Shown: positions 1-64,000, numbered from the stretch's first letter. The stretch: 64,000 nt of DNA from Bacillales bacterium UBA743 (GCA_002297365.1 DBKT01000013.1:1601-65600), one strand, 5' to 3'. The notes: generated by a model from the sequence alone, not told the origin. Program-made: numbers and translations.

Positions 1-1089
1 AGCTTGGCCATCCAACAAGGAAACGTTATCTCCAATCACAGCGCCCATAGAGAAAATGAGAGCGGCTGATTCACCGATAATTCTGCCGATAGAAAGAAGG
101 GTGGCGCTTAAAATGCCCGGTAACGAATTAGGGAGAGTTACCTTAAAAATAGTCTGAACTTTGCTCGCACCCAAAGCCAAAGAAGCTTGAGAGAGAGAAG
201 CAGGAACCACTTTGATAGACTCTTCTACGGTTTTGACGATTGTAGGCAATAACATAATCGCCAAAGTAAGGGATCCAGAGAAAATAGAACCGCCCGTATG
301 CCCGGTAATGCCGTTTATAAAAGGAATGAATATCAACGCGCCAGCTAAACCAAAAATGATAGAAGGTATGCCGCTTGTGACATCAATAAGCGTTCGTATC
401 CCTCTTGTAATCTTGTTGTCTTTTGCGTAAATGGCTAAATAGATTGCTCCGCCAATGCCTAAAGGCAAGGCAAATAACAAAGAGAAGCCAATCAAACAAA
501 GGGTGGTCAATAAGGATCCGCGAATCCCCTTGCCCTGGCTCGTTAAAGTCCCATCGTAAATGGAAAAAGCTTTTTCCAAGCCTTCGGATAAAGCTTTCGC
601 TCCTTCTTTTGCGCCATATACGCTCATATCCCCATCATCATCATAAGTCATTAATGAAGAGAGAAAATATTCCGTATTAATCGACATTTTCGCACCGGTT
701 GAATCGACTAAATCATTAAATGGCGAATCTTCATGAATCGAAACGATATAAATAACGCTTTCTTCTCCGTTTTTGCCATCTTCGAAGCCGATTCCCCAAC
801 GATGGGAATACGCATCCACATTATCCGTATTCTCAAAATAAGAAGTGACAGGCACATTGTTTCCGTCTTTGCTTCGAATCGTATAAGAATGCTGATTGTA
901 ATCGCCGGTTATAAAATCCCAGGTTAAATATTGGGCGCCATTCTGCACAACGTATACGACCATCCAAATCAAAATTGCAAAAGTGAAAAGAGAGAAAAGA
1001 ACGGTCGTGAAGTAAGAGCCAAAATCTTTGGCTCTCCTCAAATGGATTCTCTTTTTTAGAGAGGGGGCCATCATTTCTTTATTTTCCAT
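1..1089 (-). CDS. pstA: Phosphate ABC transporter permease PstA. It is partial because the C-terminus runs off the window start.
   Basis: The minus-strand ORF starts at an ATG at 1087-1089, preceded by a GGAGG RBS, and overlaps the pstC stop. Its translation has a PstA-like C-terminal permease signature (…LPNSLPGILSATLLSIGRIIGE…). It sits in pstS-pstC-pstA order. Confidence 0.75.
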   Translation of the reverse strand, partial: MENKEMMAPSLKKRIHLRRAKDFGSYFTTVLFSLFTFAILIWMVVYVVQNGAQYLTWDFITGDYNQHSYTIRSKDGNNVPVTSYFENTDNVDAYSHRWGIGFEDGKNGEESVIYIVSIHEDSPFNDLVDSTGAKMSINTEYFLSSLMTYDDDGDMSVYGAKEGAKALSEGLEKAFSIYDGTLTSQGKGIRGSLLTTLCLIGFSLLFALPLGIGGAIYLAIYAKDNKITRGIRTLIDVTSGIPSIIFGLAGALIFIPFINGITGHTGGSIFSGSLTLAIMLLPTIVKTVEESIKVVPASLSQASLALGASKVQTIFKVTLPNSLPGILSATLLSIGRIIGESAALIFSMGAVIGDNVSLLDGQA

Positions 1090-2086
1090 CTGAAGTTACC
1101 TCCTTCTTTCTAAAAAGAGATTTTATTTTGTAGAAGAAAGAATCTTCTTTTTTGTAATTTGGGTTAATTCTTTCCTTTATGGCTGAAAGCAACGAGGAAA
1201 CAGCAAGAATCACCAAAATTAAAACAAGCCCAAGAGAGAAACGGGTATCATAACCAATGCCAGCGGCTTCGCCAATACCGGCCAACATGGCGCTTGTTAA
1301 GGTGTTTCCTGGAGCAAAGACATTATAGAAAGAAGTCCCTAAGGAGTTGTTTCCGATAACCATTTGGACAGCGGTCGCTTCGCCAAGAGCCCTGCCAATG
1401 CCCAAAATAATTCCGGCAAAGATGCCAGACGTAGCTGTCCCAATGACGATTTTGAAATTGGTTTGGGCGTTGCTTGCTCCTAAAGCGATAGAAGACTGTA
1501 TGAGTTTTTGATCCACCGCTTCCATCGCATTCATAGAAAGCGTCGTCATCGTCGGAATCGACATCATCGCCAAGACAATCACGCCCGAAAGAATGGATCT
1601 GCCTCCATAGGTATCTACTCCTAGAGAAGCGACAATTGGGCAAATTACGCCCGTTCCAAACAAACCATAAATAACAGAAGGGATGGAAGCCAACAAATCC
1701 ACAGCGCTTTGAAGAATGCTTTTTAAAAACTTAGGAACGATTCTTACCAAAAGCAAAGCGGTAAAAATGGACGTAGGGACGGAGATAACCAAGCTCAATA
1801 AAGTCGTATAAAGCGTGGTAAGCAGTAAGAAAAACATGCCGCCCGTCCCATCGTATAACCACCTCGTATTGGTGAAAAATTTCCCAATGTCTTGGTGAAT
1901 ATAATTCCCTTCAACCAACGAATAGTTGTGAAAAAATGGATAGATTCCTTTGTAAGTAATAAAGACCGCGATAAAAATTACAAAGGAAGCGCATACCAAA
2001 GCCAAAAAAAAGAAAAAGTACTTCACGACTTGGTCGAGAAGCCTTTTTCTTTCGTAGATGTTTTTCTTTTTCTCTAACGAGTCCAT
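1079..2086 (-). CDS. pstC: Phosphate ABC transporter permease PstC
   Basis: A 335-aa polytopic membrane protein with a binding-protein-dependent permease motif. It lies immediately downstream of pstS and overlaps the pstA start. Confidence 0.8.
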   Translation of the reverse strand: MDSLEKKKNIYERKRLLDQVVKYFFFFLALVCASFVIFIAVFITYKGIYPFFHNYSLVEGNYIHQDIGKFFTNTRWLYDGTGGMFFLLLTTLYTTLLSLVISVPTSIFTALLLVRIVPKFLKSILQSAVDLLASIPSVIYGLFGTGVICPIVASLGVDTYGGRSILSGVIVLAMMSIPTMTTLSMNAMEAVDQKLIQSSIALGASNAQTNFKIVIGTATSGIFAGIILGIGRALGEATAVQMVIGNNSLGTSFYNVFAPGNTLTSAMLAGIGEAAGIGYDTRFSLGLVLILVILAVSSLLSAIKERINPNYKKEDSFFYKIKSLFRKKEVTSDGK

Positions 2087-2088
2087 TC

Positions 2089-3102
2089 TTATTTCGCTAA
2101 AGCAGGATACTTTGCTTGTTGAATTTCAGACCAGCTTTTAGCGGTGGCTAAACCAGAGATGATGCCACCAGCAGATTTAATGGTTGCAAGGCCTTCTTTG
2201 GTGGTCATGAAATCAACGAAAGCGTTGACAGCGATCTTTGTATTAGAGTCTTCTGGATAGTCTCCACGAATGACATAGTTAAAGTTACGGCTTAATTTAT
2301 AAGTTCCATCGTTAACTGTATCTTCAGAAGCGGCGACGCCCTCGAAAGTAAGCCCTTTGACATTTTCTGCATTAGAAAGCGAATCTAACGAGCAATAGCC
2401 GATGCCTTTAGGATCTGCTCCAATGGCATTCATCATATCGCCGTTGGTAGCTTGGCTAGATACCGTCAAGCCAGAAACCCACTTATCTTCGGCTTTAACA
2501 TCGCTATAGCCAATGCCCTCAAAGAAACATTCTCTGGTTCCAGATCCTGCTTCTCTTGAATAGAGTTTGACTGCTTCGCTAGCTAAGTTAGCATCAACAT
2601 CTTTCCAAGTCTTCTTTTCGCCTTTATACAAAGCAACCAAGGTCGCTTTGTCGGTAGCAGAATAGGCGTTTGCAGAATTCACGATTGGGACAACGGCGTC
2701 TTTGCAAATTCTTCCAGTCTTATTTGCTTCCGTAAGAGCGGTTTTTTCAGAGTCTTTAATTTCTCTAGATAAGAAACCAATATCATATTTGGTATTATTT
2801 TTTCCGGTGGTAACACCAGTAGTAGCGTCTCCACTACCATGTTGATCTTTCTTTAATGTAACTTTGTTGCCAGTTAAATCCGCAAATTTAGACCCAAGAT
2901 AGGTAATGACTTTGTCAACGGATGTAGAACCGCAAGATTTTAATTCGACAGCGGTAAATTCATTGTTTACGCTTTCATTGCTTTTTGAGGAGGATTCGTT
3001 TTGTTCTTGGCTTTTTGAGGAGGATTCGTTTTGTTCTTGTCCGCAGCTGAATAAGGTTAAGCTAGCAAGGGCAAGAATCATTGTTTTTAATGTTTTTTTC
3101 AT
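2089..3102 (-). CDS. pstS: Phosphate-binding lipoprotein PstS of the ABC transporter
   Basis: Lipoprotein signal peptide with a lipobox (LFSCG) and a PBP-like fold. It is the first gene of the pst operon. It contains an in-frame 30-bp tandem duplication in the N-terminal linker. Confidence 0.8.
   Translation of the reverse strand: MKKTLKTMILALASLTLFSCGQEQNESSSKSQEQNESSSKSNESVNNEFTAVELKSCGSTSVDKVITYLGSKFADLTGNKVTLKKDQHGSGDATTGVTTGKNNTKYDIGFLSREIKDSEKTALTEANKTGRICKDAVVPIVNSANAYSATDKATLVALYKGEKKTWKDVDANLASEAVKLYSREAGSGTRECFFEGIGYSDVKAEDKWVSGLTVSSQATNGDMMNAIGADPKGIGYCSLDSLSNAENVKGLTFEGVAASEDTVNDGTYKLSRNFNYVIRGDYPEDSNTKIAVNAFVDFMTTKEGLATIKSAGGIISGLATAKSWSEIQQAKYPALAK
2981..3040 (-). repeat. Perfect 2x30-bp in-frame tandem duplication inside pstS. 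It encodes SKSQEQNESS twice in the lipoprotein linker.
   Basis: The sequence gctttttgaggaggattcgttttgttcttg occurs twice, back to back. Confidence 0.9.
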
Positions 3103-3154
3103 ACTTTTTGCCTTTCAAACACCAACATTCTAAAAAGACGCGGCGAAACGTTAT

Positions 3155-3181
3155 ACCATATACTTGTAAAAGAATGTAAAG
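3155..3181 (-). promoter_or_regulatory. Candidate Pho boxes, about 55-80 nt upstream of pstS. These are three direct TTTACA repeats (on the minus strand) with a 10-11 bp periodicity.
   Basis: The plus strand reads TGTAAAagaaTGTAAAggaatTGTAAG, which is the complement of the TTTACA PhoP/PhoB-type half-sites. It lies between the divergent response regulator and the pst operon. Confidence 0.5.
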
Positions 3182-3271
3182 GAATTGTAAGGCTTTTCAA
3201 AAAGGGGGCAAAAAGCCTAAAAGAGCAAAAATAAAGGGATATAATGCAGTCGTTGTGATTTTGTTTGAACT

Positions 3272-3937
3272 ATGAACCAACCATTGATTTATTGCATAGA
3301 TGATGAAGAAAACATCCGTTCCTTATATGAAGACGCTCTAAGCGTTGGAGGCTTCCAGTGCGTTACTTTTCAAGATGGAGCCTCTTTCCTTGCAGAATTA
3401 AATAAGAAGCAGCCGGATTTGATTGTTTTGGATGTGATGCTGCCAGGAATGAGTGGCTTAGAAATCCTTGAGAATCTAACCCATGGTCCCTATTCCACCA
3501 TCCCCGTCATTATGGTTTCTGCAAAGGGCGGAGAAAGCGATGTGGTCAAAGGACTGAATCTCGGTGCATCCGATTATATCGCTAAGCCTTTTGGCGTAAT
3601 GGAATTGTTGGCTCGAATCAAAGCCAATCTTCGAAAGAACGGCTTTAGCAATACCATCACTTATAAAGAGCTGACGCTAAACAAACCGATGCACACCTTT
3701 TATTTAAATGGCGAACCTCTTTCTTTATCTTTAAAGGAATATGATCTTTTGGAATATCTTCTTAAGAACGCCGAAAAAATGGTTACCAAGGAAGAGCTTT
3801 TATCTAAAATATGGGGAATAAATTGCGAGATTGAAACACGAACCATTGATATGTTTATCTCTCGCGTAAGAAAGAAAATATCCTCCTCAAATATTCGAAT
3901 TGAAACCCTTAGAGGGGTTGGTTACATCCTCCGTTAA
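3272..3937 (+). CDS. OmpR-family response regulator (PhoP/PhoB-like), with a receiver domain and a winged-helix DNA-binding domain
   Basis: The receiver carries the acidic pocket (IDDEE), the phospho-acceptor Asp (LIVLDVMLPGMSG), a conserved Ser (VSAKG) and Lys (YIAKPF). A winged HTH is at the C-terminus (…RGVGYILR). No histidine kinase gene is adjacent. Confidence 0.85.
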   Translation: MNQPLIYCIDDEENIRSLYEDALSVGGFQCVTFQDGASFLAELNKKQPDLIVLDVMLPGMSGLEILENLTHGPYSTIPVIMVSAKGGESDVVKGLNLGASDYIAKPFGVMELLARIKANLRKNGFSNTITYKELTLNKPMHTFYLNGEPLSLSLKEYDLLEYLLKNAEKMVTKEELLSKIWGINCEIETRTIDMFISRVRKKISSSNIRIETLRGVGYILR

Positions 3938-6793
3938 TTATTTCAGATATATATCTAGCACGTGCTCCCCTGAGGCTTTTTCATCGAAATTGAAAATCAG
4001 GGTTTCTTTTCCATCTATTTTGAATTTATGGATATGGGTCGCATACTTTCCGATTTCTTTATGCAAATGAACGGAATATTTCGCCTGATATGTTGAATAG
4101 ACATAGGATAATTCTCCTACGCTTTTTTCAAGCAAAGGCAATATTTTCTTCTTATCGCTAAAAAAGGGGATCCCCACACTTTCTTTGATAGCCAATAAAA
4201 GCCATGTTGCCGTTCCGGAAAGAATTGGCCCTATGTCCTCTTTCGTAAACGGATTCGCATATTGGCAACAGAAACGCGGATTCCCTTTTTTGATATACGG
4301 GTCAAGTATGTCGCCATATGGATAGGTTTTCCTCATCATGAAAAAAGCATCATCTAGCATTTTTTCTCTTAAAGAATCCGAAGAAACGCGTTTCGCTCCA
4401 ACAAGAAGAGATTCCACGAACATCATGCCAGCATGTTTAAAAACGCCGCCATTTTCTCTATCGCCAGGGAAATAATGGCTTGTTGCGGAGTCTTTGCTTC
4501 CTAAAATGGTAAGATCCCCTTCTGTCGTTAAACGATACCCTACATCCGTTTTTAAATAGCGGTCTACGAGAGGCAGCATTTTAGCGATTTCTTCCTCATT
4601 GGCGATTCCAGAAAGAACGCTCCAAGAAAAGGAATTCAAATACAGGGTTCCGTTATTTAGTTCAGGATTTTCTGACAAACCATCTCCGAGGGACCCCACA
4701 TAAGAAGACTTCCCTCTATTTGAATTCAGCAGCACTCTTGCATAAAACCCATTAATCCATGCGTGCTTACGGATATTTCTTTCTAATCTCGTTTTTATTT
4801 CTTGATAAAAAAGCACCTCATTTTCCATAAGCGCATTTGTCTCCAAAAGAGAACGTATGCCAGCCAAAAGCAGAAAAGCATTCATAACCGATTCCGAATA
4901 GTCGCTAATGAAAGGGTCTCCATAATGAATAAAGCCCTTTTCGATCTGCTTTTTGTATTCCCTTTCTTTTTCGGGACCCGTTAAAGGAGACGAGTCAATC
5001 TTTAGACAATCGTTCCAATCTGCTCTATCAAGCAAAGGCAAGCCATGTTTCCCAATCGAGATGCACCCGGAATACATAACAATCGCTTTTAATGTATCTC
5101 TCAGCTTTCTTTTTGAATTTCCCTCGGCCACAGGAAATTCTTCCTCTAAGATATCAATATCGCTGCTCTCATGCATATATTCGCTTACCGCTAATAAAAG
5201 CCACAGAGAGTCGTCGCTGCATTGCCCCGCTTCTTTCCCTTCATAGTAGAAATTATGGTTAGCGTAACCAAAGGAATAGACGTTTCTTATCCAATTGGCC
5301 AAAAGATTCTTTGCCAAATCCTTTTGCCCATTGGCAAGAAAATAAGGGATAGACGCATATAGATCTTGAATTTCTCTGAATCCAATCTCACGATAGCCTT
5401 TTTGAGTTTGAGCGAAACTCCTGCTAACGAAGCTTTGATAAAGATTTTGGAATGGAAGGTTTCTGGAAGCTAAAGAATTGAATTCTTTGTCTTTCGAGGT
5501 GATGGCGAAAGAAGATGCGTATCTTTGAAAAGATCTTTCTCTTTCCAACAAAGCGTCCTTCATGGCGCCAATGTCTTTTTTGTCTTCCAGAAATCTCTTT
5601 AATTTGGATAAGAAATCCTTCTCATTTTCCAAATCCGCGAACCCCGTGTAACTATATAGATGTTTTTCTTTGTTTTTCTTCAAAGACACGTTTTTCTTTA
5701 AAGCAAAAAACGAAGCTCCTTTTTTCTTTAACGCGCTATCTAAATGATATATGCCTTGAGGATTTTCGATATTTCCATTGCCTAAGAAAGAGGCGGCATC
5801 GTTGCTGAAGGCGGTTGGAAATGAATCTCCATCTCGAAAGCCGAAAAATCTTCTTTTGCTTGAAAAATAATGCGGATAATAATGTGGCGAATAGGCTACT
5901 ATTTCTTCTTTTTCATTTCTAATGATGGAACTTTCTTGTATGACTGTTTGATAAATCACGTCATTTTCCATACAAGAAGGATTTGAGAAACCAAACATGC
6001 CTGTGAAACATATCTCTAGATTCCTATCTGTTGGAGAAAAGAGATTGACTATTTGTATTTCTAGCGCTTCAGGCTCTCCTTTTTTATAGGAGGGCAAGAA
6101 AAAGATTCTTTCAATTTGAAGGCCGTCTTTCAAAAGATAACGAATGGTTGTTTTATTGACGGAATGGACGCATTCGGCTTTTTCGACGTTTTGAGATATG
6201 CTGGCGCTATAGAAAATTATCTTCCCATCTTCAACCAGATAAAATTGCCTGTTGAACGGGTTGCCATTTTCCTCAGGAAGAATATCCCATCTCGTGGCCA
6301 ATATCTGATAACCGGCTGGGCCGCGAAAAGAGCCTCTTGCAAAGGAGTCGAGCACGCTTTTGGGGGTGCTTAACAAGCAATCGGAAACGTTTGTCCTGTC
6401 TCCTAAAAGAAGGTTCACGCCATAATGAGGCCCAACTTCGCCACTTTTTAAATCCAAATGAAGAGAGCCATCGTTGTCCAAATATCCACCATATGATTCT
6501 AATTTCTTCAAAGCCGAAAAAATAACGTCTTCTATTTCCTTGGAAATTCTTTTGCCTTGCAAGGAAACAACGCCATTTTCAATTTGAAATAAATATGTGT
6601 CTCCATCCAAATTTGAAACATAGTTAGCAAAAATCGGCTCGTTTCTTAAAAAAGATAACAAGGGGACGGAGCGGAAAGAACCTGCGAAACCAACATATTT
6701 ATGGGAGGAGGTAAGATATCCTTCATCTTTTAAAGAAGGAACGTCTTGAAAGGGCGATTGAAAATCCCTGGCATTGGTAAGCTTTAAAAACAT
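3938..6793 (-). CDS. GH94-family glycoside phosphorylase, 951 aa, similar to cellodextrin or laminaribiose/beta-glucan phosphorylases
   Basis: Its length and the conserved RADWNDCL catalytic-region motif are shared with the 807-aa GH94 paralog in this window. It is the last gene of the sugar ABC operon. Confidence 0.7.
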   Translation of the reverse strand: MFLKLTNARDFQSPFQDVPSLKDEGYLTSSHKYVGFAGSFRSVPLLSFLRNEPIFANYVSNLDGDTYLFQIENGVVSLQGKRISKEIEDVIFSALKKLESYGGYLDNDGSLHLDLKSGEVGPHYGVNLLLGDRTNVSDCLLSTPKSVLDSFARGSFRGPAGYQILATRWDILPEENGNPFNRQFYLVEDGKIIFYSASISQNVEKAECVHSVNKTTIRYLLKDGLQIERIFFLPSYKKGEPEALEIQIVNLFSPTDRNLEICFTGMFGFSNPSCMENDVIYQTVIQESSIIRNEKEEIVAYSPHYYPHYFSSKRRFFGFRDGDSFPTAFSNDAASFLGNGNIENPQGIYHLDSALKKKGASFFALKKNVSLKKNKEKHLYSYTGFADLENEKDFLSKLKRFLEDKKDIGAMKDALLERERSFQRYASSFAITSKDKEFNSLASRNLPFQNLYQSFVSRSFAQTQKGYREIGFREIQDLYASIPYFLANGQKDLAKNLLANWIRNVYSFGYANHNFYYEGKEAGQCSDDSLWLLLAVSEYMHESSDIDILEEEFPVAEGNSKRKLRDTLKAIVMYSGCISIGKHGLPLLDRADWNDCLKIDSSPLTGPEKEREYKKQIEKGFIHYGDPFISDYSESVMNAFLLLAGIRSLLETNALMENEVLFYQEIKTRLERNIRKHAWINGFYARVLLNSNRGKSSYVGSLGDGLSENPELNNGTLYLNSFSWSVLSGIANEEEIAKMLPLVDRYLKTDVGYRLTTEGDLTILGSKDSATSHYFPGDRENGGVFKHAGMMFVESLLVGAKRVSSDSLREKMLDDAFFMMRKTYPYGDILDPYIKKGNPRFCCQYANPFTKEDIGPILSGTATWLLLAIKESVGIPFFSDKKKILPLLEKSVGELSYVYSTYQAKYSVHLHKEIGKYATHIHKFKIDGKETLIFNFDEKASGEHVLDIYLK

Positions 6794-6798
6794 GCCAT

Positions 6799-7683
6799 CT
6801 ATCCCTTCACGCTGCCTTCAGTCGTTCCGGCAACAATAAATTTAGAGAGGAAAAGATAAACGATAACAAGAGGTATGATGGCAAAGCCAATCAAAGCATA
6901 TACCTTGCCCATATCAAAGGAAGAAGGATCCGAGGCCTTAACGGCAGCAATGATAAGCGGCAGCGTTTTCTTTTGGTTATCGCTGATTAAAAGAGCGGGG
7001 ATAAAGAAGTTATTCCAGTTGCTGACAAAAGCAAAAATAAGTTGAACAGCTAAAGCCGGTTTGATGATAGGCAAGGCCATTTGATTAAAGATGCGGAATT
7101 CCCCCGCCCCATCGATGCGGGCCGCTTCAATCATTTCTAACGGAAGAACGGATTCCATGTATTGTTTCATATAGAAAAAAGTGACGGGTGAAGCAATGGA
7201 AGGGATGATAAGTGGCCAAAGCATATCAGATTGGCCCATATTCGTAAGCATCCTCGCAAGGCCGACGCCGGATATGGTCGTTGGGATCATCATGATAACC
7301 AAAATGAACTTGAAGATGATTTCACGCCCTTTGAATTGATAAACCTCAATCGCATAAGCGGTCAAGGCGGAGAAATAAACGCAAAGCAACGACCCGAATA
7401 CGGAGACAACAACGCTGTTACCTAAAGCGGAAAGAACGGGCAAGTGATCATCAGAGAAAACATTTTTCATGTTCTCGAAGAAATTGTTGCCGAACCAAAA
7501 AGAGAAACTTGTGGCAATTTGGCCATTGTTCCGAGTCATGTTGACAAGCAATGTCCAAATGGGGAACAGACAAAGGAAGGTTAATATGATTAAAATGATA
7601 TAAACGCAAATTCTACGCGTTCTTAAGATAGCCGACATGCCCAAGAGGCTCTTTTTCTTACTCATGTTTTTGTTTTCTCTCAT
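6799..7683 (-). CDS. Carbohydrate ABC transporter permease (MalG-like)
   Basis: Six-TM permease with the EAA-like loop (…EAARIDGAGEFRIF…). The start is placed at the internal ATG, just after the upstream stop. Confidence 0.75.
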   Translation of the reverse strand: MRENKNMSKKKSLLGMSAILRTRRICVYIILIILTFLCLFPIWTLLVNMTRNNGQIATSFSFWFGNNFFENMKNVFSDDHLPVLSALGNSVVVSVFGSLLCVYFSALTAYAIEVYQFKGREIIFKFILVIMMIPTTISGVGLARMLTNMGQSDMLWPLIIPSIASPVTFFYMKQYMESVLPLEMIEAARIDGAGEFRIFNQMALPIIKPALAVQLIFAFVSNWNNFFIPALLISDNQKKTLPLIIAAVKASDPSSFDMGKVYALIGFAIIPLVIVYLFLSKFIVAGTTEGSVKG

Positions 7684-8768
7684 AAGCTTTCTCCCCTTTG
7701 ACGCGCAATTTCTTTTTCTGTTTCTTTGCAACCAGCATAAGTTCTAAAACGCTTGTTGCGGCAATGGCGAATTTCTTTTTCCATGTTCTTTGTGTGGTAA
7801 TTGGAAAAATAGACGCCGCAAGACAAAATCAAAGTAATGATGAAGAGAACGATGCTAAGCGCGCCCGCTTGCCCGTAGTTATGTTTTACGGTCACAAGAT
7901 TATAGAGGTACATCATGACCGTTTCCGAACTCTTTAAATATCCGCCTGTCGTCTGAGTGAAAATTTGAGCGATGTCGAAAAGCTGGACGCCGCCAATCAT
8001 CGATGTGATAAAAACATACAAGAAGATTGGTTTCAACAGAGGCATTGTGATGCTCCAGAAGGTTTTTTGAGCACCCGCCCCATCGATGCGGGCCGACTCA
8101 AAGATCGATTCATCGATGCCCATGATGCCAGACATAAGCAATAACGTCGTGTTTCCAAACCACATTAAGCAATTTAAACCGGCGATAATGATATGCGTCC
8201 ACATCTCGTTATTAGCAACGTTAATCAAATTATTCTCATCAACCCATCCCCAAGATATCAAAAGCTGGAAAATAGGGCCGTTCGTTGCAAAAATCATTAA
8301 GAAGAGCATGCCGAAAGCCGAAGCCATAATAAGGTTAGGCATATACATAACCGTCTTCCAGAAACGCTGGCCGCGGATCTTCAAACGAGCATCGGTAAAC
8401 CAAACCGCCAAAGCTAAAGAGATGATAATTTGGGGAATGAAACCGATAATCCAAATCACCATCGTGTTCATCAAATAATAAAGGAAGGTTGGAATGTGGG
8501 CGTTTGCGGTGAATGTATGATTAAAGAAGGTGATCGATGTTGCATCCTCCACGCCCGATTGGAAGATATATTTAAAATTATCGAATCCGCACCAATTAGG
8601 ACCGACGGTGTCTAGCAAATCATCATAGTATTCTTGAAAAGCATAAAGAAACGTTTTCCCTAAAGGAACTAATTGGAACAGAACGAAAGCGACAAAAAAA
8701 GGAACAAGGAACAAATAGCCCCATTTATCATAACGAACGCTCTTTCTCTTTCGTTTTTGGTTATTCAT
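7680..8768 (-). CDS. Carbohydrate ABC transporter permease (MalF-like)
   Basis: Permease with the EAA motif (ESARIDGAGAQKTF). The start is placed at MNNQKRK, preceded by an AGGGAG RBS. Confidence 0.75.
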   Translation of the reverse strand: MNNQKRKRKSVRYDKWGYLFLVPFFVAFVLFQLVPLGKTFLYAFQEYYDDLLDTVGPNWCGFDNFKYIFQSGVEDATSITFFNHTFTANAHIPTFLYYLMNTMVIWIIGFIPQIIISLALAVWFTDARLKIRGQRFWKTVMYMPNLIMASAFGMLFLMIFATNGPIFQLLISWGWVDENNLINVANNEMWTHIIIAGLNCLMWFGNTTLLLMSGIMGIDESIFESARIDGAGAQKTFWSITMPLLKPIFLYVFITSMIGGVQLFDIAQIFTQTTGGYLKSSETVMMYLYNLVTVKHNYGQAGALSIVLFIITLILSCGVYFSNYHTKNMEKEIRHCRNKRFRTYAGCKETEKEIARQRGESL

Positions 8769-8836
8769 TTTTTTCTCCCTTTCTGATGAAGGGGCAGCGC
8801 CTAAGCGCCACCCCTCAATTTTTTGATAATCAGGAA

Positions 8837-10315
8837 TTAAAGCGTTTTGCCATCCCATGCATCCCATTCAGAGGAGAACTTGAGATTGTTGGCTTTTTCT
8901 TCAACGGTCCTCTTGAAAGCGGCAAGAGCATTAGCATAAGTCGTCGTTTCATTGAAGAAATAGGCCTCGAAGGAATTTTGAATGCCTTCATTCAACGTCT
9001 GGTCATATGGACCAGCATTGCTCATGTCAATCTTTTCTGCGCTTTCTTTGAATAGAGCGATGTGATTCTGCCCACCAAGGAACTCAGAGCCATAGCTTGC
9101 ATCGTTAGCGAGTTTGTTCATGGCTGTCTTGTTGTTGGTATAGTCTTGGGTTTCACGAGTGATGTTTTCGGCAATCGTTGCGTCGCAGGTCAGCTTCTTC
9201 ATAATGTCTTTGATTTCTTCTTTGTTGTCCGTGCCTTTGGCTGCGCAAAGCCAGCTGCCGCCCCAATACCAGGATGCCGGTCCTTTGCAAACCGCATAGT
9301 CACCATAAAGAGTCTTGGTTGTGTCAATGGAACCATCTGGATTCTTTGCTTCATTCATCTTTTTGGCATATCCGTCTGGATCGGCATTCCCAGCGAGGGT
9401 GAAGTTAATTCCCCAAGTGCTATAGAAGAAGCCGAAGGTCTTCTTGCCGGTTGCGGTAACATTGCCTTTTTCATCTTTCAAAGCATGTCCGTCTGGTCCT
9501 TGGTCGGCTTGCCATTGAGCGCTCCAAAGAGGAGCGTCATCAATATATTTTTTATCAGCGTAATCTTTGGTGTTGACAATCCATTTTTTGATTTCTGGAT
9601 CAAGGCGGATGGTATTGTCGTTTGTTACCCATTTATCCGTCATGTTATTGGAGTATGGGCGGTAATTGTCAGCAAAACCAGAAAGCATTTTGACGTTAGC
9701 GGTCTTCATTTGAGCCGCGACTTCATTGAATTTTGTCCAATCGGAAATCTTTTCCTGAACTCGGGCTGGATCATCTGTCCCCAAAACAGATTTCGCAATA
9801 TCGCGACGATAAGCAAAAAGCCCAGGGGTGGCTTGCCAGCTTGTCGCCTTTAAATGGCCATCATAAGTAACAATATCTTGAGTGTATTTGTATTGGTCGG
9901 CAAGATCTTCTGCGGTTAAACCGATGTCTGTCTTTAAGTCCAGAGTATAAGATGTCTTGGTGTATTTTGTCGCATAGTCTGCTTCGATAAGGAACATATC
10001 AACCTTATCATCGGCAGCGGCCTTATCTTGGCCTTTTAATTTTTCGTCTAATTTGTTTTGATAATTGTTGTTGTCGTTTGGCTCAATAACGAATTTAACC
10101 TCAACGCCATTCTTTAAGGTGTAGGTCTTTTTGGTCCCTTCTCCCTTAATGGTTACATCAGGGTAGAAGCCTTCAAAACGTTCTTGGAATTCCGTATTCC
10201 AGCACATAATGTTAAGGACCTTACCGTTTTCCTCTGTTTTTGTTTCGGAACAACCAGCTAACGCTAAGAGCCCGGTTGTAGAGATGGCGAGTGCCGCAAG
10301 CATTGATTTTTTCAT
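8837..10315 (-). CDS. Sugar ABC transporter substrate-binding lipoprotein
   Basis: Lipoprotein signal (LLALAGCSE). It is about 490 aa with a family-1-like solute-binding protein architecture, and a GGAGG RBS precedes MKKSMLAAL. Confidence 0.75.
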   Translation of the reverse strand: MKKSMLAALAISTTGLLALAGCSETKTEENGKVLNIMCWNTEFQERFEGFYPDVTIKGEGTKKTYTLKNGVEVKFVIEPNDNNNYQNKLDEKLKGQDKAAADDKVDMFLIEADYATKYTKTSYTLDLKTDIGLTAEDLADQYKYTQDIVTYDGHLKATSWQATPGLFAYRRDIAKSVLGTDDPARVQEKISDWTKFNEVAAQMKTANVKMLSGFADNYRPYSNNMTDKWVTNDNTIRLDPEIKKWIVNTKDYADKKYIDDAPLWSAQWQADQGPDGHALKDEKGNVTATGKKTFGFFYSTWGINFTLAGNADPDGYAKKMNEAKNPDGSIDTTKTLYGDYAVCKGPASWYWGGSWLCAAKGTDNKEEIKDIMKKLTCDATIAENITRETQDYTNNKTAMNKLANDASYGSEFLGGQNHIALFKESAEKIDMSNAGPYDQTLNEGIQNSFEAYFFNETTTYANALAAFKRTVEEKANNLKFSSEWDAWDGKTL

Positions 10316-10345
10316 GAAATTAATTCCTCCTTTCAATGTCGCAAT

Positions 10346-11371
10346 TTATTTTTCCGATGTTGTTTCACCGGTTGAAACCTGAATGGTTCCTCCTTTTTGA
10401 AGAAAGCCTTTTACTTTGATTGTTTTCGGAACAAAGAGCTTTGGTTCCTCGATGCGTGAGACAAGCTCTTCCACGGCAAAGCGGCCGATTTTATCACTGT
10501 CTTGGCAATAAGTGGTTAGAGATGGTTCAATCATTCTAGAAAGAGAGATGCCGTCATACCCCGCTATAGAAACGCCTCTTACGTAGGTGGCGTTCTTCGA
10601 GCTAAGCAAAGCAAGCGCGCTGATATCATCCGGACAAAGAACGCAGGTTGGTTTCTCTCTAAGGGAGACAAGCTCTTTGAAAGCAAGACGCACAGAATCA
10701 GGGTCGTGGTAACGAGCTGGAAGAAGATATTTGTCGTTTATCTCCAGGCCTAATTCGCGAAGGGCTCTAAGATAACCGGCAATTCTTTTATGGGTAACGC
10801 CCGTATCCTCGCCATGAATGAAAGCGATTCTCCTATGGCCTTGTTGATAAGCGTATTTTACAAGCTCATAGCTCCCATCCTCGTTGTCCGACATAATAGA
10901 AGAGCATCCTTCAAACATATGATCGATGCTGACAACAGGAATGCCACTATAAGCGAGCTCAGAAACATCTGGATCAAAGAAATCCACGGATGTGATAACC
11001 ACGCCATCAATTCCTCTTGATTTCACATGTTGGAGATAAGAAGGCGTCAATCCAGAATAATTTCCGTTATTAATAAAGGTCAAATCATAGCCTTTTGCTT
11101 CTGCAGCAACTTTTAGCGAGTTAAGGATAGAAGAGAAATATTCATGCCTAAGACCACTACCTGTTTCGTCAACGAAAAGAACACCTATGGTGAAAGATCT
11201 ATGCATTTTAAGCGTTCTAGCGAAACTGGATGGAACATAGCCCATCTCTCGCGCCGCGTCTTTGACAAGCTTTTGAGTAGTTTGAGAAATCTCTTTGCTG
11301 CCATTTAAAGCTTTGGACACGGTCGCATTGCTAAGATTTAGTCTTTTTGCAATATCAGAAATCTTTGCCAT
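10346..11371 (-). CDS. LacI-family transcriptional regulator
   Basis: N-terminal HTH (IAKRLNLSNATVSKALNG) followed by a periplasmic-binding-fold sugar-binding domain. Confidence 0.85.
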   Translation of the reverse strand: MAKISDIAKRLNLSNATVSKALNGSKEISQTTQKLVKDAAREMGYVPSSFARTLKMHRSFTIGVLFVDETGSGLRHEYFSSILNSLKVAAEAKGYDLTFINNGNYSGLTPSYLQHVKSRGIDGVVITSVDFFDPDVSELAYSGIPVVSIDHMFEGCSSIMSDNEDGSYELVKYAYQQGHRRIAFIHGEDTGVTHKRIAGYLRALRELGLEINDKYLLPARYHDPDSVRLAFKELVSLREKPTCVLCPDDISALALLSSKNATYVRGVSIAGYDGISLSRMIEPSLTTYCQDSDKIGRFAVEELVSRIEEPKLFVPKTIKVKGFLQKGGTIQVSTGETTSEK

Positions 11372-11448
11372 TGCCTTTTTCCTAACTACGAAATCGTTTT
11401 CGTTATCTCAATGCTAATTTTCTAAAATTTGCTTGTCAAGCCAAAATT

Positions 11449-11462
11449 TGTAAGCGTTTACA
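11449..11462. promoter_or_regulatory. cre-like, LacI-family-type operator TGTAAGCGTTTACA, in the divergent promoter region between lacI and the GH94 gene
   Basis: It matches the catabolite-responsive-element consensus TGWAANCGNTNWCA at every position. It is a near-palindrome. Confidence 0.5.
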
Positions 11463-11674
11463 TTTCGATTTTTCCTATACTTTAGATAGGGTGTAATCTT
11501 TTCGTTGTTTTTTCGTAACAGAAAATTTTTTTCGGCTTGTAATCGATACTTTTTGCTTTAGAATGAAAATATAACGAAAACGTTTAAGCGTCGATATTGC
11601 CTATATTATCGTCCTTGTGAATACGTATGCGTTATTATTAATAACTTTTAATCAGTAAAAATGAGGAAAAATTT

Positions 11675-14098
11675 ATGAAATATGGATATTTTGACGACAA
11701 AAACAAAGAGTATGTCATTGAAACGCCACGAACTCCTTCCCCTTGGATAAACTACTTAGGCCAAGATCATTTCTTTTCTCTCATTTCCAATACTGCTGGA
11801 GGATACAGCTTTGATACAGATGCCAAATTAAGACGCATTACGCGTTATAGATACAATGACGTTCCAAGAGATTTCGATGGACGCCATTTTTACGTCAATG
11901 AAAAAGGCGTTATTTGGTCTCCAACATATCTTCCTAGTAAGACGCAGCTCGATTTCTATGAATGTAGACATGGGTTGGGGTATAGCGTCATTACGGGAAA
12001 GAAAAACGGCCTTGCAATTCGTTGCACCTTCTTTGTTCCGAATGATGCTCATTGTGAAATTCAATACATTCAGTTAAGAAACGAAACCAACGAGAAGAAA
12101 ACCTTCTCCTTCTTCGCTCAAGAGGAATGGTGTTTATGGAATGCGAGCGACGATGGAGAAAACTTTCAAAGAAACCTCTCCACCGGTGAAGTCGAATGCT
12201 ATAACGGCATCATCTACCATAAAACGGAGTTCAGAGAAAGAAGAAACCACTACGCCTTCTATTATGTGAATCATGAGACCAGCCATTTCGAATCTGATCG
12301 CGATTCTTTTTTGGGTATGCATAATGGGTACGATCATCCAGAAGAAGTCTTTAAAAATAAATTAGGGGACCATGTGGCATCAGGCTGGCATCCGATTGCC
12401 GCTCATCAAATCGATTTGGAGCTCCAAGCGAATGAAGAAAAGAGCTTAATTTTCATTCTCGGCTATTGCGAAATCAAGGAAGGAGAAAAGAAATTTATTG
12501 CCCCTGACGTCATCAATAAAAAACCGGCTGAAGATATCATCGAGCAATTCAATTCCGATGAAAAAGTAATACACGCCCTCGCTCTTTTGAAGAAAAAGAT
12601 GAATTCCTTCCTAGAGATTTACCATGCTGAAACCGGAAACGAGAAACTTGACCGCATGGCAAACATTTGGAATCCATACCAAAGCATCATCACTTATTGC
12701 ATGTCGAGAAGCGCATCTTATTACGAATCCGGGATCGGAAGAGGGATGGGTTTCCGGGATTCTTGCCAAGATTTGCTCGGCTTTGTTCATATGATTCCTT
12801 TAAAAGCAAGACAAAGAATCCTTGATATTGCAGCCATTCAAAAAGAAGATGGCTCCACTTACCATCAATACCAGCCGTTAACCAAAAAGGGAAATTCCGC
12901 TATCGGCGGAGGCTTTAACGACGATCCTTTGTGGTTGGTTGCCGCAACAAGCGCATATATAAAAGAAACGGGTGATTATTCCATCTTAAAAGAAGAAGTT
13001 TCTTTCGATAATAAAGCGGGAAGTGAGAAGCCGTTATTGGAACATCTTAGACGCTCCATCCATTTTACGATGAATAATTTGGGCCCACATAAGCTCCCGC
13101 TCATTGGAAGGGCGGATTGGAACGATTGCTTGAATTTAAACTGTTTTAGCACAACTCCAGGAGAATCTTTCCAAACCACAGAGAATAAAGGCTCAGGAAA
13201 AGTCGCAGAATCCGTCTTTATTGCAGGCATGTTTGTCTTATATTCGAATGAATACGCAAGGATTCTTTCTCATTTGGGTTTGAAAGAAGAAGAAAAAGAA
13301 ATCCTCGAAGCAAAAAAGAAAATGGAAGAGGCAACCATCAAATACGGCTTTGATGGTGAGTATTTCCTTCGTGCCTATGACGCTTCGGGAAAGAAAGTTG
13401 GTTCCCACGAAAACGAAGAAGGGAAAATTTTTATAGAACCGCAGGGTTTCTGCGTCATGGCTGGAATCGGCCACAACTTAGGATACGGCAAGAAGGCGTT
13501 GGCGAGCGCTAAGAAGTATCTAGGGTGTAAATATGGCTTAGAGCTTCTTTCCCCCGCATACCACACCTACCACGTGGAATTGGGGGAAATCTCCTCTTAC
13601 CCGCCAGGATATAAAGAAAACGGGGCAGTTTTTAACCATAACAACCCATGGGTGACGATCGCTCATTGCATAGAAAAAGAAGCGGAAGAAGCATATGCTC
13701 TTTATATCAAAAACTGCCCTGCTTTCATTGAAGAGGAAAGCGATATCCATTACACAGAACCCTATGTCTATTCTCAAATGATCGCAGGTCATGAAGCAAT
13801 CCATTATGGGCAGGCTAAGAATAGCTGGTTGACAGGTTCTGCTTCTTGGTCTTTGGTGGCCTTGCAAGAATACCTTCTTGGGATTCGTGCGGATTATGAC
13901 GGCTTGATTGTGGACCCGTGCTTACCCAATAAGAAATTTCCGTACCTACACATCCAAAGAAAGTTCCGTGGAAACACCTATGATATTGAAATCCATAACG
14001 TAAAAAACGCTTCTTTGTACGTGGATGGGGAAAAGATAGAAGGGAACCTTATCCCCTTTAAACCGCAAAAGGAGATAATACGTGTAATAATGAAATGA
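11675..14098 (+). CDS. Cellobiose phosphorylase (GH94), or a closely related member
   Basis: It is 807 aa, with the classic N-terminus MKYGYFDD…[18 protein letters not shown] and the [10 protein letters not shown] motif. Confidence 0.85.
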
Positions 14099-14360
14099 TA
14101 GTGCGTGACTTATTCGTAGAAATAGCGCTGAAAAACATTGCTTTGGCTGCAGATTTCTATGAATGCATGCTATTTATTATTTATTTTTCCATGAAAGAAA
14201 ACGATTAATCTCTATTGGCGTTAGCAACATGAAAAGAACGTCTTCTCAAAAGCCGATTTCGACGTTCAAAAATGCGCGATCTCCTTATTGCTCAAAGCTT
14301 TTAAGCGCAAGAAAACTCAAAAACTTATTCTACAAATTTAAGTGATGTTCCAAGCTTAGA

Positions 14361-14669
14361 TTATTCAACAAAGAAAGTGTGTTTCGTAACCCACTTCTTC
14401 ATTTTGATTGTAACCCAAAGGCCATAAATGCCAAACGTAATAACGGTAAGCAAAAGCCATTTAATCCAATTTCCAAATAATTGTAAGGCATTCCCGTCAA
14501 AACGAAGTCTTTTTCCTTCAATCACCGTATGTTTTACTTCCCAGTTAACCAACATACATTTTGCCCAAGGAAAGCAAATTCCTAAGGTGCAAACGGTGAT
14601 AATCGTTCCAAGAATGCACCAACCGATTTGTTGCAAAAGGCCACCATCAAAATAAGATTCTTTTTCCAT
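14361..14669 (-). CDS. Small membrane protein, YjgN/DUF898-like
   Basis: The C-terminal segment FGNWIKWLLLTVITFGIYGLWVTIKMKKWVTKHTF resembles the DUF898 repeat. The start is placed at MEKESYF, downstream of a GAGGGGG RBS. Confidence 0.45.
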   Translation of the reverse strand: MEKESYFDGGLLQQIGWCILGTIITVCTLGICFPWAKCMLVNWEVKHTVIEGKRLRFDGNALQLFGNWIKWLLLTVITFGIYGLWVTIKMKKWVTKHTFFVE

Positions 14670-15003
14670 AATTTCCCCCTCACTTTTTATTAACGGCATC
14701 TTCATTATATAAAAAGCGTTCCTATTCGCAATAACTAAAAAACAACAGCACCTATCGTTCCATAGGAATATACAAAAAATCTGGCACATTTTGTATCAAA
14801 CCTATGCTTTTATTATGCGTCCGGTTGCCTATTTTAAAACGATTTGCGTACATCTCTTGCAAAGTGCATACGGTTGAAAAGAAAAAACCTGGCTCCGTAA
14901 CTTTTAATGGGGATGGCAAAATCGCCATCCCCATCCATCCCCATAAATCCAACCCCATAAAAAGTTAGAAAGCCCAGAATTTTGGGGGACGTTTCATACA
15001 CAT

Positions 15004-15101
15004 TGATGGAGTCGAGGGGAATTGAACCCCTGTCCGAAGAATCTCCCGCAAGGACCTCTACAGTTTAGGTCCTATCATGATTTGACCAATTGGCACGATA
15101 A
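15004..15101 (-). repeat. A 98-bp degenerate copy of the tmRNA 3' end. It is the att-like direct repeat (remnant) of the ssrA integration.
   Basis: It is about 93% identical to 16444-16541. The CCA end has decayed (tgatgg here versus tggtgg in the intact gene). Confidence 0.85.
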
Positions 15102-15121
15102 AACGAAAGCGTTACCAAACA

Positions 15122-15340
15122 TTAACACAATTTTTCGTATTCCCAGCTTTTATAAAGGACAAGGGCAAAAGGCATGCTGTTCGGCGTTTCAATCAAGATC
15201 GAACCGTCTTCATATATTTCACACACCAGTCCAATGGTTTCTTTTGGGACATGTATCGACTCATTGCCATAAAACGTGTCCTTATCAATCAAGGTTTTGA
15301 TGCTGCTTCCCATCTTTATTCCCATTTTTTGTCTCCTCAT
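15122..15340 (-). CDS. Hypothetical 72-aa protein, second gene of the islet operon
   Basis: An ATGA start/stop overlap with the upstream 172-aa ORF. It ends exactly at the repeat boundary. Confidence 0.4.
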   Translation of the reverse strand: MRRQKMGIKMGSSIKTLIDKDTFYGNESIHVPKETIGLVCEIYEDGSILIETPNSMPFALVLYKSWEYEKLC

Positions 15341-15855
15341 GGTATTAAAGTTAGTAGTCTAACTCGTCCATCTTTCTGTATTTGCCAAGCCGTGGTAACA
15401 ACGCAATTGTTAAGGGTTGTTTTTGCTTCCGCATTAAATGTGTATTGATTTATGGATTTGAAAGAAAGGGTGCAAAAATCGGTATTAAATTTTATATCAT
15501 TGATCAATTTTTGCTCATTGCTTTCGGAATAACCTAATTTTTTTAGAAAAACACTTTTATCTCTCCCAATTTGTTTTGTCAAAAGATACGTAATTTTGGA
15601 AGGTTCAATTAGCGCATCTTCGCTTTTAAGAAATTTTCTAAAATATTTTACAAACATTTCGCAATATTCTGCTTCATGAATTCTATAGTCGGGAAAATGT
15701 ATCTTTAAATCAAGATCATCCATTCCAAACACATATATTAGAACGAGATTCCGCATGTCCCTTTCTTTCAAATCCAACAAAGAAGCTTTTCTGTATCGGC
15801 CGTCATTTGGATCGTAAGTTTGTAAATGGTCGCCTCCACCAATTTTTAAATTCAT
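15337..15855 (-). CDS. Hypothetical 172-aa protein of the islet
   Basis: A long ORF that is translationally coupled to the 72-aa ORF. No recognisable motif. Confidence 0.45.
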   Translation of the reverse strand: MNLKIGGGDHLQTYDPNDGRYRKASLLDLKERDMRNLVLIYVFGMDDLDLKIHFPDYRIHEAEYCEMFVKYFRKFLKSEDALIEPSKITYLLTKQIGRDKSVFLKKLGYSESNEQKLINDIKFNTDFCTLSFKSINQYTFNAEAKTTLNNCVVTTAWQIQKDGRVRLLTLIP

Positions 15856-15947
15856 GCTTTTCTCCTTTGTTATTGGACTATTTAATTGTCATTGAAATTA
15901 CTCTTTTCTTCAATTATATTTTATTCGTTAAACTTTTATTTAGTTTT

Positions 15948-16382
15948 ATGATTAAAAATTGGAATCTCCGTTTGAAAGAAAAAAGGTTACAAGCGAGTCT
16001 AACGCTAAGCCAAGTAAGCGAAATGAACAGCAAACATCTATCTCAGCAATCCCTTATCAAATACGAAAAAGGGCAAATCTGCCCACAAATTGATACTCTA
16101 GAAGAGCTATGCCAAATCTATAAAACAGACATTAATTATATTATGTATGGTTCGGAGAATCTAAATATCGCAATCAACAAAAGCGATATGTTAATTACCA
16201 TTTGGTATCTGATGGTCTCAAATCAAATTGAGCTCATTGGCGATACTTTGGCTATCAAAAACGAAAGCCTAAAAAAACAGATTTTTTGCTTAAATGTATT
16301 TGTTGAAGAAAAAGGTATTTCATCCATGAAAGACCTATACAGCTTAATAGCGGGGATCAAAAACATGAAGCAGGATGTGTAA
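15948..16382 (+). CDS. XRE-family (Cro/CI-type) HTH transcriptional regulator
   Basis: HTH segment LRLKEKRLQASLTLSQVSEMNSKHLSQQSLIKYEKG. The start is placed at MIKNWNL, because the longer ORF would overlap the convergent gene. Confidence 0.55.
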   Translation: MIKNWNLRLKEKRLQASLTLSQVSEMNSKHLSQQSLIKYEKGQICPQIDTLEELCQIYKTDINYIMYGSENLNIAINKSDMLITIWYLMVSNQIELIGDTLAIKNESLKKQIFCLNVFVEEKGISSMKDLYSLIAGIKNMKQDV

Positions 16383-16443
16383 TAAAGCATCGTGAATTTA
16401 CATCCCGATACGAAAAGCCCTGTTGAAGTAATTAAAATACACA

Positions 16444-16843
16444 TTGGTGGAGTCGAGGGGAATTGAACCCCTGTCCGAAGAATCTCCCACAAGGACCTCT
16501 ACAGTTTAGGTCCTATCATGATTTAACTAACTGGTACGATAAGGCCAAGTCCAATTAGCGAGGCTAAGAGGGTTTTCGTCGCCTTTCCCTAGCCAAGGAT
16601 TGGCGCTTATCACCTTATTTAGCGCCCTGACCGTTAGTAAGGTGCGAAACTAACGGAGGACGTGCTCCTCCTAGACGATGCTAGGAAACCCGTAGGTTAC
16701 TGATTAAGCGGCAGCATACGAAACGCGTTGAGCGCGGTTCGCATAGATATAACTGTTGTCAGTTATTGTTTTTCGATGTTAAAGCTCATCACGCTACTGC
16801 AGTCCAGGCAAGATCGGTTCCCCGTCAAAACCAGAACGACCCC
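16444..16843 (-). ncRNA. ssrA: tmRNA (ssrA)
   Basis: The minus-strand 5' end reads GGGGTCGTTCTGGTTTTGACGGGG. The 3' tRNA-like end reads …GGGGTTCAATTCCCCTCGACTCCACCA. An internal ORF resumes at GCG and ends …TATGCTGCCGCTTAA. The predicted tag, approximately ANRAQRVSYAAA, is a low-confidence call. Confidence 0.85.
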
Positions 16844-16995
16844 ATAAGCTCAAATCATTTTGAGCCTTTGTAGTATATGTCAAAAATCAGCAGAAATACA
16901 TTCCTTTCTTGTCTCTTAGAGACAATAGGAGCGGTTTCCTTTGTATAATCGTCTCATTTGTTGTAAAGTTTCAATGCTTAAACAAAGGATAAACT

Positions 16996-18096
16996 ATGGC
17001 AAAGGCAAAACCAATTAAACAAAAAAAGCAAAATAAATTTCTTCAACAATTGAAGTTTTTACTGAAATCCCTCTTTTCTAATGACGCTTGCGTTACAGGA
17101 AGAGAACACAAATGGTATGGACCGGTTATCGTGGCAATCGTTGCCGCTCTTATCGCAACCATTCCGACCATGGTTGGATATTTCACAACAAAGGCATCGG
17201 ATTTCTTCACGAGCGGATATACCTATGATTACGAAAATGCTCTTGTGGCTTTTCAAAAGGAAACGTCCGATGTGAGCATGAAAATCGAAAATGGGGCTTT
17301 GACATTAGATGAAGCGGCTTGGAAAAAGAAATGCGTAAATCCAAACGGAGAAGACGTTTCCTATTGGGGCTATTATTACAAAGTTCCGGTTTCCATTACG
17401 GAAGAGAAGCCAGCCGATGAAAATAATTCTTCCACTTCCTCCCAAGCGGCTGGCATGATCACCGCCAAAGATCAATGGCATTGTGGCTTAGCCGTTTATT
17501 ATTGCGGCGATGAAAATCCTTATAAGTTCGCCACAAATAAATTCTCTAATCTTCAAAACGATCCAAACGCTCAATTAGGGCAAACTCTGGAAAGTTATAG
17601 CACCAATACCATCGTTATAGGAAAAGATGCCATTTACCTTGCCAAAGGGGTCAAAGGTAGTCAAGTCACCAAAAACGTACAAGTAAAATATGATTATAAA
17701 GGCTTTGACGGAAAGGATTTGCACACCATCCTCGCCCCAGAAGAAAATCAAACAATCATCGACACTTGGTGCAATTTCTTAGAGAATGGCTATGTCTCAA
17801 CCCGTAACACCCTTGCTTGGGAATATAGCGGAATCATGCTTGCCATCTCAGTCGGTATCATCTTCTTAATGGGCCTTCTTGTCTTTATCATGACAAGAGG
17901 AAGAAACAATCCATTTAGAATCTATACCTTCTGGCAATGCCAAAAGATTGGCTATTACGCATCCTTGTGCCCTGCCCTGCTTGGCCTACTCGCTTTCGTT
18001 CCATCCTTCTCGGGAATGACGATGTTCCTCTTCCCAATGATGTACATCCTTAGAATTACTTGGATGTCGATGAGAAACCTTCGTCCGCAGGCTTAA
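16996..18096 (+). CDS. Hypothetical membrane protein (366 aa), with an N-terminal TM, a Cys/Trp-rich extracellular region and C-terminal TMs
   Basis: A long ORF with hydrophobic segments and no recognised domain. Confidence 0.5.
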   Translation: MAKAKPIKQKKQNKFLQQLKFLLKSLFSNDACVTGREHKWYGPVIVAIVAALIATIPTMVGYFTTKASDFFTSGYTYDYENALVAFQKETSDVSMKIENGALTLDEAAWKKKCVNPNGEDVSYWGYYYKVPVSITEEKPADENNSSTSSQAAGMITAKDQWHCGLAVYYCGDENPYKFATNKFSNLQNDPNAQLGQTLESYSTNTIVIGKDAIYLAKGVKGSQVTKNVQVKYDYKGFDGKDLHTILAPEENQTIIDTWCNFLENGYVSTRNTLAWEYSGIMLAISVGIIFLMGLLVFIMTRGRNNPFRIYTFWQCQKIGYYASLCPALLGLLAFVPSFSGMTMFLFPMMYILRITWMSMRNLRPQA

Positions 18097-18156
18097 TTGC
18101 CTAGATATGAAAAATCCTCGTTTCCGATTAAAACGAGGATTTTCTTTTACTTCTTG

Positions 18157-18495
18157 TTAATCTCCGTAATCACTGCCGCGGCTCTTATCTTCGACATATA
18201 TTTTCAAAGGATCGGAAATGTCAGAAATCTCACGGTAAATGAAACCGTCTTTTTCCATAAACGGAGAATCATAAGACCAAGTGAAGATTACCTTCTCATT
18301 CTTTTGAATAACATCAAAGATGCCATTTAAAAGATCTTGGTAACGTTCTTCTCTTTTTTCCTTAAAACCTTGCATGCCCGCATAAAAACCCGGTTCAACA
18401 TAGAATATATGGCCTTCTTTGGTTTTGTAGGCATTGCAATAAGGGTTTGCTGGATCAACGAAGGACTCAAATTGTTCAAATTCAGGATAAATCAT
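18157..18495 (-). CDS. Hypothetical protein (112 aa)
   Basis: ORF only. Confidence 0.4.
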   Translation of the reverse strand: MIYPEFEQFESFVDPANPYCNAYKTKEGHIFYVEPGFYAGMQGFKEKREERYQDLLNGIFDVIQKNEKVIFTWSYDSPFMEKDGFIYREISDISDPLKIYVEDKSRGSDYGD

Positions 18496-18516
18496 AATAA
18501 CTATATATTACTCCTA

Positions 18517-18996
18517 TTACTTATGATAAGGCTCATTCCTAAGAATCTTGAAGGAGCGGTATATTTGCTCAAGAAGAATGATTCTTGTCATTTGATGGGT
18601 GAAAGTTAAGGAAGATAACGTCAAAGTCGCATTAGCCCTATTTCTTATTTCCTGGGATAAGCCAAGAGAGCCGCCAATAACGAAAGTCAAATTGCTGCCG
18701 GACAGTTCCATCCATTTGGAGAGCTTCTTGGCTAATTCCGGGGAGGTCATTTCTTCTTTCCCTAAATCCAAAAGCACCAGGAAGTCGCTTGGCTTTAATT
18801 TCATGAGAACCTCTCTTCCTTCTTTGAGTTTTATTTCCTCTTCTTCTTTCAAAGACGCGCCCTCTCTCGAAGGAAGGTCATTACACTCGATGACCTCTAT
18901 TTTGCTATATGGGTTAAGTCTTTTTAAATATTCTTGCTCAGCAGCTCTCCAGTAGCTTTCCTTGAGCTTGCCAATGGCAATGATTCGTATTTTCAT
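18517..18996 (-). CDS. rlmH: 23S rRNA (pseudouridine1915-N3)-methyltransferase RlmH
   Basis: It is 159 aa with a SPOUT fold and the signature …LTFVIGGSLGLSQEI…. It is typical of YbeA-family proteins. Confidence 0.8.
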   Translation of the reverse strand: MKIRIIAIGKLKESYWRAAEQEYLKRLNPYSKIEVIECNDLPSREGASLKEEEEIKLKEGREVLMKLKPSDFLVLLDLGKEEMTSPELAKKLSKWMELSGSNLTFVIGGSLGLSQEIRNRANATLTLSSLTFTHQMTRIILLEQIYRSFKILRNEPYHK

Positions 18997-19751
18997 TTAT
19001 CTCCTCCTAACAAAGGCTCACTTGCGGGGGCTGCTCTTAAATTGTATTTGGAAACGGATAAGCCTCTTTCTTGAAATACTTTGTCCCAAGTTTCGAGGGC
19101 TTTTTGCGGGGTGTTGCATTCTAAGGAAAGATGGGCGAGAGTGATTTCTTTCGTTTTTTCTCCGACAAGATCAGCAAAATAACGAGCGGATTCCTCATTG
19201 GAGAGATGCCCATGCTTGGAATGGATTCTCTTTTTTAGAATCAGGGGTCGATTCGATTCTCGAAGCATCTCCAAATCATGATTGGATTCCACGATATAGA
19301 AATTCGCATTCTCCATATAAGGAAGACTTTCCTCGGGAATATAACCCGTATCTGTCATATAGACGAGCTTTTCTTTCCCTTGGATGAAAACAAAACCGAG
19401 CGGATGTTTTGCATCATGTGAAGTGCGAATGGGAATAACCGTAAAATCGCCGATATCGAAAGAAGACTCTTCTTCCACGATGTGGGTCGGCTCTTTTAAG
19501 GTTCCTTCTCCCGCATAGGTGTCTATCTTAAGACGTTTGTAACAAGATAAAGACAATCCCTTTATGTGATCGGAATGTTCATGGGTGATTAAAAGAGCTT
19601 GGATGTCTTCCAATCGATAAGGAGTCAAAGATATGGCTTTCTTAAGCGCATTTAAAGTAACTCCCATATCAACCTGAATGAGAGTTCTCTCGGAATAAAT
19701 GAAAGCGGCGTTCCCCTTGGAAGAGGAAGAAACCATTACGTAACGTATCAT
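18993..19751 (-). CDS. MBL-fold metallo-hydrolase (YycJ/WalJ-like)
   Basis: It carries the HEHSDH metal-binding motif and lies next to dnaB. Confidence 0.75.
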   Translation of the reverse strand: MIRYVMVSSSSKGNAAFIYSERTLIQVDMGVTLNALKKAISLTPYRLEDIQALLITHEHSDHIKGLSLSCYKRLKIDTYAGEGTLKEPTHIVEEESSFDIGDFTVIPIRTSHDAKHPLGFVFIQGKEKLVYMTDTGYIPEESLPYMENANFYIVESNHDLEMLRESNRPLILKKRIHSKHGHLSNEESARYFADLVGEKTKEITLAHLSLECNTPQKALETWDKVFQERGLSVSKYNLRAAPASEPLLGGDK

Positions 19752-21217
19752 TCTTCGTCTGAAGGATATCCTTCTTCGCCGTTTAGCCTTCGCTCTTCGT
19801 CTTCCGCTTCTAAGGAGAAGTTGTCAAAATGCTGAATGGCTTTAGAAAACATTAAAGAAACCTTGCCTGTTTGACCATTACGGTTTTTCGTGACGCTAAT
19901 TGTGGTCACCGAGCCAGAGTCTTTATTTGGACCGGCTTGTTTTGCTTTTTCCACTTGAGCATCCATCTTTTGTTCATAAGCGGATTGTCCTTTAACAATA
20001 CGTTTGCCCTGGTTATCATAATAATCTTTGCGGTACATGAGCATAATGATGTCGGCATCTTGCTCAATAGAGCCAGAGTCTTTTAAATTGGCCATGCTAG
20101 GGACGCCGTTTTCGTTTTTATCCGCATCACGGTTAACCTGAGCAAGAGCGATTACCGGTATTTTTAAAGTACGTGCCAATTCTTTTAGGGAAGAGGTGAT
20201 TTCTGCGACTTCCAATGAACGAGATTCAAATGTTTTTTCCGTATGAATAATATTGATGTAGTCAATAAAAATGGCGCAAAGATTCGGCTCGCTGTTTTTT
20301 AATTTGATGGATTTGGCGATAATATCGCCTAATTTTGGGTTGGGTTTATCGTCGATATAAAGATTCATGCGTTCGACTTCGCTAACAGCAAGGGCGATCT
20401 TCCCTAAATCTCGATCCGTCAATGTTTCGTTTCCTGAAAGGGAAACGCGGGAGATGGAAGAAAGGATACGTTTCATAACCAATGTAGAATCCATTTCTCC
20501 AGAGAAGAAAGCAACAGGTTCTCCCTTATAAGAGGCAGCATTGACCGCTAAATTTAAAGCGAATGCGGTTTTGCCAACGGAAGGACGGGCAGCCAAAACA
20601 ATAAGGTCGCCCGCTTGCCAACCATGAGTAAGCTTATTAAGACCGCGAAATCCCGTATCCACGCCTGTCAAAGAGCGATTGGAACGTTTCGCTTCAGCGA
20701 TGATTTTGAGCTTTACCTCTTTCGCGATCTCCCCTCCCTTACGGAAACCGCCAACCGATCTTCGATTGGTGATAGCCGTTAAGGTTTGCTGAGAATTCGC
20801 CAAAAAATCTCCGATATCGGAGATTTTCCCTTCCGCATAGTCTTTTTGAATATCTTGAAGCTCTAAAAGAAACTCCCTCAAAACTTGTTGGTCTTTGACA
20901 ATTCCAACATAATGTTCGACATTCTCTGGGTTAATGACGCTATTCATCAATTCCAAAAGATAGGAAGAATCCCCTGCCGCGCTTAAAAGGTTGGTGTTGA
21001 TAAGTTCGTTCGTTACCGTTTGGGGATCTATGATTTGTTCGTGCTGACTAAGATTTTCCATCGCATGGAAGATGATCTTATTTCTAGGGTCGACATCGGA
21101 AAAAGAATCTTCCGTCAAAGAAGCAATGGCAATGTTGCAAGCATTGGCAGACAAAAGCATGGCGCCCAAAACAGAGCGCTCCGCCTCAACATTAGAAGGA
21201 AGAGATACTTTCGGCAT
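19748..21217 (-). CDS. dnaB: Replicative DNA helicase DnaB
   Basis: Walker A (ARPSVGKTAFALN), the RecA-like C-terminal domain and an N-terminal helical domain. It is in the rplI-dnaB arrangement. Confidence 0.9.
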   Translation of the reverse strand: MPKVSLPSNVEAERSVLGAMLLSANACNIAIASLTEDSFSDVDPRNKIIFHAMENLSQHEQIIDPQTVTNELINTNLLSAAGDSSYLLELMNSVINPENVEHYVGIVKDQQVLREFLLELQDIQKDYAEGKISDIGDFLANSQQTLTAITNRRSVGGFRKGGEIAKEVKLKIIAEAKRSNRSLTGVDTGFRGLNKLTHGWQAGDLIVLAARPSVGKTAFALNLAVNAASYKGEPVAFFSGEMDSTLVMKRILSSISRVSLSGNETLTDRDLGKIALAVSEVERMNLYIDDKPNPKLGDIIAKSIKLKNSEPNLCAIFIDYINIIHTEKTFESRSLEVAEITSSLKELARTLKIPVIALAQVNRDADKNENGVPSMANLKDSGSIEQDADIIMLMYRKDYYDNQGKRIVKGQSAYEQKMDAQVEKAKQAGPNKDSGSVTTISVTKNRNGQTGKVSLMFSKAIQHFDNFSLEAEDEERRLNGEEGYPSDEE

Positions 21218-21678
21218 TATTTTTCCTCAGAGATATGAACGTTAACAGTGCCGACAACCTCGCCAGCGCTGCCTTTATAAAGTTCGATTTTCAAACGGGT
21301 GTATCCCAAAGCGTTGGCAGGATATTTATCGATGAACTTACGCTTATCGATAGTGATATTCCATTGAGCTTTTAAGCCTTCTTCGATTTGCTTTGGGGAA
21401 ATAGCGCCGAACATCCTCCCATCGCTTCCGACTTTGGCCTTAAATTCAACGTTAATGTGTTCAAGACGCTCTGCTAATTCTTCCGCTTCTTTTTTTAAAG
21501 TTTGTTGTCTTGCATCCTCTTCGGCATTGTTCTTTGCTAAAATCTTTTGATTGCTATCCGTGGAAATAACAGCTAAACCACGTGGAATAAGGAAATTCTT
21601 AGCAAAACCGTCTTTAGCATCAACGGTCATTCCTTTTTTGCCTACGCCTTTAACATCGGCTAATAAAATGATTTTCAT
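21217..21678 (-). CDS. rplI: 50S ribosomal protein L9
   Basis: N-terminus MKIILLADVKGVGKKG…FLIPRGLA. Confidence 0.9.
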   Translation of the reverse strand: MKIILLADVKGVGKKGMTVDAKDGFAKNFLIPRGLAVISTDSNQKILAKNNAEEDARQQTLKKEAEELAERLEHINVEFKAKVGSDGRMFGAISPKQIEEGLKAQWNITIDKRKFIDKYPANALGYTRLKIELYKGSAGEVVGTVNVHISEEK

Positions 21679-23726
21679 ACATTGTTTCCTCCCGCAGTGA
21701 CGTTTACTTTTGAAGCGTCTAAGTAATCATTCAAACATTCTAAGAGCTTCTTTTCCGCTTCATCGACATGAGTGACATTCGGAACCTTTGGATTTGGGAA
21801 TAAGGTTGCAGCCATCGTTAAGTGGCCTCCACCCCCTAATTGTTCCATAAGAAGCTGGACAGACACTGTTCCATCGCTTCTTGCGGATATGCTTATTTGC
21901 TTATCGGCCGTTCTTCCAATAACGAAGGAAGCGTGCACATCTCTAAGAGAAAGAAGGGAATTGGCCACCTTGGCAAGAGCGCTTCTTTCGACAATATCAT
22001 TATCCTCTGAAACGCAATAGAGAACTCCATAAGATGGGGTCTTCATTGTTCCAAGTATTTTATTCGTCAAAGCGAATTCCTCGTAATCGTCTTTGAGATA
22101 TTCGTCCGCAAGGGTGTTTTCAGCGCCGTATTCTTTCAAGATTTCGGCTGCTTCGAAAGTTCTCATGCCTACAGATTTGCTTTTGAAATATTGTGAATCC
22201 ATGAAGATGCCAGACAGCATAATCGTGGCATAAGACGGTTTTAAATCAATACGAGGGTTTGCAGCCGCATAACGAATCATCTCCGTAATCAATTCGCAAG
22301 CGCTAGAAGCGGAAGGCTCGATATAAGATAAAGATGGTCTTTCAATAAAGGAATCGCCGCGACGATGGTGATCGATAACAACGACCTTTCTAGCTAAATC
22401 AAGAATCTTAGGAGCCATGACATTCCTTGGAACAGAAACATCCACGACAACAACGAGCGATGTTTCTTTAATTTGAGACGCAGCCTGTTCTGGAGTTACG
22501 GTCAGTTGGTCCAAAGCATCTTTCGAGAAAGCGCTCGTGAAAGCAAGCCTGGCCTTCTTTTCCGTTCGCTTAGGGGAATAGATAATCTTCGCTGGTTTTT
22601 TGCACCAATCGCAAATTGCCTTAACGCCCAAACAGCTTCCTAAAGCGTCCATATCCATTTCGGTATGTCCCATAATAAAGACAGCGCTGGAATCCTTGAT
22701 TAATTTAGCAAGCCCCCCAACCATAGAACGGACCTTAACTTTAGAGGTGTTTTCAATGGCAGCGGATTTCCCGCCAAAGAAACGAAGTTCCTTGCCATAT
22801 TGCGAAACAACAGCCTGGTCACCGCCACGTGCCAAAGCGGTATCAATCGCCTCTTCTGTCATTTCATATAGTTTTCCCACATCGGGGAAATCATGGGCAA
22901 AGCCAATGGATAAAGTCAGCGGAGTGTCTTCTTTGTCTTGTTTTTCACGCACTTTATCCATCACAGAGAAACCGTCTTTCTCCATTTGATCAAGAGCATT
23001 GAAATTGCAGACCGCGAAATAACGGTCTTGCTTTACTTGAGTGAGAAGAACTTTATATTGGCGGAAATAATCACGGAGAATAGCGCGAACATTCATGACC
23101 GCGTCCGCCACTTCATCCGTATCTGAAGCAACATCGTTAAAGTTATCGATCATGACAACGCCTAAAGCGATGGCTTGTTCCTTAGAATAATTGACAACGT
23201 TATCATATTCAGTCACATCTTTGAAAACAAACAACCTTGGCTCGCTTAAGAAACGAACTTCATATGATTTTCCCTTCATATCAAGATGGACAGCCTTATC
23301 GCTTTTGAGCTTGACTAGTTCTTTCAAAGCAGGAAAGGTTTGGAAAATATCCGTGTCAACCAAATCCAATTGCCTTTCGTTAAATAAACTGTTGCTCCAA
23401 AGCACAAGGCCGCTTTCATCGATAGCCAATAAGCCGATTTGATTGAAGTTATAGGCCATTTGAATATCATTGCCAATAAGAGAGGCCACTTCTATATCAT
23501 TGCTTTGCCTTTTCCTAGAAAGAAAAGCCAAGGCAAGCCAGGTAAAAAGGATATCGGCTAGGCAAAGAACGACAAAACCCAGAAATATATATTCCTCTAT
23601 ATCTTTAATATCACGGATGCCAAAAGTGTTATAAACCCAGAAAAAGGTAAGGGTTCCAATAAGGATTAGCTCTATTAGAGCAAAGACGAAGGTGATGTTG
23701 CGAAACTTCTTAATGGATGCGTTCAT
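21675..23726 (-). CDS. gdpP: GdpP/YybT-family DHH phosphoesterase (cyclic-di-AMP phosphodiesterase-like)
   Basis: Two N-terminal TMs, a degenerate GGDEF region, then DHH (…VIDHH…) and DHHA1 (GGGH) domains. It is in the conserved gdpP-rplI-dnaB order. The start is placed at MNAS, downstream of the rpsR terminator. Confidence 0.75.
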   Translation of the reverse strand: MNASIKKFRNITFVFALIELILIGTLTFFWVYNTFGIRDIKDIEEYIFLGFVVLCLADILFTWLALAFLSRKRQSNDIEVASLIGNDIQMAYNFNQIGLLAIDESGLVLWSNSLFNERQLDLVDTDIFQTFPALKELVKLKSDKAVHLDMKGKSYEVRFLSEPRLFVFKDVTEYDNVVNYSKEQAIALGVVMIDNFNDVASDTDEVADAVMNVRAILRDYFRQYKVLLTQVKQDRYFAVCNFNALDQMEKDGFSVMDKVREKQDKEDTPLTLSIGFAHDFPDVGKLYEMTEEAIDTALARGGDQAVVSQYGKELRFFGGKSAAIENTSKVKVRSMVGGLAKLIKDSSAVFIMGHTEMDMDALGSCLGVKAICDWCKKPAKIIYSPKRTEKKARLAFTSAFSKDALDQLTVTPEQAASQIKETSLVVVVDVSVPRNVMAPKILDLARKVVVIDHHRRGDSFIERPSLSYIEPSASSACELITEMIRYAAANPRIDLKPSYATIMLSGIFMDSQYFKSKSVGMRTFEAAEILKEYGAENTLADEYLKDDYEEFALTNKILGTMKTPSYGVLYCVSEDNDIVERSALAKVANSLLSLRDVHASFVIGRTADKQISISARSDGTVSVQLLMEQLGGGGHLTMAATLFPNPKVPNVTHVDEAEKKLLECLNDYLDASKVNVTAGGNNV

Positions 23727-23780
23727 ATTTAAATTATAATTTAACCCCTTATGGGTTAAAAGGGGAAAGAAACGAAACGT

Positions 23781-23812
23781 ATATAAGAAAAGCCTCACAG
23801 TTAAGTGAGGCT
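23781..23812 (-). terminator. Rho-independent terminator after rpsR
   Basis: The inverted repeat AGCCTCAC-N6-GTGAGGCT is followed by a T-rich tract on the minus strand. Confidence 0.5.
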
Positions 23813-23831
23813 AAAGACGTAATAATTTCGC

Positions 23832-24062
23832 TTAATTGGCGCCAACTTCTGGGAGCAATCCCATATAACGGGCGTTTTTGATTGCTTTCGCTAATTGACG
23901 TTGATATTTAGCACAGGTACCAGTGCTGCTTCTTGGCATGATTTTTCCATCCGGTGTGATGAATCTTTGAAGAAGCTCAACGTTCTTATAATCGATATGT
24001 TTAATATGATTCTTAGTGAAATAGCAAACTTTACGTCTGGATCTCATTTTTCTGAAAGCCAT
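23832..24062 (-). CDS. rpsR: 30S ribosomal protein S18
   Basis: …[23 protein letters not shown]…. Confidence 0.9.
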
Positions 24063-24079
24063 AATAAATTTCCTTTCTA

Positions 24080-24523
24080 TTAGAATGGTAGATCGTCGTC
24101 TACAACATCAATGGCATCTAAATTACCGCTATCTGGTTGTGGGGCTGGGGCTGGGGCGGCTTCTGGTTGAGAAGCATATCCGTTTGCCTCCGCTGAAGCT
24201 GAGCCTTTCGTATCCAAGAAATCAAAGTTATCAACGATTGTTTCGACAACCGTGACTTGAACACCGGCTTTGTTCGTGTATTTTCTTTGTTGAAGTCTGC
24301 CTTCAATAGAAACCATCGAACCTTTGTGGGTGTATTTGGCGAATGTATCAGCACGCACACCGAATAATGTGCAGTTCATGAACAAAGTGTTTTTTGTTCC
24401 ATCCGGATTTTTGCGGGAATCATCTACTGCAAGCGAGAAGGACACGACAGAGAGATTAGAGGCGGTCTTGCGTAACTCAGGGTCACGGGTAAGACGGCCG
24501 ATTAGAATGACACGATTTAACAT
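24080..24523 (-). CDS. ssb: Single-stranded DNA-binding protein
   Basis: An OB fold ([18 protein letters not shown]…), a Pro/Ala-rich linker and the acidic tail DDDLPF. Confidence 0.9.
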
Positions 24524-24562
24524 ATTTTACGATCCTCCAATGTTTTTCGTATAAAACGATGA

Positions 24563-24850
24563 TTAGTCTTGGTCAATCGTAATCAAGAAACGAAGAACGT
24601 TTTGATCAAGTTTCGCTTGACGGCTCCACTCATTAAGGCCAGCAATCTCGCCATTCACTTTAAGAACGACATAGTAGCCTTTGAGTTGCTTTTTAATTGG
24701 CGTAGCGAAATCTTTCATGCCTAATTCTTGGGTATTGGCGACTTTAACTTTGTTAGCTTCCAAAATCCCTTGAAGTTTGGCGATTTCATCTTTCCTAGCT
24801 TGTTCTTCAAGAACGCTATTCAAGATGTACATGATCTCATACTTTTTCAT
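24563..24850 (-). CDS. rpsF: 30S ribosomal protein S6
   Basis: MKKYEIMYIL… in the rpsF-ssb-rpsR order. Confidence 0.9.
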   Translation of the reverse strand: MKKYEIMYILNSVLEEQARKDEIAKLQGILEANKVKVANTQELGMKDFATPIKKQLKGYYVVLKVNGEIAGLNEWSRQAKLDQNVLRFLITIDQD

Positions 24851-25187
24851 GTTAGCACCTCCTAAATTTGGTCTAATGGATCGTATCGAGTACGACCATA
24901 AGAGAATGTTGCTTCTTCCTTCTAAAGAAGCCTAAGAATTATACACGAGAAAAAAGCAGTCTTCAAATGATGATTACGACAAGATTCGGGACATCGTAAA
25001 ACCCAACGGAAAGGAAATGGTTTTCAGAGACGAAAACAGATACACGTCCCCTTATTTTCCGTTAAAAACAAAGGGATTAGGAATTTAGACTATTTTGATT
25101 ATCTTTTGCCTCCCACTTATAGAAAGACGGGGAAAAAGAAAAAATGCCAAAAAAATCGAAAAAGATTAATCAGGAAACCACGATCAA

Positions 25188-26189
25188 TCAAAAAGAAAAA
25201 GATGTTTTTTCTTTTGTTTCTTTGTTATGGAAAATGACGGCTTTCTTAAATTGATTCTTTTTAATGAGGGTTTCGGCTTCTAAATGGGTTTGATGAACGT
25301 TTATTCTTTGGAAAAATGTATTCTTCCTCGTTCCTAAGAGATAGCTTGAAACGCTTCCTTCATCAACCGTGCCGGTGAATATCAAAGAGAAGGATGGATG
25401 TTTAGCGACAATATCCTGACTTTCCTTCTTTTTTAATTGAGGGTCAGCGACAAGCAATATGTTTGAATTATCAGAAGGCCTTATATCCACTTTCTTTTTT
25501 AAATAATCGTTTTCTTCTTCGTGAAAAAAAGGTTCCCCCACGATGCTATAAGGAATTCCATGGTCATTGAAAATAGAAATGACCTCTATACCTCTACCGT
25601 TTTTTGGAAGAGGGAGAATAATATTCTTCCCCAAGGAGGTAATCAATTTCAAAAACGCGGATTTATTATCTTCCATGCATTTCTCATCCGCAGGATATGC
25701 TCCATCGACAATAGCCACGTCTCTTTCTAAATTTCTAATTTCATCGCAGGAAAAAATGCTATCTTCGAGATAATCGCCAGTATAAATGATCGTTTTCTCT
25801 TCCATACGGATATCATATCCAAATGCGCCAAAACAATGCCCACTGCGAAAAGCTTTCACGCTTAGCCAGTCAAAAACATCTCTCTTTTCTTGATAGTGAA
25901 GAAAGAAAGGCTTGAAATTGGTTAAACCGATGCAATCATATGTGGGTTTTGATAAAAACACCTGCCCATGAAAACCTCTTTTAAATAATTCGCCGACCGC
26001 TCCGGTGTGGTCCAAATGAGAATGCGATAAAAAAAGCGCATTGAGAGTGGAAACGTCAATTTTAGAAAAATCAGGCAGTTCCCCTTTTTCTCCCAAACCG
26101 CAATCTAACAAAATCTTATGATGAGGGCTTTCTATTAAAAAAGCGTTTCGCCCATGTTCATTGATTCCGCCTAGCGAAAGAAATTTCAT
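25188..26189 (-). CDS. MBL-fold metallo-hydrolase. It is the last gene of the ABC importer operon.
   Basis: HSHLDH motif. Its start overlaps the ATPase stop. Confidence 0.65.
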   Translation of the reverse strand: MKFLSLGGINEHGRNAFLIESPHHKILLDCGLGEKGELPDFSKIDVSTLNALFLSHSHLDHTGAVGELFKRGFHGQVFLSKPTYDCIGLTNFKPFFLHYQEKRDVFDWLSVKAFRSGHCFGAFGYDIRMEEKTIIYTGDYLEDSIFSCDEIRNLERDVAIVDGAYPADEKCMEDNKSAFLKLITSLGKNIILPLPKNGRGIEVISIFNDHGIPYSIVGEPFFHEEENDYLKKKVDIRPSDNSNILLVADPQLKKKESQDIVAKHPSFSLIFTGTVDEGSVSSYLLGTRKNTFFQRINVHQTHLEAETLIKKNQFKKAVIFHNKETKEKTSFSF

Positions 26190-27205
26190 TAGCGAACCTC
26201 TCTTATGTCTTCTTCGCTAAAATAGATTGTCAAGGTTTTACCAATTTCTAGCGCTTTTTCATCAAAGAAACAGAAAACACGCCCGTTTGTATCCTTTGCT
26301 TCAATGAAATAGTTGCCGCCTTTACATTGAACGTGCTCCACAGTCACGGATATTTTTTCTTTCTTTTTGCTAAAGCTCAACGATATATCCTCTGGACGCA
26401 AAAAATGGTTAGGGTCCAGGAAAGAAGCCTTGCCGATGAATTCACTGACAAATTTGCTTTTCGGATGCCAATAAATTTCTTCCGGAGTTCCTTGTTCTAC
26501 GATCTTTCCTTTGTTCATAACGATTATCGAATCGGAAATAGACATTGCCTCCTCTTGATCGTGCGTCACAAATATGGCCGTCATTTTCAGTGTCTTAACA
26601 AGGTTCCTTATCTCCATTCGCATTTCTTCACGAAGAAGAGCATCCAGCGCACTTAAAGGTTCATCAAAAAGAATCAAAGATGGGTCAATCGCAATTGCCC
26701 TTGCAATAGCTACTCTTTGTTTTTGCCCACCGCTAAGTTCACTTGGCAAACGATTCGCATAGGCGTCCATTCGAACCATTTTTAGGCATTCCATGGCCTT
26801 GGTTTTGATTTTTTCTTTTCTTTCTTTATGTTTTTTCCAAAATGAAGTTACGGTCTCTTTGAGAGAAAGAGGAGGCATTTTGCTGTCTAAACCAAATTCT
26901 ACGTTCTGGAGAACGCTCATATTTGGCCAAAGAGCAAAATCCTGAAATACGAATCCGACATTCCTTTTTATCGGGGTTTCGTTTATCTTCTTTTCTGCAT
27001 CAAAAACCACTTTGTCGCCTAAAGAAATAGAGCCCGTATCGCTTGTTTCTAAGCCAGCAATGATTCTTAATAGAGTCGTTTTCCCACAACCGGATAAGCC
27101 AAGAAGGGTCGTTAAGCTGCCACTAGGAATCACAATGGATAAATCTTCGAGAACGTGTGTTTTATGGTCGAAGGATTTTGAAATATTATTGACTTTAACA
27201 TCCAT
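26189..27205 (-). CDS. ABC transporter ATP-binding protein (PotA/FbpC-like, with a C-terminal TOBE-like domain)
   Basis: Walker A (GLSGCGKTT), the signature LSGGQKQR and Walker B (ILFDEP). The start is placed at MDVKV, overlapping the permease stop. Confidence 0.8.
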   Translation of the reverse strand: MDVKVNNISKSFDHKTHVLEDLSIVIPSGSLTTLLGLSGCGKTTLLRIIAGLETSDTGSISLGDKVVFDAEKKINETPIKRNVGFVFQDFALWPNMSVLQNVEFGLDSKMPPLSLKETVTSFWKKHKERKEKIKTKAMECLKMVRMDAYANRLPSELSGGQKQRVAIARAIAIDPSLILFDEPLSALDALLREEMRMEIRNLVKTLKMTAIFVTHDQEEAMSISDSIIVMNKGKIVEQGTPEEIYWHPKSKFVSEFIGKASFLDPNHFLRPEDISLSFSKKKEKISVTVEHVQCKGGNYFIEAKDTNGRVFCFFDEKALEIGKTLTIYFSEEDIREVR

Positions 27206-27206
27206 T

Positions 27207-28910
27207 TTAAGCTCTCCCTTTCTTTTTTGTGGAAATATATTCAAGCGGCAATAACAACGCCAAGGTGATGCCGACGGAAACTACAGCCAAAGCCATGGCG
27301 GCTTGCTGATTCCCTTGTTCAAATTGAGAATCGATGAACAAAGAAATTGTATAAAATGCTGGTGGTTGAAGTAATTTTGCCGTCACTAATTCTCTTAAAG
27401 CCACAATCAAAGTCATCGCAAAGCCGTAGAAAGCTCCGCCAAGAGCCTGAGGCAAGAGGATTTTCAAATCTACTTTCATTTCATTTTTTGAATAGACCCT
27501 TCCCGCTTCAAGGAGGGATGAAGGCATCTGAACCAAGGAATTCTTGATATAAGAAACCATCCCTGGCAAAAAGACAACGCTATAGCCGATAATCAACATC
27601 CAAACCGTTCTATATGCAGGGAAAAACTTATAGATGGTGTTAAAGAACATAATCATGCCTATGCCCGTGACAATATTCGGAATCATTTGCGGCAACATAT
27701 CCAAAAATTCAACGCTTTTTGCCAAGACTCTTTTTTTGTTCTTGTGGCTATAGAAAGCAAAGAACAACCCCAAAAGAAGAACGATAAAAGAAGAAGCGAT
27801 GCCAACGAGAAACGAATTTCCAATCGCTTCGAATCCCGTCCCGAATCCCGTATCATCTCCAAAAGCGATTTGATAGTTCTCCCAAGTAAAATTCCCGGGC
27901 TCAAAAACGTTTTTGTATAAAATCTTTTTGAAGGAAGATACCACAATTGTAAACAAAGGTATAAAAGCAGAGAAAAAGAACAAAACGAGTAAGAAAACAG
28001 ACCCTATCGTTGTCAAAAAAATGCTTTTTGAATAGCGCCCTTCTCCCTCATTTTTTAAATTAACCGCTTTCTTATCTATGATGATCATTTGCAACATCCA
28101 AAGAAGCATGCAAATAAAAACAAGAAGGGACGCTAACGAAGCGGCCGAACCAAAATCAATCGGAGCGATTTGCATCCTATCCGTTATCATCGTCGTGAAT
28201 GTGAAAACCCCGATCGCCGGTCCAAAAGTAGCAGGAGTCCCATATTCGCTTAAAGCTTTGACGAATACTAAGAATGCGCCAATGAAAAAATTCGGCAGCA
28301 AAATTGGCATATAAACCTTAAAAAACCTTTTAATGCGGCTTTTCTGGTAAACATCATTTGCATCATCAAGGCTCTTCGGAAAGGAAAGAAAAGCGCTTTT
28401 TAGCATTGTCATTAAAAATGGAGAGGTATGCATAGACATAATCCAAACCATGCCAAAAAACGAATAAAAAGAAGAAGCCAGCGGTCTTAAAAAAGGCAAA
28501 TTCCTCCACAAAATCCCATTCCTTTGCATAAATAACATCCAGCCCATGGAATTGATGTAGGGTGGGACCATGAAGGGAATTATGAGAATAAGATCAAGCC
28601 ACCAAAGTTTTCTTAAGCGCGTCTTTGCTAATAAGTAGGCTTCGGGTACCGCAATTAAAGTAGATAACCCCGTAACAGAGATAGCCAACAATAAGGAATC
28701 CCATATTGCCTTCCCCGTATCTTCGTTAGAAAAAGCATTCACGTAATTTTGAAAAGTGAATGCGCCGTTTTCGTTCATAAGCGATTGGCTAAAAACAAAA
28801 ACGATTGGACAAACGATAAAAAAGATTAAAAAAACGCAAATAAGGATACCCTTGGTTAGGTATCCTAATTTTTGTCGGTTTTTGATGAAAGATAAAAACT
28901 GCGTACTCAT
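27207..28910 (-). CDS. ABC transporter permease, a fused two-domain type (FbpB/AfuB-like)
   Basis: It is 567 aa, about 12 TMs, with two EAA-like loops. Confidence 0.75.
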   Translation of the reverse strand: MSTQFLSFIKNRQKLGYLTKGILICVFLIFFIVCPIVFVFSQSLMNENGAFTFQNYVNAFSNEDTGKAIWDSLLLAISVTGLSTLIAVPEAYLLAKTRLRKLWWLDLILIIPFMVPPYINSMGWMLFMQRNGILWRNLPFLRPLASSFYSFFGMVWIMSMHTSPFLMTMLKSAFLSFPKSLDDANDVYQKSRIKRFFKVYMPILLPNFFIGAFLVFVKALSEYGTPATFGPAIGVFTFTTMITDRMQIAPIDFGSAASLASLLVFICMLLWMLQMIIIDKKAVNLKNEGEGRYSKSIFLTTIGSVFLLVLFFFSAFIPLFTIVVSSFKKILYKNVFEPGNFTWENYQIAFGDDTGFGTGFEAIGNSFLVGIASSFIVLLLGLFFAFYSHKNKKRVLAKSVEFLDMLPQMIPNIVTGIGMIMFFNTIYKFFPAYRTVWMLIIGYSVVFLPGMVSYIKNSLVQMPSSLLEAGRVYSKNEMKVDLKILLPQALGGAFYGFAMTLIVALRELVTAKLLQPPAFYTISLFIDSQFEQGNQQAAMALAVVSVGITLALLLPLEYISTKKKGRA

Positions 28911-29977
28911 TATTTGAGCAAATCAACGAAATTTTTGGCAATTTCTGTCCCGTTAGCAGCCATATTATCCCAATTAAGGTTCTCAAATTGTTTGATTTGG
29001 CTATAGCCCAAGCGGGAAGAATCAGCACTCACATCTTCTCTTCCAGGAAGAAGGAAAGCATCGGCCACAAGTTTTTGAGCGCCATCTGAGCACAGATAAT
29101 CCATAACCTTTTTTGCTGCGTTTTTATGGGTTGCGGTATTCATAATCATTGCAGGACGCGCATTAACAACCGTTCCGCCTTTTGGATAATAGATATCGAT
29201 TGGCTTGTCTTTTTTCTTATCTGCATAGGCATTATAGTCAACACCAGCAACAAGAATATCAACACTGCCACTTTCTACTGCAGCAAGAGCTGGTTTGTTT
29301 CCGCCGCCATTCTTTAATCCGGCACTGGCCCATCCATTGAAGTCGGTCCAAGCACTCTCTCCTTTGCTTGAAACATATCCAGCCAAGAAATCCTTGCAAG
29401 CACCGGATTTCGTTGGATCAGGAATGGAAATGGCTGCTTCTCCCGTTTCTTTTAAAGTCCCATTAACTTTGTCTTTATTGGCAAAATCCGTCCAATCGAG
29501 TTTTTCAATTTCTTCTTTCTTCACCTTATCGGTATTGTATAAAACACCGACCGCGGAAGCGCTAGTTCCCCAAATCTTGTTGCTCGAATGTTTGAATGGG
29601 GTAGCTAATTTGTCTCCATTAACTGGAGTGTATTCCATTAAATCAAGTTTGGATAAAGAATTAATTCCATCGCTCCAGGAAGCAAGAATTAACACATCGC
29701 AAATAGGATTTGTTTTTTCCGCTTCAATTTTGGCAAGCAATTCTCCGGTTGTCCCAGAGGTAACTTTCATATCAACTCCCGGATATGCCGCTTCAAACCC
29801 TTTTTCTAAAGCTGTTTGCAAACCAGCAGGTGAAGGCATATAAACATTCACAGTCTTTTCAATAGTTTCACCACTATTAGATTGGTTTTCATTTGAGGAA
29901 GCATCATTGTTTCCACATGCAGATAAGGCCGCCATAAGCATAAAGGCGAAGCCAAGTTTTAGATTTTCTTTCTTCAT
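28910..29977 (-). CDS. ABC transporter substrate-binding lipoprotein (Fbp/Afu-type)
   Basis: Lipobox (LSACGN). The start is placed at MKKENLK after a GGAG RBS. Confidence 0.7.
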   Translation of the reverse strand: MKKENLKLGFAFMLMAALSACGNNDASSNENQSNSGETIEKTVNVYMPSPAGLQTALEKGFEAAYPGVDMKVTSGTTGELLAKIEAEKTNPICDVLILASWSDGINSLSKLDLMEYTPVNGDKLATPFKHSSNKIWGTSASAVGVLYNTDKVKKEEIEKLDWTDFANKDKVNGTLKETGEAAISIPDPTKSGACKDFLAGYVSSKGESAWTDFNGWASAGLKNGGGNKPALAAVESGSVDILVAGVDYNAYADKKKDKPIDIYYPKGGTVVNARPAMIMNTATHKNAAKKVMDYLCSDGAQKLVADAFLLPGREDVSADSSRLGYSQIKQFENLNWDNMAANGTEIAKNFVDLLK

Positions 29978-30195
29978 TTTTTTAACTCCGCTATTTATTG
30001 TATTTTTAAAAATGTCGCACAAATGTAAAGGATTGTAAATGTTCATGAAGGAACTCTATTGTTTTCCTTTACGTTCAGAGAATTTCTTTTTAAATACGGA
30101 GAAAATGGAAAATAATTAAAAACGGACGTTTTCTTTTTGTCGAAACAAGCCATTAAACAATTTACGATGAATAGACACATATTCATTGGGAGCCA

Positions 30196-30232
30196 AAGAG
30201 AAAAGCGACTCCATTTTAGAGTCGCTCTTTTG
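30196..30232 (-). terminator. Rho-independent terminator after lysS
   Basis: AGCGACTC-loop-GAGTCGCT with flanking A and T runs. Confidence 0.55.
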
Positions 30233-30248
30233 ATAAATGATTTATCGC

Positions 30249-31733
30249 TTATTTTTCATCCTTCATGGTTGGGAAGAGAAGAACTTCACGGATGGTTGGT
30301 TGTTCAGTAAGCAACATACAAAGACGATCGATACCAACGCCAATGCCACCCGCTGGTTGCATGCCATATTCCATGGCTTCAAGGAAACTATAGTCAATGA
30401 CGTTTGCTTCATCGTCTCCTCTATCTCTTGCAGCCATCTGAGCTTCAAAACGCTCTTTTTGGTCAAATGGGTTGTTAAGTTCGGAATAAGCGTTTCCGAA
30501 TTCGAAACCGCCAATGAAAAGCTCGAAACGATCAACGAAACGAGGGTCGCTTGTTTTCTTGGTTAATGGAGAGACTTCAATCGGATAGGTCGTGATGAAA
30601 GTTGGCTGAATTAAAGTTGGTTCAACAAATTCATCAAAGAAGGCTTGCATGATATATCCGGTGGAATTCCAGGCTTTTTCAAGCGGGACTTTATGTTCTT
30701 TAGCAAGCTCTACCGCTTTTTCGAATGGAATGTCGTCTGTGAAATCAATGCCTGTCTTCTCTTTGATGGCTTCTGCCATAGTAATGACTTTAAACGGCTT
30801 AGCAAGATTGATCTTGTTGCCATTCCAGTCGTATTCCTCTTTGCCTACGACTTTATCAGCAACATAATGCATCATGCCTTCAACCCATGCCATCATGTCT
30901 CTTAAATCGCCATAGGCTTGATAAAGCTCAATGGTCGTGAATTCTGGGTTATGGCGATTGTCCATTCCTTCATTACGGAAGATACGGCCAATTTCATAAA
31001 CGCGGTCAATTCCGCCGATCATACATTTCTTAAGATTTAATTCCGTAGCAATACGTAAATAGAAATCCTTATCTAACGCATTATGATGGGTGATAAATGG
31101 ACGAGCATTTGCTCCGCCTGCAATCGGGGAAAGAACGGGAGTTTCCACCTCAGTGAAACCAAGGGAATCGCAATAATCGCGGATGCCTTTGACAATGGCT
31201 GGACGAAGAATAGCGGTTCTTCTGCTTGTCTCATTCATGATTAAATCAAGATAACGACGACGGCAACGATCTTCCAAATCGGTTAAGCCGTGGTATTTCT
31301 CAGCAAGTGGCTTTAGGCATTTAGAAAGGTGGGTGAATTTGCTGCAACGGATCGTCAATTCACCCGTGCGGGATTTCATCAACGTTCCTTGCACGCCACA
31401 AATATCGCCAACATCTTCCAATTTGAAAATCTTGTAGTTATCTTCTCCGACGACGTTCTTGCCAATCCAGACTTGAATGGTGCCGAATTCATCTTTCACG
31501 TTAAAGAATGCAGCCTTCCCCATATCACGGATAGCCATGATACGTCCGGCAATATCAACGTGGACTTCTTTGGTGGAAAGTTCTTCCGCATCCACTTCTC
31601 CATATTCTTTACGGATATCACGGATTTGATTTTTCCAATCATATTTTTGACCGAATGGGTCAACACCTAGTTCTTTATACTTTGGAAGCTTGGCGCGTCT
31701 GGCTAATTCTTGGTCTGTTAATTTCTCTTCCAT
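30249..31733 (-). CDS. lysS: Lysine--tRNA ligase (class II)
   Basis: A class II aaRS with motifs 2 and 3 (FRNEGMDNRHNPEFTTIELYQAY; GGIGVGIDRL) and an N-terminal OB anticodon-binding domain. Confidence 0.9.
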   Translation of the reverse strand: MEEKLTDQELARRAKLPKYKELGVDPFGQKYDWKNQIRDIRKEYGEVDAEELSTKEVHVDIAGRIMAIRDMGKAAFFNVKDEFGTIQVWIGKNVVGEDNYKIFKLEDVGDICGVQGTLMKSRTGELTIRCSKFTHLSKCLKPLAEKYHGLTDLEDRCRRRYLDLIMNETSRRTAILRPAIVKGIRDYCDSLGFTEVETPVLSPIAGGANARPFITHHNALDKDFYLRIATELNLKKCMIGGIDRVYEIGRIFRNEGMDNRHNPEFTTIELYQAYGDLRDMMAWVEGMMHYVADKVVGKEEYDWNGNKINLAKPFKVITMAEAIKEKTGIDFTDDIPFEKAVELAKEHKVPLEKAWNSTGYIMQAFFDEFVEPTLIQPTFITTYPIEVSPLTKKTSDPRFVDRFELFIGGFEFGNAYSELNNPFDQKERFEAQMAARDRGDDEANVIDYSFLEAMEYGMQPAGGIGVGIDRLCMLLTEQPTIREVLLFPTMKDEK

Positions 31734-32547
31734 ATTATCGTTTCCTTCCACTAATAAAACATGGATAGTTTAACGCGAATAAAGCGTTATTGCACCTTTT
31801 ATAGAAGAGAGAATGTTACCTAATATAAAAGGATAATCGTATGTAGACGGATAAAAGCCGCACGAAACAAAAGTCAAACAGTTCATGCGATCCTTTGTGT
31901 TTCAAAACCTTTGATTCTGAATTATGAAGTCTATCTCCAAATCACCAAATTCGTTTTAAATACGTTTCTCTTTCGTATAAATGTTTCATGAATCAAATTC
32001 CTATCTGAAAGCAACCGTGAAAATCCATAGTTAATAGATATTTTTTAAGTTTTCTTGTTTTTTCTCTATTAACTTACACTTTTAGGAAACATTCTCTTCA
32101 CCATCTAGAGATAAGATAAACTTGACCGTATGATGTGTGATAAACCTTTTACGCCGTTGAAAATCAACGATTCGATTGATGAAGTTTACGAGTAATAAGC
32201 GCTTTGCATTTTATTCCCGTTAAAGAACTTAATGAGATAATTTTCTTCGCCTTTCAATCATCATTAAGTAAAACATTGCATATAGGCCTCTTCTCAACAT
32301 AGAAATGGCTTTTAAACCATCATTAAATCTAAATGTTCTGCCGTTTGACACTCTCCAAGACGCATCAAATCGGCATGTAAAAAAAGAAATACCCTACTAA
32401 TTTAAAGTTAAAGTGGATTTAGAAAAGTTTCAAAACGTCGGATTTAAATCCTTCATTTCGTCGGTTTGTTTTGTTTCAAAACGTCGGTTTCATTGTTTAC
32501 TTCTTTGGTTTTTGCTGATTAAATAGAATCAAGCGAAGGAGCGAAGC

Positions 32548-33837
32548 ATGCCTTTTGAATACAGAAAACGTTTAGCAGAGAACATATTGAATGAAAAATT
32601 AAATTCTTCCGGATGTGTTTTAGTCACCGGTCCGAAATTCTGTGGAAAGACTACACTTTGTCAAAGATTTGCCAAATCAAGCATTTCTTTAAAAAACGGA
32701 AATACGATTGCTTTAGCAAATTCCGATCCAAAAGGAATTTTACAAGGAGAATATCCTCGTCTTATCGACGAATGGCAGAAAGCCCCGGAACTATGGAATG
32801 AAATAAAAGCCGACTTAGATGAAGAGTATCAGTTTGGCAAATACATCATTACCGGAAGCACTACTCCCATTGATCCGTCTAAAATTCAACACTCTGGGGC
32901 TGGACGCATTTCTACAATGAACTTGAAGCCGTTCTCTCTTTATGAATCTGGAGAATCGTCCGGATTGATCTCTTTATCTGAATTGTTTCAAGCAAAAGAT
33001 GCAAGGGAAGACCTTAACTACGTATTAGACAACTCAATTGGCTTAAAAGATATCGCTTATATGCTTTGTAGAGGAGGCTGGCCAATCTCTCTTATGGCAA
33101 AGAGGGAATATGCCATAGCCACCACGGAAAACTACTATGAAGGACTTTTTAGAATAGAAAAAGAAAGTGATGATTTTGCTCTTTTTCTTAAGAACAAGGA
33201 CGTTTCGCTTCTTGTTCTCATTTTGAAGTCTTTTGCAAGAAACGTCTCCACTCAAGCAAAAAGATCCAGCATGAGAAAAGATATATTAGAGTCCAGCATC
33301 CGCGAAACGTTGGATGACGAGACCTTCTCTTCCTATGAAAGGACTCTAAAAGATTTGTTCATTATCTATGATATGCCGGCTTGGGATTTGAATCTTAGAT
33401 CGACCATCGCCATAAGAAGCACACCAACACATCACTTTGTCGACACTTCGATGGCTACATGTGCTTTAGGGATTGAGCCGTCTGATTTAATCAATGATCT
33501 CCACTCCTTTGGCTTTTTCTTTGAAGATTTGGCAGTCAGGGATCTTTCTATATATGCGGATTCTCTTCAAGCAAAATTAAAACATTATCGCGATAGCGCA
33601 GGTCGAGAAGTAGACGCCATTGTAGAACTAAGAAACGGGAACTATGCCGCGATTGAAATCAAAATCTATAGCGATAAAAACATAAAAGACGCATTCGCTT
33701 CTTTAAATAAATTTGAGAAAGCCTTAAAACAAGATGGGTTAAAGCTCCCTCAATTCAAGATGGTTCTCACTAGCCATGGCCCTTGTTACCGTAAAGATGG
33801 AATATATGTCGTACCGATCACAATGCTAAAAGATTAG
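32548..33837 (+). CDS. AAA_14/DUF4143-type ATP-binding protein
   Basis: A Walker A (GPKFCGKTT) is near the N-terminus in an approximately 430-aa protein. This is the architecture typical of the PF13173/PF13635 ATPase family. Confidence 0.7.
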   Translation: MPFEYRKRLAENILNEKLNSSGCVLVTGPKFCGKTTLCQRFAKSSISLKNGNTIALANSDPKGILQGEYPRLIDEWQKAPELWNEIKADLDEEYQFGKYIITGSTTPIDPSKIQHSGAGRISTMNLKPFSLYESGESSGLISLSELFQAKDAREDLNYVLDNSIGLKDIAYMLCRGGWPISLMAKREYAIATTENYYEGLFRIEKESDDFALFLKNKDVSLLVLILKSFARNVSTQAKRSSMRKDILESSIRETLDDETFSSYERTLKDLFIIYDMPAWDLNLRSTIAIRSTPTHHFVDTSMATCALGIEPSDLINDLHSFGFFFEDLAVRDLSIYADSLQAKLKHYRDSAGREVDAIVELRNGNYAAIEIKIYSDKNIKDAFASLNKFEKALKQDGLKLPQFKMVLTSHGPCYRKDGIYVVPITMLKD

Positions 33838-33851
33838 TAACGTTTCACCAT

Positions 33852-35135
33852 CTATAAACAAAACAACGCATAAAGTGGAATAGACTTAATGCCATTTTCG
33901 TAACCAAAATTTTTAGAAGACAACCGAATAGAATATTTTGGTGAGTATTTTTCAACGTAAACTCTTAAACTTTTAGCGCGAACATTGTCCGCAGATTTAA
34001 CTTCAAGAGGAATGGCAGAGTCATCTTTTCTTAGAACAAAATCCACCTCTGCCTTGCCATTAGATTCCCGATAGTTTAAGCGATAGCCACATGATACAAG
34101 TTGTTCTGCAACATAGTTTCCTGCCAAAAGGCCTCTTGCCTTATCGGATATTGCACTTTCGACAAGAATATCTTGAGGCATAATTCCAGATTTGAAGCAA
34201 AGAAGTCCAACGTCAGAATAATAAATCTTGAATGCATCTAGCTGTTCATACAAAGAAAGCGGCAATTTCCCTTCACTCACTTTAACGTTTTCCAAGACCG
34301 CATTTGCGGCCTTAAGCCATTGAAGGGACAGTTCATAGTCTTTCGCACGAGCGTTGCTTTTAATTGAGGCGTAAATGAACTTCGTGTTCTCTTTTGCCAA
34401 TTGAGATGAAAGAGTATTGAAAATGGCTATGCTTTTGATGGTTTCATTTGGCGAAGCATACTTGGCCATATCAGCAATATAAGAATCGGAAATATTGGCC
34501 TGCATCGAACGTACGGAATCAAAATCATTTGTGTCAAGAAAGTTTTCAATGACCGCTGGATAACCACCAATAACCAAATATTTTCCATAAAGATCCAATG
34601 CGAGTTGATGATAAACCTCGGGGAGAGGAGAAAAAGCAGCGTAGGATTCGCGTATTTTTTCTATTAATGCATCATTATTGTTCGCCAATAAGAACTCTTC
34701 AAAAGAAAGAGGAAACATCGTTAACATATTTACCTTTCCGACAGGGAAAGAGAAGTTTCCTCTGTCAATACTGAGACCTAAAAGGTTCCCAGCAGCGACG
34801 ATATGATATTCATTCGCTTCTTCGGCAAAATATTTCAAAGATGTCAAAGCTCTTTCGGATGCTTGTATCTCGTCAAAAATAATCAAAGTCTTGCCCGGCA
34901 ATATCGTTTGTTTTGTATAGGCTGAAATCTCTTGGATGATACGCCTAGGATTTAAATCGGGAGAAAAGATTTTAGTAAGTGTTCCTGCGTCCCCTTCAAA
35001 ATGTAAATAAACAACGTTTTCATAATACGTCTTGCCAAAATCTAATAACGTATATGTTTTACCGACTTGCCTTGCGCCCTTTAATAAAAGCGGTTTACGC
35101 TGTTGCGATTTTTTCCATTCTAGAAGCGAATTCAT
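33852..35135 (-). CDS. AAA_14/DUF4143-type ATP-binding protein. It is a paralog of the previous gene.
   Basis: Walker A (GARQVGKTY), Walker B (IFDEIQ) and the same length class. Confidence 0.7.
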   Translation of the reverse strand: MNSLLEWKKSQQRKPLLLKGARQVGKTYTLLDFGKTYYENVVYLHFEGDAGTLTKIFSPDLNPRRIIQEISAYTKQTILPGKTLIIFDEIQASERALTSLKYFAEEANEYHIVAAGNLLGLSIDRGNFSFPVGKVNMLTMFPLSFEEFLLANNNDALIEKIRESYAAFSPLPEVYHQLALDLYGKYLVIGGYPAVIENFLDTNDFDSVRSMQANISDSYIADMAKYASPNETIKSIAIFNTLSSQLAKENTKFIYASIKSNARAKDYELSLQWLKAANAVLENVKVSEGKLPLSLYEQLDAFKIYYSDVGLLCFKSGIMPQDILVESAISDKARGLLAGNYVAEQLVSCGYRLNYRESNGKAEVDFVLRKDDSAIPLEVKSADNVRAKSLRVYVEKYSPKYSIRLSSKNFGYENGIKSIPLYALFCL

Positions 35136-35151
35136 TATTAAACGTCTTATT

Positions 35152-35700
35152 GGACTGCTAATCTTTAAGTAGACAGTGCATTACAATTTTGCATGCAGAT
35201 TGCAATGCTCTGTAGACAAGGAGGTTACAAAAATGAAACTAACGAAAGAAGAAAGGCTCCCGGTCGGCAAGATGCTGCACGAAGGGAGCCTTTCCTACAA
35301 GGACTGCATGGAAAAATACGGCGTTTCCAGATCCGCATGCTCCAACTGGGTGAGGGAATACAGGCAAATCAACGGAATCCCCCCAAAAGCCCCCATGGGG
35401 GCTCGCGCCGGCATGGGCCAAAGCGATTACGGATCGATGACAAAGAGCCAGCTCCTCGTTGAGCTGATGCGCAAGGACATCGAGGTCGCGAGACTAAAAA
35501 AAGGTATGCGGTGAAAGGGGGTGGTCGAAAAAAGGAATTCGTTTCTATAAGCGGCTCGAGTACCAAGTGATAATGGAGCTTTCCGGAAAATGGCCGGTCG
35601 TAGCCCTCTGCAGGGTGGACATAGCAAAAGTATACAAATCAATCAAACATTTCTTATCCGCCATGGTCATCTTATAAATCGGCATTGAAACTCCGCGGTC
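35152..35700 (+). mobile_element. Truncated IS3-family element, comprising the left inverted repeat, orfA and only about 50 codons of orfB
   Basis: The IRL reads TGGACTGCTAATCTTTAAGTAGAC. OrfA is a HTH protein (MKLTKEERLP…) with a GGAGG RBS. A frame-shifted orfB start (…WPVVALCRV…) stops after about 55 codons. The segment is GC-rich relative to its surroundings. Confidence 0.7.
35233..35514 (+). CDS. IS3-family transposase OrfA (HTH)
   Basis: See the mobile-element entry above. Confidence 0.65.
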   Translation: MKLTKEERLPVGKMLHEGSLSYKDCMEKYGVSRSACSNWVREYRQINGIPPKAPMGARAGMGQSDYGSMTKSQLLVELMRKDIEVARLKKGMR

Positions 35701-35916
35701 TAAGTAATATCCACCACCTTTGCCGTGTTTCGTTTCAATGTTAAAAGAATAACGTTCGTCTGTTGAAACTTTATCCAATTCCCTTTTATATTCAAGAATA
35801 TTCCTTTCTTTAGTGCCCAATTCTTCAGCTAACTCTTTTATGGAATGAACCCTTCCGTCATTCAAACACCGTAGCATTTCAATGCATTTTGCTGCTTTTC
35901 CTTTTTCTTTTTCCAT
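35545..35916 (-). pseudogene. HTH-WYL-type regulator truncated by the IS3 insertion. Only the N-terminal HTH survives.
   Basis: The N-terminus MEKEKGKAAKCIEMLRCLNDG…ELAEELGTKERNILEYKREL is homologous to the two full-length WYL regulators in this island. The C-terminal approximately 20 residues are read from the IS remnant on the opposite strand. Confidence 0.5.
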
Positions 35917-35968
35917 AATAACACACTCCAAAATATACAAAATCAATAGGCTTTGGGTTAACTTGCTG

Positions 35969-36676
35969 TTAAATTTTCCTTAATCCTTTTTTCCAAAAAA
36001 AGCACGAGGATGGATGGGCGCTTGCAACAAGTCGAAGCCCCCTTCTAATCAAACACTCCGTAACCTTTCCGTTCAGATCATTTGGATTTTTCACATTTTG
36101 AAAACCGCCAGTGCACGAATTTATAATTAGTGAAGGCTTATATTTTACAATACGTTTCAAAAATTCCTTTTTCCCACCGCAAGCCCACACATCCGAAAAA
36201 ACTATATCTCTCGCTTTTTTATTGCCATTCAGCTTCAAATTGCTTGCATTGCTACATTGATACGATACGGCATTAACAAGAAGCAATCGATAAATTCCGT
36301 CTCTCAAATGAATTATTTTACTCGCGATAGCCATATTAAGAACGGGCAATAAGTATTGCTCCAAGTTTCTTCCTGTAGTGGACAAGGCTGGCCCAAGAGG
36401 GGTTGATCCATGATATTCATATTTATGAGGCGATTCCAAAACGATGCAAATCACAGGGCACATCATTCTCTTAAATGTGTCAGTTATTTCTTTTGGCCTT
36501 TTCTTTCCACCAAAATAAATGCACTCGTTTTTGCCAAAAACACAGATACCATTTCTTATCCGAATAATTGCAACGTATTCATCATTAACGGGTCTTGGAG
36601 GAAGACCAGTTCTCATGGTTTTGCAGTTTCCATAATTCCTTATACAGCTTTTTTGAAAGACTAGGCCGAGGTACAT
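35969..36676 (-). CDS. Hypothetical Cys-rich protein (235 aa)
   Basis: It has a GGAG RBS. It contains several Cys and His residues and has no assignable family. Confidence 0.4.
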   Translation of the reverse strand: MYLGLVFQKSCIRNYGNCKTMRTGLPPRPVNDEYVAIIRIRNGICVFGKNECIYFGGKKRPKEITDTFKRMMCPVICIVLESPHKYEYHGSTPLGPALSTTGRNLEQYLLPVLNMAIASKIIHLRDGIYRLLLVNAVSYQCSNASNLKLNGNKKARDIVFSDVWACGGKKEFLKRIVKYKPSLIINSCTGGFQNVKNPNDLNGKVTECLIRRGLRLVASAHPSSCFFWKKGLRKI

Positions 36677-37398
36677 ATACTTTCTCCTTTTTTATTATTT
36701 TCTCACAAGAATCGTTTTGTTTAAAAGCCAGTAAGAAACAGGATTATTTATTTTGATTTGTTAGTTATCAATTGATATGAAGCATTTGAGAAGCCCGGGG
36801 CATCCAATCTCGAACTTATTTTGTATCGGCCTTCTCATCCCTTCAACTTGATTCGGGGACTGAGGATCAACGTAATTCTCAGTGCATCATAATGTTCTTT
36901 GTTTCATCTCACGTCGCAGAGTAAGAGTCGAAATGAGCAAAAACTCAGCCTCCTTTAGATTTTTTCCTGATTGACCCTGTGCAATCTCTCGGTCTTCCGC
37001 TGTATGCGGAGTGATAAAAGCAACTTATTTTCACTTTTTGACAATGTGGTTTTTACAAATTTTGCATCGACCCTTGAAGAATTTCTCCTCTTCTTTCATT
37101 TTGTATGATGGGATTATCATTTTGAATATTTGCAAGTAGTACAGCAAGCGGTCAAACATCACGATCATAATGATGGAATTTAAAAGGGTGGCTACATACC
37201 TTTCATTTCTAAGATTTTTTGTAAAAATGGCTTATGCTAAATGCATGCTATTTTAAAATCTAAAAATCCTTCTTTTGTAGTTTAAAGGCTGTAGTCCTTA
37301 CCCCTTATGCGGTGGTTAGCCGCAAAGATGAAATTGCTCTAAACAATCCGTATTTTTGTAATACTTCTAAAAAATTCAAAGCGACACAGTCAATGTCA

Positions 37399-38379
37399 TT
37401 AGTTCCCTTTTCTTATTCCTTTTTCTATTTGATGCGAGTTTCCGAGAATTTCTAATGCGTTTTCTTTAATTGCTTCCTTCAGCCAATAAGGTTCAAGTAC
37501 TTTGCAATCTCTTCCAAAGCCAAGAATAAAAGAAACGATATTTTCTCTAAAATGCATGGTCACTTCAAATACTGTGCTTCCATCTGGCAAATCTTCAACA
37601 ATTTGTTCCTTCCCATAGCAATAGTCCTTAGCGCGAACAGCGGAACGACCATAAAGCTGAAATTTGATTCTATACCATTCATCAGTTTTAATTTTAGTCA
37701 AACCGTATTTATTAAAGAAATCTCTAGGGTTAAAGAACGTATCGTAAACAAACTTTCTACCCGTTGAGGCATAATTTGAAATTCTACACAATTTAAAATA
37801 GCGATAATCTTTTGCAAGCTCGCAATAACCAATTAAATACCAAGATCCGCCCCAGGAAAAAAGATACATGGGTTGAACGTTTCTTTCTCTTATGACATTA
37901 TCATTGGATAGAAAAGACATTCTGATTACCTCACGTTTTGAAATCGCTTCTTGAAAAAACAAATAACGTTTATTGATTTCTTCCTTGGATAAAGCTGAAG
38001 GAAAATGGTCAATAAAAACGAATTCTTCTGAATCGTTTGAATGAATTATCGAGGATAATATTTTTCCCATCGCAAGTTCATATTCTTTTTGATGTGGGAA
38101 TATATTCTGGGGGCGATTCATCTGATAGGCTTCCATTAAAGCATCTTTTTCCTTTTCCGTTAGAAGAATGCTTGGAAAAATGCTGGTATTTTCTAATTTA
38201 TATCCGCCATATCTACCCGGAATGGAGACAATGCTATATCCTGAATCTTCGATTTCCTTTTTGTATTCCAAAATATTTCTAGGATTTGTCTCGAGAAGAT
38301 TCGCTAATTCTGAAATTTTATAGATGTTTCCTGTATTTAATATTTGAAGCATTTTGATGCAAGACGAAGTTTTACTCAT
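37399..38379 (-). CDS. HTH-WYL domain transcriptional regulator (YafY/BrxR-like)
   Basis: An N-terminal HTH_11-like segment (CIKMLQILNTG…ISELANLLETNPRNILEYKKEIE) and a C-terminal WYL-type region (…FSWGGSWYLIGYCE…). Confidence 0.7.
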   Translation of the reverse strand: MSKTSSCIKMLQILNTGNIYKISELANLLETNPRNILEYKKEIEDSGYSIVSIPGRYGGYKLENTSIFPSILLTEKEKDALMEAYQMNRPQNIFPHQKEYELAMGKILSSIIHSNDSEEFVFIDHFPSALSKEEINKRYLFFQEAISKREVIRMSFLSNDNVIRERNVQPMYLFSWGGSWYLIGYCELAKDYRYFKLCRISNYASTGRKFVYDTFFNPRDFFNKYGLTKIKTDEWYRIKFQLYGRSAVRAKDYCYGKEQIVEDLPDGSTVFEVTMHFRENIVSFILGFGRDCKVLEPYWLKEAIKENALEILGNSHQIEKGIRKGN

Positions 38380-38390
38380 ATCCGTTTTCT

Positions 38391-38891
38391 CTATAGTTTT
38401 TCATTCCATCGTGCCTGTCCATTGGATTGATAAAACGTTATAAATAAATGTTCTATAGTTTCTTTATAATACCATGGCGTTACTTCAATTACCTTGTAAT
38501 AGATCTTTTTCTTGTTTTGTCGCTTTCCCAAATAATCATAAACATTCTTTATTTGCGAATTGGTGCTTGAGGGTTTCCCATATTTCTCCCCCTCAAAATT
38601 GTCGTTTTTGACTAAGTGCTGCGTTAATCTTAAATGGACATTATTAGCCGTACCAACATATAAAACGTTATTTTGTTCGTCTCCTATAAGATAAAGATAA
38701 GCGGTTGTGAGGTTTCCGGCATCTTCGTCTTTTTCAAAAGACAAAATTTCATCAAGGCAGTCCAAGGAATAGATGCCCGTTTTAGGATCAAAGGATGGAT
38801 TACCATATCTAAGTTCTATCCAAGGGGCCTTTCTAATTTTATTCTCATAATGTAGTCTTAGCAAAAATGAGATTAATTTCATGATTGTCAT
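38391..38891 (-). CDS. GIY-YIG nuclease-domain protein
   Basis: It has the canonical motif YLYLIGDEQNNVLYVGTANNVHLRLTQH. It lies immediately upstream of the WYL regulator, within 12 bp of it. The start codon is uncertain (alternatives at 38924 TTG and 38882). Confidence 0.65.
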   Translation of the reverse strand: MTIMKLISFLLRLHYENKIRKAPWIELRYGNPSFDPKTGIYSLDCLDEILSFEKDEDAGNLTTAYLYLIGDEQNNVLYVGTANNVHLRLTQHLVKNDNFEGEKYGKPSSTNSQIKNVYDYLGKRQNKKKIYYKVIEVTPWYYKETIEHLFITFYQSNGQARWNEKL

Positions 38892-39024
38892 CTTTTTTGA
38901 ATAATTATTATTGCAATATAGCAATCAAAGACAATAATACGCATATTAAGAAACGGGTGAAAGCGTTGAGTAAGATTTTTCTTATTTTCCATTATTTCAG
39001 CAAAACTACATTGCTTTTAATGAA

Positions 39025-39225
39025 CTAGCTCAATAAGGTAAGGCATCCGAAAACAATCAATGTAGTTCCAAGCATAAAACTAAGCGCCATGAAGATGGCC
39101 CAACGAATAGAAGCGGCCTTCGAAAAATTCCATCCCTTTGGATTTCTAGCGATTCTAATAATTCCAAGGCTCAATGCCGCTACACAGCCGACAGTTCCAA
39201 TGATAATTTCAATAATTCCTAACAT
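39025..39225 (-). CDS. Small 2-TM membrane protein (66 aa). It is a divergent paralog of the two upstream small proteins.
   Basis: TM-(IRIARNPKGWNF)-TM topology. Confidence 0.45.
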   Translation of the reverse strand: MLGIIEIIIGTVGCVAALSLGIIRIARNPKGWNFSKAASIRWAIFMALSFMLGTTLIVFGCLTLLS

Positions 39226-39246
39226 ATTTATATCCTTTCTTTTTCT

Positions 39247-39423
39247 TCAGAATGCTGCAGCAATCAGTATGACCCCACCGACAAATCCAATGATGGAACA
39301 AACAGCAAACATGATTCCGTAGAAACCTCTGAGGTTGTCTGGGGTTCTAATAATGCAAACGACAGTTGCTGCAACTGCAAGCACGCAAAGAACAATACCG
39401 ATAATTAACATAATTAAGTTCAT
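39247..39423 (-). CDS. Small 2-TM membrane protein (58 aa)
   Basis: MNLIMLIIGIVLCVLAVAATVVCIIRTPDNLRGFYGIMFAVCSIIGFVGGVILIAAAF. It shares the loop TPDNLRGFYGIMF with the next ORF. Confidence 0.55.
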   Translation of the reverse strand: MNLIMLIIGIVLCVLAVAATVVCIIRTPDNLRGFYGIMFAVCSIIGFVGGVILIAAAF

Positions 39424-39525
39424 AAATTTTCTCCTTTTTAGCTTTTATAAGCCTTTTGAATATTTGGCAAATGTTATTTGAGAAGGCAACATTTTCGCCA
39501 GTATTTGTTGTCCTTTCGATTTCCT

Positions 39526-39702
39526 CTAAAGCGAGAAGACAATCAAAGCGACCCCTGCGGCAAGTCCTACTACTGCACAAATTCCAAACATGATTCCATA
39601 GAAACCTCTGAGGTTGTCTGGCGTCTTGATGACACAGCCAATTGGCAACCCAATGGCAAATAAGCAAAGAATAATTCCAACGACTAATGTGACTAAATTC
39701 AT
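39526..39702 (-). CDS. Small 2-TM membrane protein (58 aa)
   Basis: MNLVTLVVGIILCLFAIGLPIGCVIKTPDNLRGFYGIMFGICAVVGLAAGVALIVFSL. It starts 12 bp after the FtsH-like gene. Confidence 0.55.
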   Translation of the reverse strand: MNLVTLVVGIILCLFAIGLPIGCVIKTPDNLRGFYGIMFGICAVVGLAAGVALIVFSL

Positions 39703-39713
39703 AATTTTCTCCT

Positions 39714-41039
39714 TTAATTTTTATTTTCAAATACGTCATGTATTTCCTTAGATGAGAGAGATGTTTTCTCAAGCAATCTTGCGGCTAATTTCTCGATTTT
39801 TTCTTTTCCTTCTTCAAGAATTTCTACAGCTCTCTTTGACAACCCTTCTATAATTTCTGTTCCTTTAGCCTGTCTTTCATCCATTATTGTCATACTAAAC
39901 GGTCCACTGTATTCGGGATTCTCAAGAACGATATAATCAAAACCATAGAAGCCTTCATTGAGCATCGCTGAGATCGTTTTTTTCGCTTTTTCAAAGTCGT
40001 CTTGATTGCCCCCAAAGCATTTTCCCGTCATGACCTTTACGGATAAGAAACCAGCTAAGGCTATCATGCAGGTTTCTTCTCCACTTTTAAGTGTGAAAGA
40101 TTCTTGTCCTGTAGATACTGTTTCAGTGGAACCACTTGATTCCCCTTGTTGAAGAAGAGAAACGCTTCCAAGCTTTTCTGGGATAAGGCGGTAAATCATA
40201 TAAGCATGCCCCGCTTCATGATAAGCGGTTAGCTTTTGTTCTTCTTTTGAGCAAGCGGATTCTCTTGGCAAATCCTTAAAGGCAACACGCCGAATCGCAT
40301 ATGTGAAGTCTTGAATAGAAAGAGATTGTTCTCGTTTGGAAACAGCTTGAATGATGACTTCGTTAACAACGCATTCTATATCCGCCCCAGAGAATCCGCT
40401 TGTCATTTTTGCGATTTCATCAACGCTTACTCCCAAAGGCAGGTCCGTTTTTTCCAAGAAGTGTTCAATGATCAATTTTCTTTCTAAATCATTGGGAAGG
40501 GGAAACACAATCTGCCTATCAAACCTTCCGGAACGGCTTAACGCATCTCCTAAATATTTTCTTTCATTGCAAGTTGCAATCACGATGACGCCTTCTTTAG
40601 AGCTGATTTTGTCCAACTCATGTAGAAGAATCTTCTGGTTTTTAAGATTTTCCGTTATTTCGTAAGCATACTTACGGTAGCCTGCAATTTTCTCAATCTC
40701 ATCAATAAATAAAATGGCGCGATCGTTTTCATGTGCCCTTTTGAAGCCGTGATAGATGTCTTCTTCTACGCTCAATTTCCTTTCGATGGCATCTGAAACG
40801 CTAATTTCAATAAGAGGAATATCCAAATACTCCGCAATATCCATCACCAGGCGAGATTTGCCAGTGCCTGGCTGCCCATAAAAGAGCCAGCCTTTTGGAT
40901 AATGGGCTCCTCTTTCGAGATAAAGTTTCTCATTTTGGAATAAATCCACGATTTGAGCCGCTTCTTCCCTTATTTCCCTATATCCAGCGATATGAGGAAA
41001 CATTTTTTGTAATGTAGTTTCGTTAATTTTTTCAGTCAT
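39714..41039 (-). CDS. FtsH-like AAA+ ATPase/M41 zinc metalloprotease that lacks the transmembrane and periplasmic regions
   Basis: Walker A (GQPGTGKSRL), Walker B (ILFIDEIE), the SRH (…LSRSGRFDRQI…) and HEAGH (TAYHEAGHAYMIY). The protein starts only about 50 aa before the Walker A, so it has no N-terminal TM hairpin. Confidence 0.75.
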   Translation of the reverse strand: MTEKINETTLQKMFPHIAGYREIREEAAQIVDLFQNEKLYLERGAHYPKGWLFYGQPGTGKSRLVMDIAEYLDIPLIEISVSDAIERKLSVEEDIYHGFKRAHENDRAILFIDEIEKIAGYRKYAYEITENLKNQKILLHELDKISSKEGVIVIATCNERKYLGDALSRSGRFDRQIVFPLPNDLERKLIIEHFLEKTDLPLGVSVDEIAKMTSGFSGADIECVVNEVIIQAVSKREQSLSIQDFTYAIRRVAFKDLPRESACSKEEQKLTAYHEAGHAYMIYRLIPEKLGSVSLLQQGESSGSTETVSTGQESFTLKSGEETCMIALAGFLSVKVMTGKCFGGNQDDFEKAKKTISAMLNEGFYGFDYIVLENPEYSGPFSMTIMDERQAKGTEIIEGLSKRAVEILEEGKEKIEKLAARLLEKTSLSSKEIHDVFENKN

Positions 41040-41076
41040 ATCTCCTCCTTTCGGAACAAGATTATCTTAAAAGCCA

Positions 41077-41108
41077 TTCCTACATTATTTATGTATGAAT
41101 TCATTTTT
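41077..41108 (-). promoter_or_regulatory. Shared dyad motif, copy A (CTACATtatttATGTAT), 40-60 nt upstream of the FtsH-like gene
   Basis: See finding 3. Confidence 0.55.
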
Positions 41109-41142
41109 ATTAAAAATAATTTAGAAACTTAAAAACGTTATA

Positions 41143-41640
41143 TTACTTTTTGATGGTCAAAGTTCGACGAAGCATATGAGCCTTGATTTTGAGTTTCTCT
41201 TTTTGCTTTGTATAGAAACGCCCGTATTCGTCCACATATAGACCAGTGACAACGCTCGTATTAAGAAAATCCCAGACAATTAAGTGAACGTTCTTGCCGA
41301 ACTTAACTTTCCCATCGAAAATAATCTTTGTTGGAACGAGGCCGTTGTCTGAGTATTCAGGAACGGGGCAAAACTTTCTTAATTTTTCTACAGCATATTC
41401 TAAAGTTCCAGTTACTTGGTTTCCAGAAAAGGTAATGCGTTGAAAATCAGAATCGTAGAAATTTCCTTGATTGTCCTTATATGCGCCTTCAAGAACAATA
41501 GAAGAACCGTCTTTTTTAACATGTTCAAACCTGCAATAAGACAAAGATGGTCTTATTTGATTTACGCCTGTAAAAGGGAGGCTTATCGTTGTATATGTTA
41601 ATTCGACAAAATTATTTTTTTCATTTAAATGTAGTTTCAT
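41143..41640 (-). CDS. Hypothetical protein (about 165 aa)
   Basis: The ORF overlaps the LemA stop. Confidence 0.45.
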   Translation of the reverse strand: MKLHLNEKNNFVELTYTTISLPFTGVNQIRPSLSYCRFEHVKKDGSSIVLEGAYKDNQGNFYDSDFQRITFSGNQVTGTLEYAVEKLRKFCPVPEYSDNGLVPTKIIFDGKVKFGKNVHLIVWDFLNTSVVTGLYVDEYGRFYTKQKEKLKIKAHMLRRTLTIKK

Positions 41641-41641
41641 A

Positions 41642-42148
41642 CTAAATATCGTTATCATCGAATCCGGCTAGTTTTGTACTAGAATCTAGATTTTGGGAAT
41701 CTATATATTTAGCGTTTTTGAAACGAAAGATCGTTTTTAAAATAACGTTCGGAAATTCATTGATGTATTGATTGTAATCATTCACCAACTTATTAAGTTC
41801 TAATTGAGAATTTTGGTAAGCATCTGCTAAAGAGAGAACGAGATTTCCTGCTAAGGTAAAATGCGAAGATATCTTTCCTGTCGCCCCTCCAATCAACCTT
41901 CCTCCTTGATAAGAAGAATTAGCCACCTTATAAGCGTTCCCTTGCGAAGAATCCGCATCTATGGTTGCAGTTCCTGTCTTTCTCAAAACTTGAAGGTATT
42001 TTGCTTTTGCAATACGCACATTGCTTTGGGCATCACGAATATTTTCTCTTTTGCGGATCACCATATTTCGAAAGCCAATAATCCATCCGATTAACCAGCA
42101 AAAAGCTATAAAACCTAATGCCAATAACATCCATCCCCACCATCTCAT
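41642..42148 (-). CDS. LemA-family protein
   Basis: An N-terminal TM, then …FRNMVIRKRENIRDAQSNVRIAKAKY…, and a C-terminal FPNVILKTIFRFKNAKYI. This matches the LemA pattern. Confidence 0.65.
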   Translation of the reverse strand: MRWWGWMLLALGFIAFCWLIGWIIGFRNMVIRKRENIRDAQSNVRIAKAKYLQVLRKTGTATIDADSSQGNAYKVANSSYQGGRLIGGATGKISSHFTLAGNLVLSLADAYQNSQLELNKLVNDYNQYINEFPNVILKTIFRFKNAKYIDSQNLDSSTKLAGFDDNDI

Positions 42149-43701
42149 AAATTTGATTCCTTGTATTTCAATACATTTATTGCATTTTTTACCTTTTCTA
42201 GATTCACTTTGTGCTTAAACTCGTTCTTCTCTCTATCTGTAAAAACGCATCCATCCTCAATGAGCTTGTTCATGTATTCCCCCGCTTTAGGGAAGCCAAT
42301 AGAACAATGTCTTTGAATGTCGCTTATACCAACTGTTGGCATATTCTCACAATAGAGTAATACTGTAAGATAAGTCACGTCATTTGAATTAGAAACAGGA
42401 GCATTGCCACTTTTTACTTCACCATTTGGAACGAAAGTGTCTGTTTTCGGAGACTCTTTTTTCTTAGCCTTTAATTCAGTGAAGGCGCCCTCCGGCTTCT
42501 TAGAACAGCGCTCGGGATTGATATAGCCTTCTTCGCAAAGACGGTTGAATAAACGACCAGCAACCGGAAAGCCGATGGAATATTTCCTTTGAATAGTACT
42601 GATGCTAATGAATTCATCGTTTTCACAATCTTGGATCAATTCCTGATAAATGATATCCGTTGATTTTTGCTGAGTTTGATTTGAGTTTGTAAGCCCTTCG
42701 GCGTTTTTATTCGTCTGCTCTGGTTTAAGCTCTTTATTCGCCATCTCTGGTTTAAACTTTCTGTTGGATTTCAGAATCTTTCTTCCAATCGTCATTAATT
42801 TATCCCGGAGGATTTGAGGAGAAAGCACTTCGCATTCTCCCTGAAAGTCGAGAATAGCCCTAAGTGTTCCTTCTAAATCCTCTGTATCAAATTTCAAAAT
42901 GACAGAACCATCATCTAAAACCCTTTCCGATTGATTTGCCCCAAGCTCTCTTTTCCCAATGTAAGGGCATAAAGAGGACAAATGAAGTTCTACGTGATAT
43001 ACCTTTTCTTTAAGAAAGTTGAAATCCGTGTTATCAACGTAATCTTCATTGAAAAAATAATCTTTTGAAAAACCGATACCAGAAGTTTTGTATTCTTGAA
43101 TGTTATTTAATTTGATGCATTGATATTTCTTTTGGATTCGTGAATAGCAAAGAAGAAAAAGACTACCATCATCCATAATGAGTTTGTACGGTTCAACATC
43201 GTTTTCGATTGCTTTATGAATCGTGACCACGTAGACAATATGTGCTACAAGCCTCTTTTCAATGCATTTAACAAAGAAATCGTATCGTTCCTTTAACTCT
43301 TTGGTGGATAAAGCAAAACGACTACGGTCCGTTATTTTAACTTTGGGGGTTTCCTTTCCATCCCAACGGATAGCAGAGAAAATTTTGTTCATCGCCTTTT
43401 CAAAATCATCCCGGCAATAGATGGTTCCTTCATTGCTCACATACGAAGAAGCAAAAGCGAGAGAATCTCTTTCTTCCTTTGTAAAGCAAAGGGAGGGGAG
43501 CAAAACGGACTTCTTTAAACAAATCCCGCCATACCTTCCCGATGTAGATTCAAATTCATATCCACATTCTTGAAGTTCTTTCCTATATTCTGAGATGTTT
43601 CTTTCTTTAAAGCCCAAGGTGTTTGCCAATTCGGAGTTTTTATATTTCTTTCCCCCAGCGAGGGCTTGTAGCATCTTGATGCAATTTGCTGTTTTTCCCA
43701 T
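42145..43701 (-). CDS. HTH-WYL regulator fused to two C-terminal FtsK-gamma-like winged-helix domains
   Basis: The N-terminus CIKMLQALAGGKKYKNSELANTLGFKERNISEYRKEL is homologous to the other WYL regulators. The C-terminus carries SISTIQRKYSIGFPVAGRLFNRLCEEGYI and GISDIQRHCSIGFPKAGEYMNKLIEDGCV, which fit the FtsK gamma pattern S.S..QR…IGY.RA.R…LE..G.V. Confidence 0.65.
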   Translation of the reverse strand: MGKTANCIKMLQALAGGKKYKNSELANTLGFKERNISEYRKELQECGYEFESTSGRYGGICLKKSVLLPSLCFTKEERDSLAFASSYVSNEGTIYCRDDFEKAMNKIFSAIRWDGKETPKVKITDRSRFALSTKELKERYDFFVKCIEKRLVAHIVYVVTIHKAIENDVEPYKLIMDDGSLFLLCYSRIQKKYQCIKLNNIQEYKTSGIGFSKDYFFNEDYVDNTDFNFLKEKVYHVELHLSSLCPYIGKRELGANQSERVLDDGSVILKFDTEDLEGTLRAILDFQGECEVLSPQILRDKLMTIGRKILKSNRKFKPEMANKELKPEQTNKNAEGLTNSNQTQQKSTDIIYQELIQDCENDEFISISTIQRKYSIGFPVAGRLFNRLCEEGYINPERCSKKPEGAFTELKAKKKESPKTDTFVPNGEVKSGNAPVSNSNDVTYLTVLLYCENMPTVGISDIQRHCSIGFPKAGEYMNKLIEDGCVFTDREKNEFKHKVNLEKVKNAINVLKYKESNL

Positions 43702-43720
43702 ATAAATCCCCTTTCTTTTT

Positions 43721-44509
43721 TTAATAAATGACTGTACTCATGCAGACAACGGATGCTCTGTTTTTAACATTTCCAGACGTTAAGACAGAAGCGTTCGTGT
43801 AGTTTCCTTCCAAAACAACCTCGCCTGCCGCTTCAATTTGCAGAGTATCTAATGTGCAATTCGCTTTTACGGCTCCGTTCGTTTTTACGGATAAAACTTG
43901 AATAGAATTCAAGGCAATCTCAAAGAGGAAACTCCGTTTTTTAACTTTTTTTAGAGCATCCGCTTGAAAACTAAGATATAGTTCACCATTAGAATCTTTT
44001 TGAAAAATCAACGCATCATTTGGCAAATCATTGCCATTTCCATATATGGTGAAACAGCTCTTGTTTCTCGAAGCTGGATCCGCTCCACTATTTACGATCG
44101 TGATGTCTCCTGAAGGAATATCCAGGGACATGATTCTTGCATCCCCCAAAAAAATCTCCCTTCTCCTATTTAAGAGAATAACATCGGAGGAGAAATGAAT
44201 GGGGGCCTCTTTTGGCATACGGGCAGCAATGCTAGAGTTCTTTTTCACAAAAGGGGACAAGGCCTGAAATACGTCTTCTTTCGGATAAAACATGTTCTTG
44301 TTTGCTATACGGGTCAGCTCTTTTTCATCCAGAAGGGATGCGGGGTCCTCATCTTTTATCAAAGACGTAAGAACGTCAAGAAAGTGCTTTTGAGAGAGGT
44401 TGCCCCCTATAAAATCCGCCAAGAAGGAACACAGGTAGAGAGGTTGCTTGAATATCTGTTCTTTGTCTTCCCTATTAAGAATGATTTTAACTGCTTCAGC
44501 GTAAGTCAT
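43721..44509 (-). CDS. Hypothetical protein (262 aa) with a beta-rich repetitive C-terminal half
   Basis: The C-terminus has short degenerate repeats (VKTNGAVKAN / VLEGNYTNASVLTSGNVKN). Confidence 0.45.
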   Translation of the reverse strand: MTYAEAVKIILNREDKEQIFKQPLYLCSFLADFIGGNLSQKHFLDVLTSLIKDEDPASLLDEKELTRIANKNMFYPKEDVFQALSPFVKKNSSIAARMPKEAPIHFSSDVILLNRRREIFLGDARIMSLDIPSGDITIVNSGADPASRNKSCFTIYGNGNDLPNDALIFQKDSNGELYLSFQADALKKVKKRSFLFEIALNSIQVLSVKTNGAVKANCTLDTLQIEAAGEVVLEGNYTNASVLTSGNVKNRASVVCMSTVIY

Positions 44510-45344
44510 ATTTTGATTCTCCGATTGAATTTAGCAAAAAAAGAAAAAAGATGGTTATTCCAAAAATTATAATGGGAAGAAAGTAGGCTATAAGACTATA
44601 TGTGATAGATCCTTTTTCAGAAGGGAACGAAGATGCAGACACTGCAAAAGAAACGGATAATGCAGCTGCAACGCCAGTTGAATAAGGACGTAGATGAATA
44701 TTGTGTCGGTCACCCTTGTTTACTAAATGTTGATTCACAAAATAAAGAACAATTAAGATGGTTCCTGTAATTAAAGAGAACCAAAAGATATAAGAATCTT
44801 TTTTAAGAGCCCATCCAATCACGCCTCCCATAGTATTCATCAAAAACAAGATTCCATTGACGATGGCTGCGTGCTTTTTCCTGTGTTTCAAATGATTGAA
44901 ATTACTATATTTGTTCCATTTGTTTTCGATAACGGAGCTGAGGCACTGCACAAAGAAGGCGGCAACCCCTATAGCCAACATCATCCAGCAAGAGAAGAAA
45001 GAAGAAATGAAAAGCGCAATGAAAAACAAACAGACAAAAATAGTTAGAAAATAGGCATCATAGAAAATACTGGACTTGTTTTCATCATATTGAATATAGG
45101 ATGACTTATAACCCTCGACACCATGATTTTGATGAGGAACGTATCGATTAGAACGATTGAAGTTATGGGCGCCTCTAGCATTTTGCTTAGGACATTCCCC
45201 TCTCTTCTTTTTAGAAGTCTGAGCAATTCGTTGATTCGGAGGATTATTATCGCTAGAGGGAAAATGAACTATAAAAGGTGGTAGAGCGCCCTTCCTCCTG
45301 CTTCTTCTATTATTCATTTCGAAAGAATACTTATCTCGATTCAC
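44496..45344 (-). CDS. Hypothetical polytopic membrane protein with a basic N-terminal tail
   Basis: An N-terminal Arg/Lys-rich 80 aa is followed by 5-6 TMs. Confidence 0.45.
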   Translation of the reverse strand: MNRDKYSFEMNNRRSRRKGALPPFIVHFPSSDNNPPNQRIAQTSKKKRGECPKQNARGAHNFNRSNRYVPHQNHGVEGYKSSYIQYDENKSSIFYDAYFLTIFVCLFFIALFISSFFSCWMMLAIGVAAFFVQCLSSVIENKWNKYSNFNHLKHRKKHAAIVNGILFLMNTMGGVIGWALKKDSYIFWFSLITGTILIVLYFVNQHLVNKGDRHNIHLRPYSTGVAAALSVSFAVSASSFPSEKGSITYSLIAYFLPIIIFGITIFFLFLLNSIGESKYDLR

Positions 45345-45359
45345 GATATAACCTCCGCT

Positions 45360-46436
45360 CTAGTTTTCTCTAAGTGAAAGCATTCTTTGATAAAGGTATT
45401 GTAGATATTGTCGCATGTATTCAAGGTAATGGTAGATTTCCTCAGGGCAGTAAGATGGGTCCGATAAAATGGATTGTTTTTTCGATAAGTGAACATTGTT
45501 ACGAAGATCGTGAAATTTCTTTCTCATTTGGCCTTCCTTGCTTGAAGAGGGAACGTTAATAATCTTGTTTAGTTCAGCAATGCATTGACGATCCAAGGTC
45601 GGATCATGCTTCGCTGGGCGTTGAATTCCTAATAACATCGCTCCAATTTCAATTTCAATGGCTTCAATAACGCTATATGCTTGGGTAAAGATTTCACGAT
45701 AAATGGCTTTTTCAAGACTTGGATCTAATGCAGGATTAGCCGTGTTAACAAGATCCTTGTAAAAATACATTTCTCTAATGACGATTGCGATGTTATACAT
45801 CGATTCTTTACTTGTGGTTAGATAACGTAAGTTAAAGGCCTCGCAAATCTCATCTAACGTGAAATCGACAGCATTAAAGGAAAATCTAGTATATGGGTCC
45901 GTCATTTTAGGTTTTTGTTTGACAATATCGGAGGAGTTATTAACCATTGGCTGGATAGGCAATTCATTTGATAATCCAGGATTTTTCATGGCCGCCATTA
46001 AAATAGAAGTGGCGCATACTTGTTTTCTAATTCCGTCAAATTCAATTCTTTTCTGATGGGACAGACTTTCTTTTAAATCGTTTGAAAGACTGGCATTGTG
46101 GAAAGAAAATATGAAACCATAGAAAGAAACGTAAAGAACGTCTCCTTGATACTCATAGTAAAAATCAACGTCTTCCCTTTGCGCGCGGGTTTCGTACACG
46201 CATCGTTCTATTTTCCTTTTGAAGGAATAACCAATAGAACGATCTTTTTTTACAGCAAAATTCAAATAATTGAAAGAAGCCCAAACAAGGAAGGCATCCC
46301 CCAAGCTCTTTATTCTTAAATTTTCAATCGTAGAAAAACTACGTTTCACCAAACTATTGTCTACAGAGTTGTTATCAAATTGATGTTCTGCAGCATTTTT
46401 AAGAAGGGCGCTAAATATCGTTTGATAGTTATACAT
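45360..46436 (-). CDS. Hypothetical protein (about 358 aa)
   Basis: The start is placed at MYNYQ, abutting the upstream stop. No motif was recognised. Confidence 0.45.
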   Translation of the reverse strand: MYNYQTIFSALLKNAAEHQFDNNSVDNSLVKRSFSTIENLRIKSLGDAFLVWASFNYLNFAVKKDRSIGYSFKRKIERCVYETRAQREDVDFYYEYQGDVLYVSFYGFIFSFHNASLSNDLKESLSHQKRIEFDGIRKQVCATSILMAAMKNPGLSNELPIQPMVNNSSDIVKQKPKMTDPYTRFSFNAVDFTLDEICEAFNLRYLTTSKESMYNIAIVIREMYFYKDLVNTANPALDPSLEKAIYREIFTQAYSVIEAIEIEIGAMLLGIQRPAKHDPTLDRQCIAELNKIINVPSSSKEGQMRKKFHDLRNNVHLSKKQSILSDPSYCPEEIYHYLEYMRQYLQYLYQRMLSLREN

Positions 46437-46437
46437 A

Positions 46438-47040
46438 TTAAAACTCCGTCCAGCGAAAGCTGTTATTGTTTTCAGAATCATCTGGATTATTATTTTGTGC
46501 ACTAGAATAATCCCTTTCCGAAATCAGTTTTGTTTTGAGTTCAACTTTACTCGGTTCAAAAGAACGAACAACCGTCTTTGTCTTTCTTCCTAAGAAACCA
46601 TATTGAATGCAATGTATGTCACCAAGAACAAACTTTACAACAATTTGAATTTCTCCATCTTGGTTTAAATGTTGAGGCTGAAGAATGATTTCTTTTGTGA
46701 AATATCTTTTGTTTTCGAGCGGAATAACAGGTTCCCCTCCTAAATCAATTTGTTCATACTTATCATTGTCAAAATTTAAAGCGTATACTTTGATACTCAA
46801 TTGAGGCGTTTGAATTTCTTCTAAAAATGCATAAGTATTTTCGGAAGAAACCAATATGCCGTTTCCTTCATTAAACACGTCATAATCAATGTGGTCGAAG
46901 AAAACCCCCAAACGTACACCAATGGTCTTGTCATAGTGGTAAAGTCGGCATTGGTCCGAAATGTTGAAGTTGAATCTTTGATTGTGTTCGCTCACATACG
47001 CTTTAGATTCATTTTCGTCAAAAATATCAGAAACATTCAT
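46438..47040 (-). CDS. Hypothetical protein (200 aa). It is the first gene of the seven-gene unit.
   Basis: An ORF with the dyad motif upstream. Confidence 0.45.
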   Translation of the reverse strand: MNVSDIFDENESKAYVSEHNQRFNFNISDQCRLYHYDKTIGVRLGVFFDHIDYDVFNEGNGILVSSENTYAFLEEIQTPQLSIKVYALNFDNDKYEQIDLGGEPVIPLENKRYFTKEIILQPQHLNQDGEIQIVVKFVLGDIHCIQYGFLGRKTKTVVRSFEPSKVELKTKLISERDYSSAQNNNPDDSENNNSFRWTEF

Positions 47041-47097
47041 ATAATTCTCCTTTCTGAATGGATGACTTATTTTGTCATGGCTATTACTATAAAAATT

Positions 47098-47132
47098 ATT
47101 CCTACATCATTTATGTATGGATTAAATAAAAG
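47098..47132 (-). promoter_or_regulatory. Shared dyad motif, copy B (CTACATcatttATGTAT)
   Basis: See finding 3. Confidence 0.55.
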
Positions 47133-47141
47133 ATGAATTTA

Positions 47142-47936
47142 TTAAGAATCATCTTTCCAAAGAAGGCCCAAAGAAACATCGTCTCCGATTCCGATTTCTG
47201 TGCCCAATTTGAATACGAAGTCGACTATTTTTTCTTTTTTGCCCTTTTTTAGACTCTCTAAAATAGGTCTTACGCAAGAGGTGCAAAAATTATCAAAAGT
47301 TCTATACGGGTTTATGAAACCATCCGTAAAAACCATGGCTCCATCCACTTCCGAAATAGAAAGGATTTTAAGCCTTATATGTTGATAAGCGTCCGCTTGG
47401 CACATCGAGTACGTGATGTTTGCCACATTATCTTCCTCCTCCTGGAAGATTCTTTCGGCCGTGCCGTTCTTTAAAAGGAAGCAACCACCATCTCCTAAAG
47501 AAACACAAATCAACCTTTTTCCCAAGATCATTGCCCCATTTAAGGTAGTTCCGTATGCGATTTGAGGATCTTGAAGAATTAAAGTTCTTTCATCTTCATC
47601 TAGAATGGAGAGTTCTTTATCGGTGAAGGGGCGCTTAGAAATGTCTTCTTCGACAAGTCCATTCCATTTGCAGAGAATCGCAAGACGGATACGATTTTCC
47701 GCTCGGCTTTCGTTGAGTAAACGTTCCTCGTTTGTTTTCTTAAATACATATAGGATTGCATCGGAGGCAAATTTTGAGCCCCTGTCACTGCGAATATAGA
47801 GCTTTCCTCCATGGCCATCGCAAGAAGTAACAATGGTTCTTGTTTCATCATGATAAGAATCAGAATAGTCCTGACATATAATTCCGTTTTTTATATGAGA
47901 GTAACCAATAGATGTTGTTGTTAAATATTGAACCAT
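47142..47936 (-). CDS. PP2C-family Ser/Thr protein phosphatase
   Basis: N-terminal …GYSHIKNGIICQDYS…TSCDGHGG and C-terminal …MVFTDGF…. Confidence 0.7.
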   Translation of the reverse strand: MVQYLTTTSIGYSHIKNGIICQDYSDSYHDETRTIVTSCDGHGGKLYIRSDRGSKFASDAILYVFKKTNEERLLNESRAENRIRLAILCKWNGLVEEDISKRPFTDKELSILDEDERTLILQDPQIAYGTTLNGAMILGKRLICVSLGDGGCFLLKNGTAERIFQEEEDNVANITYSMCQADAYQHIRLKILSISEVDGAMVFTDGFINPYRTFDNFCTSCVRPILESLKKGKKEKIVDFVFKLGTEIGIGDDVSLGLLWKDDS

Positions 47937-47939
47937 AAG

Positions 47940-48671
47940 TTACCACTCCCAATCGTCTACTTCAGCAATCGCTTGTTGCACTAAACCCTTTATCTCTTCC
48001 GTTTGAGATGGTTTCTTTCCTTTTACTGATGAAGAACTCGATTTCACCTTGGAGGCTGTTATCACTATGATTTTGATGATTCGATTGAGCAAACGTGCGT
48101 CATAACATTCAATTACATCTCCGTTTCCCGAAACAAAATCGTTCAAGCAACGAATGGTTTTCTCATCATTTGATCCAACCGATATACCATATTTCAAAGC
48201 AATTTTGAACCATGGAAGTTTTTGCAAAGAAGACAATTCTGTTTTGATAGCTCCGTTACTAGGATGGCCATCGCTCATCAAGAGAATGATGGGAGCCAAT
48301 CCGCCAAAATCTGGCATGATTCCGCCTTGAGATTCTTTTTTTAAGATTTCGGAAAGAAACTTATAGGCAAGATGGATATTGCTTCGCCCTGCAGCCTTAA
48401 TGCCTTGAAAGCCAAATTTTTTCACTGGCAAGCATTTCTCGTCTTTATAAAACGAAGCTTGGGTGGAATATGTAATCAAGGTAATATAGAAATCAACATT
48501 GGTGTTTTCATCTTCCATCTTCGAAAGATAATCTTTAATTTCAAAAATGGCATCATTTACTTGTTCAATACGGGTACCCCGCATGCTTGAAGAAGTGTCC
48601 ACAAGCAAAATGATATTAAGTCTTTGCTTGGCGATGTTTCCTACAAAGACGTTACCAGTCTGTGTCGACAT
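47940..48671 (-). CDS. vWA-domain protein (TerY-like)
   Basis: MIDAS motif (LLVDTSSSM) and a …LMSDGHP… segment. The C-terminus is acidic (DDWEW). Confidence 0.7.
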   Translation of the reverse strand: MSTQTGNVFVGNIAKQRLNIILLVDTSSSMRGTRIEQVNDAIFEIKDYLSKMEDENTNVDFYITLITYSTQASFYKDEKCLPVKKFGFQGIKAAGRSNIHLAYKFLSEILKKESQGGIMPDFGGLAPIILLMSDGHPSNGAIKTELSSLQKLPWFKIALKYGISVGSNDEKTIRCLNDFVSGNGDVIECYDARLLNRIIKIIVITASKVKSSSSSVKGKKPSQTEEIKGLVQQAIAEVDDWEW

Positions 48672-49416
48672 CGTTCACTTCCTCTAAGTTATTGGCAATC
48701 TCTTTCTGAGCAACATCGTTATTATTAACAAGTCCGTTGCCATTTGAAGAGTTATCTCCGCTATTTGCATCGTTATAAGTTTTACTAGAGGAATTTGATT
48801 TAACTTTAGAGGCCGTTACCGCAATAACTTTGATTACTTTTCTTAAGGCTTCCGCTGTGTAAACCTTTAAAACGGTTTCACGGTTTCCCGTGAATTTAAC
48901 CAAGACGTCCATAGCTTCGTCGGTGTCAACGCCGATAGCAAGAGCGTATTTCAAGGCAACCTTGAACCAACCTTTTTTCTTTAATTCAGCAAGGCAATCT
49001 TCCCAATCAAAAGAAGTTGGATTTCCATCAGTCATTAAGATGATAATTGGGGCAACTCCGCCAATATCAGGCATTTGTCCACCATTACTCTTTTTCCTAA
49101 GCCATTTAGCTAATTCGTCATATGCAGCAGAAAGATTGGTTGCACCATCTATCGAAAGATCGTTCCATTTAAAATCCTCCACATTCTTTGGCTCAGAATA
49201 AATCCATTTAGCAGTATCGCTAAAAGCTAATGCAGAAATTTTAATCGTAGCATCGCTAGTATCCTCTTGAATCTCAGGCATGATACTCACAACGTCTCTG
49301 ATTGCATTATTGACTGCGCCAATCCTCTCCCCCTCCATGGAAGCGGAATTGTCAATCACAAACAGCAAGTTCAATTCTTGCCTTGCAACTCCATCACCTA
49401 AAACTACTTCAGACAT
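48652..49416 (-). CDS. vWA-domain protein (TerY-like). It is a paralog of the previous gene.
   Basis: MIDAS motif (FVIDNSASM) and …LMTDGNP…. The C-terminus is acidic (DVDTDW). Confidence 0.7.
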   Translation of the reverse strand: MSEVVLGDGVARQELNLLFVIDNSASMEGERIGAVNNAIRDVVSIMPEIQEDTSDATIKISALAFSDTAKWIYSEPKNVEDFKWNDLSIDGATNLSAAYDELAKWLRKKSNGGQMPDIGGVAPIIILMTDGNPTSFDWEDCLAELKKKGWFKVALKYALAIGVDTDEAMDVLVKFTGNRETVLKVYTAEALRKVIKVIAVTASKVKSNSSSKTYNDANSGDNSSNGNGLVNNNDVAQKEIANNLEEVNDVDTDW

Positions 49417-50705
49417 AATATTTCTCCCTTAACATTGTCATCAAATTCGATTTGTAGATTTTGAATCAATGGGATGACGCCATTTTTATCAATTTCTTTC
49501 GCAATTCCATTTTTATCCGTAATCTTGACATTCTTATCTAAAAAAAGACGTATCCCTAATAGCCCAGGGTTCTTCTTATTACGGATTACCCTTCCTTTTA
49601 TGGTTTGATAGTCCGAAGAATATTTGTCTAAATGACAAGCATAGATTTCTTTTCCTACATCTAAGACAATCTTGTTCTTTCCGAGTTCTAATACACACAC
49701 GTTCCCCTTACTTTTATGACAAGCAGGGCATTTTTCATAGGACTGTTTCTCTTCAAATCCGTAAATATATTGATAACCGCATTGTGGGCAAGTGATTAAT
49801 TCATCACGGTATTTTGTTAAAAGCCTTAACCACTCTAACTCAGTTGTTCTTTCGTTTTCCCTGTCTAACAATCCATTCACAAAAGTTCTATGGAAAGCCT
49901 CTTTGATATAAAGTGGCAAATACGCCCAACGCTTTAATACAGAAGTGTGATATCCACGGATCGGCCTGTTTGATTTATCCGTCTTGTGATAAATGAAAAT
50001 CGGATTGCTTCCATACATCTCATATTCGGCTTTTTCATCAATAAAGTCATAATCCTTCAACCTTTCCCCCTCAAAAGGATTCCCAAGGCAAAGGGCCATG
50101 AATAAGATAATCCCTAACGAGAAACGATCGGAATGAATGTCTGGCAAGCATTTCCCAGTCACAATTTCTGGGGCCATATATCTCATTTTTCCTAAGACGC
50201 CAAGATTTTTCTTATCTGCGGTCACGTTATCATTGTCACAAATGAGCAAGTCACCTGTCTTTGGATTCAAAAAGAAACTTCCATCATTTAGATCTTGATA
50301 AGAAAAACCTCTTTCGTGTAGAGCTTTGAAATCGGTGCATAAAGAGATACACCACTTCAGCAATAACGTTTGAGTATCAAAAGGATTCTTGCCATTTAAA
50401 TAGGAGATAAAGGAAACATATTCTTTTGGACGCAAATCCATAATGTATCCACTCGTTCCCTTATCATCTTGATAGATTTCTAATGGCCAAAGGAAATCGT
50501 CTGTAGGCCTTCCTTTTTCAATGTTGTGTTTGAGGTTAAAGAGGAAATCAGTGCTCATCTGGCTCTTATAAATTTTTAAAGCGAATTTATTTTTGCCATC
50601 GGATATCAAATAGACTTCACCCTGTCCCCCTTCTCCAAGTAAATCGACGACTTGATAAGTGTGGCCATCTTTAACGCTTATTTCATCGCCTTTTTTAAAA
50701 CGCAT
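49404..50705 (-). CDS. Ser/Thr protein kinase with a C-terminal zinc ribbon
   Basis: Gly-rich loop (LGEGGQGEVY), the invariant Lys (ALKIY), a catalytic YQDLNDGSFF segment, a DFG-equivalent region, and an APE motif (YMAPE). The C-terminus carries CPQCGY…CPACH. Confidence 0.8.
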   Translation of the reverse strand: MRFKKGDEISVKDGHTYQVVDLLGEGGQGEVYLISDGKNKFALKIYKSQMSTDFLFNLKHNIEKGRPTDDFLWPLEIYQDDKGTSGYIMDLRPKEYVSFISYLNGKNPFDTQTLLLKWCISLCTDFKALHERGFSYQDLNDGSFFLNPKTGDLLICDNDNVTADKKNLGVLGKMRYMAPEIVTGKCLPDIHSDRFSLGIILFMALCLGNPFEGERLKDYDFIDEKAEYEMYGSNPIFIYHKTDKSNRPIRGYHTSVLKRWAYLPLYIKEAFHRTFVNGLLDRENERTTELEWLRLLTKYRDELITCPQCGYQYIYGFEEKQSYEKCPACHKSKGNVCVLELGKNKIVLDVGKEIYACHLDKYSSDYQTIKGRVIRNKKNPGLLGIRLFLDKNVKITDKNGIAKEIDKNGVIPLIQNLQIEFDDNVKGEILCLK

Positions 50706-50747
50706 TTGTTAGCACCTCCTTTTAATGTGTTTTCAAGTATATGAAGG

Positions 50748-50775
50748 ATCCCTACATCATTTATGTGACGATAGG
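50748..50775 (-). promoter_or_regulatory. Shared dyad motif, copy C (CTACATcatttATGTGA)
   Basis: See finding 3. Confidence 0.5.
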
Positions 50776-51160
50776 ATTTTTTTAAAAAATAATTGCGACG
50801 TCCTTGAATATTGCTTTGTCCGTATAGCAAAAGGGTTGAAGAAAAGCAAAAATAGTCTTTTAGTTATGTCTCCTTATTTCTTAAAATTAATCGTTTTTCT
50901 TGCGCCTCCATTTAAATAAATGCACATATATTGCCAGAACAACCTTTTTTCCTTAAAAACAAACCCATTTTATCCCCCCCCGGAAAAGTCAATCTTTTTG
51001 ATATGAAGCATATCAATTTATTTGTCCCAAAATCACGTTATTCAAATGAAACACCCCCAAAACGCCAACGAAACTAATTAGGGGATTTTTTTGAAGAGCC
51101 CTTCCGTTCATCTAAAGCTTTTCTGGTGAATTCAACGTTTTGGCTAAATATTATGTTGAA

Positions 51161-51247
51161 AAAAGTATGAACGAGTATGAAAATATTATAAAAGTATGAA
51201 CGAGTATGAAAGGGTTTTAAAAGTATGAACGAGTATGAAAATAAAAA
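51161..51247 (+). repeat. 3 x 29-bp direct repeats (AAAAGTATGAACGAGTATGAAA + 7 nt). The third copy contains the real start codon of the downstream ATPase.
   Basis: The repeats are exact over 22 nt. Each carries ATGAACGAGTATGAA. The first two ATGs run into a TGA after 10 codons. Confidence 0.85.
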
Positions 51248-52295
51248 GAGCAATCCATTTACGCTATCTTTTGGGAAAAAGCCTTTTGAATATATCGGTA
51301 GGGAAGACAGCAAGAAAGAGCTGATTGGTCAAATTAGTTCCGATCCCGCCACTTCAAATTGTTATGTTATTACTGGCGTGAGAGGCTCAGGAAAAACGGT
51401 AATGCTTACGGCCGTCTCCAAATATTTTGAAACTGATAAAGACTGGATTGTAATCGATCTTAACCCAGAAGATGATTTACGTGAAGGCTTAGCCGCAAAG
51501 CTTTATACCGAAGCAAAAATTAAGCATCTCTTCATGGAAAAAAGTTTTAGCGTCTCCTTTCATGGTGTTTCCTTCAGCCTTTCTGGAAAAAATCCAATAT
51601 ACAACATTGATGATTTGCTAGAAAAAATGTTGGAAGAAATCAAAAGACAAGGGAAGAAGGTGTTGGTCACAATCGATGAAGCAACAAATAACGCCCACAT
51701 GAAGCAATTCGCCTTATCATTTCAATCTTTGATTCGAAAGGAGATTCCGATCGTCTTACTTGTAACGAGTTTGTACGAAAACATTTCCTCATTGGAAAAC
51801 GAGAAAAATATGACATTTCTTATTCGATCTCCAAAAATTTTTCTTTCTCCTCTTAGCATTCAAGCCATCACAAATTCTTATGAATCTAAGCTTGGATTGA
51901 AGTATGAAGAAGCATTAAAATGCGCAAAATTAACAAAAGGTTATGCGTTTGCTTTCCAGTTACTAGGATATCTTATGTTCAATAAAAATAAGAAAGAGGC
52001 GGATAAAGAAGTCTTATCCTCTTACGATCAATATTTAGAAGAATTTGCCTATGCAAAAATATGGTCCACCTTATCTGAGGTCGAAAGAAAGATTGTTATC
52101 TCCCTCCAGACAAATACATCAATTGGTGTATCCACAATATTGGAAAGAACGAACATGAAGAAAGAATATTTCTCCCGTTATAGGGATCGCCTCATCAAAA
52201 AAGGCATATTCCTTTCTCCAGCGAGAGGAAAGCTAATGTTCGCTCTTCCACGTTTTAAGGAATTCATCGATGTTGAGACGGCTTACGATTTCTAA
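51225..52295 (+). CDS. ATP-binding protein of the PF01637 (archaeal-type ATPase) family, with a C-terminal wHTH-like region
   Basis: …FEYIGREDSKKEL…CYVITGVRGSGKTVML… and Walker B (VTIDEA). Confidence 0.6.
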   Translation: MNEYENKKSNPFTLSFGKKPFEYIGREDSKKELIGQISSDPATSNCYVITGVRGSGKTVMLTAVSKYFETDKDWIVIDLNPEDDLREGLAAKLYTEAKIKHLFMEKSFSVSFHGVSFSLSGKNPIYNIDDLLEKMLEEIKRQGKKVLVTIDEATNNAHMKQFALSFQSLIRKEIPIVLLVTSLYENISSLENEKNMTFLIRSPKIFLSPLSIQAITNSYESKLGLKYEEALKCAKLTKGYAFAFQLLGYLMFNKNKKEADKEVLSSYDQYLEEFAYAKIWSTLSEVERKIVISLQTNTSIGVSTILERTNMKKEYFSRYRDRLIKKGIFLSPARGKLMFALPRFKEFIDVETAYDF

Positions 52296-52441
52296 CTTTT
52301 GAAAATTTAAAAAGAGCGGTTCTCCATCCCTAAACGCTTCAAACAGAGAAAGAAAATAAGAATTGAGACATAACGTTTTTATTGAAGGGCAATATAAGGC
52401 TTCCTTTAATCTATAAAAACATTCGATGTGGAGCCTATTTT

Positions 52442-52590
52442 TGACTGCCAACCCTTAAGTAGACGCGCATTACAATCTGCACGCAAAATTGTAATGCTTT
52501 GTGGACAGGGAGGCTACAAAGATGGAACTCACGAAAGAAGAAAGGCTCCCGGTCGGCAGGATGCTGCACGTTGAGAACCTTTCCTTGTTC
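52442..52590 (+). mobile_element. Second IS3-family left-end remnant, comprising the IRL and the first approximately 25 codons of orfA
   Basis: TGACTGCCAACCCTTAAGTAGAC…GGAGGctacaaagATGGAACTCACGAAAGAAGAAAGGCTCCCGGTCGGCAGGATGCTGCAC is about 80% identical to 35152-35290. It has the same orientation as the first copy. Confidence 0.6.
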
Positions 52591-52681
52591 TGGCATTAAT
52601 ATATGATAAAAGCATCTATAGAATGCTTATTTTGTCTTTTTTAGGCATTTTTTGATGCCATACTTTACACAAAACGGAACG

Positions 52682-54043
52682 TCAACAGGACACATTCTTT
52701 TTTCCTAAAGCAAAAACAAGGTAATATGGCAATGTCAATATTTCATTTTCATACCCAATGTTATAATCACCGAATTTAATCAGCCGAGTAATACCATAAT
52801 GTTCAGGATGCGCCATGACAGTTTTGCTTGATTTGGTATTTCCTGTTTTTGCTTTAGCTTCAATCAACGTAGATACACCATGATATGCAATCACGAAGTC
52901 GATTTGAAGGCCACTTTCTTTTGCGAAATAAAACGTTTGAATGCCCGCCTTATATAAAGAGTCTGCAACCGCCGCTTCAAAAACGTCGCCTTTATTCATC
53001 CCCATTTTTTCCTGCATTAATGAATTCAATGTATCAAAGCCACATAAAGTAATCATCGTCCCGATATCCGAATAATAAAGTTTGAAATCAGAATTGATTT
53101 TTCTTATCGCTAGAGGCAAAGATGGGTTTTCCACATTGTTCACCTTAAAAACAACGTTTGCGTTCAAAAGATAATCAACCGCATCATTTCTCTGATAGCT
53201 GTTCCCGTTTATTCTTGAAAGCACAAACCTCTTATTGTCCGTCAAAGAAAAAGCTAGTGTCAGATCGAAAGCTTTCTGAATTCTAGATATTTCAGTGACT
53301 GTATATAGGGGGTTTCCACCATAATCAACACGTTTAACCGGGTCTCCTTTGACATCAAAAATAAGACTTTCGTTTTTCTTATAAACAACTCCGAAGTTAT
53401 TCGAAGTCAAATATAGACTTACAGTTTCTGGATAGCCTCCAACACACATATATTCTTTGAAAAGAGTTTTCATTTTTTCATGAATCGCGGAAGGAATCGG
53501 CTTTTTTTCTTTGAGATAATTCAATAATTCACTCACTTGTTCTTCTGAATAGCCAGATGCCCAAAGGAATTCTTCAAAATCCATTGTTTTCATGCAAAAA
53601 ACATCTTCAGCACCATTTGGTAAGGGTGTATTTGCGTTTCTTTGCTGCTTTAAATTCAAACCGATATAAGAGCCACTGGCAATAACTTCAAATCTGCCAT
53701 CTTCTTTAAAACTTTTTAACGCTAGGCGAGAGCGCGGGCAATCTTGAATTTCATCCAAAAGGAAAATGGTCTTTCCCGGCTCATAATGGAAATCTTGAAA
53801 TTGAAAGGAAAGTTTTTTGATAATTTCATTTACGTCTAAAGAGCCATCAAAAGCATTCATAGCTTCTGGATTCGTCCAAAAATTAATCGAATTAACATAT
53901 TGAAAATGAGCATTAGCGAACTCTTGAATGCTCCTGGATTTTCCACATTGTCTTATCCCGTAAACCAGGGCAGGCGAATGTCCTTGTGTCTGGTACCAAT
54001 CAAGAAGAACTGTGTCAATTTTCCTTTTTAAATACTTACTCAT
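52682..54043 (-). CDS. AAA_14/DUF4143-type ATP-binding protein (third paralog)
   Basis: Walker A (GIRQCGKSR) and Walker B (FLLDEIQ). Confidence 0.7.
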   Translation of the reverse strand: MSKYLKRKIDTVLLDWYQTQGHSPALVYGIRQCGKSRSIQEFANAHFQYVNSINFWTNPEAMNAFDGSLDVNEIIKKLSFQFQDFHYEPGKTIFLLDEIQDCPRSRLALKSFKEDGRFEVIASGSYIGLNLKQQRNANTPLPNGAEDVFCMKTMDFEEFLWASGYSEEQVSELLNYLKEKKPIPSAIHEKMKTLFKEYMCVGGYPETVSLYLTSNNFGVVYKKNESLIFDVKGDPVKRVDYGGNPLYTVTEISRIQKAFDLTLAFSLTDNKRFVLSRINGNSYQRNDAVDYLLNANVVFKVNNVENPSLPLAIRKINSDFKLYYSDIGTMITLCGFDTLNSLMQEKMGMNKGDVFEAAVADSLYKAGIQTFYFAKESGLQIDFVIAYHGVSTLIEAKAKTGNTKSSKTVMAHPEHYGITRLIKFGDYNIGYENEILTLPYYLVFALGKKNVSC

Positions 54044-54095
54044 ATTTGTATTTTTATTTTATTTATGCTCTTATATTAAGTCAATCAAAATCTAT

Positions 54096-54154
54096 CCGCA
54101 CCAAAAAAGGGGGCGAGTTTTATATTGTTCCGCACCAAAAAAGGGGTGAGTTTT
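54096..54154. repeat. Two 25-26-bp direct repeats (CCGCACCAAAAAAGGGGGCGAGTTTT and CCGCACCAAAAAAGGGGTGAGTTTT) at the right edge of the island
   Basis: Read directly from the sequence. They lie about 50-110 nt upstream of the AAA_14 gene. Confidence 0.8.
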
Positions 54155-54335
54155 GCTAAAACTTGCACCAATTTTAATTACTCTAAAATTTAAAATAGGC
54201 TTTCTATCGATGTTTTATATTTCCTTACTACGATGAATTTAATTTTTTATTGGAACAGTCAATTAAAAATTGAAAGGTCTATTTAACTGGTCAATATTCA
54301 TTCTTCTGTATTTAAAGAAGATTTTTTAAGTAAAG

Positions 54336-54376
54336 AAAAACGCAAGGTTTCCCAAGAAGGTTGGCCTTGCGTTTTA
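54336..54376 (-). terminator. Rho-independent terminator after the ABC exporter operon
   Basis: AAACGCAAGG-N17-CCTTGCGTTT followed by a T run on the minus strand. Confidence 0.5.
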
Positions 54377-54379
54377 AAA

Positions 54380-56365
54380 TTAATCTTGTTGTTGGATGGC
54401 ATTGCCAGTATAGAGTTGGTAATACTTCCCTTTTTGCGCAAGAAGGTCATCATGCGAACCACGTTCAATAATATGCCCGTGATCAAGAACCATAATGACA
54501 TCTGAATTCTTAATCGTGGATAGACGATGAGCGATAACGAATACCGTTCTGCCTTCCATAATGGCATCCATGCCTTTGGTGACCATTGCTTCCGTACGAG
54601 AGTCGATGGAAGAGGTTGCTTCATCAAGAATGAGGACAGGAGGGTTTGCTATGGCCGCGCGGGCAATGGCAAGAAGCTGTCTTTGTCCTTGAGAAAGGGA
54701 TGTCCCGCCATTCTTTAAAACAGTGTTATATCCATCCGGTAATTGATTAATAAAGGTGTCTGCATTGGCTAATTTAGCAGCTGCATACACTTCTTCATCC
54801 GTTGCATCAAGTTTGCCATAACGGATATTCTCCATAACGGTCCCTGTAAATAATTTTGTATCTTGGAAGACCATTCCTAATGAACGACGCAAGTCCGCTT
54901 TCTTAATCTTATTGATGTTGATGTCATCATAACGAATCTTGCCATCCGCGATATCATAGAAACGATTCAAAAGATTGGTAATCGTTGTCTTGCCTGCGCC
55001 CGTAGGTCCAACGAAGGCAACCTTCTGTCCTGGCTCGGCATAGACGGTGATATCGTGAAGAACGATCTTATCGGGAGTATAGCCAAAATCAACATGGTTC
55101 ACGTTAATTTTGCCTTTTAGCCAGGTATAGGTTGTTTCTGATCCATCCGTATGAGGATGTTTCCAAGCCCATTTGCCCGTTCTTTCCTTTACTTCAATTG
55201 GATTGCCGTTTGCGTCTTCTTTTGCATTGACGAGTTCGACATACCCTTCATCAACTTCCGCAGGTTCATCAATGATGGCAAAGATACGAGAGGCACCAGC
55301 TAACGCCATAGTAACGGTGTTGAGTTGTTGGGCCATTTGTCCGATAGGTTGAACAAAGCTCTTCGAATAAAGAAGGAAGGAAATAATGATACCAATGGAA
55401 TAAGTGTGAGCAAAAGGAGGGAGCAAGGTGTAACCTTGAACGCTATTGATGACAAAAAGCCCACCGAGCAATGCAATAATGGCGTATTGAAGGTTTCCTA
55501 ATTGATTCACAGTTGGCATCAGTGTGTTTGCATAACGGTTAGCTTTCACGGATTCTTCATATAAGGCATCATTTACCTTCGTGAATCCTTCGATGTTCCT
55601 TTCTTCGTAGTTAAAGACCTTGACTACTTTTTGCCCTGAGACCATTTCTTCAACGTAACCGTTGGTTCTGCCCAGCTGGATTTGTTGCTGAACGAAGTGC
55701 CTTCCGGAATGGGAGGCAAAGAATTTCGTCAACATGAACATCACCAAGGCGAAAAGAACGACAACGAACATCAAATAAAGGTCGGTCATGATCATGATAA
55801 CAAGACAGGCGACCATAGCCATAAGGCTAGATAGCATCATTGGGATAGAACGGGCAAGCATCTCACGGAGAGAATCAACGTCGTTCGTGTATACCGACAT
55901 AATGTCGCCATGAGTATGCTTATCAAAATAAGAGACAGGCAAATCCTGCATATGGGCAAACATCTCATCACGGATTTTCTTTTGCAATCCTTGAGCGATG
56001 TATGCCATAAAAAAGTTGTATGAATATGACGCCAAAACACCCAAGGCAAAAACACCAACCATCACCCCAACCATCTCAAAGAAATGAAGATTGAAAACCG
56101 TGATTTCTTTGGTCATGATTTCATAGGCGCTGCCGACGCTTCCAAGAGGGTTTTTCAACGCAAATTGGTCCAAAGCAGGTTGGATGAATTGGTCAACAAG
56201 GATATTGCCGACGAAATAAGAGTTGGCAACGGACGCAAAAGAAACGATAAGCGTGGATAATATCACCAAAATGAAATACCCTGGGTAATATTTCCAGATC
56301 ATTTTGAAAAGACGGGCAAACGCCCCAGCTGTCTCTTCCTTGGTTGGTCTTTTATTCATGGACAT
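54380..56365 (-). CDS. ABC transporter ATP-binding/permease protein (type I exporter half-transporter)
   Basis: A six-TM domain, then an NBD with Walker A (GPTGAGKTT), the signature (LSQGQRQLLAIARA) and Walker B (ILDEATS). A GGAGGAGG RBS precedes MSMNKR. Confidence 0.85.
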   Translation of the reverse strand: MSMNKRPTKEETAGAFARLFKMIWKYYPGYFILVILSTLIVSFASVANSYFVGNILVDQFIQPALDQFALKNPLGSVGSAYEIMTKEITVFNLHFFEMVGVMVGVFALGVLASYSYNFFMAYIAQGLQKKIRDEMFAHMQDLPVSYFDKHTHGDIMSVYTNDVDSLREMLARSIPMMLSSLMAMVACLVIMIMTDLYLMFVVVLFALVMFMLTKFFASHSGRHFVQQQIQLGRTNGYVEEMVSGQKVVKVFNYEERNIEGFTKVNDALYEESVKANRYANTLMPTVNQLGNLQYAIIALLGGLFVINSVQGYTLLPPFAHTYSIGIIISFLLYSKSFVQPIGQMAQQLNTVTMALAGASRIFAIIDEPAEVDEGYVELVNAKEDANGNPIEVKERTGKWAWKHPHTDGSETTYTWLKGKINVNHVDFGYTPDKIVLHDITVYAEPGQKVAFVGPTGAGKTTITNLLNRFYDIADGKIRYDDININKIKKADLRRSLGMVFQDTKLFTGTVMENIRYGKLDATDEEVYAAAKLANADTFINQLPDGYNTVLKNGGTSLSQGQRQLLAIARAAIANPPVLILDEATSSIDSRTEAMVTKGMDAIMEGRTVFVIAHRLSTIKNSDVIMVLDHGHIIERGSHDDLLAQKGKYYQLYTGNAIQQQD

Positions 56366-58208
56366 CGAAATCACCTCCTCCTAATTGAGATTCATATAAT
56401 TCTTTGTAAACAGAGCAACGCTTCATTAACTCATCGTTATTGCCTTTGTCGACAATCTTGCCTCCGCTTTCTAAGACAAGGATGGTGTCGCAATCCTTAA
56501 TGGAAAGAACGCGTTGGGCGATGATGAATTTCGTAACGTTTGGCTTTGTTTGAGCCAATCCTTTGCGAATTAAGGAATCCGTATGGGTGTCGCAAGCGCT
56601 TGTAGAGTCGTCCAAAATCAAAATCTTAGGATTCTTTAGAAGGGCTCTGGCGATGCAAAGACGTTGTTTTTGCCCACCTGAAACGTTCGTTCCTCCTTCG
56701 GTGATTTGGGTGTCCAATCCTTTAGGAAAGGTATGAAGGAATTCGCTAGCTTGGGCAAGATCGCATGCTTCCCATATCTCTTCATCACTCGCATTCTCAT
56801 TGCCCCATTTGAGGTTATCGCGAATTGTCCCAGTGAAAAGAACGTTCTTTTGAAGAACAACGGATACGGCATCACGCAAGGTTTTGATGTCGTAATCACG
56901 AACGTCAATTCCTCCGATTTGCACATTTCCTTCATTTACATCATATAGACGCGCCATAAGGGAAACCAAGCTGGTCTTGCTAGAGCCCGTCGGGCCAATG
57001 ATGCCTACGGTTTCTCCTTGTTTAAAATGAAGATCGACATCATTTAAGACATATTTCCCTGGAACATATCCAAAAGACACATGGTTGAAATCCACATTGC
57101 CATTAGGGACTTCCATAATCGGGTGGTCATTATTACGAATATCTGGCACCTCATCAAGGATTTCCACAATACGCTCAGCGCTATTCCTTGCGATAGTAAT
57201 CATGACATAAACCATAGAAACCATCATGAGGGCCATAAAAATCATCATAACGTAGGTAAATAAAGAGGAAAGGGATTCCACTGTGAGATTGATTGGAGAA
57301 GCAACCAAACCATTAAGCCCCTCTACGACTTCAACGTTCGAAGTAATGATTTTTGCGCCTAAAATCGAGATCAGGATCATAGCCGCAAAAATAGCGAGAT
57401 TCATGAATGGGTTATTGAAAGAGAGAAGTTTTTCGTTCGCAACATAGTTCTTGTAAATGAAGTCAGAAACCTTATTGAAACGAGAAACATGGTAGTTCTT
57501 TCTATCAAAAGACTTCACGACACGGATGCCATCCACATCTTCTTCCACCGATTCGTTCAAAGCGTCATAGGTGTTAAAGATAAGAACGAATCTTCGATGG
57601 GCTTTAGAAGCAATAAAAAGCAAAACAAAAAGAATCAGCGGAATGATGATGAGGAAAATCCAAGCCAGTCCCGGAGCCATGATGAAGCACATAATCAAAG
57701 CAAAGAGCATCATCAATGGAGCCCTAAGAACCATGCGGATCGTCATCATGAAAGAGAATTGAACATTGGTCACATCCGTCGTTGTTCTTGTAACGATGGA
57801 AGAAGGAGAAAATTTATCGATGTTCTTAAAAGAGTAATCCTGTATCTTCTCAAACATGGATTGGCGTAAGTTACGCCCAAATCCAGCTGAAGCGCTAGAA
57901 GCCCAATAACCAGCTAAGATACCGAGAACTGCCGCTAAAACAGCCATCCCCGCAATAATGCAAGCCCAAAGAATGATTCCGTTGATATCATTAGCACGCA
58001 CTTGCTCTAATAAAAATTGAATAAAGAAAGCGATCAATATCTCCAAGGCGGTTTCAAAAATGACGCAGGTCCAAGTCAAAATGGAATCTTTCCAAAATCC
58101 TTTGATATGTTTGCTTAAAATCTTTAAGGTGTGCGAAGGCGAATATTTACGTGTTTCGCCGCTCAACGTCTTTCGTATTTTCTTTTCTTTTGTTTTTTCC
58201 ATATACAT
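56352..58208 (-). CDS. ABC transporter ATP-binding/permease protein. It is the partner half-transporter.
   Basis: A TMD plus an NBD (GPTGSSKTS; VSGGQKQRLCIARA; ILDDSTSA). It overlaps the downstream gene. Confidence 0.85.
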   Translation of the reverse strand: MYMEKTKEKKIRKTLSGETRKYSPSHTLKILSKHIKGFWKDSILTWTCVIFETALEILIAFFIQFLLEQVRANDINGIILWACIIAGMAVLAAVLGILAGYWASSASAGFGRNLRQSMFEKIQDYSFKNIDKFSPSSIVTRTTTDVTNVQFSFMMTIRMVLRAPLMMLFALIMCFIMAPGLAWIFLIIIPLILFVLLFIASKAHRRFVLIFNTYDALNESVEEDVDGIRVVKSFDRKNYHVSRFNKVSDFIYKNYVANEKLLSFNNPFMNLAIFAAMILISILGAKIITSNVEVVEGLNGLVASPINLTVESLSSLFTYVMMIFMALMMVSMVYVMITIARNSAERIVEILDEVPDIRNNDHPIMEVPNGNVDFNHVSFGYVPGKYVLNDVDLHFKQGETVGIIGPTGSSKTSLVSLMARLYDVNEGNVQIGGIDVRDYDIKTLRDAVSVVLQKNVLFTGTIRDNLKWGNENASDEEIWEACDLAQASEFLHTFPKGLDTQITEGGTNVSGGQKQRLCIARALLKNPKILILDDSTSACDTHTDSLIRKGLAQTKPNVTKFIIAQRVLSIKDCDTILVLESGGKIVDKGNNDELMKRCSVYKELYESQLGGGDFDVHE

Positions 58209-58221
58209 ATCTCTCCTTTCG

Positions 58222-58683
58222 CTATTTCACTTCTGCTTTTTGATTGTTTTGAATATGCTCTCTAAGCTTCTTCATTAAGAAATGAAGCTCTTCCAGCTCC
58301 TTTTGGCTAAAAGCCTCTTTAAAGAAACGATCGGCGTCGTTTAAAGCCTTATCGATGTCCTCTTCCAGGCTCTGTGCTTTCTTTGTAAGGAGGATTCTTT
58401 TAACGCGCCCATCTTCAGGCCATTCTTCAAATTCAATCAATCCTTTGCGGATCAAAGAGGCAAGGGTTTGAGACATCGTCGCTTTTGAGACGCCGATAAC
58501 TTCCATCAAATCTTTTGAAGAAACGATTTTGTCTCTATGGTTATAAACATGATGAAGAATGATTCCTTCGGTCGTGGAAATTTTTACTTGATGCTCATTT
58601 AAATTGTCGCAAATGAGTTTCCCTATATGCGCTTTGATAACTTTTGCCGTCTGTCTAAATTCAATCCCTAAGCTCTCGTCCAT
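58222..58683 (-). CDS. MarR-family transcriptional regulator
   Basis: A 153-aa winged HTH (…SKDLMEVIGVSKATMSQTLASLIRKGLI…). It lies upstream of the exporter pair. Confidence 0.8.
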   Translation of the reverse strand: MDESLGIEFRQTAKVIKAHIGKLICDNLNEHQVKISTTEGIILHHVYNHRDKIVSSKDLMEVIGVSKATMSQTLASLIRKGLIEFEEWPEDGRVKRILLTKKAQSLEEDIDKALNDADRFFKEAFSQKELEELHFLMKKLREHIQNNQKAEVK

Positions 58684-58720
58684 AAAAATCTCCTAAATAG
58701 TTAGGATACGAACATTCTAA

Positions 58721-58737
58721 ACATTTTTAAAAAATGT
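58721..58737. promoter_or_regulatory. Perfect palindrome ACATTTTTAAAAAATGT, about 40 nt upstream of marR. It is a candidate MarR operator.
   Basis: Read directly from the sequence. Confidence 0.4.
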
Positions 58738-58771
58738 GTAAGCCTAACTTCATTGAAAGCGTTTCCCACTT

Positions 58772-59755
58772 TTATAATTTGTTTCTCATCTTGATTCCGT
58801 TAAGGATTCTCTCGACGTCAGAATAACTCTTTATGTTCATCGAGATTTCCGCACGGATCTTTTTATAGCCTGGAAAACCCGTGAAGAATTTAGGAAGAAG
58901 CCCTCTTAACATCATGGCTCCATCTCTTTCTCCAAGATAATCACAAAGTTTACGTGCAAATTGCAAGGCATAATCCGCATCCTGATAAATGCTTGGCGGG
59001 GGCAACTGCTCTTCGCCGTTTATCAAGCGGTTGATATTTGTAACCAGCTCTGGATTGCCTACTCCCCCGCGGGCAACCATAACCAGTTTAGCCCCTGTTA
59101 TTTTCATTGCATTCAATGCGGCTTCCGGGGTAAAAATGTCCCCAGAAACACATAATGGGATGCTTAATTCATTTCCTAATCCGCGAATCTTTTCATAATC
59201 GGGCACACCCGTGTAGCCTTGAACGGAGGTTCTTGCATGGATGGTTATCATCCTCACGCCAATCTCTTCCATGCGTTTGGCTAATTCCACGCAGTTAATA
59301 TGCTCTGAATCCCAGCCAAGTCTCATCTTGATGGTCACTGGTTTAGAAGATTTCTCGATGACCTTTTTGGTATATTCCACCATTTCATCCGGACGTTTCA
59401 TCCAAGCGGATCCAGCGCCTGTTTTGCAAACCTTGGGCACTGGGCAGCCAAAATTCAAATCCAGGATATCGTAATCTGCATATTTTTCTAAAACTTCAAT
59501 CGCTTTCTCCGTGTTTTTAAAATCAAAGCCAAAGAGCTGAAGGCCGACAGGTCTATCATCTTTTGCCGTGCGGAAATACGTGAGAGTCTTGTTGTTCGAA
59601 TAATAAAGCCCGCAGTCAGAAATCATCTCGGAATAGGAAAGGGCTACGCCAAAAGGCTTCATAAACTCACGGTAAGCAAGCGTTGTCACTCCTGCCATTG
59701 GGCCAAGAACGACTCGACCATTTAATTCAATATCACCAATTTTTATCTTTTCCAT
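58772..59755 (-). CDS. dusB: tRNA-dihydrouridine synthase (DusB-like)
   Basis: A TIM barrel with …LGPMAGVT…, …NFGCP… and the catalytic Cys/Lys context. Confidence 0.85.
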   Translation of the reverse strand: MEKIKIGDIELNGRVVLGPMAGVTTLAYREFMKPFGVALSYSEMISDCGLYYSNNKTLTYFRTAKDDRPVGLQLFGFDFKNTEKAIEVLEKYADYDILDLNFGCPVPKVCKTGAGSAWMKRPDEMVEYTKKVIEKSSKPVTIKMRLGWDSEHINCVELAKRMEEIGVRMITIHARTSVQGYTGVPDYEKIRGLGNELSIPLCVSGDIFTPEAALNAMKITGAKLVMVARGGVGNPELVTNINRLINGEEQLPPPSIYQDADYALQFARKLCDYLGERDGAMMLRGLLPKFFTGFPGYKKIRAEISMNIKSYSDVERILNGIKMRNKL

Positions 59756-59765
59756 AAAATAGAGA

Positions 59766-59796
59766 AAGAGGGTCTCTTAAACATGAGACCCTCTTC
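59766..59796 (-). terminator. Rho-independent terminator after ftsH
   Basis: GAGGGTCTC-N8-GAGACCCTC followed by a T-rich tract on the minus strand. Confidence 0.55.
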
Positions 59797-59808
59797 ATTA
59801 GAACGAAA

Positions 59809-61992
59809 CTATTTGTCTTCTTTCTTATCTTCCGTTTTCGTTTCCGAAGGTTTTTCTGAAGAAGAATCAGAAGCTGAAGTAGAAGGCTGTTCGATGTCAC
59901 GTTTTGTCGGAGAAGAGACGATTTTATTCAATTTCTCTTTTGTTTCCTCCGAGATAGCATCGGTTTCTTGCACTTCGGCAACGACCTTCGTCGGAAGCTT
60001 GCCAGTCTTCACCAAAGATTCAATTTCTTCAGCCGTGATGGTTTCCTTTTCGAGCAAGGTTTCCGCGATTAAGGTCACATCGGCTTTATGCTCCTCAATG
60101 ATCTTACGTGCTTCTTCGTGACAGGAATCAATGATTTCGCGAACGGCTTTATCAATCTCATAGGCGATTTGCGTAGAGAAGTTCTTGTTCGTATTCGTGT
60201 AATCTCTTCCTAAGAAGACAGAGCCACCCGCTTGTTCGTATTGGATTGGCCCTAAATCGGACATGCCATATTCAGTAACCATGCTACGAGCTAAGCGTGT
60301 TGCTTGTTGAATATCGTTGCTTGCACCGCTAGAAACATCGTCAAAGAAAATCTCTTCAGAGCTTCTTCCGCCAAGAAGGCCCGTAATCATGGCGAGCATT
60401 TCTTTCTTAGTCATTAAGAAACGGTCGTCATCCGGAGTCATCAAGACGTGACCACCCGTATTCCCACGAGGGATGATGGTAATCTTTTGGACCTTTTCGG
60501 CATGAGGGAGAACAAGGCCAATGATGGCGTGTCCGGCTTCATGGAAGGCAACCTGTTTCCTTTCCGTAGGAGACATGCCTTTACTGGATTTTGCGGGTCC
60601 GGCGATCCTTCTATCGATAGCTTCATCAATTTCAGGCATGCCGACGCTTTCTTTATGGAAGCGGACGGCGAGGATAGCGGCTTCATTTAAGATGTTATCG
60701 ATATCTGCACCAGAGAACCCGACAGTGCGTTTTGCCAAGGCATGGAAATCAACAGATGGGTCAATCTTCTTGTTTCTTGCATGGACTTTGAAGATGGCTT
60801 CTCTTCCTTCCGTGTTTGGAAGTCCGACGGTAATGACACGGTCAAAACGCCCTGGACGCAACAACGCTGGATCAAGAACGTCGTCACGGTTTGTAGCGGC
60901 GATAACCAAAATACCGGAGTTATATTCAAAGCCGTCCATCTCAACGAGAAGTTGGTTTAAGGTTTGTTCCCTTTCATCGTTTCCACCGCCTAAGCCAGCT
61001 CCTCTTTGACGGCCGACGGCATCGATTTCATCAATGAAAACGATGCATGGTGCGGTTTGTTTCGCTTTTTTGAACAAATCCCTAACACGTCCTGCGCCAA
61101 CACCGACAAACATCTCAACGAAATCAGAGCCGGAAATGCTATAGAAAGGAACCCCTGCTTCTCCTGCAACAGCTTTTGCAAGCAAGGTCTTACCCGTTCC
61201 TGGCGGGCCGATTAAAAGGGCACCCTTTGGTAAACGTGCACCATATTTGGAATATTTCTTTGGATCTTTGAGGTAGTCAACCATTTCGACCATTTCGGCT
61301 TTCTCTTCATCGCATCCAGCGACATCGGAGAAACGAACCTTTGAAGATTCAACACGAGCGGGAGAGCGATTGAAATCCATCGCTTGGCGATTTGCGCCAC
61401 CCACAGAGGCGTTCAACCTCCAAAGAAGGAATCCGACAAAGAGAAGAATCAAAGCGGATTGGATAATGGTTGGTCCCCATGTGTCCCAGAAAGAAACAGC
61501 ATAGGGGTCAACGGCAACAATATAGGCAAAATCGCCATATGTCTTGTCATTTCCGGAAGCAGACCATAAATCCGTCGCCGTTTTGAAAATGCTGTAATAC
61601 GATGCGTGAACTGGGAAAGTTCCGTCTGTTGAGGCATTCGCATCATAGCTAAATTCTTCATTCCAGTGGTCGTATTGAATAACAACCGTGAAATCACGAC
61701 GATCGGTCTTGGGTTTTTCCTTGTTGTAACGACGACCATTCACCACTACAACCGAATTGTTCTTATTGGTAAAAGAGACGTGAGAAACATAATATTGAGA
61801 CTCTTCAACCGTGGTTTGCTTTGTGTTCACATTGTAACCAACATACGTATCAATATCGCTTTCATTCCACGTTTCAACGGGATTGGAAAATTGTCCAACA
61901 ATAAGCCAAACGATTAAAACGATTAAAACGGTAGTCAGCAAATAAGGCAAAATATACGAGATCTTGCTTTTCTTTGGTTTTTGTTCGTTCAT
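59809..61992 (-). CDS. ftsH: ATP-dependent zinc metalloprotease FtsH (the canonical, membrane-anchored form)
   Basis: Two N-terminal TMs, the AAA module ([13 protein letters not shown]; DEIDAV), HEAGH and a C-terminal acidic tail. The start is placed at MNEQKPKK after a GGAGG RBS. Confidence 0.9.
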
Positions 61993-62272
61993 GTTTTCCT
62001 CCTTTTCATTCAAATAAAAAATTAACGTCTATTAAAAACGCTATCAACAACATACACCCTTTAAGGGTGAAAAGGAAAGGATTTTGCATTAATTTGTTTT
62101 GATGCGAACTATCATCTAGTAATTATGCGCATCTTCCAACATATACAGAGACCTCATAATTGTCGGAACACTCATATGAGCGAACCTTGATTAAATTGTG
62201 AAGCAGAATATTGAAGAATTCGATTTTAAAAAGAAATGCACATCAAGACAAAAAGATAAATTGAAAAGACCG

Positions 62273-62539
62273 TTAAGATAAGATTTCCCTAACCTCATCG
62301 GAAAGAATCTCATACATCTCTTTGGCTTCATCTTTCTTCGCATAAGGCTTAGCCGCAAGGATTTTGGCTGTTATTTTATGTCTTCCCATGGTGAGAGTGA
62401 GGATGTCTCCAACACAAACTTCTGAAGACGCTTTAGCAACTTTGTTATTAAGTAATACGTCTCCATCATCACAGAGTTCTTTCGCCACTTCTCTTCTTTT
62501 CGTTAGACGTGACACCTTTAACCATTTATCAATTCTCAT
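62273..62539 (-). CDS. S4-domain RNA-binding protein (YabO/Hsp15-like)
   Basis: MRIDKWLKVSRLTKRR… is an S4 fold, and the gene lies between mfd and ftsH as in many Firmicutes. Confidence 0.7.
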   Translation of the reverse strand: MRIDKWLKVSRLTKRREVAKELCDDGDVLLNNKVAKASSEVCVGDILTLTMGRHKITAKILAAKPYAKKDEAKEMYEILSDEVREILS

Positions 62540-64000
62540 AAGATATTATCCCCTTCATTTTTTCTTTTTGTATATAGCTCATCGATTGTTTGAAGAATAC
62601 GATATAGCTCATCGATCCAGTCATCTTTCTTGTTGCGTTTTAGACGAACGTGGACTTTCTTGTCCACGAAATTCACTTTGATTTCATTCATAAATGGCAA
62701 AAGAGCGTTAAATAAGTCCACGGCTATATGTGAGACGCTCGTAAAAGAATCGCTCAAAAGAATGTCAACATAGGCATCCATTTGCTCTATCTTGAAGAAT
62801 TCTTCTTTCTCCATCAAGAAATTGATGCGCTTTTGCAAGATAAGCAGTTCCACCTGATGAGGCATTTTTCCATACACGTCTCGCATATGTGAGGCAACTT
62901 TCTTAAGCTCTTCTTCATTTTTGGCATTCTCTAAATCTTGATAGAGCTCAATCTTATCGGAAGCAATCGCATAGCTTTTTGGAATATAGGCGTCGATATC
63001 GAAAAGAGTTCGAGATTTGGGTGGGGCTTTCTTAATGCCCGTCTTTTTCTCTTCAATGGCTTCGTTAAGCAGCTGCATATATAAGTCCAAACCCACCGAA
63101 TCGATAAATCCGGCTTGTTCGGGACCGAGGATATCCCCTGCCCCGCGGATCATCAAATCACGTTGGGCAATCTTATATCCAGAGCCTAATTCAGTGAAGT
63201 CCTGTATGGCTTTTAGACGTTTAACGGCATCCTGGTTCATCTTCTTATGGGGTTTATACATTAAATAAGCGTAGGCAACCCTGTCCCCTCTTCCAACGCG
63301 GCCCTTAATTTGATAAAGCTGAGATAAGCCAAAATGATCGGCATCCTCTACGATAATCATGTTGGCATTCGGAACATCAATGCCGTTTTCAACAATGGAT
63401 GTCGCGACTAAAACGTTAAGCTCGCCATCATAGAATTTTTGCATCACGTCCTCGATATCTTCTTTTTCCATTTGGCCATGGACCACACCTACTTTAGCAT
63501 CCGGGAGGTGGCGAGAGATTTTGCTTCCGATTTCATAGATTGTCGAAATCGTATTGTGGATAAAGAAAACCTGCCCAGAACGAGCAAGCTCTCGCTTAAT
63601 TAATTCATATACGACATTATCTTCGTAAGGCGTAACGTAGGTTTGAATGGGGGTCCTCGCCTCAGGAGGAGTATTGATCGTAGACACGGGCCTTATGCCA
63701 ATTAAGGACATTTGCAAGGTTCTAGGTATTGGCGTAGCGGAAAGAGTCAAAACATCCACGTCCTTTTTCATTTCTTTGATTTTTTCTTTTTGGGCAACGC
63801 CAAAACGTTGCTCTTCATCGACGATAAGAAGGCCAAGATTCTTAAAACGAACCTCTTTGGATAAGAGTTTATGAGTGCCAATTACAAAATCGATGGTTCC
63901 TTTTCCCAACCCCTCCAAAATCAATTTGACTTCATGAGCAGAAACCATGCGGGAAAGCAAAGCGATATGCACCCCAAAAGTTTGAAAACGCTCTGTTGCC
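62536..64000 (-). CDS. mfd: Transcription-repair coupling factor Mfd. It is partial because the N-terminal part lies beyond the window end.
   Basis: Superfamily 2 helicase motifs (DEEQRFGV; TATPIPRT; helicase C, QLYQIKGRVGRG) and a C-terminal TRCF domain. The ORF is open to the window edge. Confidence 0.85.
   Translation of the reverse strand, partial: ATERFQTFGVHIALLSRMVSAHEVKLILEGLGKGTIDFVIGTHKLLSKEVRFKNLGLLIVDEEQRFGVAQKEKIKEMKKDVDVLTLSATPIPRTLQMSLIGIRPVSTINTPPEARTPIQTYVTPYEDNVVYELIKRELARSGQVFFIHNTISTIYEIGSKISRHLPDAKVGVVHGQMEKEDIEDVMQKFYDGELNVLVATSIVENGIDVPNANMIIVEDADHFGLSQLYQIKGRVGRGDRVAYAYLMYKPHKKMNQDAVKRLKAIQDFTELGSGYKIAQRDLMIRGAGDILGPEQAGFIDSVGLDLYMQLLNEAIEEKKTGIKKAPPKSRTLFDIDAYIPKSYAIASDKIELYQDLENAKNEEELKKVASHMRDVYGKMPHQVELLILQKRINFLMEKEEFFKIEQMDAYVDILLSDSFTSVSHIAVDLFNALLPFMNEIKVNFVDKKVHVRLKRNKKDDWIDELYRILQTIDELYTKRKNEGDNIL

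Follow-up and report, generated by a model that had tools for sequence, protein, structure and literature searches.

A predicted TerY-P-type kinase/vWA/phosphatase module with a fifth conserved gene in gut Bacillota

Introduction

Four consecutive genes in a 64,000-nucleotide stretch of the Bacillales bacterium UBA743 genome (the whole stretch is called here the window) raise the question of whether a Ser/Thr kinase, two vWA proteins and a phosphatase constitute a single phosphorylation switch, and which process such a switch may serve. The original prediction read them as a TerY-P triad, the combination of a TerY-like vWA protein, a PP2C phosphatase and a kinase with a C-terminal zinc ribbon summarised in PMC11090510 (after Anantharaman, Iyer and Aravind 2012), and held that this triad was known from prediction only. 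The latter statement has been overtaken by experiment: TerY-P homologues have been shown to protect cells from T7-like phages (Gao et al. 2020, cited in PMC7699616 and PMC11090510), and in P. aeruginosa TerY-P provides defence against Autographiviridae (bioRxiv 10.1101/2022.08.12.503731). The TerY-P systems validated by experiment are proteobacterial.

Results

The four minus-strand genes are present as predicted, overlapping or abutting and apparently translationally coupled (Table 1): the kinase and vWA-1 genes overlap by 13 nt, vWA-1 and vWA-2 by 20 nt, and 3 nt separate vWA-2 from the PP2C gene. Shine-Dalgarno-like purine-rich stretches lie upstream of the cassette gene starts, the clearest being the AGGAGG of the kinase. 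Promoter and terminator scans performed no better than on shuffled sequence, so that operon boundaries cannot be defined from them.

Table 1. Features of the cassette and of its downstream array (positions in the window)
Feature	Coordinates	Strand	Evidence and remarks
Ser/Thr kinase, 433 aa	49404..50705	-	Hanks-type domain ~residues 1-300, C4 zinc ribbon, modelled C-terminal FHA-fold domain; Pkinase 3.8e-14 (Pfam)
Kinase zinc ribbon, residues 306-329, CPQCG...CPACH	49719..49790	-	C306, C309, C326, C329 invariant in 24 homologues
Kinase predicted FHA-fold domain, residues 335-433	49407..49703	-	conserved all-beta
TerY-like vWA-1, 254 aa	48652..49416	-	complete MIDAS (D22, S24, S26, Thr in GATN, Asp in MTDG), Ser/Asn-rich linker, tail ...DVDTDW-COOH; VWA 5.3e-10
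TerY-like vWA-2, 243 aa	47940..48671	-	MIDAS DxSxS, Ser in place of middle Thr, Ser-rich linker, tail ...DDWEW-COOH; VWA 1.1e-6
PP2C_2 phosphatase, 264 aa	47142..47936	-	PF13672 4.3e-26; CQD, DGHG, GD, DG, GDDVS metal-binding motifs kept in 48 orthologues
g200, 200 aa, without known domain	46438..47040	-	cassette-specific accessory gene of sub-clade; always after PP2C in loci L013 and L095-L098
g358, 358 aa, without known domain	45360..46436	-	small family; occurs only immediately downstream of PP2C and g200
g282, predicted membrane protein	44496..45344	-	~4 hydrophobic segments (crude hydropathy scan); syntenic in locus L097
g262, fifth conserved component	43721..44509	-	novel ~90-aa N-terminal domain and variable C-terminal domain
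HTH-WYL-WCX regulator fused to FtsK-gamma winged helices, 518 aa	42145..43701	-	Pfam
LemA-like protein, 168 aa	41642..42148	-	N-terminal hydrophobic (TM) segment; weak LemA match, 9e-5
g171, function not assigned	41143..41658	-	syntenic with array
Soluble FtsH-like AAA+/M41 protease without TM domain, 441 aa	39714..41039	-	AAA 1.4e-25, Peptidase_M41 2.4e-16
Second WYL/WCX regulator, 326 aa	37399..38379	-	WYL 3.4e-15; 37-50% identical to WYL genes flanking the cassette elsewhere

The neighbourhood comparison, which covered the 39 related genomes with enough sequence to judge, gave the order kinase, vWA, PP2C at every close-clade locus (39/39); the full order kinase, vWA-1, vWA-2, PP2C occurs at 37 of these, the remaining two having a single vWA gene. 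In distant loci the three gene types likewise lie together (6/6), which brings the adjacency, with gene order kept, to 45/45 informative loci across phyla, and independent metagenomic contexts agree with it. Since the same gene order recurs in all 39 informative related loci, the cassette is not a chance assembly, and the co-conservation on which the original prediction had staked itself is borne out. A tblastn search returned 2276 plasmid records, mostly enterobacterial, and vWA genes stood beside PP2C and kinase genes in 4/4 plasmid matches whose surroundings were examined. Among predicted viral contigs only distant relatives occur.

The vWA proteins, 35% identical to each other, carry the intact MIDAS DxSxS and the acidic Trp-ending tails that had been read from them, and this motif is kept in essentially all of their orthologues. 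Both match the TerY1, TerY2 and TerY3 proteins of the R478 ter cluster (1e-4 to 1e-11, BLASTP), vWA-1 reaching ~1e-11 with TerY1 and TerY2. Because the vWA proteins match R478 TerY and the gene order is co-conserved in related genomes, the TerY-P reading is supported, and the locus represents, as judged from sequence, a TerY-P-type kinase/vWA/phosphatase module, a real variant from gut Firmicutes. The duplication of TerY is real, but it is not peculiar to this locus as had been implied: it is old and fixed in the clade, and the pattern is known from CoCoNuT Type III-A (PMC11090510).

Within each paralogue the tails hardly vary. The vWA-1 orthologues (63-78% identical) have D(V/I)EW at the C-terminus in 38/40 cases, and those of vWA-2 (46-67% identical) end in WEW, mostly DDWEW, in 32/40. 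Among 112 diverse full-length relatives, 76% end in an acidic and aromatic tail against a background of 15%, and 52% have Trp within the last four residues (background 0.7%). That acidic-Trp tails are nearly fixed in each paralogue and common in the wider TerY-like family is a new observation.

The kinase is 27% identical to that of the R478 ter cluster (E 2e-23, BLASTP), and its residues K44, D138 and D157, the APE motif (178-180) and the activation-loop T162 are invariant across 24 homologues. Given the conservation of catalytic and metal-binding residues, both kinase and phosphatase are predicted to be active. The Hanks-type domain and the CPxCG...CPxCH ribbon are as first described, the ribbon profile giving weak rubredoxin or Zn-ribbon-like matches in PDB, but the protein does not end there: residues 335-433 form in AF2 models, the sole source of the assignment, an 11-stranded beta-sandwich of the FHA fold. 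A predicted FHA-fold domain C-terminal to the zinc ribbon is new here. Six orthologous fragments of this domain had no match to Pfam FHA or Yop-YscD at E<=10. Phosphothreonine binding by FHA domains relies on conserved residues, namely a beta3-4 loop Arg, the Ser and His of beta4-5 and the Asn of beta6-7; by eye, the canonical Arg, Ser and Asn are not evident in the modelled domain, which has GK for GR and neither SxxH nor NG.

A fifth partner gene, previously unnoticed, accompanies the cassette: it was found in 38/41 close-clade loci, in 32 of them immediately after the PP2C gene. Its N-terminal domain has no Pfam or PDB match; N-termini of this type from families f5, f7, f78, f37 and f60 align with one another at 85-98% (hhalign). 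In the reverse search, independently obtained proteins that consist of this N-terminal domain only were encoded immediately after PP2C in 3/3 cases. The C-terminal domains are interchangeable, being multi-pass membrane, toastrack (DUF4097-like), LRR or none. The core comprises five co-inherited genes, encoding the kinase with zinc ribbon and putative FHA fold, vWA-1, vWA-2, PP2C_2 and the fifth protein.

In the window, the PP2C and fifth genes are separated by g200, without Pfam, PADLOC, PHROG or NCBIfam matches, by g358, without a PDB match, and by g282. The g358 family numbers just 8 clusters among 5.8 billion proteins, and the 4/4 contexts checked read PP2C, g200, g358. Further downstream, a WYL gene on the same strand follows the cassette in 26 loci, and LemA-like orthologues (51-54% identical) lie downstream in 6. 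The array ends in the FtsH-like protease gene, with Walker A (GQPGTGKS) and HEAGH intact. FtsH-like or Vps4-like soluble AAA+ genes are found near the cassette in 14 loci; tandem proteasome-like genes (1 to 4; PF00227, 8e-7) occur in 27/67 loci; in every case they share the strand of the kinase, and most lie immediately upstream. In distant triads the partner is a triple-AAA ATPase of 1249 aa. This recurrence of WYL regulators and of soluble AAA+ or proteasome-like proteases near the cassette is also new.

An accessory island next to WYL regulators had been proposed, and this part stands: its GC is below that of the flanks, it is bounded by lysS and an ABC/MarR/dus/ftsH/mfd block, and in other genomes the cassette resides in a different island, with a serine recombinase. 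The island also carries a PDC-S01 candidate (3e-102), WYL regulators, a GIY-YIG protein and a STAND-like ATPase. The IS remnants proposed with it were not recovered, as none of the ORFs scanned in the island (100 aa or longer) encoded a transposase or IS remnant. The sole gene remnant seen in the island is a truncated WYL gene (35545-35946). The Pfam scan took in a selection of the ORFs from 28.9 to 64 kb, comprising most of the ones that are 100 aa or longer. PADLOC called no known system, and the vWA and PP2C proteins had no match even at E<=10, but the classical R478 TerY and PP2C are likewise unmatched, so this silence is uninformative.

Discussion

We consider that the locus is probably a TerY-P-type phosphorylation switch and belongs to a separate subfamily that has gut and rumen Bacillota at its centre; its likeliest role is that of an inducible module for defence or stress, carried on a mobile accessory island. 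We suppose that both vWA proteins work as sensors or adaptors in a MIDAS-dependent manner, and that their acidic-Trp C-termini dock on a partner common to all versions of the system. Candidates for this partner would be the zinc ribbon–FHA module of the kinase, the phosphatase, or the MIDAS site on the other vWA protein. A trigger, e.g. phage infection, may alter the assembly and render the kinase active towards Thr/Ser, candidate sites being its own invariant T162, T287/T288 and the Ser-rich vWA linkers. The FHA-fold domain would then read the phospho-marks and the PP2C would reset the switch, with an output via the variable fifth protein and, in the window, via the putatively co-transcribed g200, g358, g282 and soluble FtsH-like protease; the WYL regulators may govern expression of the cassette. 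The tail partner, phospho-sites, trigger and effector are all ones that we infer. In favour of defence speak the anti-phage activity of TerY-P homologues, the low GC of the island and its PDC-S01, WYL, GIY-YIG and STAND-like genes, and the different, recombinase-bearing island that houses the cassette in other genomes. Against our reading count the proteobacterial origin of the validated systems with their reported OB-fold kinase, and the presence of none but distant relatives on predicted viral contigs.

The recurrent toastrack, LemA-like and membrane proteins typically fit envelope-stress systems rather than phage defence. The switch could belong to envelope or general stress signalling of the Ter-like or Psp/Lia-like kind, not phage-specific, in which the vWA proteins sense metal or membrane damage and the kinase and PP2C relay the signal to membrane or toastrack proteins, the LemA-like protein and the soluble FtsH-like protease, all of which would mend or remodel the envelope. 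This is consistent with the place of classical TerY proteins in the tellurite/stress-resistance ter cluster, with the multi-pass membrane and toastrack C-termini of fifth proteins, and with an array that holds a LemA-like TM protein, the membrane protein g282 and an FtsH-like protease. However, the scanned island ORFs include no TerD, TerZ, TerC or other ter gene, the cassette is patchy, mobile and surrounded by defence-type genes, and homologous triads proved anti-phage, so that such a role appears rather unlikely.

More improbable, in our estimation, is that the system serves phospho-regulated proteolysis, its vWA proteins being substrate adaptors whose tails dock on the AAA+ FtsH-like protease or on proteasome-beta-like rings, and its kinase and PP2C writing and erasing a phospho-degron. 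Rpn10 and MoxR-associated vWA proteins do act as substrate adaptors, and the intact protease of the window, the AAA+ and proteasome-like genes near the cassette elsewhere and the triple-AAA ATPase of the distant triads all point in this direction, as do the AAA+ ATPases inserted between the TerY-like vWA genes of CoCoNuT extensions (PMC11090510). Nevertheless, in roughly half of the loci no protease gene lies within 10 kb, a proteasome-like gene is missing from the window, and the association could reflect mere clustering in defence islands. A bolder reading, which we regard as doubtful, takes the unit not as a three-gene triad but as a previously undescribed multi-gene system of gut Bacillota with a core of five genes, in which the fifth protein brings exchangeable output domains and the vWA tails would dock the phospho-switch onto soluble AAA+/proteasome-like proteases or membrane effectors; if true, this system would be an immune pathway that is gated by phosphorylation and acts by proteolysis or membrane attack, and it would offer a first mechanistic entry to TerY-P.

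A generic housekeeping pair of the PrkC/PrpC type with vWA genes as chance neighbours is effectively ruled out by co-conservation: STK–PP2C pairs occur widely in Bacillota and NCBIfam gives weak partial PknB/Stk1 and Stp1 matches, but these score far under the family cut-offs, PASTA domains are absent, the vWA linkage is universal among the informative loci, the genes overlap, and the vWA proteins and the kinase match R478 ter-cluster proteins.

The TerY-P-type switch that we favour may thus be compared with known systems. In the R478 ter cluster, TerY-type MIDAS vWA proteins in multiple paralogues also adjoin a PP2C and a Ser/Thr kinase, but the gene order is reversed, with the kinase last there and first in our cassette; the TerY tails are Pro-rich (PPPPPE..VL) instead of acidic-Trp, the kinase does not match the zinc ribbon–FHA profile of the window clade, and the PP2C is twice as long. 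The TerD, TerZ, TerW and TerY-C genes of R478 are absent from the window locus, and the scanned island ORFs gave no TerD-family or TerC Pfam match, unlike R478 and Klebsiella.

The triad on plasmid pE2-28 of Prevotella sp. E2-28 (NZ_CP091789.1) has a kinase that shares 39% identity with ours along the whole length, the zinc ribbon–FHA part included (profile 4.5e-16), and a vWA protein 45% identical with the acidic tail ...YIDDWG, followed by PP2C. It differs in its single vWA gene, a separate TerY-C protein upstream and a longer PP2C (460 aa); no N-terminal domain of the fifth-gene type was found at this triad, and FGE-like, 3'-5' exonuclease and FtsK-like genes lie downstream.

The window shares the kinase/FHA/PP2C combination with the checkpoint kinases Rad53, Chk2 and Mek1 and with the mycobacterial PknB, FhaA, GarA and PstP circuits, although its putative FHA fold is C-terminal, after the zinc ribbon, and sequence comparison revealed no resemblance of it to FHA families. 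By analogy, the union of the kinase with a predicted FHA fold in a single protein, next to its own PP2C, suggests phospho-Thr-dependent activation and read-out.

In CoCoNuT Type II/III-A, the TerY-P kinase also has a C-terminal zinc ribbon and some versions have a duplicated vWA gene with the same MIDAS pattern: in Type III-A the MIDAS of the 5' TerY vWA is perfect, and the middle Thr is missing from the other, slightly shorter copy (PMC11090510). The McrB/McrC (CnuB/C), UPF1-like CnuH helicase and HEPN CnuE components were not found by Pfam in the scanned ORFs at 28.9–64 kb, and the text of PMC11090510 has no mention of 'FHA', of acidic-Trp tails or of the fifth-gene N-terminal domain. Finally, the TerY-P of Gao et al. 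(2020) and of P. aeruginosa has the same three-domain composition and likewise resides in defence-type islands. The experimentally tested kinase is reported to have a C-terminal OB fold (PMC11090510), and this published description sets it apart from the zinc ribbon and predicted FHA fold seen here; unlike the tested system as described, the window clade has its vWA gene in two copies and a conserved fifth gene besides.

Composition and conservation of the cassette

All four minus-strand genes of the original prediction, encoding a Ser/Thr kinase, two vWA proteins and a PP2C phosphatase, were found exactly where it had placed them (see the table). The kinase and vWA-1 genes share 13 nt, the two vWA genes share 20 nt, and 3 nt separate vWA-2 from PP2C; Shine-Dalgarno-like purine-rich stretches precede their starts, the AGGAGG ahead of the kinase being the clearest. 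Across 24 aligned full-length kinase homologues, no variation is seen at K44 (beta3 Lys), D138 (catalytic Asp), D157 (equivalent to the Asp of DFG), the APE motif, the activation-loop T162 or any of the four zinc-ribbon Cys. T287/T288, located just N-terminal of the ribbon, are invariant too. The PP2C metal-binding motifs are kept across 48 orthologues. The MIDAS of vWA-1 is complete (DxSxS...T...D), and in vWA-2 the Thr position is taken by a conserved Ser; the Ser-rich linkers of these proteins follow a conserved TASKVKS motif. An NCBIfam scan gave only sub-threshold, partial matches for the kinase and phosphatase, and a comparison of vWA-1 with PDB sequences only weak ITIH vWA matches.

Positions of the cassette genes, their neighbours and other features of the window
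Feature	Position	Strand	Description
Ser/Thr kinase	49404-50705	-	433 aa; Pfam Pkinase 3.8e-14
vWA-1	48652-49416	-	254 aa; Pfam VWA 5.3e-10
vWA-2	47940-48671	-	243 aa; Pfam VWA 1.1e-6
PP2C	47142-47936	-	264 aa; Pfam PP2C_2 4.3e-26
g200	46438-47040	-	accessory gene
g358	45360-46436	-	accessory gene
g282	44496-45344	-	accessory gene; membrane protein
g262 (fifth gene)	43721-44509	-	N-terminal domain; separated from PP2C by g200, g358 and g282
WYL regulator	42145-43701	-	HTH, WYL, WCX; FtsK-gamma PF09397, 1.1e-15, two stretches
g171	41143-41658	-	part of the array
FtsH-like AAA+/M41 protease	39714-41039	-	441 aa; no transmembrane region; Walker A and HEAGH intact
WYL regulator fragment	35545-35946	-	133 aa; truncated N-terminal (HTH) piece
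AAA_14/DUF4143 ATPase	33852-35135	-	
AAA_14/DUF4143 ATPase	32548-33837	+	
AAA_14/DUF4143 ATPase	52682-54043	-	PADLOC candidate system PDC-S01, 3e-102
STAND-like ATPase	51225-52295	+	divergent
Tandem direct repeats	51161-51247		3 x 29 nt
Housekeeping FtsH	59809-62013		
tmRNA	16445-16843	-	ARAGORN and Rfam (136 bits)

A tblastn search of 72,556 plasmids with vWA-1 matched 2276 records, overwhelmingly enterobacterial. The vWA genes adjoin PP2C and kinase genes in all four matches inspected: R478 (NC_005211.1), a classical ter plasmid, and plasmids of Klebsiella, Phytobacter and Prevotella. In R478 and the Klebsiella plasmid the order is vWA, TerD-family, vWA, TerY-C, PP2C, kinase, and terZ/terW-type ter genes lie beside the triad. 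Direct BLASTP comparison with TerY1/2/3 of R478 gave 1e-4 to 1e-11 for vWA-1 and vWA-2, and the two kinases match at 2e-23. These matches and the four plasmid contexts identify the vWA proteins as TerY-type, one of the two points on which the original prediction could have been refuted.

A scan with one genome per species recovered 67 related loci, mostly from gut or rumen, spanning Clostridia, Bacilli (Erysipelotrichaceae, Anaeroplasmataceae, Acholeplasmatales), Spirochaetes and Bacteroidales. The order kinase, vWA-1, vWA-2, PP2C occurs in 37 of the 39 close loci (kinase identity of at least 55%, full kinase, enough downstream sequence), and the other two have a single vWA gene; kinase, vWA and PP2C also adjoin in all six informative distant loci (34-42% identity). 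Co-conservation of the three as neighbours, the second such point, extends to 39/39 close and 6/6 distant loci, and metagenomic contexts are consistent with this gene order. Since all tested features of TerY-P as defined in PMC11090510 are present, the cassette very probably belongs to the TerY-P type. A PADLOC scan returned no match for the window vWA or PP2C; this blank is uninformative, because R478's own TerY and PP2C, used as controls, also go unrecognised.

Distant single-vWA triads occur in uncultured Clostridiales/Ruminococcus (L068, L069, L073) and in Bacteroidales (L074, L075), the latter with a degenerate second vWA of 176 aa. They are accompanied by coiled-coil-rich proteins and a 1249-aa triple-AAA protein (AAA_lid_6, SpoVK-like) upstream, or by a DUF4407 membrane protein downstream.

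Terminal domains of the kinase and vWA proteins

Contrary to the original prediction, the kinase does not end at its zinc ribbon: residues 335-433 continue as a further domain, modelled with confidence as all-beta. In Foldseek, used as an independent check, the top-ranked structures for this region are FHA domains. A Pfam scan of the isolated FHA-like fragments gave no FHA match, so that binding of phosphothreonine by the domain is putative; a profile of the zinc ribbon plus FHA-fold part gave only weak Zn-ribbon matches in PDB. The same module is present in the triad kinase of the Prevotella plasmid (4.5e-16), and the R478 kinase does not match its profile. This putative reader domain, predicted from the modelled fold, is new for TerY-P, as the literature searched makes no mention of it.

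The vWA proteins carry acidic-Trp tails: a D(V/I)EW terminus in 38/40 vWA-1 orthologues, and WEW, mostly DDWEW, in 32/40 vWA-2 orthologues. An exhaustive search yielded 2202 relatives, and tails were scored in those of the top 150 representatives that look full-length (112 proteins). An acidic and aromatic end occurs in 76% of them versus 15% of the background of neighbouring ORFs, and Trp within the last four residues in 52% versus 0.7%. The motif therefore marks most TerY-like vWA proteins and is new, with no mention in the literature searched. A terminal motif kept so deeply points to a role in docking. Tails of this kind are also present in distant single-vWA systems lacking the fifth gene described below, and the partner is therefore expected to occur in every version of the system; the kinase, PP2C or a vWA MIDAS may be considered as candidates.

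A fifth conserved gene

Proteins encoded downstream of PP2C fall into several BLAST families sharing an N-terminal domain some 90 aa long (hhalign 85-98%; consensus M.F.EAL...pF..YS.LSDL.G..Y), with unrelated C-termini: multi-pass membrane, toastrack-like (92% for family f7), BspA-type LRR, Cys-rich, or none. The domain was found at 38/41 close-clade loci, at 32 immediately 3' of PP2C. In the reverse test, a profile search retrieved only 16 short proteins (a word-index effect), and 3/3 stand-alone proteins with this domain are encoded right after PP2C of the same cassette. It has no match in Pfam, PDB or PHROGs and was not detected in the Prevotella plasmid or distant clades. This tightly linked gene with a variable C-terminus is new, with no mention in the literature searched, and the variation of its C-terminal domain makes it a candidate output module.

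In the window the domain is carried by g262. The intervening g200, g358 and g282 are sub-clade-specific and confined to this position; PHROGs and PDB sequence searches with these three and g262 gave no match. A toastrack homology of the C-terminal half of g262 was rejected (hhalign 5.9%), as was remote homology of g200 or g358 to families f4, f5 or f7.

The wider array and its island

The co-directional run continues past g262 with the WYL regulator, a LemA-like transmembrane protein, g171 and the soluble FtsH-like protease. Beyond these lie a GIY-YIG gene and another gene for a WYL regulator. The whole array is syntenic in one related locus (L097). On the kinase strand, WYL regulators lie downstream of the cassette in 26 loci and FtsH-like or Vps4-like AAA+ genes near it in 14. 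The WYL regulator next to g262 has an unusual architecture, HTH, WYL and WCX being fused to two C-terminal FtsK-gamma winged-helix domains, and is kept in L095 and L097. The protease matches PADLOC IetA models via its AAA domain (6e-30) and is separate from the housekeeping FtsH.

Proteasome-beta-like genes (PF00227, 8e-7; ~200 aa), absent from the window, occur on the kinase strand in 27/67 loci, one to four in tandem, mostly just upstream of the kinase and often behind an FtsH-like or Vps4-like AAA+ gene. Examples are L044 (~6.7-10 kb), L072, L058, L022 and L077 (1568-2762). Some start with MS or MT, so that an N-terminal nucleophile is possible, and others start differently; these mixed N-termini suggest a heteromeric ring.

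The island (~32.5-54 kb) has a GC content below that of its flanks and is bordered by lysS on one side and an ABC/MarR/dus/ftsH/mfd block on the other. It also contains the STAND-like ATPase gene and is bracketed by three paralogous AAA_14/DUF4143 ATPase genes. The IS remnants mentioned initially were not seen among the island ORFs scanned; the sole gene remnant observed in the island is the WYL fragment, 45% identical to intact WYL genes of related loci. The third of the tandem repeats (AAAAGTATGAACGAGTATGAAA plus 7 nt) overlaps the ATG of the STAND-like ATPase gene, and each copy holds its first five codons; the repeats may represent arrayed operator sites or a duplicated 5' end of the gene. 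Apart from the tmRNA (tag peptide DNSYIYANRAQRVSYAAA), an Rfam scan of the window found nothing, and promoter and terminator counts were no higher than in shuffled sequence and are silent on operon limits.

In other Clostridia (L003, L006, L007; ~4.2-7.0 kb) the cassette lies in an element adjoining smpB that encodes a large serine recombinase together with a Rep of the rolling-circle type (REP_ORF2-G2P); a ThiF-like protein and radical-SAM/SPASM genes are encoded further downstream. On predicted viral contigs, distant relatives alone were seen. The clade of this cassette is abundant in human and animal gut Firmicutes (4924 matches in the kinase search).

Possible function and relation to known systems

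TerY-P had been taken as predicted only, which is outdated: Gao et al. 2020, as summarised in PMC7699616 and PMC11090510, found protection against T7-like phages, and the P. aeruginosa system is active against Autographiviridae, with most infected cells surviving (bioRxiv 10.1101/2022.08.12.503731). TerY-P is thus a validated anti-phage system, and the literature searched contained no mechanistic study of it.

From the cassette anatomy we infer a switch in which the vWA paralogues would act as MIDAS-dependent sensors or adaptors tethered via their tails. A trigger would switch the kinase on, and phosphothreonine marks (candidate phospho-sites being T162, T287/T288 and, in the vWA proteins, the Ser-rich linkers) would be read by the FHA-fold domain and removed by PP2C. 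Output may pass to the fifth protein, with its variable C-terminus, and to the accessory genes for membrane proteins and the protease. Confidence is low for the individual steps of docking and read-out, and on balance we lean slightly towards a defence role of the cassette. That it serves an envelope-stress pathway is unlikely, and phospho-gated proteolysis appears somewhat less likely still. A housekeeping STK/PP2C pair that lies here by coincidence can in effect be dismissed.

The FHA-fold domain, the vWA tails and the fifth gene provide three handles that make TerY-P sensing and signalling testable. If the tails dock on the kinase or on AAA+ proteases, this would extend to TerY-P modules within CoCoNuT and ter clusters. 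The TerY tails of R478, in contrast to the acidic-Trp tails, are Pro-rich. In CoCoNuT systems the TerY-P kinase is fused to a zinc ribbon, and the TerY-like vWA is duplicated, the first copy having a perfect MIDAS and the shorter second one lacking the middle Thr (PMC11090510). The window pair shows exactly the same MIDAS pattern, so the TerY duplication noted in the original prediction is real but not new in itself. The cassette is a strongly conserved TerY-P-type module, representing a variant rather than a new system.
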